NCBI GenBank assembly: GCA_052327205.1
Contig: CM126224.1
Coordinates: forward strand, 17,112,001 to 17,176,000
DNA: 64,000 nucleotides
Direction: 5' to 3'
From: Somniosus microcephalus
Taxonomy: Eukaryota
In this document: piece after piece, positions 1 through 64,000 of the stretch
Position numbering within the stretch: position 1 is the first letter of the stretch
Layout: each line of letters starts with the position of its first letter
Notes under the pieces: model-generated
What the model was told of the DNA's origin: nothing
The model's database searches: none
The model's input: the letters and a program-made list of their open reading frames with translations, nothing else
Made by a program: the position numbers and the translations under genes

Positions 1-1859
1 CAAATCCTTTCATTTGTCCCCGTAGTTCAGAGGTTAACTTTCTGTCTCGGGGCCACACAAGCCAAGAGGGTCCAGGTTTTATTCCTGGCCGAGGATGAAT
101 TAGCGCCCCGGGTTTCTTCTCTTGATGCACAGTAGCCCCTACCGGAGGTATGTGGGGATGTCCGCTTAGGGTCAGGTTTGGTTGTGACATCTTCCACGGT
201 GGGCACTCACCATTGAAGCATACACAAATAATGGCCATAGGGTGACTGCCCTAATGGAAGTCAGTGAGGGAGTCTGTGCCTTCTGGAGAGGAGGGAAGGG
301 GGAACGTTAGCTGGAGGTAAATAGTAGAAATTTCTGAAATGTTTAATAGATGCATAACAGTTTATGTTTCTAGCAGAAAGGAAGTTGCCATAGAGGAAAT
401 AAGTTGAAACCGTGGCAGAATAGATGTCTTTGTGTCTGCAGCATACATTTAAATCCAGTCACCCATGGTCAGTGGTGCGATGATGATGGGCTGACAGTTG
501 TTGAGTAGAAATGAATTGGAGCAGTCTCAATTCAGACATTGATGTACAGAAATCAGCAGCACAAACATTAATGCATACTTAGTCATTTCAATCAAGAAGC
601 AAAGGTCATGCAGGTGCTCTAATTGGGATGAGATAGATTCTCCAGGGCTTTACAAGGGCGAAAATGTAACTTTCCATCTGATCTTTGCCATACATGTCTG
701 GGGAAAGATGGATGATGTCAGTGGAATTGGAGTGGAAATGTTCTATTCCGCAGTAGGGTTGTCCTTCATCTTGAGCATGCGTGCAGTTAGTTGAATGGAA
801 AAGCACAGCCCGTTAGTGCAAGCAGTACAGTTCTGTCAGGAATTGTGTCTTGAGTTCCAGAGCTGCCCGACCCTCTCTGATCCTGCTACATCAGTTAAAT
901 GAATTTTGTTAGCTCTTGGCTAAGCTGCTAGGCACGCTGAGCAGTTCAAGAGAACCATTTTTCTTTCACTCCCTGCTCCCACCAAAAGAACTACTATTGT
1001 GGCTATGAATTACAAGAGCACGAGACAGATTCGGATGAGGACGTTCCATTTGTTTTTTCTAAGCTTATTCACTGAGAAAGGGCTACATTCTCCCCATCAC
1101 AGCATGTAACTGTTGATTAAATCATTCTCGTGTATTTGTCTCCACGACCCTACATGAAGGACCATTCCACGTTTGTGTGAAGTACAATTTCCTGATGAGT
1201 CCTAAATTTGCCGTATGCGGGTTTGAACCTGTGACCCCTTGTCTACCATCATTTTTATACTTGTGTTGCATCCAGTTTTAGGAAATCGATGTCTGTGCAC
1301 CACTGTCCTATTTTTAAATTCGGACAATCTGCCCTGTAGGGGTGCTGGGCTCTGCTTCTATACCAAGATCAGAGAGAAATTAATATTTGTTTACTAAAAC
1401 TGGCTCTCTTAGCATGACGAAGACCCGCATTTTAGTGGCCTACAAGGCGGGTGGAAGGTTCACACTATGGAGTGTAGCTGATAGAGGGAGACGAACGTTT
1501 GCAGTCAATAGCATTTCTATTATGTAAAAATGTCTACGGTTTTGCTTGAAGTAGTGTTTTGAATTTACTGTCTCTGTCCTGTTTACTATTTTGAATGCCT
1601 CCACAATGTTGCATTTTAACTGCCTCCTTTCCTTTCAAAACTGTTTTTCCAGTTACCTTTTTTTTGTAAAAAAAAAAGTTTAAGTTCCATCTCTGAGCAG
1701 GAACTTGGAGATTGAATCAAGCCTATTGGCAACTGGTTACAGAGAGTTGACTCTCAATATTTGTACTTCTCGCTATATAGATGACTATATTTTGCGATGA
1801 GGCAAATCCTATAGGAGAAAATGTACAATAATTGTATCAAATATGACTTTATCCCACAG

Positions 1860-2069
1860 GTGAAGAACGGAGACACTATTCCATCTGCAATTCTTCCTCG
1901 GCAACCAAAACCTACTCAGACTCCAACAAAACAGCAAAGCACAGAAAAAGAGGAAGTGGAACAGCGTGCACTGCTGAAAGTGCAGTCCAGTCTGCTCAGG
2001 ATTCTGAGCAAGACATTGGCAGCTGTTCGACACTTTACCCCTGATCTCTGCCAGATAATGCTGGACCAG
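1860..2069 (+). CDS. NUP188: Nucleoporin NUP188, internal coding exon (upstream exons lie outside the window)
   Basis: cccacAG|GTG...CAG|GTaact, 210 nt, phase 0/0; encodes VKNGDTIPSA...LLRILSKTLAAVRHFTPDLCQIMLDQ, matching the recalled vertebrate NUP188 C-terminal region. Confidence 0.93.
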
Positions 2070-2648
2070 GTAACTAATTATTGCCTATGTATTCTTAGTA
2101 TGAAACAAACACGACACAGTTTGTTTAAATACGAATATGGTTAGTTTAGATGTTCTTAGGTATTGAGATTCACAGTGTGTAGTCGGACACCGTAACACTG
2201 AAAGCTGGTACTCTGAACAGACCAGCAATCTAACCCCCCCCCCCCCGCTCCCTCAAAGAGGAGTGGGGACCCTAATGTATAAAAACCTTAATTCTCCTGT
2301 CTCTCTCTCATGACGGCTACTCTCCATGCATACCATGATGCTCACCCTCCTGTTTTCTGCCTTTGAGTGTACAGTACATGTATTTTTCTTTTGAGACAAG
2401 TATTTTTATTTGACATCATAGATTCGAAGACGTTATCTTGCTTTGTTTAACGGGACGATTGCTACTCCAGTCAAATCACTAATCCGCACGGTGTTCAGTC
2501 CCAGCTGAGGCAAACTTCCAAGGTTGGGCTGTATTTAAATCAGTACCATTAACATCGTGGATATGAGGAAGAATCGGGACCTATACATCAGGGCAGTTTA
2601 ATGCAGTTGTTTGATGAGACCTAGCAATTTAAAGCTACAGTGCCACTA

Positions 2649-2979
2649 CAGGAAACTTTGGTTTATCTGGAGGTTATATGTCTGGAATACCCGATCTAAC
2701 GGCAAAAATCAGGAGCCGTTTTCTATAAGTTTTTTTAGTTCTCGTTGCTTTTTTTTTCCCCAGTCAGGCACTGCAAGGTCTGTAGCTATAGCAACAGCTT
2801 CAGCTAGAGACGCTTGCAGCTGCAGCCGACTGTTTTGAAGCTGTAAGCAACAGGGTTTGTTGATTCACACGGAGCTTTTCAGTTCCGTATGTTTCAACAT
2901 TAACGCTGGTATGTCCGGCACTTTTGATGGGACGGCACCAGCTCGGTCCCGTCAGTGCCGGATATCAGAAAGTTTCCTG
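2649..2979. mobile_element. Tc1/mariner (Tigger/pogo-like) MITE, copy 1
   Basis: TA|CAGGAAACTTT ... AAAGTTTCCTG|TA; homologous along its length to 50153-50485. Confidence 0.8.
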
Positions 2980-3438
2980 TATTATGAAAAAAACTTTGCT
3001 CTTCAAAGTAACTTATTTTTGTCGTTTTCCTTTCAAAATTACACCCACACGTATGTGATCTTTGTTGCTTGTTTGACTTGATAGAACACACATTTGAGCT
3101 GTGTGGAAGAACCACGTTCCATATAGTTTTCTTTGCCTTCCCCAAAAGCCTGGTCAAGGCTCCCTTGCTAGAGGGAGGCTGAGTGTGAATGTCAGTTGTG
3201 CCTTAAGATTGGAATTCACTTAATCTGCTTGTGTAGTTTGCCAGTTCTTGGCTCACCTATCAAACGGAGCATACATGGTGGACATTTTATGGGCTAAGAA
3301 AAATCGTACGGCTGGAATCTCACCTACTGGGTGACAGGACCCCATTTGTCCTGATACATGTTCAGCAGGTAGATAATGGACATACCACCACCCTCCCCTC
3401 CCCCTATTGTTCTGAATGAATTTATTTTATTCCCACAG

Positions 3439-3570
3439 TCCCTGGATCTGGCCGAGTATGATACACTCTTCGTCCTGAGCTTTACTACTCCAGCGTTTGA
3501 TTCTGATGTTGCTCCGTCATTTGGTACTCTGCTAGCGACTGTGAATGTTGTACTGAACATGCAGGGAGAG
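3439..3570 (+). CDS. NUP188: NUP188 coding exon
   Basis: ccacAG|TCC...GAG|GTaaga, 132 nt; SLDLAEYDTLFVLSFTTPAFDSDVAPSFGTLLATVNVVLNMQGE. Confidence 0.95.
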
Positions 3571-3869
3571 GTAAGAGGTTGAGGAGGCATGACCTTAATA
3601 TGGCACATACAATGACGCATGTGAATCAGTGGTGATGGCTGAAAATTTAGACCACATTTATCCTAACATTCAGTTTTTCAGGGTTATTAAAATTGCTTCT
3701 GTGGTTATTACTTTTTTCATCTTCCCACAATATCTTTAGAGGTTTCCAGCTGCTTTCTCAAGAAGTAATGAAGCTATATTGCCTTCACCATATCTAACTT
3801 TTTACATTATCAAAGCAGAGATGCTTGCTGGAGTACAGTTCCACAACTACTGGCAAACTTCCAGTGCAT

Positions 3870-4110
3870 CATCCAAGTGGTCGTTTTTCATGCGTGAACC
3901 TTGGCTGTGACTCAATAGACCATTTGACTGATGGGGTTACCAGATATTCTTACTAGACATTCACATTTTCAGCAAAGCTTACTGGAGACACTGAGCCAAA
4001 TTGTAATGCCAACATTGCTACCCCTGCCGAGATCTGGTAACTCAGCACAACTTGGGGATCGAACACACGTTCTCTGTAGTTTAAGATGGTGCATTTACTT
4101 ATTAAGCCAT
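3870..4110 (-). mobile_element. Ancient tRNA-derived SINE relic (probable related relics at about 20-290 + and 6670-6970 -)
   Basis: B-box-like GTTCGATCC on the - strand and a shared AATGGCCA-like core; very diverged. Confidence 0.4.
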
Positions 4111-4938
4111 CAGTACCTAAATTTTGTTGATCAGCTGGTATTTTAAGTTTTTTTTAAACCTTTGATGTAAACAGAATGCACTGTCAGCCTATTCGTGGCC
4201 ACTAGTTTTGTTTGAGTCTTTGCTTGTGGGGTAAACTGTCCATTCCATGTGTATGTTTTCAGATGTGTCCGTCACGCATACAGATTGCTGGGCATAATTT
4301 AGGAAGGAAGGAAGGAAGGAAGCAAGTCATTTTGTGTTAAGGATTTACAAGCATTTGCCAATCTAGAAAATTTCCCACCAAAATGAAATGTGGTCTAATT
4401 GACCTCCGAATCTGCTTATAATTGATCTCCGAATTTATCTATATAGCAATTAGATCTCGTGGCCTTAAAGACACATCAGTGACAGTGCTACCTTAGCAGC
4501 AGAATAATACATTGTATGCTATGTGGTATAATGTTCCTGTCCTTATAAAACAGCATATCCTTTGACTTATTGTGAGCAATGCCATGGAAGATATGCTGGT
4601 TTCAATTTAAAAGATTGAACGTAAGAAATAGGAGCAGGAGAGTTTAGACTATAAGAATTGTAACTGCACGTGAGGTTTGACTAAACCTCTGCGATAGCAC
4701 GTCCCACTAATCGTAAACCATCCTTCAACACACCTTATTAAAATTTCTTCCACACCCATGTAGGATATTGTGTGAAGAATAACTGGCAGATTAACAGGAC
4801 GCATAATTCATGTTATCCTTTATGTGTCAAAACGCAATCGTAATAAAAAATGTAGTGTTTCAGGAAAAGCTCAACTTTTCCCCATGGCAGTTTTTTTTTA
4901 CATTGCCTGGCAATTTCTTTCTCATTATACTGAAAGCC

Positions 4939-5365
4939 CGACTGGGCCTATATTCTCTAGAGTTTAGAAGAATGAGAGGTGATCTCATTGAAACATACAA
5001 AATTCTTACAGGACTTGACAGGGTAGATGCAGGGAGGATGTTCCCCCTGGCTGGGGAGTCTAGAACCAGGGGTCACAGTCTCAGAATAAGGGGTCAGCCA
5101 TTTAGGACTGAGATGAGGAGAAATTTCTTCACTCAGAGGGTGGTGAATCTTTGGAATTCTCTACCCCAGAGGGCTGTGGAGGCTTAGTCGGTGAGTATAT
5201 TCAAGACAGAGATCGTTAGATTTTTGAATATTAAGGGAATCATGGGGTATGGGGATTGTGCAGGAAAGTGGAGATGAGGTAGAAGATCAGCCATGATCTT
5301 ATTGAATGGCGGATCAGGCTCAAAGGGCCAAATGGCCTTCTCCTGCTCCTATTTCTTATGTTCTT
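4939..5365 (+). mobile_element. CR1 LINE 3' fragment
   Basis: RLGLYSLEFRRMRGDLIETYKIL...RRNFFTQRVVNLWNSLP followed by CR1 3' UTR and tail. Confidence 0.9.
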
Positions 5366-5854
5366 CTAATTAATTTCTCGAGATTCGACAAAGGAGACCT
5401 AATAAAGAAATAACTCTGGTGTGTAAGTGCTACATTTTTTTCCTGTTGTAGATTCTTTAAGAGGTCAAAATCTTAAGGGCTTCAATTGGTCTCGAAGCCC
5501 CTAAAATAGGGATGGATGAAAATCTGTTGAGGTTGCTGCTTCTGATGGTTATCAAGTGGCCTCCGGTGGCAAGTGTGTGGGGATCTCGAGTGAGTTCCGG
5601 ATCTGCTCAGTTGTGATGCCACATTATTGAATAGCCTGTTCAGACTGGCTTGTGAAGAACGAACGGCTGAGTGAGGTACCAGAAGGCAACAACCATTAGT
5701 GGAGCTCGAGGAGGCGGGGGAAAAAACCCAAAATCTGCGACCTAAATACACAGGCTTACAGTACACGCTGACATCTTCATGGTCTGTTTCTGGCATGGCA
5801 ATATACATGCTATATTTTTGTGTCTTATCTTTACTTGGATGTGTTTCATTCTAG

Positions 5855-5928
5855 ATCGATAAGAAGAAGGAACCTATGTCGTTCAATATGGGACCACTAA
5901 CTTCATCTGAAGAGACAAAGTCATTAAA
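5855..5928 (+). CDS. NUP188: NUP188 coding exon (not in ORF track)
   Basis: ttctAG|ATC...AA|GTaagt, 74 nt, phase 0/2; IDKKKEPMSFNMGPLTSSEETKSL(K); joins both flanking exons in frame. Confidence 0.9.
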
Positions 5929-8835
5929 GTAAGTTTAAAGAAGGCAGGCTCTCTTTTAGGTTTTAGCTTCAAGCAGCAAATTCTCATAAAACATTCACTT
6001 CCGGCTGCAGTGTCTCACCAGCATTGAGCGAAGTTTGTTTTGGTGATAGCCTATCAGAAAAACAAACACAGTTAATTAAGGCTATTTGGGAACAAACTAA
6101 ATCAAACATTGAATTAAGTTCGCCACCATGCTTTGGGGGAATCTTAAACATGCAGTCTATAAATCAGGCCCCATGCATAGGCCGAGCCTTGATTGCAGCT
6201 GCCTGTTGTATACTCCTTTTGTGTTGGGATGCTTGCTGCAGATCTAGTATATTGAAATAGTTTCCCATTGAATGATTGTTCTCCAATAAAGCCTTGTTAT
6301 GAATTGATAAAATTTGTTCAAGAATAGTCGACCATCAGGAAATAGAAATTGTTGTTATTTTAAAAAGAAATTGTGAAGTTAATTTGTCAATGATATAGGT
6401 AAAATTAAATGACCACTTGCTATAGTAAATTTCTACCTCTGTAAAGCATCAGAAATATACCAGACACTGACATAACAAACAATTTCACAATTGGGTAATT
6501 TGAGCCTTCTGTTCAGCTCTCCTGCAGTGGGCTGTATTCTTTGTAATGTAAAATCTGAGGTTGAATAACATGGATGTGATGTACTTGATCCAAAGCTGCT
6601 TTTTGCCTCCCTTTTAATTATTCTCCTGAAGTCTGTCATTCATTCTGGGGTACAGTTACACATTGTAGGTCACTCTTTGGTACCTAAGCCAAATGGCCAT
6701 TCTTCGCTTGAAGCCTAGATGGTGAGTCTTGGTAGGTTCTTTGACTGTGGAGGCTAATATAGCTAAGGCTAAACACATTCTCCCCTGATTTGCATTTCTA
6801 GCAACAGATCAGTGCATAGAGAGCAGGGATGGGAAGCCAGGCTGATTAATTCTCCATTGCCTCCATCCTGAGGGTGCTAAAGCTAACTGCTGCCCTTAGC
6901 ACAGAACTTGGGACCTCCGGATGTACATAGCTCAGTGCCACACCACTCAATGGATTTGCCATTAAAGGAGCCAGATGCTGCAATACTTTGCCTGTTCTGG
7001 AGAAAGTGTTTTTAATTATTAAAGTGCTGAAGCTATCTTGAACACGGTCCAGCTGTACATACTCCTCCTCCCTTGCGATGCTAAATAAGCTTGCGCAGAT
7101 TTCACATCTATAGCTTCTGAAACATTGGAGGAACAAATCTGTTTTGTACTTATATTATTCATCTCTATTATTATTGCTAGCACTGTACACTGTTGTGTAA
7201 CTGTACATGTTGCGGTCTGCAGATCTATGGAATGACAAAAGAGTATTTTCTCTCTAGCACTAGTGCGTCGGAGCTTGGTGGGACGCAATGGGAGGAAAAT
7301 TGTGTGCATTTTATGCCCAAGTATGAGATAAATGCTTATGTCCCCACAAGCTTTTACGATCGAGCACTGTAGAAGAAAATCCACATCTCCAGGCTCTGTA
7401 GTGACACAAGGTTTACCCTTTCCTAGTAATTTCAGAAACTTTGTTATTGTAACCCAATGATTTGACCACTGACAGAAATACAGGTATTTAAGATGGTTGT
7501 ATATCTTGTAAACTATTAGCCTGCATCTTTTAAAACAATTTTAAAAAATTTGTTCTTGGGCTGTGGGCGATTCTGGCAAAGCTGCTCTTACCGTTGGGAA
7601 CTGCACCTCCCTGGTTGTGTACAACGGAGTGGCTTGCTAGGCCACTTCAGATGTCATTAAAAGTCAACTACATAGTGTGGATTAGAGTCGCATGTAGGCC
7701 AGACTGAATAGGGGTGGCAGTTTCCCTTCCCGAGAGAACATTCGTGAACTAGTTGGATTTTATACAACAATCCAGCGTTCATGGTCATTTATTCTGGTGC
7801 TAACCATGATTTGCAAGATTTAGTGAATTTAGTTTCACATCTCGCACTGTGGGATTTGAACTCTGGGTTGCTAGTCCAATCTCCTAACCATACACTGCAC
7901 TACAGTACCCAGCAATTTATTTAGATAATCTTAAGTGTGAACTATTTTAGATGCTCAGATGGCTCCTTTTTATTTAGCACCAATCGGAGCTTATCTTTTT
8001 CAGGTTAACATGTCACAAGGGATACTAATGTGTGAATTGTTCCAATTTTATGTGTCATGAACTATAGTAAACAATGTGGGGTTATCCACTGATTCTATCT
8101 GACACAGGTCCGGTGGTTAAGGCCCATTCCCAAGTGTATGCACGTCTCCTCACAGCATCCTGCCTTCTAGTGTGGGGTCTGCCTTTTGTTCTGAGAGTAT
8201 ATGTTGGTTCCTTTTTATAAACACACCATTGAAATAACATGAGGGGGGTGGGGGTGGAAATCAGCACATTCTACGCCCAAGAGAAACAAATACCTAAAAT
8301 ACCTAAAGATGTAAAGCGTCTGTTGTGGCCAGGAACTAGAGATGATAAATGTTTTGCTATGTGAGGCTAACTGCATAACCTGTAATTGACAAAGTTGTGA
8401 GTCAATTATATTCCATGTCACAACTGGAGAGACTTTTCTCGTAGCTCCTTACTGATTAAAGTCGATGTCATTTATACCATGAGTAAAATATAATCATTAG
8501 ATTAATTTGTTTCCATGATATCATGAGTCTGGAGATTTGTAAAAAAAAGTCTTTGCAGTTCCCAGACCACACGTGTGGTATAGCTTAAAATACTTGTCAA
8601 AGAGCCAGAATTTTATGATCGGGGAGAGTAATTTAATCTACACCAGCTGTTCTTTGGTTTACTACAAGGTTTGTATTTGCTCAAAGTTGAAGTATCAGTA
8701 ATTTACTTAAACTGTAATAGCTTGTACTTGTAGGGTTTTTAACTAATATTTATTAAAAATCAGCCCGCCATCCAAACTGTCAAAAACCAAGTATTTGTAA
8801 CTTTGAAGGTTTTTATGGATGTGACTTACGGTAGT

Positions 8836-9264
8836 GTCAGCCTTGGCTCAGTGATGGACTCTTTTGCCTTTGAGTCAGAAGGTTGTAGGTTGAAGCCCCA
8901 CTCTAGAGAATTGAACACATAATCTGGGCTGACGCTTCAGTGTAGTACCGAGGAGGGCGTTGCACGGTCTGAGGTGTCGTCTTTCAGATGAGACTTTAAA
9001 CTGAAGCTCTGTCTGTCCTCTCGGGTAAAAGATTGATGGTACTATTTGAACAAGAGCAGGGAAGTTCTCCCAATCCTGGCCATCACTTATCCTCTAATCA
9101 ACATCATTCAAAACCGATTAACTGGCCATTTATCTCCATGCTGTGTGCAAATTGGCTACTAGGCTTCCCTACATTACAACAGTGACTAAACTTCAAAAGT
9201 ACTTCATTAGGCTGTGAAGTGAGGTTGTGAGAAGCGCTATATAAATGCAAGTTCTTTTCTTTTT
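8836..9264 (+). mobile_element. tRNA-derived Deu-domain SINE (SacSINE1-like), near full length
   Basis: tRNA-like head TGGCTCAGTG...GGTTGAAGCCC; Deu-like core GTCTTTCAGATGAGAC; L2-like tail GCGCTATATAAATGCAAG; homologous to 24672 and 37417. Confidence 0.75.
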
Positions 9265-9516
9265 GATATATATCAATACTTCTTGGGGCTAGTTCAAATT
9301 TCCCAAGAAACAAACAAAAAACTCTTGCAGTCTACTTACTTCAGTGTCTGATCACATCTTTTACAAATTTCTACCAATTTTCTGACTTGCTATGAGCAAT
9401 GTTGAGATCCATTAGCAAACAAAAATTTCAGAGGTTGAATTTTGAGTTTAAAGTTAGTCTAAATAAATGTAAGTTTAATTTCTCCTGTCCCTAATAAGGC
9501 TGGTGTTGTGTTGAAG

Positions 9517-9646
9517 GTCCCTCCTGATGTTCACGATGGAAAACTGTTTCTATGTGCTGATTTCACAAGCGGTCCGGTATCTGAAGGACCCGTCTGTTCA
9601 CTCACGTGACAAGCAGAGGATGAAGCAGGAGCTGAGTTCAGAGCTG
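9517..9646 (+). CDS. NUP188: NUP188 coding exon
   Basis: tgaAG|G TCC...CTG|GTaact, 130 nt, phase 2/0; SLLMFTMENCFYVLISQAVRYLKDPSVHSRDKQRMKQELSSEL. Confidence 0.95.
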
Positions 9647-11079
9647 GTAACTTCTCAGTTTTACATACAAACCACTGCACTTAAACTGTTTAGTAATGAT
9701 ACGGTGTATCAATCAGGCACCGTCCACAGAATGTGACTTGCTTAATATTTAACTGTTGGTAGTTTCCTCATTTGAACATTTCCTGCATAGAGTTGGCATT
9801 TATAGGAAAATAACTTCACAAATTGTCTAACATCAGTGATCCAGAATATTGGGGGAAAAATTGTAAAAAAAACATTTTTCATGCGTTTACAATTTCACTA
9901 TAGTGAACAGATCTTCCCCATTTTGGTATAATTTCTTATGTTAGAAAAAAATTGGGTGTAAGTATAAAACAAGATCTGTGCGTTATATTCTCTTGACTTT
10001 TTGCCAGCATTAACATTTCAAAGGAGGAAAATATACTGTGTAGTACAGAATTGAATTGAAGGTTGCTTCTTGTATTGTTCCAACACCCTGTTCTATTTAT
10101 TTTCTTTTGTTACTCTCCATTTGTAGAATTTCCTTTTCCTTTTTTTTTCCTGTTTTTTTTATTCCTGAGCCTTTGTATTTGTCTCTAATTCTTGTCCTTG
10201 TTCACTCTGTCTCGTTTCTTTTCATCATTTTTCTCCCCTCTGCTGTCTTGTGTTCTTTTAATCCTATAGCAGTCAGTTTGCAAAAAATAGGTTTGCTTGG
10301 ATCCCAGACTGCATAATGTTGTTGGAACGTTCGCGCCATATTCTTGCATCAGAGCCGCAATTATCCAAACTATGGGTTGACAATTTCTCTGGTGTCTGAT
10401 CGGCTACTTGCTTTATTTTATCACAATTTGTGGAAAATATAGGATTACGGTCATGCTGACTGATACAAATGAGAGACTATAGGCTGCAGTAACCTCTTTG
10501 TACTATAGAGGACACTAAAGCACTTGGGATGCCATTATCCAAAGCAGATCAGCAAGGTGAATAATTCAGATACCTGATCACTGAATTGTGCTGTATTGAT
10601 CAGTTTTATTCAGTATGGAAACTGGTATATAGAACTTTGTATGTGCACAGGAAGATCCAGCTGGTTTGGATAACTTTGCATTTGGAAGATACCAATTATC
10701 CAAAATATTGTAAACTCGAGTACAATTAAGTCCTTTATCTGTGCTTTTGCACCCTTGAAACATATGGATGTGACTTATTAAGCTTTTTACCAAAAAGGAG
10801 CCGTAGAATAATGCAGGGCGCAGGAGCTTAGAAAGAGTATTTTATGGTCAAACTTCAAGTGATCCTGGAGTAGGGATACTGCACCATTAATGAAGCACAA
10901 CTACAAATGTGAAATGAGCCAGTAAAGCAGCTGTGCTTGTTTATTCTCTAGAGCTTAATGTTTCAAATTAAAAAGAAATGAGCAGCCCTGCAGTAGAAAG
11001 TGTAGATCATACGACTTAAGATTCATTAAATCTTTTTCCCAAATATTTCATGTATTTACTGTGGTTTTTACTGTTTCAG

Positions 11080-11244
11080 AGCACAGTTCTGTCTAGCATT
11101 TCCCGCTATTCCCGTCGTGGAGCACCGTGTTCCCCTGCTGCATCCTTACTGCTGTCGCCTCAGAGCATATCCAAATTGTGTCCTGATGGTCAGGAGCCCT
11201 TAATCCAGCTGGTCCAGGCCTTTGTTCGGCAGATCCAGAGATAA
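11080..11244 (+). CDS. NUP188: NUP188 terminal coding exon
   Basis: tttcAG|AGC...; STVLSSISRYSRRGAP...QEPLIQLVQAFVRQIQR then TAA; matches the recalled NUP188 C-terminus. Confidence 0.95.
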   Translation, partial: STVLSSISRYSRRGAPCSPAASLLLSPQSISKLCPDGQEPLIQLVQAFVRQIQR

Positions 11245-14200
11245 AAAAAAGCAACGATAATTGTTAAACTTTAATGCTTTCCAGCTCTGGACTATATATA
11301 ACTTCTTCTGCAACAATTTTCAGTGTCAGTCCACTTTTTACTGACCAAAGGTAATGTGAATACGATGATGGGTGGATCAGAGAATGGTTGGCAACTTTAA
11401 TTGAAGCTACATCTTTTTAGGTAACAGTTTTGAAGTATGCTACTCTTGTCTCTCAAAGCTAAAGGATAGAATTAAGTTACAGAATATAACCATGGCAGCC
11501 TATTAGAATAAATAGCAGTTGTTCCTAAACAATTGTACAGTAGCATCCGTTAATTTTAATGACAGAGAGCGGCCTCTGTGTTGAGAAGTCTTTTTGAGAA
11601 TTTCTGCTGTATTGTAGAACTATAAAGTGTTAATGAATAGGAGGGAGTCAAGAAAAAGGCATTCTGAATAGTATGATACTCCATGTGCCACAATAACATT
11701 TTTTATAAATCATTAAGTCCTGTTTTATTAAAAATTTAAAATATGTTTGCCAGTGAAAGTTGCCATGGAAACAAAGCCCTCTCTGGTTGGATTTGTGAGT
11801 TCCAAGCATCTCTGCTAAGACAGTTTTCTGCTATCAGGAAATTGCATTCCAGGTTGGTTAGGAGTGCGGTGACAGTTTAACACCTTTTTACAGCTATTTA
11901 TTATTTTATATACCACATATTTCATCCTTTGATGATGGGCATTTCTTGCAGAATGTACCAAAGAATCTTGGATGTGTATTTGTAGCTACTGTTCATTATT
12001 ACTGGGCATTTTTAGACTGACTAAACACAGAAATAGTAACTATAGGAGGGCTATTGAAGCATGTTTGTGTAAAGTAATTTAAGTAGTAAGAATCCAAGGT
12101 TCAAATGAGTAAAATACTCTAGTCCTCATCAGAAGAAATTAAAAGGCTGGTGGGTGAGTTTTAAAAAGTCCTTGCAGAAAAGTCAGCAAAAATGTTTTTT
12201 ATTGACTATTTGCATAGGTGTCCTCATTTTCATTTGAGGAATTTTGCAATAATTGGAGATGACTGTTCTGCCATAGGCTAGTGTCTGAGGTGGGGTCAGA
12301 AGCAATATTTTCCTCTCTTGATTCTAAAGTGCAGACCATAGCTTTATCTTGGTGATTACTTCTTCACTGAGGAAAATATACTCCTGTTTCCTAAAGGCAT
12401 TAGGTAAGAATTTAAAAAAACCTTAACTGACATCTCAATGTGGGCTGTTTTAACAATTACAATTCAGCCCGGGCTTCCAGTTTCTGACATCTCATTAATG
12501 GATAGTGTGGTGGTGAGTTTGCTGAGGCAGCGAGACACCAAGTGATTGTGAAATTTAAAAAAAAACTGTTTCAATGAATAATTGAGGATAATGGGTCTTA
12601 CCTTCCCAGGAAAGTATAAAAAAAATCACTGATTAAGGCCACTGATTTCACAGTAGAATAGAATATGATCACCAAAGTACTGGCTAAAAATCCTGTGATC
12701 CCAGGTAATAAGGACAGAATCTGACTTTGTCACTAAACCAGTGAGTCTAATTAGAAACAGGCAATGCAAAAGTTGGAATCTTGTCATAAAAAGGAGTTTG
12801 ACTTCTTCAGTCACTGTAACTGTCCTATGATTGTTGTAATAAATAGTCAGCAGGCAACTTGATTGGCAGTTTCACAGAAGGGGAGTCTTTCAGTCATTAT
12901 TTGTAACCTATTGTTGGGACTATTATTTAATCCAAACCATTGTACATCTGCTTTTTTCTTTGTGATAGTTTGTTTTTAAAAAGCTGAAAATGTTGTGATG
13001 TGGTTCCTGATTTGAGGTCTTAACAAATCAGCACATTGACAGGGCTCTGGGCACAGATCGTTGATCTATAGAACTCATTCAACTGCTGTAAATTGAAAAA
13101 GTTACTCCACTACATTTTAAATGTTGCTCATTGCCTGTGCTCTTTCCAGATTGTCTTTTGGTTTCCATTCAGATTTAATTACTGGACTTTTTCCTGAGGA
13201 AAGTAAATTTACTGCCTGATTTTACTTCATGTGCACCAGTACTTGAAATCAATGCTAGGTTTGGTGCACCACTTAAGTGTCAGAATTTTTTATTTTCTAC
13301 TGCCACAAAGTTTTGGTACATGTGTGGGATGTTGAGCGGAACTGGTGCTCGTGAGATGATGGCAACAATTCATCCCTCTAGCATTTCCAGAGCTTATGCT
13401 GTTTTCCCATTCATTGTCTAAGGCTGGGAAAAATAACTTGCAGGCAGAAATCTATGGGTTACATGGAGAAACTATCTTGCACTTCAAAAAAAAAAAAACT
13501 TCCTTACTTTTCTGCCTCCACCATCTTCACACTGCATTCTCGGCTTGGAAATGTTTAATAGTTGCTTTTAGTGAACCTCTATTAATATTGTACTTTAATT
13601 AGTATGACTGTGCTCTCCTCCCTGCCCCAATTGTGACTGGGATTAAAGTTTGTCTCACTTCAATAAGAGTCCAGTGGTGTAAAGTTTTAATTGTAGGGAT
13701 GCATGCAAATAGCTGCCATTTCATTTGAGGATTGAAGGACCACCTAAGAGAAACACTTTTCCTAAAATTATATTCCAAAGGATCCTGTTGGGATTAAATA
13801 TCATGTATGTATGTATTAGGGACTTAAAGACCAAATTCATTTTGGCTTTTTTTAATCAAGTACATTCCTGATAAACATGCATATGTGTTTTAATTTTACA
13901 ATAGGGAGGGGGGGGGGGGGGGGGGATGGAAAAGTTATGGCAATTAATCACGTAAAGAGCAGTAGAAAGTTTCAGCAACTATCCAGATTTGATTTGACCC
14001 TTTCAGGGTGAAAAGTATTGTTAAATTGTTTTTGTTATTCTTGTCTGATTTTATCAAAGAATTTTGTCTTCAATGATTTTATGGTGATATTTTCATTTTT
14101 CTAAAAAAGATGACTTTATGCAAGGTAAAATGACTATCCTATTAAGAAATAGTAAAAGTTTGGAACAATAGCAAAAATACTACTGTATAATTTAAAATAT

Positions 14201-14691
14201 GACAACAACATCATCATCAATGGGGAATGTTGGTCTGAACTGAGCTTAATTAAAAATATAAAAGACTAATTTATTGACCATGTTCATGCTGTTTGTCACT
14301 ACTGGAGAGCAGAGTACCACAGCCCTTTTGGATAACTGCACATAATTCTTCCAGTTTGTAAATACTTTTTTAAACCTAAGTAATGCCCTTATTCCAGAAT
14401 TTGTTTTTGTTTGACTGATATTGAGGAATAGAAACACTTTATTCCTGTGTACTCAGCTTGGTCTGGTTACCTGTAAATACCTAAGTGCCTAGGTTTCACA
14501 GCTACCATATTTAACAACTACTAAAAGATTTAGCATGTATGTATTGTATGCTGGGGGCAAGTCCTCCTCACCATGTTTTTTTCTTGTCAGAATAGAAATT
14601 GAGATAATGGAGTATTTTTTTTTTTTAACAAGTCTTTTTCATTACAGTTTAAAGTTTTTCCAAATGTGTGAATTCTTGTTAAATATTCCTG

Positions 14692-14697
14692 AATAAA
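14692..14697 (+). terminator. Candidate distal NUP188 poly(A) signal (other AATAAA at 11507 and 12838)
   Basis: AATAAA followed by T/GT-rich sequence at the end of a repeat-poor, AT-rich UTR-like block; a degenerate LINE starts soon after. Confidence 0.4.
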
Positions 14698-14869
14698 ATG
14701 TTGTGGATAAACATGTTCATTTATTGTATCATTAGCAAAAATGTTTTGAAGATAGTGCTTTAATTTTTTTTATATATGTTGACTTTTCTCTGGTGGGAGT
14801 TCAATATTTGATTTATGATTGCTGGCTCCCTTCAGACAGCTCAGCTAATACAAGTGGAATATATTTGTG

Positions 14870-15500
14870 AATTTTTAGTTTTAGTTCTCAACTGTTACTG
14901 GCCTATGCTTCACACGAGCCTATCCTATTCCTTTTGCCCTCATGCTCATCTCGCTTCTCCTTTTAAATGCATCTACTCTACGAATGTGGGACACACTACA
15001 AGTAGTGTTGAAGCGAAAAGAAGTTCCTCCTGAATTCCCTATTGGATTTATTTATGGCCTCCAGGTTTGGATTCTCCACATCTACCCTATTAAGTCATCC
15101 CCCCTCAGCTTTCTCTTTTCTAGAGAAAAAGAGCCTCAGCCTTTTAAGTATAGCCACAGTTCTGGTATCATCCTTGTGAATCTTTTCTTCACCTTCTGCA
15201 GTGCCCCTAGAACTGCTCTTACTCTTTTCTTTCTATTACATCTTTGAGTAAGGATTCCATTATCTTTCCCTGGACTTGTTCTTGCTGTCTTTTTAAATTA
15301 GGATGAATAAACTGGCTGCCAGTCCTCTGACACTATATTCCCTTTTTTATATATACACACGTGTAATAGTGCCTCAACGAGCTCTTCTCTCACTTTTAAT
15401 ATGTATAGATGCAATCCATCTGGACCAGGCTTGATTAGTTTAACAAGTATTCTCTTTCCCCCCCCCCCCCCCTCTTTGTCATCTTCACCTTGCAATATCT
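14870..15500 (-). mobile_element. Degenerate CR1 LINE fragments between the two 3' UTRs
   Basis: Remnant peptides PGPDGLH..LK and EDW; reverse-complement CR1 3' motifs. Confidence 0.55.
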
Positions 15501-16275
15501 CTAGTAAATACAGAGGCAACTAATTTAATTTGTCATTTCAGTCATTACCTGTAAGTTTATCTTCATGCCTCTATCCTGATTTTTCTTGTTATATTTACAT
15601 GGCTATAGCATACCTTTTTTTTTTAAATATTCCTTGATTTAATGTCATTGTGCCTCTTTCTAATTGTTTTTATCACTTTCCTATCTGTCCTTTGTCTGTG
15701 TAATTAGTGTATGTGTCTCATTATTGGCTACTCAAGAAAAATGATGGGTGAAAATGTAGTATACATTGCCACCAGAAATAAAGTTGAAACTGATATATAT
15801 TTGGCAATGCACATTTTAAAAAACAATTAGAATCCTATAAGAATGAATTTCAGTACTGTATAAGTGCATTTACTTAGTTTGAATCATGAGAAAGGAAGAG
15901 TGTCTTTTGCTCCATATTAAAATATCTCCTATATCCAATTCTCTGGTACTAGTTACTACTGAATATTTTTGTTCTAAATATACAGAAGCAGACTAGAAAT
16001 TTTGTAAAAGTATATAATGCTGCTTTGGCAGAAATTACAAGGGGGGGGGGTGTAACAAGCAGAGCTGAGTTTGTGACAGGCCAGCAGAAAATTGAGCCCA
16101 ATGCTTATGCATCCTGACCCAAGTGACAACTAACAACAATGGCATCCAATGCTGGGGTTTTTTCAGGATACAACTCTGCACTTGTGTGAAATGAAGAGGC
16201 ACCAGGTTCCCACTGAATTTGATTGTCTCTTTAATCTGCAGTCTGCTGCATGCACTGTAAACATGAATGTTAGCC

Positions 16276-16290
16276 TTTATTTTTTTTATT
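16276..16290 (-). terminator. Candidate distal RAPGEF1 poly(A) signals (tandem AATAAA on - strand)
   Basis: TTTATT at 16276-16281 and 16285-16290; alternatives at 16875, 18658 and 20877. Confidence 0.4.
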
Positions 16291-19254
16291 TTTTTTAAAG
16301 TTACACATTTGAAATGGTTGCAGGAACATGACATTTTATAATATACAAGTAATACTCAAGCGAAGATGAGGCCGGCATCGGCTGTGGCTCTGGGAGAATT
16401 TCTTCAAAAAGTTAGGGCATTTTGACAACTTCAAGCATCCAGGGTAAAAGCACTAATTTTATAAATTCTTTTGAGCAATTAGTACAACACAATGTGATTG
16501 AGTTTAGACCCATCTCCTCATCAATCAGACTTTCTCACTGATTACTTGTATTATTTGCATCATAACAGTTAACCAGTCCAGTCCAGTTTAATTTAACTAG
16601 GACCCACATCTAGAGTCATCAGTCTGTGGTCATTAATTAATGGTTTGGGAAATACCATTTACTTAATCCCCAAGTCTGCTGGTTGGTTATTATTAGATAT
16701 ATATTCATAATTATACACAATCTTTTAAGTGGAATTCTAACTGCAGAATGTTTAAAGTGACCTACTCCTTTGTCTCACCCTGTAGCTGGTGCAAGTTCCA
16801 CACCACAAATCATAAAGTAAGGTGCTTTGGTAAGATCTATGTTTTAACAATTACAATGCAGCCCTGTGCTCACTTTTATTCAAAACTAAAAGAAAAAATA
16901 AATCAGAAGAAATGGTTCTTCAGGGGTTACTTTTTATATAAAATGTTGAAGTATATACAAAAGATGCTGTATTGATTGTGAAAAGATAATATTTAGCTAA
17001 CAAAAAGAAAACTCTTATTCAAATTGGTTCAAATATGTAACAGAATAAAGTTAAGTGGACATGTTTCTAGGCTGTTGAGAATTCTAGTGAATCAGCACAA
17101 ACTCAAATGGTTACAATTTCAGATTAAACATGCATTTTGCTTTTTAGTAGAACATTTTCCAAATTGAAAGCCCAACTTACTGTTGCATCCTATTTAAAAA
17201 GATGTATTCTACACACCCCTCATGCAGCCATACTTTCTTCAACAATTTGCATTCATTTTACTCTGTTCTCCCATTTTTTAAATCTCGCCAGGAGAACAAT
17301 GCATAAAAATCACAATTGCCATCTCCAATGTTACTCCATAATTGGCCAATGAACACATAACTCAAGGGGAGCAAGATGGTCTACCTTAGTTTGCCTCTTC
17401 TCTAAAAGGCACTTCAGTTGTGAAATTTCAGCTTTAGACAGAAGTGATCAACAGATAACCACTAAGCCAAAACCCAGACACTTGAGAAGTCAAACAATCA
17501 ACTGATTATGCTGATTTCTTAGACAATGTTTTAAAAACAATAGCTGTTTGAATTTTATAGTAACCATGATCAGTCTCAGCAAGCTCATTCCTATGAAGAA
17601 CATGAGTCTGTCTGCCAAAAAGACATTCCATTCAACTGGAGTTTAAAAGACATAATTGCCTCTAAGCAAGTTAACACCATTCTGTGCTCAAAAATTCTTA
17701 CAGCCCTTAACATTCAAGTAACTTGGCAATTTTTAACACTGGTAAAGTGTCTTACTTATTGTAAATTTCAGGCTATTGTTTAAGGGCTGATGGTCAGTTG
17801 AAATAGAATTGAGTTAGTTCCACACTGGGCCACTAGAATTAAATAAATAAATATCTGGTCATAAGCACAATTCACTCAAGATACAGAGCAATCTGGATCA
17901 TGAACATTCTTGTTATTCAAGGTTGCTCAATGATGGAGGCCCAGTAAGGGTGAAAACAGAAATACTATACATTTTTAACCACTACTAATACTGAAAAAAA
18001 ACTCCAAATGTTCATGCAACGTGACAGAACTCAAACAGTCAGATGTCTGCAGTTCCTTTAATTCAGGAAACTACAATACCATTTCTGGATACTTTTCCAT
18101 AGGAAATACTTTTACGTGGCTGGACAGAAGAAAATTAAAAAGAAAGCAGATGGAGTTTGTTGCCTGGTTATTCAGAGTGGAGAAGCAGAATTGAAACCTC
18201 TATCTCAGCTATCATTTGAACTCTGCTCAACAGGACAGCTTCATTAGTTCCAAAGCTACAAAATGAAGCACTTTGTACACCATCTCATTGGAAAGGAGAA
18301 ACTGGGAGGATTTGTCCCTCCAATGCTAATCTGCTATGATCAGAGTGCAACACTGACAACAGCCCTAAAACAATGGGTCCACGACAACCCTGCACTCGGC
18401 CTCAAATGGGTGGGGGTTTGGGAGAAAGAGTAGGAAAACGGGGCTCAACAAAAATCATGGATCTAAATTCAAGGATGTTCCTAACCAAGTCAGATCTGAG
18501 TTGATGCACCATTTTACAACTGAAACACACCAGGGCAGCAGAGTATCCAATGCAGGATATTAGACTGGAGATAGTGCATTTCCATTGGTCTTTTAACTTG
18601 AAAGATTTATCTTGTAAATCAAACACTAGAGGCACAATCATGCAACATCGCATTCGGTTTATTGTATGGGCACACAAGATTAAAATAATTTCATGATGTT
18701 ACCAAGCAGTAAATACCATAAAGTGATTTACTGGTACGTGAAGTTTTCGCCAATGTGAATGCTCACTGTGGGACAGTCAAACATCAACAAGGGCCCTAGA
18801 TTAAAACAGTGCATGTGTGCAGCTCCTGCAAAATCAAAACTGCCAATTTGAGGGTACAGCTGAGGGTCCCATAACTTGAGACACAGTATAAAGAGGTTAT
18901 TGGTCTAGAGTCTTGCAGTTTTACAGCTGGTTCATCAGTGTTATTAACATGGAATATTGACAATACCATATGGGAAAGTACCTTGTTCTATACACTATTG
19001 TGCTGGGGATCCATGACTGAGGCTGGAGAATCTTTAGGGCAAAGGTTAAGGTCATTTCTGAGCAGATCACTAGATAAACAGATGTCTTGTCAGACAGTGG
19101 GAAAATCTGGTGGCTAAGAAACAAATGTCAATCTTAAAATGACCAAATTTCAATGGCAAGGGTGGCAAATCTAAGATATCCAACAACCAGTTTGTCAAAT
19201 AGTGATTAGATCATCACACTGTTAAGAAAATCAGTTTTGATCTCGATTACACCA

Positions 19255-19760
19255 GGAGTGAAAGTTAGAGCTCAGCTAGTGAAAGTCATCAGACTTGCTG
19301 ATGACAAAGTCTTGGTAGCAAGTAGTTGTTGGCATATAGCTTGAATGCTGCAGCACTGAATTATGAAATGTAAATCAATGTGGACAAGGCCAATGTTATG
19401 AAGGTTTCTAGGAATGCAGGTGAGCATTTTAATAAATGGGGAACAGTTGGATCAGGAGAGATCATTTAAATATCTGGGCAATATAATGAACGAAAGGTGG
19501 AGAGAGCTAGAATTACAATGGGAAAAGTTAGAATAGTTAATAGAAGGAAGAGGATATTGATCAGACAACTGAAAAAAAAAAATGAAAAGATGAGCGACAA
19601 TGAAAGTAAAAAGACCAAGAGGGAGTAAATGAAGGATGGTTCTGAACCACCTGAAAAAATGGGAGATCGTGTGAAGAATTGATGAGAAGCAGCACAGGAC
19701 AGATTGGTTTGGAGATGGGAGAATTGAGCCCGAACCTGCCGAGGTGATGGTTAAAAATAT
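19255..19760 (+). mobile_element. Highly decayed RTE-like LINE reverse-transcriptase fragment
   Basis: GVKVRAQLVKVIRLADDKVLVASS, INVDKANVMKVSR and SFKYLGNIM motifs in RT order. Confidence 0.6.
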
Positions 19761-22700
19761 GGTACAAGACAGATTGACATTATCTGATGCAATGTTCTCT
19801 CATTCTAACTTCACACTGGCCTCCATAGTACAATTTCTGATAACCAAGTATTTGGGGATTCAGCACAGATCTGCTATTTGCTATAGCTGCTACTTCTCAT
19901 GGTTGCAGATGACCATCTCAAAAGAACAACACAATCTGCTAACACATGATTTTCAATAGAAAGTCCAGTGAAACACTAAACTTCCAATTCCTGCTGGTCT
20001 AGGATCAGTACTTCTACAGAATTTATTTTAGGCTTAAGGATGCTCTGCGGACCTAGAAGCAAGTTCAATACCAGAAACCAATTCTCCATTTCATGCTATC
20101 AGTTTAACCTGCAGGCCAGGAAACACAAAGCCAATAAGCTATTTCACTGGATATTTCATAGATTAATTTAGCTAAATCAGCAAACCAAATCTGGTTTCTG
20201 GAAATCTTGCCAATTGTTTGAATTCAGACTTCAAATGTCCAGATATTAGTTTCAGCACAGATAGGTTATTGAGTCGAGTATAAAGAAACATGCAATCTAA
20301 TTGAAACCTTACCCAAAATTTAATTCCGTGCCCATCTTATGTCAGTCACAATGTGTTTTTCTAAAGTTATGGGATACACACCATCAATAATCTGGCAATT
20401 GTGAAATGCTTTTCCTGGAAATAGAACTTTGTCCCATCTGTAATCCACTTCCAAGTATAAAACTGTCCAAATGTCTTATTTTGATAGCCTGAAACAAAAC
20501 AACTTTAAAACAATATTAAGTTACCCCTGCTAGCTCAAATTAAAACTGTAACTGACCGAGGCCAAGATATAGCTACTTTGAACAACTTGGGGCATATTTT
20601 GCTCTGTTCACAAATGTTAAGAGTTAATTTGATTTACACTCATACCAACTGTTTCCACTAACACGAACAGAGGATAAAGCACCTCTTATTTGACAATCCG
20701 CTGTGGGAAAGCGTTAGCTTTTATCCAGGCACCAGTTATCGTAACCAACCTCTTTTTGATCCACAATTGGTTTTAAAAATGTCAGTCATAAACCAATTAG
20801 TTTGCCATCGTTTGGTAAAGAAACCAAGCCCTGAATTCAGAATTAATACAAATCGAGGTCAAACTTGCTTACTCTGTTTATTTTAGCCTGTTGCAGGTGA
20901 GCATGTAGAGTGGAAGAAAACCCTTTGGGTCAGCACTCAGAAGTAAAGCTCACATACAAGGTGATCTCCTTTTTCACTTAAAGCAAGAGAAAATAGTGAT
21001 ACGAGTTGTCATCACACCAATCTGGATGTGTTTCAATACCAAAAACGTTATTTCCTTCCACAACATGCTTTCCCAATTCTGAACAGGTTAGTGGGCACAA
21101 TCTGCTGGCGCAACCAAACTGCTATTGCGTGTGTCATCCTCCTAGCAGTGAGGACAGGCCCTACGTGCGTCTAATGTTAATGCAGAGCAAACAGCAAATG
21201 TAGACCAAGATTTGAAGTATCTGAAGCTCTCAGACTGGATTTAACCCCTTCACCAGGTCAGTGTTTATAAAAAGAAAGTTCTTTCTGTACCAAATTCAGT
21301 ATTTGTTTTTATAATTCATTATCTGACTTAAAATCTTATGAAATTAACTGCACTCACTATGCTAAATTTGAAATTTCTTAAACAAGTGAGACAATAGAGT
21401 GGTAATAATCAAAATAAATTTGGTGCCATTTAGGGACCAGATATTTTAAACGTGTTTGTGTGTTTATACAACACTCATTCATCAAATATACCCATGGCTT
21501 GCTCCATCTTGCAAACTAAACCATCTGCTAGAGAACAGGGACTGCAGTGAAAATGGTGCTGAATGATAGAGGCCCAGTTAAAACACCTCCCTCTAGGAAA
21601 ACCAAGAATATTATGTTTGACAATATATTTCAGAACATCCACGTACATTTATCAACTATATTGTGTTTCAGCATTATTCCAAGTCTGTGCTGGTGAAAGG
21701 GTTAAAACTAATAATGCCGATTGCTTAAACCTATACAATAATTTAAGAGTCGGCATGGTGACATTGAAAAAAACCAACAAGGACTTCTGCATTTTGGGGT
21801 TTTATAATATGTGCACGTGTATGTATTTCCTTACCTGGACTCACATGTGCTGCATCATTATTGAGGGTTACTTTTTATTCCCCAAAATACAGGAAGGAAA
21901 CATTTCTTTTCAGGTTCAACAAATGATTGTTGTCAACTAATCAAACATGGTGTCAGATTCCCTTTCTAGATGTGCAGACCTAGACAACATTAATAACCTG
22001 GATGTGTGCCTAACAACCTAAAGCAGCAAGGATAGCACTCTACCCAGCAGCATCTATTTTCCACGAGTTAATATGAAGACGACCTTGCAAATAGAGGTGA
22101 ATTCACTGACTACTTGAACAGTCAAACACAGCAGACAACCCTACTGCTTTGAAGAGTTAATTTGTACAGAAACCTCCAGTCTCAACTACAGAACTTTCCC
22201 CCGTTATTGAAAATGTTCAACTGCAGCTCAACTCCCAACAGTAAACAAAAAAAGAGACAGTCCTTAAAAAACACTTTGCTTAACATTTTCAAACTCCATA
22301 ATGCAGAGTCCATGCACAAAATGTACAAACGCATGTGTTGCGCCTTTTGTGAGTCTGCTAATTGAGGACATTGAACAATCGTTAGGAGCCATCCCAGCCC
22401 TTTCAGTACCAGCCTGGCTAAAACACTTCTCTCTGTCTCTTATGTACAATTAGTTTGTTTTTCATAACAAATCCTCAATTACTGGCATTCAGTCATACTC
22501 ATGCAAAAAAAAAAATCCAGTACAGCACATCAAACTAGCAATCTAGTATTTACAATGAGCCAGTCTTTCTCCTACAGTACATAATTATATTTTAAGGTTT
22601 CCTGTGCAATTGCTAGTACCGCTATTTGTTATTCTATAAACAGAAGTCCACGATCAGTGAGTGAACTGTCGTACCTTTGTACCTAACAAGGTCAAAACAG

Positions 22701-23014
22701 TCTCCAAAGCAGAGTCTATGTGCAGACCATATCGGGTCTGCTAGTTAAAGTGAGCTGTATGAATGGGTCCAACAGAGGACACTTAAAACAGCTTGGCACG
22801 GATGGTAGGAAAGGAAATTGAATGCAGGCAATGGCATAAAACTTGGAACGTTTCCCTAGAGTGGTGCCACCTGTTCTGCGTCCTTGTTTAAAAACAAAGC
22901 TCCTAAGGTGAAGCACCTTGGCATGAACTGGCTTCTGCAGCTCAGTTAAGTAAAGGAAGTCACTTAATGGGGTTCATTAGCTGCCATCTACGGGTTAGCC
23001 TTCACGGTTGAATC

Positions 23015-23165
23015 CTAGGTTTTCTCATCGCGCTCTGTTTTCCGTCGCTGAATGTTGCGTGGTTTGATTTTTAATGACAGTTCCCACAGCGCTTCCTCTG
23101 CAAGGTGGTCGCCGAAATCATTGAAGAACGTAACAATGTCGTCGATGCGCTTTAGTTCATAATGA
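23015..23165 (-). CDS. RAPGEF1: Rap guanine nucleotide exchange factor 1 (C3G), terminal coding exon
   Basis: ttttcAG|T CAT...; HYELKRIDDIVTFFNDFGDHLAEEALWELSLKIKPRNIQRRKTERDEKT then TAG; matches the recalled C3G C-terminus. Confidence 0.96.
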
Positions 23166-23687
23166 CTGAAAAGAGAAGAAAAGAAAGCTATTTTCACTGT
23201 CAAAATCTTAATTGTGTTACGCATGGGGGGGGGGGGGGGGGCAGAGAGAGGGAAAGGAAAGACTGACGTAAAGACTGAAGGCACCCTACAAAGAGAAGTC
23301 ACACACGCAATGCTACACATGTCGAGATCTTTATCTTAGCTATGCGGTCAGGGAGATTATGGAATGCAAATAAACCATCTTTCCCTTAGGAAGGGAAGGA
23401 AAGTCACTCCAGCCTGCTATGCACCTCCCAGCAACCAGTTAAAAGTTCAGCTTGATGAAGCACTTGGAGAAAGCAGTTTTCTTGGCCTCTTGGGAATCCC
23501 AGTACTTAAAAAGTCAAATTCTAAAAATTGCATTATGCTACCTTGGCAACAGTGGATCTAAACTAGCAATGATTATGCAGCTTAGCGTGGATCCATGATC
23601 ACCAGTTTGCTTCATACCCATCTATCTCTTCAGAGTGAAGTATGTTTTTGTGGAAATTCAGTAGTCTTCGGGCTCATGAATACTTAC

Positions 23688-23816
23688 ATTTGCTGGAAGC
23701 GTCGCATACTGTCCAAGATATTAAACTGCTGCCATCGTTTAGAAAAGTTGATTTTTCCATCAATTAGATCTGGGTTGCCAAGGTGCACAAAGGTCAAGTC
23801 CTGTAGAATGAGGCCC
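23688..23816 (-). CDS. RAPGEF1: RAPGEF1 coding exon (CDC25 domain)
   Basis: AG/GT bounded, 129 nt, phase 2/2; GLILQDLTFVHLGNPDLIDGKINFSKRWQQFNILDSMRRFQQ. Confidence 0.96.
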
Positions 23817-24671
23817 CTAGAGAAATAAGAGGGGTAAAGATCAAAATGTTTTCTGCAAGCTATCTGCACATGGAGTGTGACTTCAGGCTAAGAAACAGAA
23901 CATGAAATAAATTCTTAGTACAGTTTACAATATGCTTGCAGATGACATTGGTGCCATTCCATGTTTTGCCACGTCTGCAGCGCATAACAAACTTGGATAA
24001 TACATTTTTTGATCACGTTAACCAACCCCAAGTTAGATGGGGTTACTACTTTCTATTCTCACTAACAAGAGTTACCTTGAGGCAAGATGCAATTTTAATC
24101 CCCTCTTGGTGGTCACTGGGATAAAAAGGTTGCTGCCAAGCACATGACCAATAGTTAGCACTGACCCAATCAGAAAGCTAACAGAAACCCAGTGAGTTAG
24201 TCATTCTTGGATGCATATTTATAGATACACACAAACAAAAACAAGGGCATGTTGATCTCCAGTGACGGTGCACACAGGGAGTCGAGGTCAAGTACAGTCT
24301 TCAGGTGAAGCGGGGTTAGCGGTCAGAGGATAACTGTTTGACGAGAACATGCAGACTTAATTCAGTCCCCATTTCGGTCATACATTTTCACCTCATTTAT
24401 ATATTTTCAATATAAATTCCTATGTCCATATTTATAACAAAAACTGTCTATGTAATCTTAAAACACTAATTATACTCTCTTGCTAGCAGTAGTGTAGTTT
24501 CCATTATAAATGTGGACATAGAAATGTATAATGAAAAAAGTTGACAGTGCAAAATAAAGGAATTTTAATATGGATATCCCTTGATGTTGCTTATATGTCA
24601 GATGATATGCTGTTCTACAATGACAGGTGTGTTGTATCATTTAATGCACAATGTATTATTTTACAAGGTGA

Positions 24672-24900
24672 TAGCCTTGGCTCAGTGGTTGCATTCTCAC
24701 CCGAGTCGGAAGGTCGGGGGTTCAAGTCCCACTCCAGAGACTTGAGCACATAACCTAAGTTGTCACTTCTTCAGTGCAGCACTGAGGGAGTGCAGCATTG
24801 TTGGCGGTACCATCTTTCGGATGAGAGGTTAAACCGAGGCCCCATCTGCCCGCTCAGGTAGACACAGAAGATCCCATGACATTATTCAAAGAGGAGCCAG
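24672..24900 (+). mobile_element. Deu-domain SINE, 5' half
   Basis: A box and B box (GGTTCAAGTCCC); core TCTTTCGGATGAGAGGTTAAACCGAGGCCCC. Confidence 0.75.
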
Positions 24901-25556
24901 GTGGAGGGAGCAGGAAAAGGCCACTTTGGAGGTTTGTGGTGAGGTCAGGGCAGCACGAGATATGAGCAGACAGTAGGAAACATCGAGCAATGGCTGTTGT
25001 TAGTAGCTCTCGGGCGAGTGCCGCTGTGGAGACATCCACTCCCTGCCTTGGATACGTAATTAGGAAGACTGAGTTAAGTATAAGTATGTTTAAAGGATGG
25101 CAATTAGTGTGAGAAAGAGAAGTAAGCGGGACTTCCTCCAGGTACAGGAAGTGCGCGCTATATGCAAGATTAGATAGAAATGTGTCCAAGATCGATTGAA
25201 TCAATGGGGCTTCTGATTGGCCAGTGCTAACCATGTTGCATTATCGGTCACATGCCCAGCAGTAACCAGATTACAGAATCAAAAAAGGAATCATAACAGC
25301 ACCAGCTGCCTGATTGAAGTACTATTTTGGCCAGTGCTCCCTGTCTCTAATTATATTGTTCCTAAATGGCAGATCAGCTGTTTCTGTTGGCAGGTTTTCC
25401 AGAGATGAGCAGCGAGTGTGCCCAAGACTTTCAATTGCTATATGTTACGGTCAACTATTGAACCAGCAAATCTCAACTCACCGTGAGCATCATCGTATTA
25501 GTTTTTATTTTAAGACTGCATTTCTCCTTCAGAACACACGCCATTCTAATACTCAC

Positions 25557-25654
25557 AGATAAGGTATACAGGGTGGTTCCACCTCTGCCAAAGCTGCTCG
25601 ATATGCTCTAAACGAAGAGGAGCTATCAATGAGAGTACAGTACTCAGCCAGACC
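25557..25654 (-). CDS. RAPGEF1: RAPGEF1 coding exon
   Basis: AG/GT bounded, 98 nt; GLAEYCTLIDSSSSFRAYRAALAEVEPPCIPY(L). Confidence 0.95.
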
Positions 25655-26109
25655 CTGAAAATAAATAGTGAAAGTTAGTTTGTCAAACAATGCCACAGTC
25701 ACATACCTGCAGCAACCAGTTGCCAAGTGCTGAAGGTTTTCATACCCCTAAGCTATCCTCTAATTTATGGCACTTTGGATAGGGGGACGGGACTTATTTC
25801 ATTGTAGGGTAGACTTAATTTTGAAAGGAATATCGATTATGTCGTAGAAAATAGAATAATGTTGCAATAATCAGCACATTACTAAAAATGTTCAACATTG
25901 TAAGTGCACTAGCACTTCTTCTGATATGAAGATAATGCAGTCTAAAGTTTACATGGGAGTTTAAAAAGTTAGGAGTAGCATTGTCTATTTTGTCTCCCTG
26001 CAGAAACTCATTCTTTATGAAGGATTCAGGGCTTCATGCTTTTATTAAAAGGGGAAAAGGTGTGCAAAGTAGCGGATAACATTTTTCAGTGTTACAATTA
26101 AAATCCAAA

Positions 26110-26740
26110 TAACTAAGTATTGGTTACAAAAAAAGGATATTGCAGCTAGTGAAAGGATACAGAAGAGAGCAACCAGAATGACTGAAAGGATGGAGGGATT
26201 GGATTGTGAAGAGCAATTATGTAAATTGTATATGTTCTCACTGGAAAAAAGGTCGAGAAGTGTATGATTGCTGCTCTTGGGATTCTATGGGGACTAGATA
26301 ATGTCGACCATAACAAGCTGTTTCACCTTCTCCAGAACAGTAGAACCAGAGGACATGGCCTGCGCTTGAAGGGGGGTAAATTCAAAACTAATCTGCAGAA
26401 ACATTATTTCAGCGAGCGAACAGGAATAGGCTCACTAGGGAGGTGGTGGAAGCAGATAGTAATGATTCATTCAATGTAAATTGGATAGATTTCCTTTAGA
26501 AAATAATATTTTGGGATACCGTAGATGAGTAATTTGAGACATGACCAATGTAAGTGTAGATGCTCGGCAGCAACAGTTGACTGGACCTGTGGTTCCCAAA
26601 GCTCTCCACCACTGGGGTTTTCCTCACCTCATGTCTGGGTCTATTGTAGGCTAATTGATGGAGACTGATTGCTATGATTAGGATGGTAGAAGGCGAACTG
26701 GATGGGCCGTTGTTTTTTTTGTCTAGCAATTCCTATGTAT
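26110..26740 (+). mobile_element. Older CR1 LINE 3' fragment
   Basis: SRTRGHGLRLKGGKFKTNLQKHYFSER; frameshifted. Confidence 0.75.
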
Positions 26741-26872
26741 TCTTCAAATCACCAAATCACCACAGCAACTAGCAACAGGTCACCTGTTCTCTACCTCAGG
26801 GCATGTGTGGTCTGAGAAGACCAAAAGATTGTAACACACACACAAGTGAATCCCAAATTAAAGGGTTATACT

Positions 26873-27390
26873 GATGGAATACTCTCCACTTGCCTGGATG
26901 AGTGCAGCTCCAACAACACTCAAGAAGCTCGACACCATTCAGGACAAAGCAGCCCACTTGATCGCCACCACATCCACCACGTTAAACATTCACTCCCCCC
27001 ACCATCAGCACACTGTGGCTGCAATATGTACCATCTACAAGATGCACTGTGTACCATCTACAAGATGCACTGCAGCAACTCGCCAAGGCTTCTTCGACAG
27101 CACTTCCCAAACCTGCAACCTCTACCTGACGAGGGCAGTAGGCGCATGGAAACACCATCACTTCCAAGTTCTTCTCCAAGTTACACACCATCCTGATTTG
27201 GAAATAGATCGCCATTACTTCATCGTCGTTGGGTCAAAATCTGTAACAGCGCTGTGGGAGCACCTTTACCACACGGACTGCAGCAGTTCAAGGCGGCAGC
27301 TCACCACCACCGTCTCAAGGGCAATTAGGCATGGGCAAAAAATGCTGGCCTTGCCAGCGATGCCCACATCCCATGAATGAATAAAAAAAA
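26873..27390 (+). mobile_element. LINE (CR1-group, second family) 3' end
   Basis: EYSPLAWMSAAPTTLKKLDTIQDKAA; ends ATGAATAAAAAAAA; homologous copies at 51541 (-) and 39415 (+). Confidence 0.75.
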
Positions 27391-28408
27391 TGTTCAGTCT
27401 TGTGAAGTTGGCAATGCCTACTTGTGCATTCATTCTATTTAAATCCTGTATAATGCATTATTAATTGTGTGTGTTTTTCTATATCAACCTTTCTCTTTCA
27501 TTTTGTATATTTACTTTCTTGTACTTCCTATTTTTAATCTATCTGGATGTTGTTTCTTGTGTGCTCATTATAAATTGTCTTTGTTGCATTTCTAAGGGTA
27601 CTTACACTTTGACTATTTTTAAACCTTTTCCAGTGCTGTCTTTCTGGTACATTTTTCTATTAATCCAGTTTCCATTTGTTTTGGTCAGGTGGGTGTCTGA
27701 CAGGTGCAAAAACGTGCTCAAGAGTCTTGAAGCCAAGCGACTGAGAAATCCACACAGTTCAAAGTTCTGTTTGTCTGATTATGGAGTGAGTGCACACTCC
27801 CTGTGGGGATCCATCACACTTACTTAGGCCCAAAGAGCTACGGCTGGCAAAAGCCAAGGCTCAGGGCCTCCATTTGCCCCCCTCACCTCATCAAGTTTGT
27901 AGTGGTGCTAAGGTTAACCAGCTAAGGCCACACATCTTATCAGCACAGAATACTGGTAAATTTGTCCAGTTAGAGCCACCCTACATGTTAGAGCTCTGGT
28001 TTGTGGGAGTGGGCAGAATTCCAGCCCCTCAGTTACAGGTCTATCTGCCAGGCCCCATTAATTAGCAGGCTGATTGGATTCAGCAGTGGCTTGGAGTAAG
28101 AGACACAAATTGAGGCCGTTTTCTTTAGAACAGAGATTACGGGGTGATTGGTGTTTAAAATTATGAAGGGATGGGACGTAGAAGATAGAAAAAAAACATA
28201 TCCAGTGGTTGAGAGGCCCGGAACAAGGGATCACAGATTATAAGATTAAATGCAAGCGATTCAGGACATAGCACGGGAGAAACTTTTTGTTTTTACACGG
28301 AGGGTTGCGAGGCTGTGGATTGCAGTAGCAGAGCTAGTGATTGAAGCAGAGACCATGTCAACAATTAAGAATAAATTAGATAGGTGGTTGAAGGAAAGGA
28401 GAATAAAG

Positions 28409-29526
28409 TTAAGGCACATGGGATCGGGGGCAAGGTGCTGACTTGGATAGAGAACTGGTTGGCAGACAGGAAGCAAAGAGTTGGAATAAACGGGTCTTTT
28501 TCCGAGTGGCAGGCAGTGACTAGTGGGGTACCGCAGGGATCGGTCCTAGGACCCCAGCTATTCACAATATATATTAATGATCTAGACGACAGAAATAGAT
28601 GTAATATCTCCAAGTTTGCAGACAACACAAAGCTGGGTGGGCGTGTGTGCTGTGAGGAGGATGCCGAGAAACCCCAGTATGGTTTGGACAGTTTGGATGA
28701 TTGGGCAGATGCATGGCAGATGCAGTATAATGTGGATAAATGCGAGGTTATCCACTTTGGTGGCAAAAACAGGAAGGCAGATTATCTGAACGGCAATAGA
28801 TTGGGAGAAGGGGAAGTGCAACGAGACCTGGGTGTCCTTGTGCACCAATCGCTGAAGGTAAGCATGCAGGTGCAGCAGGCGGTTAAGGCGGCAAATGGTA
28901 TGTTGGCCTTCGTAGCCAGAGGGTTCGAGTACAGGAACAAGGATGTCTTGCTGCAGTTGTACAGGGCCTTGGTGAGACCACACATTGAGTATTGTGCACA
29001 GTTCTGGTCGCCTTATCTGAGGAAGGATGTTCTTGCCATGGAGGGAGTGCAGCGAAGATTCACCAGACTGATACCTGGGATGGCAGGAATGATGTATGAG
29101 GAGAGATTGGGCTTATACTCGCTGGAGTTTAGAAGAATGAGAGGGGATCTCATTGAAACTTATAAAATACTAACAGGACTAGACAGACTAGATGCAGGAA
29201 GGCTGTTCCCGATGGTCGGGGAGTCCAGAACCAGGGGTCACAGTCTAAGGATAAGGGGTAAGCCATTTAGGACAGAGATGAGGAGGAATTTCTTCACCCA
29301 GAGAGTGGTGAACCTGTGGAATTCTCTACGACAGAAGGCAGTTGAGGCCAATTCATTAAATATATTCAAGAAGGAGTTAGATATATTTCTTGAGGCTAAA
29401 GGGATATGGGGATAAAGCAGGGACAGGGTACTGAATTTGGATGATCAGCCATGATCTCATTGAATGGCGGAGCAGGCTCGAGGGGCCGAATGGCCTACTC
29501 CTGCTCCTATCTTCTATGTTTCTATG
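28409..29526 (+). mobile_element. 5'-truncated CR1 LINE (RT C-terminal half), nested in an older CR1 3' end
   Basis: 343-aa ORF with [18 protein letters not shown] and LYRALVRPHIEYC; (TTCTATG)-type tail; older CR1 sequence on both sides. Confidence 0.93.
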
Positions 29527-31971
29527 TAAAGAGATACGAGAACAGAGTGGGCACATGGGATTAGGACTACACTTTATGTGGAGGGTAAACACCAACACAA
29601 GATAAACACAGGCTGAACAGCCTGTTTCCGTGTTGTAATTTCTATGCAGTTCTACATCTGCCTGGCTCAGGTATCAGATTACTGAGTCCACTATGGGGAG
29701 TTGATTCAATCCTAATCTTCCTTTAGCAGGTGTGTTATCCTGGAGCCAATTTGACAAAAGAGGCCCCATTTACCTTTGCCCCCCCAGGAGAATCGTTAGT
29801 TGCTTATTAGACAAACTGACAAAGGGTTGGCATGGTAGCTGCCAGACAGTGTTGCTAGCTTCTTGCAAGGCAAACAGCAGAAACAAGGAACGGTCACAGT
29901 TGGCTTAATGAGCAGTTCAGCTCACCTTAGAATGAGTGTTGTCACTATCCTCCTGAGCATAGTTTGCCCATACCTCACTAAATTGTGCTTTCATCAATTG
30001 TTGGTGAAAAGGTTTAGCAACAACTGCCTTGCATCTCTGCAATACAATCGTGGTTGGCACAGACCCTCTGACACATCAGCATATGGTGGTCTAAACAGCA
30101 TTCAGGCAACTCTTGTCTAGCAGCTGCTGTGCCAAGCCTCAGTTTTGTCAGCTACGTGGCAGGCATCTGCTTTCAGCAAGGTGGAAGGATCCATGCTGGA
30201 CAGCTTGCTTTGTACCAAGCACCTTGATGTTCCAGATTCCAAGTCCATGCTGTGTCCCAGACTTGCTGGTCACCGGGTTGCTTAATAAAAGGTCTTCATG
30301 CAAGGCACTTTGTAAAGAGATGTGCTTGTTGCGAGACTGCCTCCCCTCCACGGTACCAAGTCACGGGTCAATGTCTTTCTTGAAACTTACCTCGTTGCCT
30401 TTATCTATTCTGCTATAAATATCTTCAGTCCTTTTCCTTAGTCTTCAATGTGCTACCAATCTTTCAAAGTTTATTCTTTCCTGACACACTTTCATTGTCT
30501 TTTTCATTTACCTTCTCATTTGCCTCCTCCTCTCTCTCTCCAAGTTCAATGTAATTCAGTCTCAAAGTTAGTTGACTGAGCTGACTGGAGTGGGCAGTTC
30601 TGATCCAAGTGGAAGTGGTTTTAATGCGACTTTGAACCCACATAAAAGTATAATTAAAAACCAAACAAGCAAGTCTTATTAAGAAAGAGGATTTAGAAGT
30701 TGGTGGAGGTTTGTGAATTCTAAGGATAACCCATGGCTGCCGACTTCTCTTCTCACATCTCAAGGATCACATTTTCACACCTGGCAATAGCCCAGAAAAC
30801 AACTATTTAATGTATTTATATATTTTTTTAAAATGTAAACCATGTTGCCTGTTGCAAGACAGGAAATTGGAAAATGAATTCTGTGAGCATGAATTTTCGG
30901 AGGAACTTTTACAATTTTCCAGTCACACTTTAAAAAAAAAAATCAAGAAATATCTCAGAAATTGCCACCAGAATTGCTAACTTTTCTTTCAGATTCAGAA
31001 TTACCTGTAGTGCATGTCCTACACTTTATTTTTATTCCCGATTTCCAGAATTCATGGCTTCTTCCCAACTTCAAAAGGGCCGTTTATGTTGGTGGTGAAA
31101 AGCAGCACGTGATCGAGACTGAGGCAGGGTGTTAGGCACAGTTCAGTAAAGACAACTAAACGCAGAGCTGAAAAACGTTACTGTGTAATTTGCATGTATT
31201 TTAAGCTGCATACAACTGTGACAACTGAAGCAGATGTAACCCTGCAGTTATATTTGTGGCAAACTAAGTTGGTGTTTAGGAGTAACCCTTTTAATCAGCA
31301 CACTGCATTTACTGAAAATGCTCTTGCTATTCCAGAGCTCTGGCTGCTCCAAGGGTAGGTTTAATTCTTGCTGTTGTATAATCTGTTAACGGTTCAATTG
31401 ATCTTCCAGGGAATTCTGTGTTCCTCAAGTTGAAGGACGACAGTGCTGAACAGCAGGACATTTTTTCCCCTCTTTGCAATCAGTGACAATATCAACCACT
31501 CTCAGCTGATATGTATTATGGGATGGACATCAGTCAAGTGCCTTTACCATACCCTGATCATGTGCATCAACCTCAACTCTGGGGTAAAAAGCATAAAGCA
31601 TCCCTCATTTCATCAATCTAACACTTCCATTATCAGCTATCCAGTGGGACTCTGCAATCGGTAAATTATTGAATCAATTAATTTCCAAAGCGTTCCTTTT
31701 TAAAAAAAAAAATCCAGTTTCTTGATTTAAATATACATGAAAGTATGCATCCATGAAATGCCATACAGACATTCTGCTGTAGCAGCCGCATAAAACGGAG
31801 ATGACAGCATAAACCTAAATATAGCCAACTGCTGCCCTGAAGGCATGTTGCTGAAATTTATGGATAAGCTTCTGTCATTGCATGGATTGAAGGCCTGGAC
31901 ATTTTGTCACATACTCATTTGCTAAATTGAATCAAGCACCAAAAAGCCTGAAGGGACAGGAAGGGCCTTAC

Positions 31972-32073
31972 CTCTGAAGTCTGCTTCTGCCATTCCAACC
32001 TACGGATGGGTGCTGAGTCTAATGCAGACAATATAGCCAGGTATGAATTAAAATTATTCAGTTTGCGCAAGTG
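31972..32073 (-). CDS. RAPGEF1: RAPGEF1 coding exon
   Basis: AG/GT bounded, 102 nt; HLRKLNNFNSYLAILSALDSAPIRRLEWQKQTSE. Confidence 0.95.
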
Positions 32074-32509
32074 CTTAAAAAAAGGGAAAAAAAAGTTTTA
32101 ATTTCAGCACATGTTGCGAGGATTTCAAAGTTACACAGCTAAATGGATATTTCTGTAAAGGATAGATTTTTCTTTCCCCCCCACTCGAGAATATTTTCCT
32201 CCCTCTCAATGCCAGAGATGTCCAGCCCGATTTGTACCATGCTCTCCATCCATCTGGAAGCTTGTATCAACATGCATATAAAATACACAGTCCCTCCTAC
32301 AAACACACATTTCACAGGCATAAAACTGCACTAGGTTTTAAATTAGTTCTTGAACAGCTACATATCATCACCCAAGTTGCACGATATTCTAACGCATGCA
32401 CATTAAGTCGTATTTGTTTATAAAAAGTCCTGCAACTCTGTGTTAATGATCTTGGCAACAGTGGGATGTTAGCATGAATGTAGCTTAAACCCTGTACCAG
32501 TTTACAAAC

Positions 32510-32588
32510 CTTCATAATTTTGATAAACTTTAGGAGCAGCCGTTCGCGATCTTGTGCTTTTTCCTGTTGAATAATTATTGACCGCACC
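32510..32588 (-). CDS. RAPGEF1: RAPGEF1 coding exon
   Basis: AG/GT bounded, 79 nt; (W)VRSIIIQQEKAQDRERLLLKFIKIMK. Confidence 0.95.
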
Positions 32589-32825
32589 CTGAAAGAGACC
32601 AACAGGAGTTAACAGATGAAAATACTTTGGCCTGTAATTTGCGGTCAGCGGCAAAGCAAAGGTGCTGAAGAGAGCTGCCCAGAGATCTCGCGATCTGGGA
32701 CAAGAAGTTTATCTTTTTCAACCTTCATTTGATTGTCACTCTGTCATGGGGATTCTCAGCGAAGAGCTGCAGCGACGTCAACAAGCTGTCTAAGCAGCCA
32801 ATCACATTGAAGAATTCTCAGACAG

Positions 32826-34740
32826 GAAACATAAGAACATAAGAAATAGGAGCAGGAGTAGGCCATTCGGCCCTTCGAACCTGCTCCGCCATTCAATGAG
32901 ATCATGGCTGATCTTCTGCCTCAACTCCATTCACCGGCCCTATCGCCATATCCCTTGATGCCTGTACTAGTCTGAAATCTATCAACTTCTGTTTTGAATA
33001 TACCCAATGACTGAGCCTCCACAGCCCTCTGGGGTAGAGAATTCCAAAGATTCACCACCCTCTGTATGAAGAAATTTCTTCTCATCTCGGTCCTGAATGG
33101 CCTACCCTTTATCCTGAGGCTGTGGTCCCTGGTTCTAGACTCCCCAGCCAAGGGAAACATTCTCCCAGCATCCACCCTATCAAGCCCTGTAATGCTTCAA
33201 TGAGACCCCCTCTCATTCTTCTGAATTCAAGAGAATACAGGCCTCGTTTACTCAATCTCTTCTCATAAGACAGTCCCGCCATCCCAGGAATCAATCTCGT
33301 GAACCTTCGTTGCACTCCCTCTATGGCAAGTATATCCTTCCTTAGGTAAGGAGGCCAAAATTGTACACAGTACTCCAGGTGTGGTCTCACCAAGGCCTTA
33401 TATAATTGGAGTAAGACTTCTTACTCAAATCCTCTTGTAATGAAGGCCAGCATGCCATTTGTCTTCCTAATGGCTTGCTGCACCTGCACATTCACTTTCA
33501 GTGACTCATGTACAAAGACACCCAGGTCCCTTTGAGCATCTGCATTCCCCAATCTTTCACCATTTAGGAAATACTCTGCCTTTCTGTTTTTTCTACCAAA
33601 GTGGATAACTTCACATTTATCCACATTATATTCCATCTGCCATGTTCTTGTCCACTCACTGAGCCTGTCGAGATCCCCTTGAAGCCTCTTGACAACTGAC
33701 ACTGCCACCTAGCTTTGTATCATCAGCAAATTTGGAAATGTTACATTTAGTCCAATCATTGATATAGATTGTGAATAGCTGGGGCCCAAGCACCGATCCT
33801 TGCGGTACCCCACTGGTCACAGCCTGCCATCCTGAAAAAGACCCGTTTATCCCTACTCTTTGTTTTCTGTCTGTTAAACAATGTTCAATCCATGCTAGTA
33901 TATTACCCCTAATTCCATGTGCCCTAATTTTGTTCACCAACCTCTTGTGTGGGACCTTTTCGAAGGCATTCTGAAAATCCAGATACACCACATCTACCGG
34001 TTCCCCTTTGTCTACTCCACTAGTTACATCCTCAAAGAACTCCAATAGGTTTGTCAAACAGGATTTACCTTTCATAAATCCATGTTGACTCTGCCCAATC
34101 TTACTATTAGTTTCTAAGTGCCCAGTTATTGCATCCTTTATAATAGATTCCAGCATTTTCCCAACTACTGATGAGGCTAACAGGTCTGTAGTTCCCCGTT
34201 TTCTCTCTCCCTCCTTTCTTAAATAGCAGGGTTACATTTGCTATCCTCCAATCTGCAGGAACCGTTCCAGAATCTATAGAATTTTGGAAGATGACAACCA
34301 ATGCGTCCACTACCCCAATGCCACCTCTTTCAAAACCCTAGGATGTAGGTCATCCGGTCCTTGGGATTTATTGACTTTTAGTCCCATTAATTTTGCTAGT
34401 ACTGTTTTTTTTTTACTAATAATAATTTCTTTAAGTTCCTGATTCTCGCCACATCCTTGGTTTTCTCGTATTTCTGGGAGGTTTTTTGTGTCTTCCTCCG
34501 TGAAGACAGAAAAAGTATTTATTTAATTTCTCTTCCATTTCCTCATTCCCCATTATAAATTCTGCCGTCTCTGACTGTAAAGGATCTACATTTACCTTCG
34601 CCAGTCTTTTCCTTTTCACATACCTATAAAGCTTTTACAATCCGTTTTTATATTTTTCGTTAGTTTGTGCTCATATCCAATTTTCCCTTTATCAATTTCT
34701 TGGTCCTCCTTTGCTGATTTCTAAAAAGATTCCAATCTTT
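32826..34740 (-). mobile_element. 5'-truncated CR1 LINE with frameshifted ORF2
   Basis: ORF pieces with [42 protein letters not shown] and FADDTKL; (ATAAGAAC) tail repeats. Confidence 0.93.
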
Positions 34741-35227
34741 CTAATTTCTAAAAAAATCTCAACGAGAAGCTGCTTTTATCTGGACTTTTTAAAAATAATG
34801 ATTGGGACTTTCACATGGGGTTAAGGTAGAAGCTGAAATATAATGAACAAACTTTCAATTTTTTTTGAAGTTTAAAACAAATTGTAATTTTTAATCATTA
34901 TGGAGAAACTTGGCACTCCACAAATATAAAAATTAGTTTTTCAGGGCCAGAACATTTGTTTAGCAGTTAGTATGCTGTTAAAATCCCAGTTACACCTATT
35001 CCAACAAGACTCATCATTTAATGGGGTAACAGCGATCTTAGTGGGGAAAAGCCCAAGTTTTCGTCAGTTTCACTGATTGCCAGCTATTTGGAGGGGGGTG
35101 GGGGTGTGGAGGGCGGTCAACAGCGCAGCCCGTGTCGGAGCAGTGAATGACTGACCGCAACTTCAGGATTTCCACTTTTAAATGTGCAAGCGCCACAACC
35201 TGCAGTTGCAGTCAATTTCAGAGGGGT

Positions 35228-35495
35228 AATGACAACGAACTCTCTGACACCTCCTCACACCTCCCCCTGGATCACAACCCCACCAGCGAACTTCAAACCA
35301 TTGTTTCCCAGACCATCACTGACCTCATCTCCTCTGGGAATCTTTCCCCTCTCCTACAGCCTCCTTCAGTCCCCCCCAACACCGCACAGCCCGTTTCTAC
35401 CTCCTGCCCGTGATCCACAAACAGGACTGTCCTGATCGACCCAGCATTTCAACCTGTTCTTGCCCCCACGGAACTGATTCCTTCCCACCTCGACT
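35228..35495 (+). mobile_element. Penelope-like retroelement RT fragment
   Basis: LSDTSSHLPLDHNPTSELQTIVSQTITDLISSGNL...FYLLP.IHKQDCP.RP resembles PLE RT N-terminal motifs. Confidence 0.65.
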
Positions 35496-35553
35496 AGTTT
35501 GGTTCAGACTGGTCAGAGACGTAAAGAACTGACAAATATTGCCTCATCCTCAC

Positions 35554-35648
35554 CAATAGGACATGTTGTTGAAGTGCTCGGTAAACTGCGTTAGGTTTGG
35601 ACTCTTCTCTTCATTCTGTTCTTTGGCCCAGAGTAAAACCTCAGGGAT
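35554..35648 (-). CDS. RAPGEF1: RAPGEF1 coding exon
   Basis: AG/GT bounded, 95 nt; IPEVLLWAKEQNEEKSPNLTQFTEHFNNMSY(W). Confidence 0.95.
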
Positions 35649-36270
35649 CTGTCATTAAGAGAAGTGATGGAAAAGTGAGATGAAGGCAGCCAAAAGATTT
35701 GCTAGACTGGCAACAGGTTTATTAGATCAGGACTGTGATGTACCCTTGGTTCCAAAAATATGGCACAAAGGAACCACCAATGGAATCTTTATTTTTACAG
35801 CGCTGACGTTAACTGATTTGGAGGAAGGAAGGCAGGAAGGGGACAAAAAGCTGTCCTAAATTTTATTTTTGGGAGTCTCCCACCGGAAATGTTCAGACAC
35901 AGTTCTGCGTTCAATATTATACCCTCTCTCTACAAACCAAGACCATAGCATAGTGTTAATTATCTTCAGTAGTCAATTGTTTGTGGAATAATTCTCAATA
36001 GCAGCTTGTTTCTCAATTGTCTGATCGTGAAGGTGTCTATTATGGCTCACTTCTGCTGATCTAATCTTATTCTTCTGCACAATTGAACCCTTTGACTTCT
36101 AATTATCTCAAACAGGCTTGCTGTTTCTTCAGCAGTTCAGATAAACAGAAGAGTGTTGTGATTCACTTGACAGCTAATCTCATGTCAACGCAATCCATGA
36201 AAATGTACTAATCTGTTAGACTTGTCACAGAACACAGATCCATCCAAAATATTCCCCATCAGATCATTAC

Positions 36271-36355
36271 CTCTATTTTGTAGAACAGCTCAGCATCCAA
36301 CAGTGTCAACTGCTCAGCAATCTCATGACTGTGAAAGTCATGAAGGGTTCCAGGC
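36271..36355 (-). CDS. RAPGEF1: RAPGEF1 coding exon (start of CDC25 domain)
   Basis: AG/GT bounded, 85 nt; (R)PGTLHDFHSHEIAEQLTLLDAELFYKIE. Confidence 0.95.
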
Positions 36356-36789
36356 CTGCAGGGGGGGGGAAAAGGCATTAAAACCTGAAGTTTACAGGAA
36401 GTCATAGGGACAGAATAGATTCCGTTTTCATTCAACAGCATTCACCCCCCACCCCCAACAAAAAAAAATTAATTCTGAGACAGTCCATTTCCATCTGGTT
36501 ATTTAAGTTTCGCTAATGAGCTATTCCAGTAACATACAAATATGCTTCAAGGAGGTCTGTAACCTCATTTATTGGCAGCTATGTTTGTGAACGCCTTTCA
36601 AACATATTGTCTCCCCACATTTCAGTGTACACTATTTTACATTGCTTGCTTCACAGGTGCAGGTACTTATTCATTTCTGTTCTCAATATTGACACATTTA
36701 CAACTCTCTTTAGTAAATCCCAGAAAACAGCATGAAACTCAAAGTATTTTTTTTTTTTTTTTTTTTTAAAGTATGCATACAACGCCTAC

Positions 36790-36975
36790 CTTGCTGCTAC
36801 CCCTCGTGCAGCCAACGGCTTCATCAGACTAGCGTATTTCACAGTTTTCTTCTGATCTACTTTATCCAGAATATTCTTTCGCAGAACCCGGGCCAGGCTC
36901 AGCTCACCACTACACACTAAACGGAACACGAGCTCCATTAACAACTTCAGGATGTCATCCGATAGTTCCACCAGA
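36790..36975 (-). CDS. RAPGEF1: RAPGEF1 coding exon
   Basis: AG/GT bounded, 186 nt; LVELSDDILKLLMELVFRLVCSGELSLARVLRKNILDKVDQKK...PLAARGVAA(R). Confidence 0.95.
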
Positions 36976-37416
36976 CTGGGAAAGGGACACACCAAAAAGG
37001 AATCGGTCAGAGGACAATCATCAAGTACAGCATAAACACAACAGCAGTTCAGTAGGACTACATTCATATTGCAGTTCAGGACATTGAATATTTGCCATGC
37101 TTCAGCATTGTTAAAAAGCAGACTTATGAAAAATGTACAGGAAAAATTAAATGGGAAATGTACAAATATTAAAAACATGATCGCAGGGATATTTCCACAT
37201 TAGATATTGGCATACCAAATTTACAATGTACAATGTAAATCACTAGTTGCTATTCAATCATATGAGCTCCCTTAACATAGCTATTAAATCGAGATGGTCA
37301 CTGTCATTTAATGCCACAAACACAAATGCTAAGGCAATCATGACTAGGTTTATGCTCGATTTGTTTACCATTCCCTGAACTAGTTTTGCATCCTTCCTCC
37401 CAGATAACTGTCAAGC

Positions 37417-37522
37417 AGTTCCTACATTACAACGATTACATTTCAAAAGTACTTCATTGGCTGTAAAGCCCTTTGGGACGTCCTGAGGTTATGAAAGGTG
37501 CTATATAAATGCAAGCCTTTCT
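37417..37522 (+). mobile_element. Deu-SINE 3' tail fragment
   Basis: Matches 9165-9260 (CCTACATTACAAC...CAAAAGTACTTCATT...GCTATATAAATGCAAG). Confidence 0.7.
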
Positions 37523-38849
37523 CAAACAGAAAATTTCACCATCGCTTTGATAAACCTAAACGGGCAACCAGGAATGGGATCTGAATTACAGACCTCATTA
37601 TAGCTCATCCGGGGCTACTTCCTGCTCCTATCCTCACCCCTCTAATCCTCCCTGCGCTATTGGTAAGAGTGAAGTTTCAATTTTTATACTGAAAATGAGA
37701 AACCCTTCAAGTCAGAATTGCTATTAGCTGCTAACCTGTGTTCGGGATTAGTGAATAGGGCAAAGGGAACAAAAAAAATATACTTTTAAATTGGGGAGGA
37801 AAATTTTACACATTCTATTAGCTATTATAGTTTTCATATTGCCCATACTTGCATCTCGTCATCACTACATTATTTCATTCATCAACATTCCTTCCACAGC
37901 CCATGTGCAATAACATTCATCATATTATTTCCCCCATTTAATCTCCTGAAGAAAAGTACTACATAAATTCTTCCTTATCCGTAAAAGTATCCATGCAAAA
38001 TTACTCCCGGAACCAGGCTCTGCACAGTTCCCAAATTCTACAAATTACACTTTTTTGGTAAGCGTATTCAACAAAGTATGTATGCTTTGAAACTGGAAAT
38101 GACATTCAGCATACAGAAAGGTTAAAGTTATCCACTCAGAAACAGGGTCCTGTTCTGTGCTAATCAATATGGCCCAAGGTATTACATTAGGAACCACTAC
38201 AGATGCTGGAGGCAGGTTTAACTACTCTTACGTAATTCATTCAAAACACCAATAAAACAACACTCAATACATTTAATCCATTAATGCAAAGCTGCAAGTG
38301 GAGCTGGTGACATTAGCTGTCAAGTATGGAAGGCTGCACACTTCGGAATGTGGGTGGGGGGGGGGGGGGGGAAAAGAGAGGAACTCTCATCCTACTGCTT
38401 TTTGATGAAGGACACTGGAGGTCCAAAGCACATTACTGTTGCCCCCTCTTGAAGTATGTTGTTCATTAGGCATGTACTGACCTCTCTGCCAAGAGAAGGC
38501 AGCAATCTGCTCCCAGGGTGCGTAACCAGCCAGTTTGAGTGGTGGAGCTTGAGAGAAAACTAACTGATGCTGCTCATCATTTGGCACCAATTTAGATGTC
38601 ACGGTGCTTATTCACTGCTACTCTGTATTGTTTAAAATCCCACTAAAGTGAAGGGACTGTGTTGTAACACAAATTCTGAGCTAATTCTAGTTTCTCCGGC
38701 GTCAGAATAGCTTCCTCATATCAAAGCTCAACAGCCTTCATTTCCGTATAATTAATTTATTACTGTAAAAGTTCATTTTAATCTATTTTTGAAAAAAAAC
38801 CTGTCAACTAGGCAAAGAGCTCACAAAATATTCTTATGAGAAACAATGT

Positions 38850-39310
38850 TACTAGAAATTTAGGAAGCTGCAAATAACATGGAGCAAGTGGACCAAATAC
38901 AACGTTTTCTGGATCGATTAGCCTGACAAGTGACAAATGTACTTACTGTGAACAAACGCAAGGCACCGAGACGTGGGAATATAAAATGAAATGTAATAAA
39001 TTACAGGACGAGAGAGAGATAGATTTGGGGGCAATGGTGGACAGCACATTAAAACCATCAGTACACTAGACAACAGCAATGATGGTGGCAAGCAAAAATC
39101 TCAGGGTGTACAGCCAGATAGATGGATCTCAAGTGCCCAGAGCATCTATAGAGCATGCCCAGAGTACTAGTTCAGCCTCATCTGAAGTACTGTGTACAAT
39201 TCTGGTCACCGTACTACAGCGGGGACGTCCTAATTTTTAAAAAAAATTTATTTATTTATTTATTTATTTATTTTTTTTTAAAAAGGACTGGAGAAGGGTA
39301 ATTAAATCGA
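38850..39310 (+). mobile_element. Degenerate CR1 fragment
   Basis: ERDLG and LVQPHLKYCVQFWSP remnants. Confidence 0.6.
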
Positions 39311-40342
39311 TATTGCTGAATCGGTTATGAACAGAACGCTATATCTCTTCGAACCTTGAAAATTTTAATAAGGTCTATCCTGAGCGACCTTTACCACAGT
39401 GTAGATCCAAATTCATGGAAACACCATCACCTTCACGTCACACACCATTCTGACTTGGGCATAGTTCACCTTCATCGCTACTGGGTTAAAATCCTGCAAT
39501 TCCCAACACCACCATCGTGGGAGCAACATCACCTCAAGCATTGCAGCCCACCATCAGCACCTTCTCAGGGAAGCTAGGGATAGGTAATAAAAGCAGCCTT
39601 GCCAGCATTGCCCATGCCACAACAATTAAAAACAAATTGTGTTGACCGAATTGTAGACCGAACTGCAAACAGACAGAAGGTATAGGCGCAAGCTCAGAAG
39701 AGGGAGGGTAAACAGACACTTCAGTATCAACTGCTTCACACAAAGGGTAATGGACGTGTAACACAGGTTGCGTAGGGAGACAGTTAGTGATTAGTGCCAG
39801 AATTTCAAGTGGGAGCGGAATTTTTTTGGGGGGGGGGGGGGGGGAAGAAGCAACTGAAAGGTCAAACAGAGAGTGTACAGCGAGATATTTTGGGCTCTGT
39901 CTGATCCTTTTTTCACTCCTGTACATCCCTTTGTTCCTATGATCTAGAGGAAATTATTGGACAGGTTTGTCACTTTAAACTAATTAACAAAAGGTAGCAG
40001 CAGTGCAAGCAAGTTTTGGTGCTTTTTTTCGGGGGGGGGGGGGGAGGAGAAATGAGGGGCAAATAAGTGCGCGCGTTACTTAGAGGTGGTGCATCAAGTG
40101 GTATTTTCTACTGGGAGTCTTGGAATTTTTGGTATGGAGGAAATTTAGTGCAATGGCAGATCTTGTTACTGATGCATAACCTTGTTCATAATTAATTATT
40201 GTTGTAATAAATCTACTGTCTTGTAAGAAAAAAGCACTTTTGGTGCCCCATTTTAAATAAAACACATGGGAGCATGCGCTACTGCGGGGGAAAAGAAATC
40301 ACCTGCAGTCTTTGTAATGTAGTAACTGTCGATATTACTCAC

Positions 40343-40435
40343 CAGAGTTCATCCACCACTCGCACCAGTACGAAGAACGTATTCTTGCTCACCCGTTTCT
40401 TGAAAGTGTCTGGACAGTGGCAAAACTTCTCATAA
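40343..40435 (-). CDS. RAPGEF1: RAPGEF1 coding exon (REM domain), AC acceptor
   Basis: 93 nt; YEKFCHCPDTFKKRVSKNTFFVLVRVVDEL(C); preceded by ...ACCAC and followed by GTGAGT. Confidence 0.93.
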
Positions 40436-41244
40436 GTGGTCATTAGTTAAGTAAAAAGAAACTATTAATAATGTTAGCTGTTGTATAAATAAAAATTTGT
40501 GGCCCACAGATTTCTTCACAGCACTTCCCGTACTACTTTACAAAGAGCATGTGGGCCCACAGCGAAGAAATGGTCACGGCTGTGCTGCCTCAGCTGCAAG
40601 TCCACGTGGTCCTGCATCCAGAGGGCGAGCTATAAACTCTCAATGAGGGTTAGGCTAATTGAACCATTCTTTGTTAGGATTCAAACTCTACCACCAGATC
40701 CACGAGGCTGCCTTGTCATTTTTTTCCCCCACTAACACAAAATACAACATCTCCCTCGTGCTTAAAAAAATACCCAATATCTACAACCTAAACTTTCAAG
40801 TGTGGGCAAAATGGACAAAATTGGTCACCTGGCAGCACAGCCATCGAGAGGTTTGTGTTCACTACTCTGTGAATAGGAATTGAAGTCACAGAATTGCCCA
40901 GCACTCCAAATCATTCATCATCCTTAAAGAAAAAAGGCTAGCAATTAGAAAAATTCAGGGTAATGATGCAGCTGCTTGACAATGCAGTGACTGCCTCTGT
41001 TACCCGAGGATGGAACAGGTTGAAACGGCCTTCCCAATCCAAGGAGCCCAGGTGCGATACAAGAGCTGTAGAAAAGATTGGGGGAGGTTGGAGGAACAGA
41101 AAAATCAATATAATTCGACATACACGGTTGCACACAGGCTTCTCCACACTAATGTTTTTTCTAGGTGCACATCGCTAATGTGTCAAATTGATCAGTCCTT
41201 TAGTGCAAAGCTATAGCTAGCAATCCTGCTAAATCAAAGGATAT
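40436..41244 (-). other. U12-type (minor spliceosome) AT-AC intron of RAPGEF1
   Basis: 5' site ATATCCTTT; branch TTACTTAAC about 10 nt before the terminal AC; splicing restores the Arg codon CG|T. Confidence 0.92.
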
Positions 41245-41329
41245 CGATAGTGCAGTTTCTTGATGATCTCCTCAGGAGGAATGAATGTCCGGTAGGTGGT
41301 CAGGAATGCCTCACAGTAAAGGACCAGAT
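41245..41329 (-). CDS. RAPGEF1: RAPGEF1 coding exon (REM domain), AT donor
   Basis: 85 nt; (D)LVLYCEAFLTTYRTFIPPEEIIKKLHY(R). Confidence 0.93.
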
Positions 41330-41955
41330 CTAGAGAGCAAGACAGACAGGCAAGTGGAAGTATGAACAAAACCAACTGTCTATCATATTGAAGAATCTCA
41401 TATGTGTCTACAGTGTTCCTCAATGTTAGAACTGATTAAAAAAAACACAAAGCATGCTCCTTTAACCAAAGAACAGTATGCGGCTAACTTTATAGAATCT
41501 GTTTTGGCCTGCTTTGCCTGGTTTACAGTCAGTGCTCCAATAAGCAAACCCTGACTTTATCCACCATCACCACAGCTACATTGTAGACCTAAAAAAAGTT
41601 ATGTCTCAAAGTACGCAATAAATAACTTAAGTAAACATAGCACCAATACACAACAGGAAAGGACTGTGAAAAATAAATACTTGTGACCTTAAGCAGCCTA
41701 ACTCTGGCTATCAGAGAATTTAATGCAAATTAAAAAGAAATTAATTTATTAAAATAGGCAATTAAAGATCAACTAATTTGTGCTCAAAGTGGAGAGCTTC
41801 AGTGTCCAAAATGTAAAACGTTACAACATTCCAACTCGAAGAGCACAAATTATTTAATTCCAATTCCTACACAAGGAAAATGGATCCAAGAAACTAAAAT
41901 GAACTCCATCCTTTGGAAGTCACTGCAGTAGTGCATATTTGTGAGAAGCTCTTAC

Positions 41956-42031
41956 CTTTACGATCCGTTTCAGTTGCATGCACTATGAGAATATCTACAG
42001 AGCCTCCTCGCACCGCTGGGCCATCCTCTCC
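41956..42031 (-). CDS. RAPGEF1: RAPGEF1 coding exon (not in ORF track)
   Basis: AG/GT bounded, 76 nt; GEDGPAVRGGSVDILIVHATETDRK(D). Confidence 0.94.
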
Positions 42032-44075
42032 CTAGAATACAGACGTTCAAATGAAAAACTCTCAAAATATAGAAGCAAGAAAAAAGGAACCTTAATTTAA
42101 TAAAATGCATCAATAAATATCAGAGACCAACACTGATAATATTTGATGACTGGTCAAATGATAAAAGTCCATCTCTTTCCTCAGTCCATTATACTAGTAA
42201 CTGGAAAACTGATGATCTACTTTATAGACAGAGCTCTGTATTCCCAATTTTAAAGATTTTAGATTAACTTGATCCAACTTCTCCACTTCAGTGTAAAAAA
42301 TGCCATTGGTTGAGGCAAAGGAATTTTTTTTTTTGTTTGTTTTTTTTTTTGACAGGGGCGGGGTAGCAGAAAGGTCTGAAATCTGATGGACCCAAGCAAA
42401 TTTGCAGTGCTATGGGGAGAGAGATCAGTGGGACTAATTGGATCGCACTTTCATAGTGCCGACACAGACACAATGAGCCGAATAGTCTCCTTCTGTGCTG
42501 CGAGATTCTATAATTCTAAACAGCATGCAATAAATACACTGTTGCAGTATTCAGTTTGTACCCCCAAGTAAATTAAAATCAATTAGCAACATGTAGCTGA
42601 AGAAATTAAGTAACGATTCAAATTCACTCGAGTGTGCAATTCCTGTTAGCACCTGAACATGTTGATAGTGGATTAAAGAGCAGTATGACGAGAGAAATAC
42701 AGGAATCTCCAGGATATAGACTTTAGAAATGTGCAAAAAGAAAAACACGAGCTTCCTTCTTCTGTAGCAAAATTGCTTGTATACATGTAGTTAATCCTCA
42801 GCAATGAATGTTTAGTGATTATACACATACAGACACACACATATCCAAAAATGACATTGACCATGCAAAAACAGTTAGATTCATTCTATTTCCTCTTACC
42901 TGCACAAGAAAGGATGGACCATTTAAATTTTCAATTGATGTACTCAAGTACATTGAATTACAGGAGTATGGAATCACTGCAATATGAACATCCCAAAAGC
43001 TCGCAAAGTACATTCCTAACTAATCACACATGGCAACGTCTATGGCTAGCAGAATATGATCAAACATCTCAACAGTTTGAGAAATACCGAAGGCATCAGT
43101 TACTCCACCTTGGATGCCATTTAAGTAGATGTTTCAAAAGTGAAGGGAGGGATAGAGAAGGGAAGGATCGATCACTTCCCCCTGGTCTATTGTTTTTGTG
43201 AATTCAGTATGAAACATTTGCAAACAAGGGGAGCCATTTCCTGATGGCTTCACTTGGGAGTAGGGACTGGGTTCAGGAGGGTAAGGGGGATTCTAATGTC
43301 TATGAAAATTAAAGTTAGCAGATCAAAATCCAATATTTCAGATACTGAGATACAGCAATTATATCAGAAGTTTTGCACATGTACAAAATGGTTAACACCC
43401 ACCTCGACAAGCCACAAACCCAGCAGGAGCCTGACTAGAGTAGCCCAACCAATTTGAGTCCAGAGGATTCAAACAATATTGACACAAAAGTTTACAATAT
43501 ACCAACACAGCAGATTTCTCATTTAATGGCATTCCTTGTCGCCAAGTCTTTTACTAGTGGTAACTTGAGACAAATCTGCAATTATATACACACTCTGGGA
43601 ATACTTTCAAACAGGCCATGGGATAGAAACTGGGATTCCTCGACTTTTAATGTGGAGAAGCCTATAAGCTTCCTGGTAGAGAGCCACACTTTATTTTTGT
43701 CTACTCAAAGGAATTACTACTTTATCTATTTCAGAAACAAGACAGGCTGGTGGTTACTCTCAGTGTTCGATTAATCTTTAATAAAGAGACAAAAGAATTT
43801 TCATATCCCCCTTCCAAATCATTACATCTATGTATATATATATATATATATATATAAAAGAGCTCTTCTGTCTGTCTGTCCCGATGTCTGTCTGTCCGTC
43901 CGTTCTCTATACGTTTGAAAGTTAGAGCGTACCGACGCGCGCGTCGCCTCAAAAGAAAGCTTGCGATTCCGGACCGGTCATAGGCGTATTTACGTTTCGG
44001 CCGGACAAGAATCCCGCCCGCGGTATCCCAAAAACGTTCAGCGTTCCGCTCATTAGCATCTCATTAGCGACCGTG

Positions 44076-44242
44076 TGACGTCGAGGTCCACCAATCGGAC
44101 GGCGGGTTCCTTCCTACAGTTGAGTGTCGAGTGACTCGACGATTGACCAATCCTATGCTTCGGTGACCTGACCGGTCAACCAATCGGTGCGTGTGTGGGC
44201 GGGCCTTATCCTTCTGAACCGAGGTGAGTGGCCGCCATCTTG
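44076..44242 (+). promoter_or_regulatory. Pol II promoter-like motif cluster plus splice donor inside the Helitron
   Basis: TGACGTCG 44076; CCAAT 44091, 44147, 44180; TGGGCGGGCC 44196; GAG|GTGAGT 44224; GGCCGCCATCTTG (YY1) 44230. Confidence 0.6.
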
Positions 44243-44332
44243 ATTTTTCACAATTTTTTCCCCCACACTGTGTGTTAGGGAACTAAGGTAAATATTTTAA
44301 TGATGTGTTAGGGAATTAAATAACAATTTAAT

Positions 44333-44593
44333 GGGGGGGGGGGGGGGGGGGGGGGAGCGCCTCGGGAAATCGCGGGGGGGGGGGGGAGCCTCGGGAAATC
44401 GCGGGGGGGGCCCTCGGGAAATCGGGGGGGGGGGGGGAGCCTCGGGAAATCGCGGGGGGGGGGGTGGAGCCTTGGGAAATCGCGGGGGGGGGGCCTCGGG
44501 AAATCGGGGGGGGGGAAAAGAGCCTCGGGAAATCGCGGGGGGGGCCTCGGGAAATCGGGGGGGGGGGGGGAAGAGCCTCGGGAAATCGCGGGG
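44333..44593. repeat. G-rich minisatellite, 9 units of CCTCGGGAAATCG(CG) separated by poly-G
   Basis: Units counted directly in the sequence. Confidence 0.9.
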
Positions 44594-44632
44594 CGCTCGC
44601 GCCGCCCGCACTGACCGCGCATGCGCCACCCG

Positions 44633-45182
44633 CACTGACCGCGCATGCGCCGCCCGCCCGCCGCGGCCGTCCATCAGCCGCGCGATACGCGGGGGACCTC
44701 AGCTCCGGACCTCAGGCGCTAGGCAGGGGGAGGGGCCAGAGAGAGGGACAGAGGGGAGGAAGGGAGGGAGAGGAGGGGGAGGGAGAGGGAGAGGAGGGGA
44801 AGGGAGGGGAGGGAGGGATAGGACAGGGAGAGGGAGAGGACATGAGAGGGAGAGGGGGGACACACAGGGGCAGGGAGACCAAGCGCCCCAAAATTGCCCA
44901 CTGACCGCGCATGCGCCGCCCGCCCGCCCACAGCGGCCGTCCATCAGCCGCGCCATACGCGGGGGACCTCAGCTCCGGACCTCAGGCGCTAGGCAGGGGG
45001 AGGGGCCGGAGAGAGGGACAGAGGGGAGTGGGGGAGCGGGGGTGGGGGAGGGGAGGGAGGGAGGGAGGGAGACAGGGGAGGGGAGGGAGGGGAGGGGAGG
45101 GGAGGGATAGGACAGGGAGAGGACATGACAGGGAGAGGGGGGACACACAGGGGCAGGGAGACCAAGCGCCCCAAAATTGCCC
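44633..45182. repeat. Tandem duplication of a ~270-bp unit inside the Helitron
   Basis: Units start CACTGACCGCGCATGCGCC at 44633 and 44899; both end ...AAGCGCCCCAAAATTGCC. Confidence 0.9.
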
Positions 45183-46454
45183 TCGCGCCCCAAAATTGCC
45201 CTCGCAACGCGGGGCTCCCCAGCTAGTAACTATATAAAAGGTTATTGCACTCCAAAAAGTGAAATGCTTTAGGAGGACATTTGGTACGGCACCACATGAA
45301 AGAGTTCTTTCTCCAAAATCACCCTTTGGTTTTTCAAAATATATCCTTCATGGCACTGGAAGTCTCAAACAATAGGCAAAGTAGTCATGACATTAGGTAT
45401 TAAACAGGCCCTCAATTCCTGCTGTGGCCTGCTGTGAAAGGAAATAGTGGAGGCCCAATTATTCAGGGAGCACAGTTCTTGTGGCAGGCAGACAAGGGAA
45501 GGGCGAGAAAAAGAAAACAGGTAGACTAAGGGTTTTATCTCCCTTTTTCCTTCCCATTTGATTCTTCAAATCACTTCTTTTTCCCATTCAATTATCTGCT
45601 GGTAATACTGTACTGCTCAAATTTCTTTCCAACAAAATCTGATTGAACTGTAATAAAAGCTAAAATTTCTATATTCAGCGATATAAAAAAATCTTGCATC
45701 TGCACGCACGTGCCACCTTTTCCATTATAAAGTCTTATTATGTTCACAGTTATCGAGAGACAAATGACATAGGCAATTTCTATCATAAATGCAGACATAG
45801 GAATTTATAACGGAAATATAAAAATAAGGTCAGAACGTCTGAGTTTAAAATGGGGACTGGATTAAATCTGCACCCTAGCCAGCCCTCTAACTACACTTCA
45901 CCCGACAAACACACTTGGTCTTGATTCCGTGTGCAACACCATGGAAAAGCGACTGGTATATATTTAAATTGATGAATATTGTGCTTCATTACATTTTGTT
46001 ATTGTGATTTGGTTAATGTATAATTTTCCTGAGCATGTAATAGACGATGAGAAAATTGGTAGAAAGAACTGTGGAATAAACATCATTTTTTTTTTACGCA
46101 TTGGAGTGTAAAGTTAATAGAATTCCTTACTCAACTGTGAAGGTGAGAAACTATGCCTCAGTGAAGTAACTAACTATTCCATTACTCCAACTGCTGATTC
46201 TTCAATTTATTTGAAGATTGCATATAAATGAATTAGGACAGCCCACGGTTTGAGGATGAATGGAATATGGCAGTGATAAATAGAATTGAGTGTTAAATCT
46301 TGTTCAGAAGTAACTTTTGTTGGTGCGCAATAAGAAGTTCTGATTTACAGGAACAGGGGCAATCTGGCTGCAAATAGACAGCATTGTACCACAGTACATC
46401 TGTGGTACGTAGTAAATACCTTTAACAATCAATTAATCAGTGATGCTCTTATAC

Positions 46455-47068
46455 AATTCCCCTGGAGTCTCCAGGAATTGAAGATTAATCTTCTGGATGC
46501 TGCTGCGAACAATCCAGGAGAAAAATCATAGCGACATTAAAAAAAGTATTTCCATTTTCGTTTAACAATTAGGAACATAGGAACAGGAGTAGGTCATTGA
46601 GCTCCTCGAGCCTGTTCCACCATTCAGTGAGATCATGGCTGATCTGTGACCTAACTCCATATACCCGCTTTTGGCCCATATCCTTTAATACGTTTGGTTA
46701 ACAAAAATCTATCAATCTCAGATTTAAAATTAATTGATCTAGCATCAATTGCCATTTGCGGAAGAGTGTTCCAAACTTCTACCACCCTTTGTGTGTTTCG
46801 TAATTTCACTCCTGAAAGGCCTGGCTCTCATTTTTAGACTATGCCCCCAGTCCTAGACTCCCTAACCAGTGGAAATAGTTTCTCTCTATCTACCCTTTCT
46901 GTTCCCCTCAATATCTTGAAAACTTCGATCAGATCACCCTGTAACCGTCTAACACTTTGGTTTATTAGTTATAGAAATATTGGATCTGGGAAAATCGGTT
47001 GTTTGGCCGTTGGAGGTGGGAAAACATGTGATGAAACCGCCAGGAATACATCCACCGAGTCAACAGCT
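46455..47068. mobile_element. Putative non-autonomous DNA element (hAT-like) interrupted by a CR1
   Basis: CCTGGAGTCTCCAGG palindrome and recurrent CCAGGA motifs on both sides of the CR1; termini degenerate; family call from recall only. Confidence 0.35.
46572..46946 (-). mobile_element. CR1 LINE 3' fragment
   Basis: (GGAACATA) tail; reverse complement of the 3' part of the 48458 copy. Confidence 0.85.
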
Positions 47069-48457
47069 CTACGGAACGGTGTATGAAAGTCATATGTTTT
47101 GATGATGTAAAGTGACTGTCGTATTCAGGGGAAGATTAAAAAGTGATCAAATGCATCTTGAGTTTTGGATTATTTAATCTGCATGTGTAACAGTGGCATA
47201 TATTTCTAGAGATCTGAAACTCGCGTTTTAAAGTGAAATTCAAGATGGATGTAATGATTACAAGACCCAAGAACTATGACTCCTCCCATTTCATACACGT
47301 CTATGTAAACTCACATTCGTCAAGTTTCCAAATTAATTTTAATTTTATTTTTAGTTAAAATTATCACTTCAAAATGTAAGCCTTTGTGGTTAAAATTTAA
47401 TTAAGTTTACCCCTAGTCCCATAGGAACTGATCTCTGCAGTGAACATTTCAACTAAAGCATTAAGCGTTAGAAATGCTCGACACTCCCAACAGGAGGTCA
47501 GTGCTTGTAACCCCACCAGCACATCTATCCTGCCAAAATAGCCCGTCAATGTTTCTGTATTTTGAGGCAATATCAAACTAAAAAACTATTACATTGCTAG
47601 ACAGTAGATGTAATGATTGGGAAATAATTGTGCAATTGCACTAAATAAACTAAGGTGTGTTTTACTATTATGGCAAGTTTTCTCTCAAGTTAATTGTTCA
47701 TTTCCAAAACTAACACACAAAAGGTAGGTTTCCATCACAAGAAATTTTAACTAAGATGGTGAAACAGCCTGGACTAAGGACAGCTGCTTTTATACTGGTC
47801 TTTGGCTCCTGGCTCCCACAGTACGTAGCTGGTGGCCACATTAAAATAAACTTCTTGGGATTTTTAAGACCAGTGGCCAAGGCCATTTTTCACTGGATCT
47901 TCCTGACTACTGCCAGTCCTCACGAGGCCAGTAAATGCACCACCATGGCAGCTGTAGGGCACATATGGTGATATCACATGGCGCCATTGTGCACACAAAC
48001 CATTATTCTCATTGTGGCAACGGCATAATATACTCCACACAAAGACAATGGCCAGAATGGTGGGCCCATACGGTTAAACCAGTTTACGGGGCGAACTGCT
48101 GTACTTCCGGTGGCTGCACGCCATTATGTAATCAGTCTGACACTCCAGGATGGAGATGGCATTGTAGACACAAGAGTTGAGTCTGCAAATCTGTCTGTTT
48201 TAAGACTACCACAGAGTTAAGTATACACAGGGAGCTAGTCCTGCACATTTGCACTCTTGGTCTCTACATTACAGCCTACAGAAACAAAGTACCGATGCAA
48301 AGTGTAAAAAAAGCACAGTACTCTTCCAAAACAGGAACAAAAAACCCATCAAGGATAAATGCATCTTGTGCATTTAGTCAGTGACATTCCAAAATTGACT
48401 GGAGAGAACAGGTACTTACCCTAGTCTGCTCTTGTATAAAACATCTCTGGATATTAT

Positions 48458-49449
48458 ATGCAGGGATCTGTGTTGGGGCCTCAACTATTTACAGTATTTA
48501 TTAACAGCTTAAATGATGGCATAGAAAGTCACACATCCAAATTTGACGATGGCACGAAGATAGGCGGCATTGTAGATGAAAGCATAAAATTACAAAGGGT
48601 TATCGACAGATTAAGTGAATGGGCAAAACTATGTCAAATGGATTTCAATGTAGGCAAATGAGAGGTCATCCACTTTGGACCTAAAAAGGATAGAATAGGG
48701 TACTTCCTAAATGGTGAAAAGTTAAAAACAGTGGAGGTCCAAAAAGACTTGGGGGTTCAGGTACATAGATCATTAAAATGTCATGAACAGGTATAGAAAA
48801 TAATTTTAAAAAGCTAATAGAATGCTGGCCTTTATATCTAGAGGACAAGAATACAAGGGGGTAGAAGTTATGCTGCAGCTATACAAAACCCTGGTTAGAC
48901 CACACCTGGAGTACTGTGAGCAGTTCTGGGCACCACACCTTAGGAAGGATATATTGGCCTTGGAGGGAGTGCAGCGTAGGTTTACCAGAATGATACCCGG
49001 ACTTCAAGGGTTAAATCACAAGGAGAGATTTCACAAATTAGGGTTGTATTCCCTAGAATTTAGACGGTTGAGGGGTGATCTGATCGAAGTTTACAAGATA
49101 CTAAGGGGAACAGATAGGGTAGATAGAGAGAAAGTATTTCGGCTGGTTGGGATTCTAGGACTAGGGGTCATAGTACAAAAATTAGAGCCAGACCTTTCAG
49201 GAGTCAAATTAGGAAACACTTCTACACACAAAGGGTGGTAGAAGTTTGGAACTCTTTTCAGCAAACGGCAATTGACGCTAGATCAATTGTTAATTTAAAA
49301 TCGGAGATTGATAGCTTTTTGTTACCTAAAGGTATTAAGGGATATGGGCCGAAGGCGGGTATATGGAGTTAGGTCGCAGATCAGCCATGATCTCATTGAA
49401 TGGTGGAACAGGCTCGAGGGGCTCAATGACCTACTCCTGTTCCTATGTT
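48458..49449 (+). mobile_element. 5'-truncated CR1 LINE
   Basis: [23 protein letters not shown] and RRLRGDLIEVYKIL; stops and frameshifts. Confidence 0.9.
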
Positions 49450-50152
49450 CAGCTGCTGGGCACCAGTTATTCACCATCACAGGTTTTTTTCTTCATTTTA
49501 AGTACAAGGGCAACAAATCGGTAGAACATGTGGGTAACATCAGAGCGAGTCAGAATTGATATCCTCCCAACATTCAGTATTTGGAAAATCACTTAAAAAA
49601 AATATAAGCAATGAACTTCATTCTACCACTAAAACTGCAATCATCAAAACGTTCTCCAGATATTGTTTGCTTACTGCAATCACTACTACCTCCAGCAGGT
49701 TTTCTTTGGGGCTGCCCTCTTGAACCTGTCATTTTCTTCCTGCTCCACAATGTCATCCTACATTTTATTTATAAGACAGTTAAATTGAGCAGTTTCAATG
49801 TCAAACTGCAATGGGTTTATAAAGGTCAACAAACCCCAGAGACTGAATTACTTCCTTTAACTCACTGGCAGGTATAGGCTATTGTTTACAATACTGAATA
49901 AAAATCAAGTTCATTTTTGACTGCTTTCATCATTGTGCAAGAGAGGTAGCATACAAGTGTAATTAAAAAAACTGACAGTGATCTGGAAGGTTTATAGTAT
50001 ACACAGCGGGTGCTATAGTATATTACAGATTTGTTATGAAATTGATACAAAATATTTGTAGCATGATAAAACTTGAAATCAGCCCTGAGCAGTCACAACA
50101 TTCAAAACAAACAAAGAACAAGATGAAGTCGCTGAGTGTGGAAGAGTAAATA

Positions 50153-50485
50153 CAGGAAACTTTGTGCTATCCGGAGGTGAGCTATCCGGCAATCTGGAGC
50201 CACCGGCAAAAATCAGCAGCCGTTTTTTATTCTTTTTGTTTGTTTTTTTTGCTTTGTTTGAACAGTCAAGCTGTGCAAGGTCTGTAGCTATAGCAACAGC
50301 TTCAGCTACAGAGCTTTAGGGCCACACCCGAGTGTTTAGAAGCTGTTGCTAAGCAACAGTGTTTGTTGTCAAATACGGAGATAAGAATCTCCGTATCTCG
50401 CAACATTAACTCTGGAGAGTACGGAAGTTTTGAGGCAACGGCAGCAGCTCGGTCCCGTGGGTGCCGGATAGCACAAAGTTTCCTG
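50153..50485. mobile_element. Tc1/mariner (Tigger/pogo-like) MITE, copy 2
   Basis: Perfect 22-bp TIR CAGGAAACTTTGTGCTATCCGG, with TA on both sides. Confidence 0.85.
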
Positions 50486-50639
50486 TATTATGAAAATCCC
50501 ACATTCAGCATAGTCAACCACTCCATCAACTGTCTCCTGTAGAGTTGACCTGCCACTCATATCTGGCACAAAGTATCCATCACATCTCCAACAATGGCTC
50601 GAATCCCTGATTCACTACCAAAGTATCCCATCCTTGAAT

Positions 50640-51520
50640 CCCCCCTGTTCATTCTGGCCCTCAGACATTATCTGTAGGCATGGGGGTCAGTTTCCATGCA
50701 TAAACTGATGATGCACGCTGGATTCAGTGACCACCTCTTATCACAAGGCTTCTCTGACATTAAGTCGTGGATAAGCCAGAATTTTCTCCAATTGAATATG
50801 GTGAAAACTGAAGCCATCGTATCTTTCCTCCCCACCAAAACTTCTACTCCCTTGTCAATTCCGTCCCCTTCCTCAGCTGCCCAGCCAGGCTGAACCAGGT
50901 GGTACAGTGTGTCCTGTTTGACCCTGATTTGGGTTCAAAACCAATACCTTATCCATCAAGATTGCTTAATTCCACCTGTGTGTGATTACTCCTCAGCCCC
51001 TCCCCCAAGCTCACCCCATTCTCACAGAAACGCTTATCCATGCTTTTGTTAAGTCAAGTCTTGACTTTTCCAATGACCTTATGCGTTCCATCCTACATGA
51101 ACTCCAACATGCGCAAAACTGTCACCAACATACAGCCCTGCACCAAGTCCCACTCACCCATCACCACTGCCCTGGACGAACCTCCATTGACTGCCTGGGC
51201 CCCACTGAATTTAAAAACCTCGCTCCCATTAAAAATAATTCTTGACACACACTACCACCAGCACTGCATCCTAGCCTGCACCCCTCAGTCCTCTGATACT
51301 GGCCTCCTGTGTATCCATTTTTATTCATTCCTCTATCTGCAGCAAACCCTTCAGCTATCTCCAGCCTACTTTCTGAACCACCTTAATTTATTACTTCTCT
51401 CCCACCTTTAAAGCTTTTTGACCATGCTTTTGGTCATCTCTTACCACTATGCAGAAAACACTCTCCATTGCGTGAAGCACTTTTGGGCAGTTGTGCGAAA
51501 GGCACTACACAACTTGTTGC
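50640..51520 (+). mobile_element. Degenerate L2 LINE 3' fragment
   Basis: SDIKSWISQNFLQLNMVKTE and ETLIHAFVKSSLDFSN L2-like motifs. Confidence 0.7.
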
Positions 51521-51540
51521 CGATAGCTTCTTGCAAGGGT

Positions 51541-51930
51541 TTATTATTTTTTATTCGTTCATAAGATGTGGGCGTCGCTGGCAAGGCCAGCATTTATTGC
51601 CCACCCCTAGTTGCCCTCAAGAAGGTGGTGGTGAGCCGCCTTCTTGAACTGCTGCAGTCCATGTGGTGAAGGTGCTCCAACAGTGCTGTTAGGGAGGGAG
51701 TTTCAGGATTTTGACCCAGCGACGAAGGAACGGCGATATACTTCCAAGTCAGGATGATGTGTGACTTGGAGGTGGTGGTGTTCCCATGCGCCTGCTGCCC
51801 TTGTCCTTCTAGGTGGTAGAGGTCGCGGGTTTGGGAGGTGCTGCCGAAGAAGTCTTGGTGAGTTGCTGCAGTGCATCTTGTAGATGGTACACACTGCAGC
51901 CACGGTGCGCCGGTGGTGGAGGGAGTGAAT
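51541..51930 (-). mobile_element. LINE 3' end (same family as 26873)
   Basis: IHSLHHRRTVAAVCTIYKMHCSNSPRLLRQHLPNP. Confidence 0.8.
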
Positions 51931-52660
51931 GTACATTACAAAAGATTAAAATTTTAATAGGGAACAGAAGGCATCCACAAGCAGGAACTGAAAAATTAAA
52001 AAGGAAAGAGGTGGTAGGAGGCTACCTGATCTGGAAAGATACTGCTATCCTACTAAATTGGGAATGTGCTAAAATGAATAAAAGATAAGAGTGGCAGTCT
52101 CTTGGATGTCCAAAGAAAGAAATTTATTGCACAGGAGCATCGATCATTTAAAAAAGAGGGCTGGGAAGATGATTCAATTGTTGGGTACAATGAGTACTAG
52201 ATACATAAAAATCAGGACGTGAATGCACATTGTACTTGTGCAATAATGCATGGACAATAAAAGGGATCTAAAATTGTTGATTTGCTAGTTTCAGCCTAGC
52301 ACAAAAAGCTACAATTACCTGGAGGTCAATGTGATCACTGCCTACATATCTGGACAACTTGATAGGATAGGGGGTGGGTGGATAGGAATAGGGAGAAGAA
52401 ACTACGACTAACTACAAAAAGCTTCCGTGTGTACCAATTGAATGGAGTGTATTTTTGGGGGGGGTGGAGTGGGAAGAGAGAAAGATTTCAATGAAGTTGG
52501 TAAGAAAGTATAAGTAGTTAAAATGGAAGATCAATTGGTGAGGAAGAATGGAGGAGCAGAAACAACCAAAGATTAAAATTAATGCGACTAACTAACAAAT
52601 GTCCTATTTTCTTTTGACATCCTTTACTTTAAACAATATCTCCTAGTCCTCAAATCCTGT

Positions 52661-52755
52661 TCTGACAAAAGCTCATTGACCTGAAACGTTAACTGTTTCT
52701 CTCTCCACAGATGCTGCCTGACCTGCTGAGTATTTACAGCATTTTCTGTTTTTTA
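52661..52755 (+). mobile_element. Short Penelope-terminal-repeat-like insertion with 13-bp target-site duplication
   Basis: CCTCAAATCCTGT at 52648-52660 and 52756-52768; internal CTGACAA...GAAACGTTAAC. Confidence 0.65.
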
Positions 52756-55372
52756 CCTCAAATCCTGTGCCCTGCAGAAGAACTTTCTTGGGTCCAAGTT
52801 CTCCATACCCTTGAAATTAAAATTATGGAAGGAAGCTCAAGATGCATTCAAAGTGACTTGTATGTAATCAATCTTTACGGCTCATGGTACATAATGTGAG
52901 GGAAGAGTATTTGGAAAAGTTTAAAATTACTAATTTTTCTGGCATTTTTGTTGGCAACGCTTACCTGTATGAAGTACTGCTAGAATCGGATTCAGTCAAG
53001 TACCCAAGAATGGATGAGCATTTATGAATATGGTGTATCTGGAAACAATTGGCATGAAATCCCAGGGAGAGTGATGATTTATAATAGAACGTGGGTTAAA
53101 ATGTGGGAACCAGCAAAGGGAGGTATCTGACAGGCTAACCCGTCAAATTCCACGTGAAAGACTGAACTGGTCTTTTTGCCTCTCATTCCCCCTTGTGAAC
53201 AGTATATTATTTGAGGACCAAAAATGCACAGTCCCTGCCCCATGTCTGGAAAAAATAAAATGAAGTCAGTTCATACTTAATTAGTCTATTTAAATACAGT
53301 AAAAGTTAAATGACCAAAGGTAGCATCTCCAACCACATCAGCGGTAAATAATCAAATGCTGCATATTTCAATAGAAACTTAAACTCAAACTTGACTTCTA
53401 CTTCAGGGTGATCGGTAAAACTGCAATCTGTTTTTTTGTCTTAATGTAAGGAACATTGCACCAAACTGCCAATTAACTCACATCCAAAATGATTACACGT
53501 AGATTCCAGTTCTGCCCTTGCACTGCACCCCCCACTCAAGGGGCACACAAGCTCTGAGAAGCGATGAATTGTGCGATTGTTTTTGACAGCTGCTGGCTAC
53601 CAGGGGCTTTGCCGTCACAACTCAAAAATCAATCCTTAGATAAGGAGGCTAGGCCTCCTCCTGCACAGTCAGTAATGCAATTCATGGCCCATTGGGTCCT
53701 GGCCACATCTGCATCTGTTCTGAATATTAGCTTCTGAAGCTGAGGCAACAATTGGCTGTAGCCAATTCAATTCGGTTATCGTTCTTGCAGACTCTGAGGG
53801 CTAGCCCACACTGGAGTGCTTTATTACCTTATGTTTTCTCAGAGGCAGAAGAGAGAGTGAAAGCAATAGATTTCCTGTATTTAATGGAAAACTTTACTTG
53901 CATTCTGTATATACACACAAAAGATGTGAGCAGATCCCATGATTTGCCCCAGGTGCACAACTCCAACTTTGAAAATAGATTTTAATTGATTGAATGTAGA
54001 GTACACAAATTTAATGCACATTTAAAGCCCTAACCAATTTAACCAAGTGCAGCATTTTAACCATTAGTTTCTGTGTTAAAACAAAAAAGATATAATGGAT
54101 GAATCCTGCAACCGCACATTTAAACTAATTTTGTGTATTTGTTTTGAAGTGAACTAGAGACTGATGTGAAACATCAACATTTAGCAGAATGACCACAAGA
54201 GACAAATGCTTTTGATGACATATTGGGTCCTTGATGAAAAGAGTGGCATCAAGCAGGTTTCCCCATGGAATCTCATGTATAGACGTGATAAGGCAATGAA
54301 CATCCATTTATCACAACCTCCTGTTTGCATCCTGTGAGGAAGTAATATAACCTATTCAACATCTCATGCACCACAAGTAGCCAGTTTCATGTTAAGGCCA
54401 GGATGCGAGAACTATCAAATGTTCCGGGAATGTTATGGGGCTAGTGTGCTAACTGTGACTAACGTCATGAATAGAGACATGATCCCCTCTCATATTGTTT
54501 TGTTTATGCTTCACATAAAATCTGTTTAAATAAACTTGCTCTGGCATGTGTAGAAATTTGAAAAATCTTAGTATGTACACCACACATGGTATAAATCATC
54601 TATGCAGCTCTATAACCGTTTGTCTGTGAGACGCAATATTTTGAACTCCGATTAAATTGAGAAGACTGATAGTCTGTTTCGACTTCAGTTCTCTACACAG
54701 GCATTTTCTGATCCGATTTAAATCTTCATGGGGAGGGTACAGGGCAGTGGCTCTCTCTTACTGAAAACAAAGAAAAAGAGCATAATCTTTTGTCTGCTCT
54801 TGGGCAGTTTGTAATAGACCGCTCAAAAGGCTCAAGAACAGAAACAGAAAATGCTGGAAATGCACAGACCAGTCACTATCCTTAAAGAGAAAAGACAGGT
54901 TATGATGTTTCCAATGACTGCTACTCAGCTATTCTACTGGAAGTTCATTCAGCTGTTTAATGAAACCCGGGCTCTACCCAAACTTGACTGTGATGGACAA
55001 CACTGGGCAAACTGCTCTGCTAGATTGAGACAGCAGTGCAACAGAAGCAATGGGAAAAATTGGATACTCGGTTTGTAGAATTGCTCAAAAAATAAATAAG
55101 TTTTGTTGGGGACTAGATTATTTATTTAATTGGGTTCTACTGTATTTCCATTCATCCCTATTATATTTAAATCTGATACAAGCACATATTTGTAGTGTAC
55201 TAGGCAAGGCACACACCTGCTATATATAAAATCATTGATCAAGCACAGAATGTAAATGTATCACTTCAATTTGCTTCAATGATATGGAAGCTTTGAATCA
55301 AGCACAACTCTTGCCAAGTTAGTCATGGCTCAGTAGCCTTTATGCTTCATCAGTTCTGGTCCTCAGTTCCAA

Positions 55373-55820
55373 CAACAACAACTTGTATTTATATAGCGTC
55401 TTTTAACGTAGTAAAATGTCCCAAGGCGTTGCACGGGAGTATTTTAAGACAAAGAAAATGACACCGATCCACATGAGGATAAATTAGGCCAGGTGACCAA
55501 AAGCTTGGTCAAAGAGTTAGGTTTTAAAAGGAGGAAAGAGAGGTAGCAAGGCAGAGGTGTTTAGGGAGGGAATGCCAGCGCTTAGGGCGGGAATGCCAGC
55601 GCTTAGGGCCTAGGCAACAGGAGGCACGGCCAACAAAGTTTGAGCGATTATAATCAGGGATGCTCAAGAGGGCAGAATTAGAGGAGCTCGGATATCTCGG
55701 AGTTGTGGGGCTGAAGGAGATTACAGAAATAGGATGGGGCAAGGCTATGGAGGGATTTGAAAACAAGGATGAGAATTTTGAAATCGAGGCGCTGCTCAAC
55801 CTGGGAGCCAATGTAGGTCA
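55373..55820 (-). mobile_element. L2 LINE 3' end
   Basis: RLDFKILILVFKSLHSLAPSY; tail GCTATATAAATACAAG(TTG)n. Confidence 0.85.
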
Positions 55821-56725
55821 ATATAATTCCAAGGAAGAAAGACAAGATGCTCAGGGAAGAAACCATGATTTGGTGGATTGGGGGGGACGGTTGAGAAAAC
55901 AGGAACCAGCACCCTCTATATGAAGTAATATTTTATTTGGGTGAAGATATCTCTTTTATAATTCATCATCATTGAGAACCAATATTTCAACTAACTGGGA
56001 GCATTTGGAGTCAAGTTACAGGCCACTTGCAGACAACTCTGAACAGAATCCTGTGACTTTGCATCCAAACCAGACTAGATACCAGAGGTGCCTGGCCCAT
56101 AACACTCAAACAGAAATGCCCACGGTATCTTTACCAGTTAACAGGCCTGCATGCCGATTTCTGCAGTTCTCCATAAAGCTGTGTCCGACCTGACTGCCAG
56201 CTGACTGGCTCCCTGATAAGAAGGGAGACCTGAAATAGTAGGTCTCAAGGCTAAAATAAAATGTAGGATATTTCCTACCCAGCAGAATTGTTCACAAACT
56301 TACCTTCTAAGTATTCCTCCTGTGCTGCTTTGAAGTGGAACTAGCTGCAGTTTACATTTTTTTTTAAAAAATAGGAGGGCTATAAAAATAGCCAGTTAAT
56401 GTTGACCACTCCAGGGAATGTATGACCCCTACAGCCCCAAACCACGTATCAAATCACTACACTGAAGATTGGAGAAATCATGGGATGACATTAGTTTGCA
56501 AATTTAGTGCATGTTGTCAGCATTTGCAATTTGGTTACCAGATTTGGTACAGATACTGGCAGTATCTAGATGTGAACTCTTAAAAGATTTAATATTTTGC
56601 ATTTTTGAATGTGACTTTTTTCTCATGAAGGTGAAGGGTGCCAGTGTTGGGGAATGTGTGGAAATATGTATTTCCCCACCTAGGTTATAGCACAGCATAA
56701 AGCTCTTTGGTATTGGCTCCAAAAT

Positions 56726-57829
56726 GTGCATAAGAGATTAGCGTGCAAAGTTAAAGCACACAGGATTGGGGGCAAGGTACTGACTTGGACAGAGAACTGG
56801 TTGGCAGACAGGAAGCAAAGAGTTGGAATAAACGGGTCTTTTTCCGAGTGGCAGGCAGTGACTAGTGGGGTACCGCAGGGATCGGTGCTAGGACCCCAGC
56901 TATTCACAATATATATTAATGATCTAGACGAGGGAACTAGATGTCATATCTCCAAGTTTGCAGGCGACAGAAAGCTGGGTAGGCGTGTGTGCTGTGAGGA
57001 GGATGCAGAGAAACTCCAGCATGATTTGGACAGGTTGGGTGATTGGGCTGATGCATGGCAGATGCAGTATAATATGGATAAATGCGAGGTTATCCACTTT
57101 GGTGGCAAAAACAGGAAGGCAGATTATTATCTGAATGGCAATAAATTGGGAAGAGGGGAAGTGCAACGAGAGCTGGGTGTCCTTGCGCATGCAGGTGCAG
57201 CAGGCGAGAGGATTAGAGTACAGGAGCAAGGATGTCTTGCTGCAGTTGTACAGGGCTTTGGTGAGACTACACCTTGAGTATTGTGTGCAGTTTTGGTCGC
57301 CTTATCTGAGGAAGGATGTTCTTGCCATGGAGGGATTGCAGTGAAGATTCACCAGACTGATAGCTGGGATGGCAGGAATGATGTATGAAGAGAGATTGGG
57401 TCGATTATGCTTATATTCGCTAGAGTTTAGAAGAATGAGAGGGGATCTCATTGAAACTTATAAAATTCTAACAGGACTAGACATACTAGATGCAGGAAGG
57501 ATGTTCCCGATGGTGGGTGAGTCCAGAACCAGGCGTCACAGTCTAAGGATAAGGGGTAAGCCATTTAGGACTGGGATGAGGAGGAATTTCTTCACCCAGA
57601 GAGTGGTGAACCTGTGGAATTCTCTACCACAGAAGGCAGTTGAGGCCAATTCATTAAAAATATTCAAGAAGGAGTTAGATATATTTCTTAAGGCTAAAGG
57701 GATCAAGGGATATGGGGAGAAAGCAGGGACAGGGTACTGAATTTGGATGATCAGCCATGATCTCATTAAATGGCAGAACAGGCTCGAGGGGCCGAATGGC
57801 CTACTCCTGATCCTATCTTCTATGTTTCT
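56726..57829 (+). mobile_element. 5'-truncated CR1 LINE, sister of the 28409 copy
   Basis: Near-identical RT peptides to 28384-29415, with an internal deletion and a stop. Confidence 0.93.
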
Positions 57830-58524
57830 AGTCTTAATTTCAGATTATCCCTGCGTTGAAATAAGGTTTTCCACTTCCGCTACAAACTTATGGTTTCTTT
57901 GGGGCAAGGGTGGGGGGACACTGCCAATCTTGCTGGTAGTTTTCTATTGTGGGCTCACTTGCAAACTCATTTCTTAGAGCCAGCAGAGATTAGACTTTCA
58001 TCCCACCAGGCTGTGCTGGATATGAATCCATGCCCAAGAGGTGAAAGCTCATTGTACCACCCACTTTAGCAAAAGAAACCTATACAACCAGGCATAATTC
58101 AGAAGACGAAAATATTTGAACTGAAAGTAATTATATCCTCAAATTATCCTTCACCTTAACTTATATAAAGTCACAATCCCATATAATGGTTTCTATAGAA
58201 CCAGGACAAAATAGCCAATGCCTCAATCATATTGATGGTAAGATGCAGTTCTTTAATCAAAGCACAATACATACTGACAGGGAAGAGCGTGCGTTTTCGC
58301 CTCTGAGCAGCAGTCAGCTACTACAAGCTACAACGAATGATGGCAGAGGCAGCAACAGAAAAATGCCATAACGGAGGCTGACATTTCATTATCAGCCAAC
58401 CTGCAAATCAAACCTCTAAACACCACTTGCGAACAGAATACGAAGAGAGCAGATATATAAATGTCAGCCTAGTGCTGGTGCAGGTACAGTATGTAACTGT
58501 ACTTCATGGTAAACCACAGGTATA

Positions 58525-59322
58525 GATCTCGCTCGCCCCTCCCCTTCTCTGTAATCTCCTCCACCCCTACAACCCTCTTGAGAACTCGGCGTTGCTCCAA
58601 TTCTGGCCTCTTGTGCAACCCCCATTTCCTTTGTTCCACCATTGGTGGCCATGCTTTCAGCGGTCTAAGCTCTGGAATTCCATCCCTAAACCCCTCTACC
58701 TCTAGCTCTCCTCCTTCAAGGCGCCCCTTAAAACCTACCTCCGAGTAAGTTTTTGGTTAGCTTTTATATCTAGAGGGTTAGAATATAAAGGGGAGGAAGT
58801 TTTGCTACAGCTATATAAAGCCCTGGTTAGCCCACATCTGGAGTACTGTGTGCAGTTCTAGGCACCGCATCTTAGAAGGGAAATATTGGCCTCGGAAGTG
58901 CAGATTCAACAGAATGTTACCAGGGTTCCAAGGGTTAAATTCTGAGGAGAGATTACATGAACTAGGCTTGTATTTCCTGGAATATAGAAGGCTAAGGAGC
59001 GATTTGATTGAGGTCTTAGAATTTAGAGAAGTTAGGAAACACTTCTTCACCCAAAGGGTGATAGAAGTGCAGAACACTCCTACAAAAAGCAGTAGTTGCT
59101 AGCTCAATTAATAATTTTAAATCGTCAAGGGTATCAAGGGATATGGAGCCAAGGTGGGTAAATGGAGTTAGGGTACAGGTCAGCCATGGTCTGAATGGGC
59201 TACTCCTGTTCCTAATATCTCCTTATGCGGCTCGGAGTCAAATTTTATCTGATAATGCTCCTGCGAAGAGCATTGGGAGGTTTTACTATGGTAAAGATGC
59301 TATATAAATCCAAGTTGTTGCT
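58525..59322 (+). mobile_element. L2 3' end split by a CR1 fragment (CR1 about 58760-59213)
   Basis: L2 sequence (matches the reverse complement of 55373-55820) stops near 58760 and resumes near 59214, up to the GCTATATAAATCCAAGTTGTTG tail. Confidence 0.75.
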
Positions 59323-59761
59323 ATATATTGTAACTGCATCCCTGATCTTGAAAGTTTAACTATATATCGACTCCCAGATATAATAGCCAAGATAGAAAAT
59401 TTTGGTACAGTGTCCTTTGAACAATTCAGATGTTATGGTCTAAATAATCCCAGTGATTTCAAAAAACAAGTGTTCCACACACTGTATGCCCTACAGTGCC
59501 ACAAGAGACTTCATGCAGCTGGGAAATATTTTTGAAAATTGCTAAGTTTGTTGTTTTTACATTAACACCACATCGAGTATTAGTTTTTAATCTAGCAACA
59601 GATGATGGTGTTGCTATTGCACAGGGAGCAAGGGGCTCTTTTGCAGGTAAACATTGCTCAGCTGGTAATGCAGCACTAAAGGAATGAAGGATTAAAAGTC
59701 AGCAAATTAATCCACAGCAAGTGCATCAGTCAAACACAGTCTGTGCTAAAGGATACATTAC

Positions 59762-59870
59762 CTCCTGTTTGAGCGTTAGCCTAGCCACAATCTCTTCGTG
59801 ATCGATGAGTGACAATTCATCCGTTTCATCATTTTGATCCAGATCTGGCGAACTCGGAGCGTCTGCTCGC
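59762..59870 (-). CDS. RAPGEF1: RAPGEF1 coding exon (upstream exons lie outside the window)
   Basis: ttccctAG|G CGA...CAG GAG|GTaatg, 109 nt, phase 2/0; RADAPSSPDLDQNDETDELSLIDHEEIVARLTLKQE. Confidence 0.92.
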
Positions 59871-60074
59871 CTAGGGAAAAGACAGACAGTACAGAAATGA
59901 ACAGGTAAATTAGACACAATGAGTTCATGCAGCACAGAAATGAGTATGGAAATGGCATATTTCAAACATAAATATAATATACAAAGTGAGAAAACTGTAT
60001 CCTAAATGTCATCCAATTTACCATCTACACAATTCATAGCTTTCTGCTCAGTTTAATTCTAATGGATTTCCTCC

Positions 60075-61400
60075 CCTCAAAAAGCCCCATCCCTCAACGT
60101 CTGGCTGCCCCAACTACCAGTCCATCTCCAACTTCCTTTTCCTCTTCAAGGTCCTTGCCTCCCAACTCTCAACTCCGTGTTTCAATCCCTTCAGTCTGAT
60201 TTCTATCCCATCAGCAGCACCAAGATAGCTGTGGCCAAAGTCACTGAGGCGAACTCCTGCGACTGTGATACATTGCCCTCCTTGTCCATTCTGCGGTATT
60301 CAATGCAGACAATCACACCACCCTCCTCCATCACCATTTTCCGGGGTCCATCTCCATTACACTTCTCGTGTGGCTCCCTTCCTACCTGTCTGAATGCAGC
60401 CAGTGCGTCAAGTATAGACTTTTCCTCCTGCCCACGTGATCACCTACAGTGTACCCCAAGGATCCATCCTCAGCCTCCTTTTCTTCATCTACATGTTACC
60501 CCTCTACATCATCCACAAACCATTTCCATTTGTATCCTGATGACACTCATTTGTACCTCAGTAATTCCCTTGACTAACTGTCTGACATCAAGTTGTGGTT
60601 GAACCAGAATCTCCTCCAACTGAACACTAGGAAGAATGAAGCTACCATAGTTGGATTCTACCAAAACCTCTATCTTTGCTGCCAACTATCTATGTCCTGA
60701 TTGCTCGTTCGGGTTGCAACAGACAGTACATAACCTTGGTGCCCTGTTTGATCTGGAGCAGAGTTGCACAATGGCATCAACAAGACTGCTTACTTCAACT
60801 TTTGCCTTTCACCCCCAACTTACTCCCACTGCAGCGGAAATCCTAATCTGTGCTATTGCTGCCTCTAGACTTCATTTTTCCAACAAACATTCCTCCCCCA
60901 CCCCCTTTACCAGTCCCCCAATCTTCACGAACTCCAACTGGCCCAAAATTAGTTTCCGTGCCTCCTTGTTCTGCACTCTCACTTACCCATCAATCCAATC
61001 CATTATATTACTTATATTAGCTGCATATCCCCCAATATATTAATTTCAAATCTTCATCGACAAATCCCTCCATGGCCTTGCCCATCTCTATAACCTTTCC
61101 CATCCTGGCCCATTGTTCCTTTAGCTCTGGCCTCCTGTGCACCCTCTCCCCCTCTATCCCACTGTGAGTGGTAGAGCATTCAGCTGACTAAACCCTACAC
61201 TTCAAAACTCCCTCCATAAATCTCTCCATCTCATTTTCTCTCTCCTTACCTTGAAACACCTTCTCAAAATCTACTTATTTGACCATATTTTTGGTCATGT
61301 CTCCCAACTCTCCCATTTATGTTCAGTGGCCATTTTTATCCTTGTATGAAGCCCCTTGGGATATTGTTTCTCTTCTTTTAACAGCGCTATATAAATGCAT
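60075..61400 (+). mobile_element. Degenerate L2 LINE
   Basis: YQSISNFLF, VPQGSILS and WLNQNLLQLN remnants; tail GCGCTATATAAATGCA. Confidence 0.7.
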
Positions 61401-62211
61401 GCTTGCCTTTGTTTAATGTAGTCTATTTCACACTCACAAATAATACCAGTCATCATCATGTTGACTTCCCTGTTGCACTGAATCTTAAAGCCAATGTGAA
61501 GCTAACACTTAATTTGAACTGTTTTAGTCGCTGTAGGAAATTTGTAGAAAGGATTTGTAGCTGTAGGATTATGGTTAAGCAGATTCCAATTGTCTTTGAA
61601 CAAATCCCAAACTTAATGAAAGCACCCTTTTATTCATATAATTATCAAATAAAAAATCTTTATACTGTATATGCTAATTACAGCATTACAAAAAAATGCA
61701 TTATATATGCACTTGCTACAAATGACAGCACATGGTCAATAGTGACTAGAACCCAGAATAAATTTGGTATCAAGAGTTGTTTTGATTAAGAGAAAGAGGG
61801 GTGTAGGTTTTTGTCTACAATCCCACCTGTCATCTCTATCTTGGATTTCCTTTTCACTAGTTGTTGATATTGGAGAGTCATTGTGATGGATCTCTTGTTC
61901 ATTCGGAGACCCTACCGGCTCCTGGAGGGAAACAAACTATGTTAAACAATGTAAAAAATGCACGCTAGGAATTCAACTTGGTTAACAAGCAGCACACATT
62001 TGACTGAGCTTGGATACCGAGCTCCAATCGGTGCAGCTATTATAATTTTTCAAGTACTGTACATAGATAAAGAGAGGCCCCACAATAATTACAGCCATTC
62101 CCAAGTATTATTTACTATTGATGATCATATTGTCCAAAAACATGTTAAAAGTTGCTAGGTACAATTGTGCTATTGTAATTTAAGCCAAAAGTTAAAGATG
62201 GAATCACTTAC

Positions 62212-62235
62212 AGTGTCAGCACACATCGGTATTTC
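62212..62235 (-). CDS. Candidate 24-nt RAPGEF1 microexon
   Basis: Pyrimidine tract + CAG | GAAATACCGATGTGTGCTGACACT | GTAAGT; open in the required phase. Confidence 0.4.
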
Positions 62236-64000
62236 CTGAATAGCCAGAAAGAAAGAATAAAAAATGGTCGATGACTATCTAACACTGGGTTTCTCCTTCC
62301 CAGGAAATAGGAACCTTTGAAGTGCTAAATATCAGTTGATTACTGTATATTATCAAAAAAATTATGTTCTGCAAATATCCAATACTAGAGAAATGTACAG
62401 AATCATAGAACTCCCCGACCCGAGAGTATGTAAAATAATTTTACTGTGATCTTGGTACAGTCACTGTCAAGATCCTCCTTCAGCATTCAAAGTCAACCGG
62501 CCAATAGGTTTATTACTAAATAGGCAACTTGTTTGTAAATCTGTATGAATTTGCTAAATTGAGGACTATTCTATGGTTCTGTACTTTAAAAAACAACTTT
62601 ATATTAATCAGAAAGCTGCAGAAAATCACATTTGGAAAATGTTACTGTCAGCACTAGTATATATTTTGAGTGGCAAGAGATATTTAGTACCCAAAATAGT
62701 TTTAGAAAGTTAGTGTAGGAGTAGCCCTTAATTGCAAAATAGGCAACTTAGTGTAGAGGATAATACACCCACTTAACTTTTGTAGCAGCAAATTTTACAC
62801 CCAGTGTTGCCAGAACTGTGGCAAATTCTCCAAACAGAGACTGGTGTTGTACCCTCAAACTGCAGAGTGAGTATTTTATCCACTATTCCAACAGGGTGGT
62901 CAATTAGGACATATAATTCCATAAAGCAAAGGAATTAAAATTGATTAGTCTGCCATAGAGTTTTCATTGTTAAAACAGCAGACCCAGGTCAACCCAATCA
63001 ATTATCAACCCAAATTAACTGGGTAATTGCTTAGTCTCCAATCTGTACAAGTATTAGGTGTATATCATTCAAGATTAATGTAGCACATACTACAGAAGGA
63101 ACAATGAGGGGCATAACTGAGCAACTGGTAGTTATATTTGCATGTACTTATCGGGAGAAATAGGTTTATAACCGATTGTTCATTTGGTATAACTAATCAG
63201 TTACAGACTTTTACTATTCTTGAAAGCCCTTTCAATATATTCTCATGCAGAAAGGCTGGAGTAGAAAGCCAATCAATCCATTTTCATTACTGCAGCCATG
63301 CGAGAGAAAGCAGTCCAATGGCCAATAGCCATTCTCCATGCAAGCAGTTATACGTGTAGCAGTGAGGCATGTTAAAGGCACATATTTTAATAAGAAGCTA
63401 CAAAGCTACACCACCAAGACCAACAACCACAGACTGCTCAACTACATGTTTGATCAATGACTGGAATACCAAGCAGCAATTCAGTATTCTGTACACACAG
63501 CTGAATCAGCTGCAGAAATTAAACAGTGTCCCACAGTTCCCTGCACTGCGAGAACGTGATTTATTCCCTGCTGTAAATGTCTTGAGTGATGCAATATGAT
63601 TGATGACTTTTCCTGTAGAGAGATGCTGGGTACTAATGTAGTAATCGTCTACTTGCACTGCAGTTGAAGAAATAGACAAAGCAGTCTCATCCTTCATCTG
63701 TGGGCACCTCAAATACAAAACTGGATGCAGCAATGCCAAGCTAGATGTCAAGACAGTGCTATGCCATCGTAGCTGTTGTAAGCCCACTGAAATTTGCGTT
63801 GAGCCTGCGAGTATAAAGCTGGGTGAAGCTATGACATCCTAGCTGTGATTGTGCATTGAAGTGTTGCAGTGCGCTGCATGCCTGGAATTGGAAGTTGCAA
63901 TAATGCTTTAGGTTTTGTGGACTACTGCAGGATGTAGTAGTGCATTGCAGATGCAATTAAGCATAAAGAAAGGGACCCACACTAGATATTTTACAAAATC

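What the first reader, a model, noticed from the sequence alone, without database searches (positions are those of the whole stretch)
43827..45226. Complete, apparently young non-autonomous Helitron in a RAPGEF1 intron
Seen: the 1400-bp GC-rich island starts exactly at A|TC, followed by (TA)n, TATAAAAG and (TCTG)n. It ends with a bulged hairpin GCCC-T-CGC-AAC-GCG-GGGC (45198-45215), 7 nt, then CTAG|T. There is no TSD, no TIR and no RepHel ORF. Established: 5'-TC, a 3' hairpin, CTRR and insertion between A and T are the diagnostic Helitron termini. Inference: undecayed CpGs in a CpG-depleted genome imply recent insertion or protection from methylation, so rolling-circle transposition may be recent in a probable chondrichthyan lineage, where Helitrons are poorly documented as far as I know.
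Basis: partly seen in the sequence, partly recalled or inferred. Interest (0 to 1): 0.75.

Follow-up and report, generated by a model that had tools for sequence, protein, structure and literature searches.

The report
Young non-autonomous shark Helitron family
This 1.4-kb GC-rich island in a RAPGEF1 intron of a cartilaginous fish (likely a shark) is one of over 1,500 dispersed copies of a rolling-circle transposon (Helitron) that has no enzyme of its own, was likely moved by full-length relatives in the same genome, and lands at sites that resemble its own start.

Summary
Confirmed. 43827-45226 is a non-autonomous canonical Helitron (HLE1), antisense in a 17.7-kb RAPGEF1 intron. Its 29-nt 3' end occurs exactly 1,554 times. 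All 59 sampled 3' ends are followed by T, 33 of 35 clear non-tandem starts follow A, and paralogous empty LINE sites show A|T insertion without duplication. Its first ~500 nt are 90.6% identical to the 5' end of an 8.2-kb RepHel element, including a predicted CCAAT/GC-box/splice-donor/YY1 promoter cassette conserved across subfamilies. Corrections: CpGs are not protected (transitions 6-16x faster); the family is young only relatively (window copy 0.3% non-CpG from the majority; no identical pair in 435; 5' module not seen in a relative about 3% diverged); present activity is not shown. Added: targets mimic the element's own 5' end (TATAA within 16 nt in 24 of 43 sites against about 3% of controls), which would explain a LINE hot spot and mixed tandem arrays. 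A new, well-defined member of a known kind; Helitrons are already listed for whale shark.

The parts
43827..45226 (+). Non-autonomous canonical Helitron (HLE1) copy, 1,400 bp, inserted between A43826 and T45227
43827..43862 (+). 5' terminus: TC, (TA)n run, TATAAAAG; predicted nicking/initiation end
   Evidence: sequence; shared by copies and by RepHel elements; function inferred from Helraiser (PMC4778049, PMC5876387 passages)
43863..44330 (+). 5' module shared with autonomous RepHel elements (element nt 14-504 at 90.6% to L098/L113; nt 3-419 at 85.8% to L093)
44076..44241 (+). Predicted promoter/first-exon cassette: CRE-like TGACGT 44076, CCAAT boxes 44090/44146/44179, GC box 44197, splice donor AG|GTGAGT (GT at 44224), YY1-like GCCATCTT 44234 (motif names recalled, not from a call)
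   Evidence: motif columns 0.91 conserved against 0.79 for the rest across 10 other subfamily representatives; in L098 the donor opens a ~500-nt intron-like stretch ending in AG just before the RepHel ATG; no RNA evidence
44344..44593 (+). Poly-G/GCCTCGGGAAATCGC minisatellite, length-variable between copies
   Evidence: not found in the RepHel elements fetched
44599..45205 (+). GC-rich 3' half: 24-nt tandem, a ~270-280-nt direct duplication with GGGA-rich tracts, 19-nt subterminal tandem; origin unresolved
   Evidence: 1,389 candidates for 44575-44740, 40 scored, best 95-98%
45198..45215 (+). Bulged 7-bp hairpin with 3-nt loop, predicted termination signal
   Evidence: same bulge, loop and 7-nt spacer with different paired letters in the autonomous families
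45223..45226 (+). 3' CTAG terminus
45227..45240 (+). 3' target flank TAACTATATAAAAG that resembles the element's own 5' end
42032..59761 (-). Host RAPGEF1 intron (approximate bounds from tblastn; gene on the minus strand, element antisense)

Best explanation
This is one copy of a non-autonomous canonical Helitron (HLE1) family with over 1,500 dispersed ends, which shares its 5' ~500 nt with full-length RepHel Helitrons of the same genome and was likely mobilised in trans by their transposase. Shown: termini, copy number, A|T insertion without duplication, shared 5' module, RepHel relatives with HUH, Y2 and Walker A motifs, CpG decay, and a target bias towards A|T-N(5-8)-ATAA. Inferred from Helraiser: RepHel nicks the plus strand at TC, peels it off, stops at CTAG after the hairpin, and joins the copy at A|T. 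Inferred here: RepHel reads the target strand much as it reads its own 5' end, so copies pile into one LINE site and onto the 5' ends of resident Helitrons. The burst postdates the split from a relative about 3% diverged in this intron; the copies are methylated in the germ line and decaying, and the family is probably quiet or slow today.
For: 3,321 candidates, 40 scored at 96-100%; 1,554 exact 3' ends against 0 control; 22 of 30 position-ordered 3' ends have the near-full 5' module within 1.5 kb; 59 of 59 unique 3' flanks start with T; of 50 5' ends, 33 follow A, 9 follow CTAG of a tandem neighbour, 1 C, 1 T, 6 unclear; 17 of 19 paralogous LINE copies are empty at the site where three copies sit between A and T, no duplication; PF14214: 407 candidates, 150 scored; Helitron_like_N + Rep + PIF1 and no endonuclease domain; best PDB match Helraiser 7LCC, E 1.7e-240; 3 of 29 hand-picked long-ORF loci complete from Met, 8 of 29 open from zinc finger to end, pairwise dN/dS 0.45-0.75; hairpin architecture kept with different paired letters; TATAA in 24 of 43 flanks against 18/490 and 133/5056, shuffles at most 15 in 10,000; organism C contigs run on 552 and 566 nt past 43820 with zero depth on 43934-44330.
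Against: No fetched autonomous element has the identical 3' hairpin or more than 91% identity at the 5' end, so the mobilising partner is not pinned; the closest 5' relative has a stop in its N-terminal part. The hairpin alone is weak. The GC-rich 3' half has no source among the RepHel elements fetched. 6 of 30 position-ordered 3' ends lack the 5' module within 1.5 kb and 2 have it only in part.
Confidence: 0.95

Rival explanations
1. An ordinary, methylation-protected host CpG island or regulatory element of RAPGEF1.
For: CpG o/e 0.84-1.42 and promoter-like motifs.
Against: Over 1,500 dispersed copies, CpG transitions 6-16 times other transitions, no cover of the CpG-rich part in a relative whose contig spans the flank, antisense to the gene in mid-intron.
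Confidence: 0.01
2. Another kind of dispersed repeat (SINE, MITE, Helentron/HLE2 derivative or Replitron) that only looks Helitron-like.
For: Internal minisatellites and no coding capacity; the 3' half has no autonomous source.
Against: No terminal inverted repeats or duplication, A|T not T|T insertion, no Rfam match, 5' module contiguous with RepHel ORFs lacking an endonuclease domain.
Confidence: 0.02
3. The family is still transposing now (insertion polymorphism among living individuals), as the first reader's 'young' could imply.
For: Window copy has 1 non-CpG change in 341 sites; uninterrupted RepHel ORFs exist.
Against: No identical pair among 435 comparisons of the 30 best copies (mean 5.1 differences in ~327 nt); contigs of two organism labels both run 30 and 69 nt past 43820 and stop, as expected if both carry the insertion (inferred from lengths); shark mutation rate is very low (PMC10587355).
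Confidence: 0.2
4. The head-to-tail arrays are rolling-circle concatemers rather than insertions onto a resident 5' end.
For: CTAG|TC junctions are the classic concatemer sign (PMC5876387 passage); 4 of 11 neighbour pairs differ by only 4 changes.
Against: 6 of 11 neighbour pairs differ by 10-44 changes, i.e. different subfamilies; 4 changes is no closer than random pairs (mean 5.1). Insertion at a resident A|TC gives the same junction.
Confidence: 0.35

Closest known systems
Canonical Helitrons (HLE1/Helitron1), non-autonomous derivatives (definition in PMC11417382, passages)
   Same: 5' TC, 3' hairpin + CTRR, A|T insertion, no duplication, RepHel partners without EN domain.
   Different: The 3' hairpin is a variant, not identical to the autonomous elements sampled; the nearest RepHel proteins in the protein collection are only 57-59% identical.
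Helraiser/Helibat1 of vesper bats (PMC4778049 passages and section 10; PMC5876387 passages; PDB 7LCC)
   Same: Best solved match to the RepHel (E 1.7e-240), HUH and Y-x3-Y aligned; AT-rich target preference strongest on the 3' side.
   Different: The parts read describe the target as AT-rich; here a spaced motif like the element's own 5' end is measured. Different host class and family.
HelibatN3 and other promoter-carrying bat Helitrons (PMC4778049, PMC4224331 passages)
   Same: Non-autonomous family spreading a promoter-like region, first exon and splice donor to thousands of sites.
   Different: There the cassette was captured from a host gene (NUBPL); here it is shared with the autonomous elements and sits before the RepHel ORF, its ultimate source untested, and this copy is antisense to its host gene.
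Helitrons listed for whale shark (PMC8455134, one passage) and vertebrates broadly (PMC4350176 passages)
   Same: Helitrons in chondrichthyans.
   Different: Those are superfamily presence calls; no family with termini, partner, target motif or age was seen in the papers read.

Membership tests
Helitron HLE1 (canonical) | 5' TC terminus | tested here: met
Helitron HLE1 (canonical) | 3' hairpin followed by CTRR | tested here: met
   28 of 30 CTAG; hairpin layout kept across families; weak on its own
Helitron HLE1 (canonical) | Insertion between A and T without target-site duplication | tested here: met
   59 of 59 3' flanks start with T; 33 of 35 clear non-tandem 5' flanks end in A; 17 of 19 empty paralogues
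Helitron HLE1 (canonical) | Autonomous RepHel relative sharing terminal sequence | tested here: met
   5' module 86-91% identical, 3' CCCCAGCTAG/CTCCAGCTAG ends related but hairpin not identical
Helitron HLE1 (canonical) | Rolling-circle mobilisation by RepHel (circles, plus-strand transfer) | not testable with these tools
   needs a transposition or circle-junction assay
HLE2 / Helentron | Short terminal inverted repeats, T|T insertion, often an EN domain | tested here: not met
   A|T sites; no EN domain in two RepHel proteins scanned
SINE or structured-RNA-derived repeat | RNA-derived head, target-site duplication | tested here: not met
   no Rfam match at gathering score; no duplication
Promoter-capturing Helitron (HelibatN3 type) | Cassette captured from a host gene and driving chimeric transcripts | not tested
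   cassette is shared with autonomous elements; host source and RNA not examined

The most novel reading that the evidence does not exclude
A Helitron clade with no protein relative above 59% identity invaded one shark lineage by horizontal transfer after it split from a ~3% diverged relative, acquired a vertebrate-type CCAAT/GC-box/donor/YY1 promoter cassette to express its RepHel, and scattered that working promoter to thousands of sites, with RepHel choosing targets that mimic its own 5' end so that Helitrons stack onto each other: a shark parallel to the bat Helitron invasion.
Probability: 0.25. Interest if true: 0.7.

Novelty: new member of a known kind. Interest (0 to 1): 0.4.

Why it matters
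Shark and chimaera genomes are described as LINE-dominated and poor in DNA transposons (PMC5381603, PMC6817897, PMC4350176 passages). A high-copy, relatively young Helitron burst with uninterrupted RepHel ORFs gives lineage-dating markers, a natural vertebrate Helitron system outside bats and frogs, and a large natural data set for the open question of how RepHel picks targets. Each copy carries a predicted promoter and splice donor, so sense-oriented intronic copies could make chimeric transcripts; this copy is antisense, so its effect on RAPGEF1 is probably small.

Tried and rejected
Protected CpG island: rejected. Hairpin stability as evidence by itself: not significant. Search for an autonomous element with identical ends among 29 fetched long-ORF loci (of 150 scored): none. 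Source of the GC-rich 3' half: only a weak 71% inverted low-complexity match to the polypyrimidine intron of L098; the genome search returned family copies only. Donor for horizontal transfer: two protein searches gave at most 57% and 59% identity and no chondrichthyan name among the 120 rows shown in each; repeats are usually masked before gene annotation (own knowledge), so this is weak. The right junction in other runs was not obtained, so the orthologous empty site is not read directly. Rfam: no match. Earlier findings of this scan: none. The cryo-EM paper on Helraiser (recalled) was not found and may already describe target likeness to the 5' end.

Full report
Observation. It is 64% GC with CpG o/e 0.84, against 40% and 0.33 for the rest of the window. 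The first 504 nt are 48% GC with CpG o/e 1.42; the 3' half is made of minisatellites and a ~270-280-nt duplication. Its long open frames are low-complexity and Rfam has no match. The hairpin alone is not beyond chance (z -1.44).

Host. The last coding exon finds RAPGEF1 proteins, almost all top rows from sharks, rays and chimaera at 92-98%. tblastn maps 13 exons on the minus strand; the element lies antisense in the ~17.7-kb intron between exons 59762-59872 and 41957-42031. The genome is 6.45 Gb.

A dispersed family. A 471-nt 5' probe gave 3,321 candidates, of which 40 were scored, all 96-100%. All 30 fetched loci end with the same terminus (28 CTAG, 1 CTAT, 1 TTAG), 0.9-1.8 kb downstream. The 29-nt 3' end occurs exactly 775 + 779 = 1,554 times, the reversed control 0 times. 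Of the first 30 such ends on contig C1, 22 have the near-full 5' module within 1.5 kb at 89-97%, 2 have part of it and 6 none; one of the six has an expanded minisatellite, the rest look truncated or have another 5' part.

Insertion site. All 59 unique 3' flanks start with T. Of 50 5' ends, 33 follow A, 9 follow the CTAG of a tandem neighbour, 1 C, 1 T and 6 were unclear. Seven copies have the same site of a LINE (reverse-transcriptase ORFs; CR1-type label recalled) as their 3' flank. Of 19 other copies of that LINE, 17 are empty and read CCCTTAA|TATACTTATAAAAC or a close variant, exactly the two flanks of the three filled copies whose 5' flank is the LINE, with nothing duplicated; two hold other Helitron-like sequence at the same spot. 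For the window's own site, runs of organism C (two studies; 37 changed letters over the 1,221-nt flank in X4) have contigs that follow the flank to 43820 and run on for 552 and 566 nt, with zero depth on 43934-44330; contigs of organisms A and B stop 30 and 69 nt after 43820 and the element is covered very deeply. That fits an empty site in C and a filled site in A and B, but it is inferred from lengths; the join was not read.

Autonomous relatives. PF14214 gave 407 candidates, 150 scored. I fetched 29 distinct loci with the longest open frames. Three are complete from a Met with zinc-finger, HUH, Y2 and Walker A motifs, eight are open from the zinc finger to the end, and pairwise dN/dS is 0.45-0.75; this sample is biased towards intact copies. 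Pfam shows Helitron_like_N, Rep and PIF1 and no endonuclease; the best solved match is Helraiser, E 1.7e-240. An 8,157-bp element at C5:137203036-137211192 matches element nt 14-504 at 90.6%, then continues through an intron-like stretch ending in AG just before the RepHel ATG; it has a stop in its N-terminal part. Another, with a complete 1,488-aa ORF, matches nt 3-419 at 85.8%. Their 3' ends keep the bulge, 3-nt loop and 7-nt spacer but pair CGGC/GCCG or GGC/GCC where this family pairs CGC/GCG. No fetched element has identical ends, so the actual mobiliser is not identified.

Promoter cassette. Similarity among subfamilies repeatedly ends near nt 419, just after CCAAT boxes, a GC box, AG|GTGAGT and a YY1-like motif (names recalled). 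Across 10 other representatives at 70-90%, motif columns are 0.91 conserved against 0.79 elsewhere. The simplest reading is the RepHel promoter and non-coding first exon; this is a prediction without RNA support. Bat Helitrons that spread captured promoters and donors are the known parallel (PMC4778049, PMC4224331, passages).

Age. In 430 aligned columns (3 variable columns left out), CpG transitions are 0.020 per site in the 30 best copies and 0.047 in 21 position-ordered copies, against 0.001-0.003 and 0.007 at other sites; the window copy has 1 non-CpG change in 341 and 2 CpG transitions in 80. So the CpGs are methylated and decaying; their number reflects youth. The best-hit set understates divergence and the positional set includes subfamily differences. 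No pair among 435 is identical. At 7e-10 per base per generation (PMC10587355, passages) 0.3-0.4% would be 4-6 million generations, so 'young' is relative, and present activity is not shown.

Target mimicry. After dropping 10 flanks that are another Helitron's start and collapsing the 7 LINE-site copies to one, TATAA lies within 16 nt in 24 of 43 flanks, against 18 of 490 and 133 of 5,056 control A|T sites; 10,000 composition-keeping shuffles reach at most 15; ATAA starts at position 7-9 in 24 flanks. The target thus resembles the element's own TC-(TA)n-TAAA start. This would explain the LINE hot spot and the tandems: 6 of 11 neighbour pairs differ by 10-44 changes, too many for one concatemer, and the closest differ by 4, like random pairs. 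For Helraiser the text read reports AT-rich targets, most so on the 3' side (PMC4778049 section 10); its logo figure was not seen.

What is known. HLE1 criteria are from PMC11417382 (passages; 'shark' and 'Chondrichthyes' do not occur in its main text; its 404-species supplement was not read and may hold sharks). Whale shark is reported to contain Helitrons (PMC8455134, one passage; supplement not read). Reviews describe elephant shark as poor in DNA transposons (PMC4350176, PMC5381603, PMC6817897, passages). PMC10468316 mentions Helitron only in a reference title; PMC12001565, PMC13286980 and PMC5876387 were read as passages. Five searches (listings only, 30 of 47 and 17 of 18 shown in two of them) showed no paper on a shark Helitron family; Repbase and Dfam could not be checked. 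Protein searches found no RepHel above 57-59% and no chondrichthyan name in the rows shown, which fits but does not show horizontal transfer.

Verdict. A real, complete, non-autonomous HLE1 Helitron of a relatively young, lineage-restricted burst (confidence 0.95). A new member of a known kind; interest 0.4, raised by the target motif, the conserved cassette and uninterrupted RepHel ORFs.

Noticed in passing
L117-L135 (LINE site of L008, L017, L024): One position in a young LINE is a Helitron hot spot: 7 of 59 sampled copies have it as 3' flank and 2 of 19 other LINE copies hold other Helitron-like sequence there.
   Followed up: partly
L106:2263-2520 on the minus-strand reading: A RepHel element shares only the first ~130 nt with this family and then has a different GC-rich exon-like stretch with its own GTGAGT donor, suggesting swapped or captured 5' cassettes among autonomous elements.
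   Followed up: no
L098/L113 ~6700-8600, L053-L054, L111: The 3' region of one RepHel subfamily holds tandem, degenerate duplicates of its own helicase-coding DNA, several kb long in L053.
   Followed up: no
L018 flanks against L053 and L106 introns: One copy of this family sits in a sequence that also occurs, empty, inside the intron of autonomous Helitrons.
   Followed up: no
L055-L056: Two RepHel copies lie as a large inverted pair (~5 kb, 88-92% in cross-matches).
   Followed up: no
L016, L026, L030, L003: Head-to-head and tail-to-tail clusters of Helitrons of different subfamilies around (TA)n runs.
   Followed up: partly
window 4940-5391, 28384-29524, 32807-34522, 46573-46952, 48440-49460, 56729-57830, 58760-59214: Several LINE reverse-transcriptase fragments (CR1/L2-type, label recalled) in RAPGEF1 introns and downstream; the 28.4-kb and 56.7-kb copies are 93-95% alike.
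   Followed up: no
window 12000-18000: A strongly CpG-poor (o/e 0.06-0.11), AT-rich stretch downstream of the RAPGEF1 stop codon.
   Followed up: no

Follow-up and report, generated by a model that had tools for sequence, protein, structure and literature searches.

A promoter-like cassette with an orphaned splice donor in a non-autonomous Helitron, and its probable origin as a RepHel promoter

In the 64,000-nucleotide stretch of DNA analysed here (the window), positions 44041-44242 hold an ordered series of promoter-like motifs that ends in a consensus splice donor. The series lies in a Helitron without a transposase gene, which itself lies in an intron of RAPGEF1 in the opposite orientation. 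The locus thus raises two questions: whether the transposon took this promoter-like cassette from a host gene or from its own coding relatives, and whether the window copy starts transcripts antisense to RAPGEF1, as the initial annotation proposed.

The cassette and the element that carries it

The features of the locus are collected in Table 1. The element begins with TC after an A (43826/43827) and ends in CTAG (45223-45226) before a T (45226/45227). These junctions fit an insertion between A and T that duplicated no target, and a T comes after CTAG in 27 of the 28 copies whose end lay within the fetched locus. These termini, the hairpin ahead of the 3' end and the existence of RepHel-coding relatives with shared ends identify the element as a Helitron, confirming the context in which the cassette had been placed. 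Two such relatives, L054 and L091, offered a 90.6% match at the 5' end, a similar 3' end and the domains PF14214 and PF05970. The hairpin is weak (−6.6 kcal/mol, z −1.35) and not significant alone, and a search of 42000-47000 against Rfam gave 0 matches. The cassette, 214-415 bp inside the 5' end of the 1,400-bp element, was matched to 1,922 candidate places across 6.45 Gb of genome; the best 40 of these, which were scored, are 99-100% identical. Similarity to the element extended past the cassette at all 30 fetched loci, and 11 of 30 loci were head-to-tail with another Helitron. The family containing the window copy is a young non-autonomous Helitron family.

Table 1. Features of the element, its cassette and the surrounding intron in the window.
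Feature	Position	Strand	Basis or state
Non-autonomous Helitron, 1.4 kb (1,400 bp), 5'-TC...CTAG-3', without RepHel	43827..45226	+	ends and copy family
5' terminus, (TA)n/(CTGT)n microsatellites, subterminal region	43827..44040	+	common to RepHel-coding Helitrons
Octamer-like units CTCATTAGC at 44049 and 44060	44049..44068	+	conservation per column 0.86 / 0.82
ATTAGCAT	44052	+	sequence read directly
CRE-like TGACGTCG (TGACGTC at 44076)	44076..44083	+	intact in 1/21 variant groups, 43/43 young copies
CCAAT box 1 (ACCAATC), CCAAT at 44091	44090..44096	+	intact in 17/21 variant groups
CCAAT boxes 2 and 3, CCAAT at 44147 and 44180, 33 bp apart	44146..44185	+	intact in 18/21 and 16/21 groups
GC box, GGGCGG at 44197	44196..44203	+	intact in 15/21 variant groups
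Putative transcription start region with a tiny exon 1, non-coding	44204..44223	+	predicted from motif order; weak RNA strand ratio
5' splice donor GAG/GTGAGT, cut 44223/44224	44221..44229	+	intact in 15/21 groups, 42/43 young copies; orphaned in window copy
YY1-like GGCCGCCATCTTG, opening of intron 1	44230..44242	+	12-mer intact in 9/21 groups, 41/43 young copies; column conservation 0.88
Intron 1 remnant	44243..44330	+	similarity to RepHel-coding L054 stops at ~44330; 90.6% across element positions 14-504
G-rich minisatellite filler and duplicated GC-rich piece	44331..45165	+	partly common to sister non-autonomous family
3' hairpin and CTAG end	45198..45226	+	7-bp stem ending 11 bases before element end
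RAPGEF1 intron holding the element, 17.7 kb	42032..59761	−	tblastn, gene name from exon match

Each motif that had been described was found in place, with all CCAAT boxes on the plus strand and the last pair at the spacing given in Table 1. Read on the minus strand, 44049-44068 is GCTAATGAGATGCTAATGAG, which contains TAATGAGAT and ATGCTAAT and presumably resembles an Oct-1 site of the TAATGARAT type. The names NF-Y, Sp1, YY1, octamer and NRF1 are consensus labels that we assume throughout, and all sites are predicted. The cassette sequence has no ATG or coding remnant before the donor. The CpG observed/expected ratio is 0.58-1.83 (200-bp steps, 43801-45000) compared to 0.36 window-wide. The duplicated GC-rich piece further inside the element contains three copies of GCGCATGCGC (44617, 44641 and 44907), which we take to be NRF1-like, and is a possible captured host fragment; no host source for it was found among the best 40 of 1,207 candidates. 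The cassette was present at 28 of the 30 loci fetched for this piece, and the other two resemble interrupted copies of the element.

Chance was examined as the source of the motif cluster by dinucleotide shuffling of 44041-44242, repeated 10,000 times. At least three CCAAT boxes on one strand arose in 8 of the shuffles; three RCCAATS motifs arose in none, and neither did the joint occurrence of three CCAAT boxes, the GC box, the YY1 core and the donor. Single motifs were more frequent (YY1 core 1.2%, donor 4.8%, CRE 7.3%, GC box 10.5%). Chance is therefore ruled out as the origin of the cluster, but not as that of the CRE alone or the GC box alone.

Conservation was examined with 73 spanning copies, which formed 22 groups at 95% identity and were 67-95% identical to the window. 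Over the 21 variant groups, conservation was 0.87 for motif columns, 0.67 for other cassette columns and 0.75 for the subterminal region, and a circular shift of the motif mask reached 0.87 in 0 of 204 positions; since the groups are related and gaps were scored as mismatches, the contrast between motifs and background is overstated. The initial annotation had named loss of the motifs among family copies as evidence against its reading, and the counts for the CCAAT boxes, GC box and donor in Table 1 uphold their conservation, with 6 of the 21 groups lacking an intact donor. The last two CCAAT boxes were 32 bp apart in 18 of the 22 sequences, 33 bp in 2 and 37 bp in 1. We rejected the CRE-like 8-mer as a conserved part of the cassette; as it is intact in a single variant group, it is a recent subfamily feature. 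On these sequence comparisons, the promoter-like cassette is real and conserved.

The copies also carry the marks of CpG decay. In the 43 young copies, transitions amounted to 0.029 per CpG base and 0.0036 at other C/G, an 8-fold difference, and 45 of 82 CpG sites compared to 12 of 111 other C/G sites bore a transition. The window copy has three scored substitutions, two of which are transitions at CpG. Because an excess of CpG transitions is the established pattern of deamination, this indicates that the family has been methylated in the germline after insertion, and the window copy is probably methylated and mostly silent.

The cassette in RepHel-coding Helitrons

The genome yielded 407 candidates for PF14214, of which the best 150 were scored. 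For 20 RepHel loci, mostly picked for long open frames, the upstream 10 kb was fetched and positions were oriented to the RepHel strand. Many RepHel frames in the genome (G000) are 1,000-2,200 codons long and have no stop within the Pfam match, among them those at C2:27027509, C5:124114328 and C9:119840093. These stop-free frames, together with the 99% identical derivatives, suggest recent or ongoing Helitron activity.

The locus L054 has the clearest layout. Its 5' TC is at 6837, followed by the cassette, a donor cut at 7225/7226, an acceptor cut at 7728/7729 and the RepHel ATG at 7730. The gap between donor and acceptor is a 503-bp pyrimidine-rich stretch, which ends in TTTTTCATAACAG/A and the ATG, and the open reading frames match Helitron_like_N (E 4.9e-51) and PIF1 (E 7.4e-61). 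A strict CTCATTAGC-CCAAT module was found 5' of RepHel, without an intervening Helitron 3' end, at 13 of the 20 loci and 0 times in the 62.6 kb of window background. Adding L051 and L058, which were recognised by BLAST and donor position, a cassette or unit array lies upstream of the RepHel ATG on the same strand at 15 of the 20 loci, as a colinear cassette at 12 of them and as a tandem array with a different donor context at three (L046, L057 and L059). The distance that links module to RepHel is up to 6.2 kb (L042). Three of the five cassette-negative loci have upstream N gaps, in L050 other sequence takes over right at the cassette, and nothing was seen in L044; a complete unrelated promoter was found at none of the 20. 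The acceptor AG one base before the RepHel ATG was intact at 26 of 30 further loci, a tally drawn from a search with the acceptor as query. Since 11 of 30 loci are head-to-tail, we considered whether the upstream cassette belongs to a separate tandem element, and rejected this because at none of the 13 pattern-positive loci is the last module separated from the ATG by a 3' end.

The arrays consist of tandem ~69-bp CTCATTAGC..TTGACCAATC units with CCAAT (oriented positions 4089-4450 in L046, 4604-4961 in L059 and 4875-5024 in L057). In one RepHel subfamily, five or six such units are followed by the donor GAGCAG/GTGAGT, an amplification of promoter units. At L043, four donor-like motifs within tandem repeats lie downstream of the promoter (5820-6370, oriented).

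Two origins had been put forward for the cassette, a captured host promoter with exon 1 and the RepHel promoter kept after internal deletion. The second gained support in that the cassette is continuous with the 5' end of coding elements and faces an acceptor; the first gained none. A single-copy donor promoter was not found among the best 40 of 1,922 genome matches to the cassette. Capture would be recognised by absence of the cassette from the coding parents, yet it is present at the majority of RepHel loci given above. We consider it likely that Pol II transcribes this genome's RepHel Helitron clade from the cassette as its native promoter, with a non-coding exon 1 and the donor of intron 1, orphaned in the window copy, and the motif cluster is most likely for the most part ordinary transposon anatomy. 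Two or three CCAAT boxes, of which the last two are spaced by 32-33 bp, would act with the octamer-like units and the GC box to drive a short non-coding exon 1. Predicted binding of NF-Y, Sp1 and YY1 would set the transcription start just past the GC box. An exon 1 of 10-25 nt, ending at GAG/GTGAGT and followed by the YY1 site, would then be spliced over the pyrimidine-rich intron to the base before the RepHel ATG. The window copy would have lost the acceptor and RepHel and landed antisense in the RAPGEF1 intron. Non-autonomous derivatives would retain the cassette because it sits 200-400 bp inside the 5' end, which is needed for transposition.

Vertical co-inheritance of cassette and RepHel was examined at 10 loci, with L060 excluded as its Rep stretch is part of a second copy. 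It gained no support: cassette and RepHel distances were correlated with a rho of 0.16, and 493 of 2,000 permutations were as high. The 5' end and post-donor sequence of L054 recur in a non-autonomous family with 843 candidate members; of the 16 that were sampled, 0 have RepHel within the fetched 6 kb; L054 may therefore be a recombinant and not the parent. Since cassette distances do not track RepHel and L054 shares its end in this way, 5' modules appear to have been exchanged among RepHel bodies and non-autonomous families. The sister non-autonomous family with 843 candidates (L110 150-1120 and L108-L123) retains the donor. A separate pyrimidine tract and a CAG/GTTTGAC acceptor (7 of 16 by a strict pattern) lie in this family 5' of a GC-rich NRF1-like piece, and it could yield a spliced non-coding RNA.

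An alternative that we regard as improbable is that the promoter, exon 1 and start of intron 1 of a host housekeeping or cell-cycle gene were captured in the distant past and later became the transposase promoter of the clade, in the manner of HelibatN3 and NUBPL. Its host-like anatomy of NF-Y pair, GC box, donor and YY1 site would be accounted for, as would 5' modules that do not track RepHel; bat Helitrons favour the 5' ends of genes in their captures according to the available text of PMC4224331 and PMC4778049, and the Helitrons L043 and L052 contain further promoter-like or donor-like pieces. However, all 21 variant groups, even at 67% identity, show the cassette colinear with the 5' subterminal region of the Helitron, and its building blocks are CTCATTAGC and GACCAATC repeats whose number grows and shrinks across the clade. 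The 0 of 20 RepHel loci with a complete unrelated promoter and the lack of an ATG or coding remnant 5' of the donor also argue against capture. A better candidate for a captured host promoter than the window cassette is L052 6330-6400 (oriented), in the first intron of a RepHel Helitron, with CCAAT, TGACGTCA and sites that we take to be RFX-like. In another Helitron, a GC-rich stretch with ATGACAG/GTGAGG (L097 4680-4800) is possibly a captured host first coding exon.

RNA reads and the RAPGEF1 intron

Two raw RNA runs, X7 and X8, were chosen by species label and may come from another organism than the window. From 24% and 31% of these runs, 1,725 (X7) and 3,798 (X8) reads were placed on L054:6780-7900, with sense defined as first mates on the minus strand, as for most stranded libraries. 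Sense depth at the L054 acceptor rose from 3.6 to 64.7 in X7 and from 1.4 to 9.4 in X8, and both contig runs dropped there; this step fits use of the acceptor. The initial annotation had looked to RNA reads spliced at the donor for support, and on L054 these runs did not supply it: no donor-acceptor joint was among the 8 joints listed from 24% of X7 and 31% of X8, and no loose end at the donor was among the best 12 RNA rows listed, the weakest of which had 57 and 128 reads. Unspliced reads, at least 305 in X7 and at least 531 in X8, ran 19-22 bases past the donor before their sequence turned into that of other subfamilies. In exon 2 of L054, the main loose end matches an L053-type subfamily, and since L053-type relatives use the array promoter with another exon 1, their junction could not show as a joint on L054. 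The ratio of sense to antisense in L054 bins near the GC box changed from 0.76 to 1.12 in X7 and from 0.90 to 2.02 in X8, a weak rise that persisted after the donor. Reads of both strands already lie over the L054 cassette ahead of any start, and the bulk of the RNA signal there looks like passengers in host transcripts. Donor use, factor binding and the start site are what we infer for this promoter.

The host gene was named from a minus-strand exon (31972-32073) that retrieves proteins named RAPGEF1/C3G. A tblastn search with P0017 placed 12 exons on the minus strand, and those flanking the element (59830-59762 and 42031-41957) match residues 657-679 and 680-704 of P0017. A PDB search with one RAPGEF1 exon gave generic RasGEF matches only. 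The antisense placement was thus correctly described, the element being on the plus strand inside an intron of a minus-strand gene. That it fires antisense into RAPGEF1 was also claimed and found no support, in view of the methylation-type CpG decay, the spliced product missing from the joints listed and an early AATAAA. With the first plus-strand AATAAA at 45652, any antisense RNA would probably be confined to the intron, and an unspliced plus transcript would probably end there, 14 kb short of the nearest exon. An acceptor is missing from the window element, the rest of which is G-rich filler. For RAPGEF1, the evidence thus far speaks for no effect. A RAPGEF1-sense transcript from the element spliced into the REM/CDC25 exons was likewise considered and set aside, with 0 GTRAGT on the minus strand of 43800-45300.

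Some other features of the region were observed. The RAPGEF1 intron after the DLVLY...KLHYR exon opens with ATATCCTT (41244, minus strand) and the frame of the next exon implies an AC end, which we take to be an AT-AC (U12-type) intron by consensus. About 12 near-identical copies of a RasGEF-domain gene, an expanded family, lie in G000 at C12:188-227 Mb and C37:13.9-14.2 Mb. In the window, LINE-like fragments of either orientation are dispersed over 4940-5390, 28400-29530, 32800-33950, 46570-46950, 48830-49460 and 56730-57830; among them is an inverted pair at 93% with a distance of 2.5 kb.

It is quite unlikely, in our estimate, that the window copy works as a mobile start module, active and producing spliced antisense RNA in RAPGEF1, or that the module traps downstream exons at other insertions. 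The motifs are intact in the window copy and in 38-43 of the 43 young copies, RNA reads with the window-type 11-base deletion were present (15 of 130 in X7 and 83 of 456 in X8), the sense share goes up near the GC box, and HelibatN3 acts as an exon trap according to the available text of PMC4778049. Against this stand the 8-fold CpG decay, the window copy included, the coverage of both strands that is expected of passengers in host transcripts, the lack of a donor loose end among the RNA rows listed, and an element without an acceptor whose first AATAAA follows at 45652. We give very little credence to the proposal that the motifs serve transposition or chromatin opening, through host factors that leave the site nicked by RepHel accessible, with the donor incidental: the CCAAT boxes and GCCAT core persist in variant groups without the donor, which is not intact in 6 of 21, and gene-less non-autonomous families retain the cassette, but motif order, strand, donor and facing acceptor suit transcription towards RepHel, and inheritance from a coding parent accounts for the retention.

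Relation to known Helitrons and host promoters

Transcription of the transposase in animal Helitrons is poorly described, and the family offers a testable model with a promoter, a tiny exon 1, an intron and an acceptor. A literature search of mostly open-access sources found no account, at the level of motifs, of the promoter that a Helitron itself brings along, and no study dedicated to Helitrons of sharks. The case for a native RepHel promoter also carries a caution that a host-like promoter in a non-autonomous Helitron need not mean gene capture. Any of the thousands of copies that escaped methylation would together form a large pool of alternative first exons. Beyond this, it is conceivable, although we think it rather unlikely, that the clade expresses its transposase from a cell-cycle or early-embryo type of promoter with NF-Y pair, octamer and YY1 site, that its modules are swapped between RepHel lineages, and that thousands of orphan-donor copies serve as first exons when methylation is relaxed in germline or embryo. 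If true, this would be a self-made counterpart to bat promoter capture in a non-mammalian vertebrate.

The 6.45-Gb genome is not bat-like in size; its size and repeat types point to a probable cartilaginous fish. The bat case of promoter capture serves as a model for the window Helitron by analogy only. In Myotis, HelibatN3 carries the NUBPL promoter and splice donor, which are host-derived from a known single-copy source, include six codons and have been shown to be active, according to the available text of PMC4778049 and PMC4224331. Like HelibatN3 as described there, the family studied here is a high-copy non-autonomous Helitron with a promoter and an unpaired donor, in principle an exon trap. 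Unlike that element, its cassette is common to RepHel-coding elements, has no ATG before the donor and is active by prediction only. Because coding elements carry the cassette and a source gene was not found, we do not class it with captured promoters.

The nearest coding counterpart is Heli1Xen1 of Xenopus laevis, for which the available text of PMC12001565 describes myb and foxn4 ChIP peaks at a presumed 5' promoter and low RNA coverage. In both cases a coding Helitron of a vertebrate is presumed to have its promoter at the 5' end; the motif anatomy, non-coding exon and donor-acceptor pair were resolved here from the DNA alone, and the accessible part of that account does not describe them for Heli1Xen1. 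With their TC...CTRR ends, 3' hairpin, insertion between A and T and RepHel (PF14214 and PF05970), canonical Helitrons belong to the same class and form the same head-to-tail arrays. What goes beyond them is the promoter, exon-1 and intron-1 anatomy, together with 5' modules that RepHel lineages appear to have exchanged. Among host promoters, NF-Y pairs are said to require a spacing of 33 bp in an AURKA review (PMC9448500), and YY1 sites in the 5'-UTR intron of UBC support expression and splicing according to the available text of PMC3680475. The Helitron cassette resembles these promoters in its CCAAT pair about 30-33 bp apart and its YY1 site in a 5'-UTR intron. AURKA and UBC, as presented in those sources, are single-copy host genes with tested sites, whereas binding to the Helitron cassette is predicted by consensus in a family of many copies.
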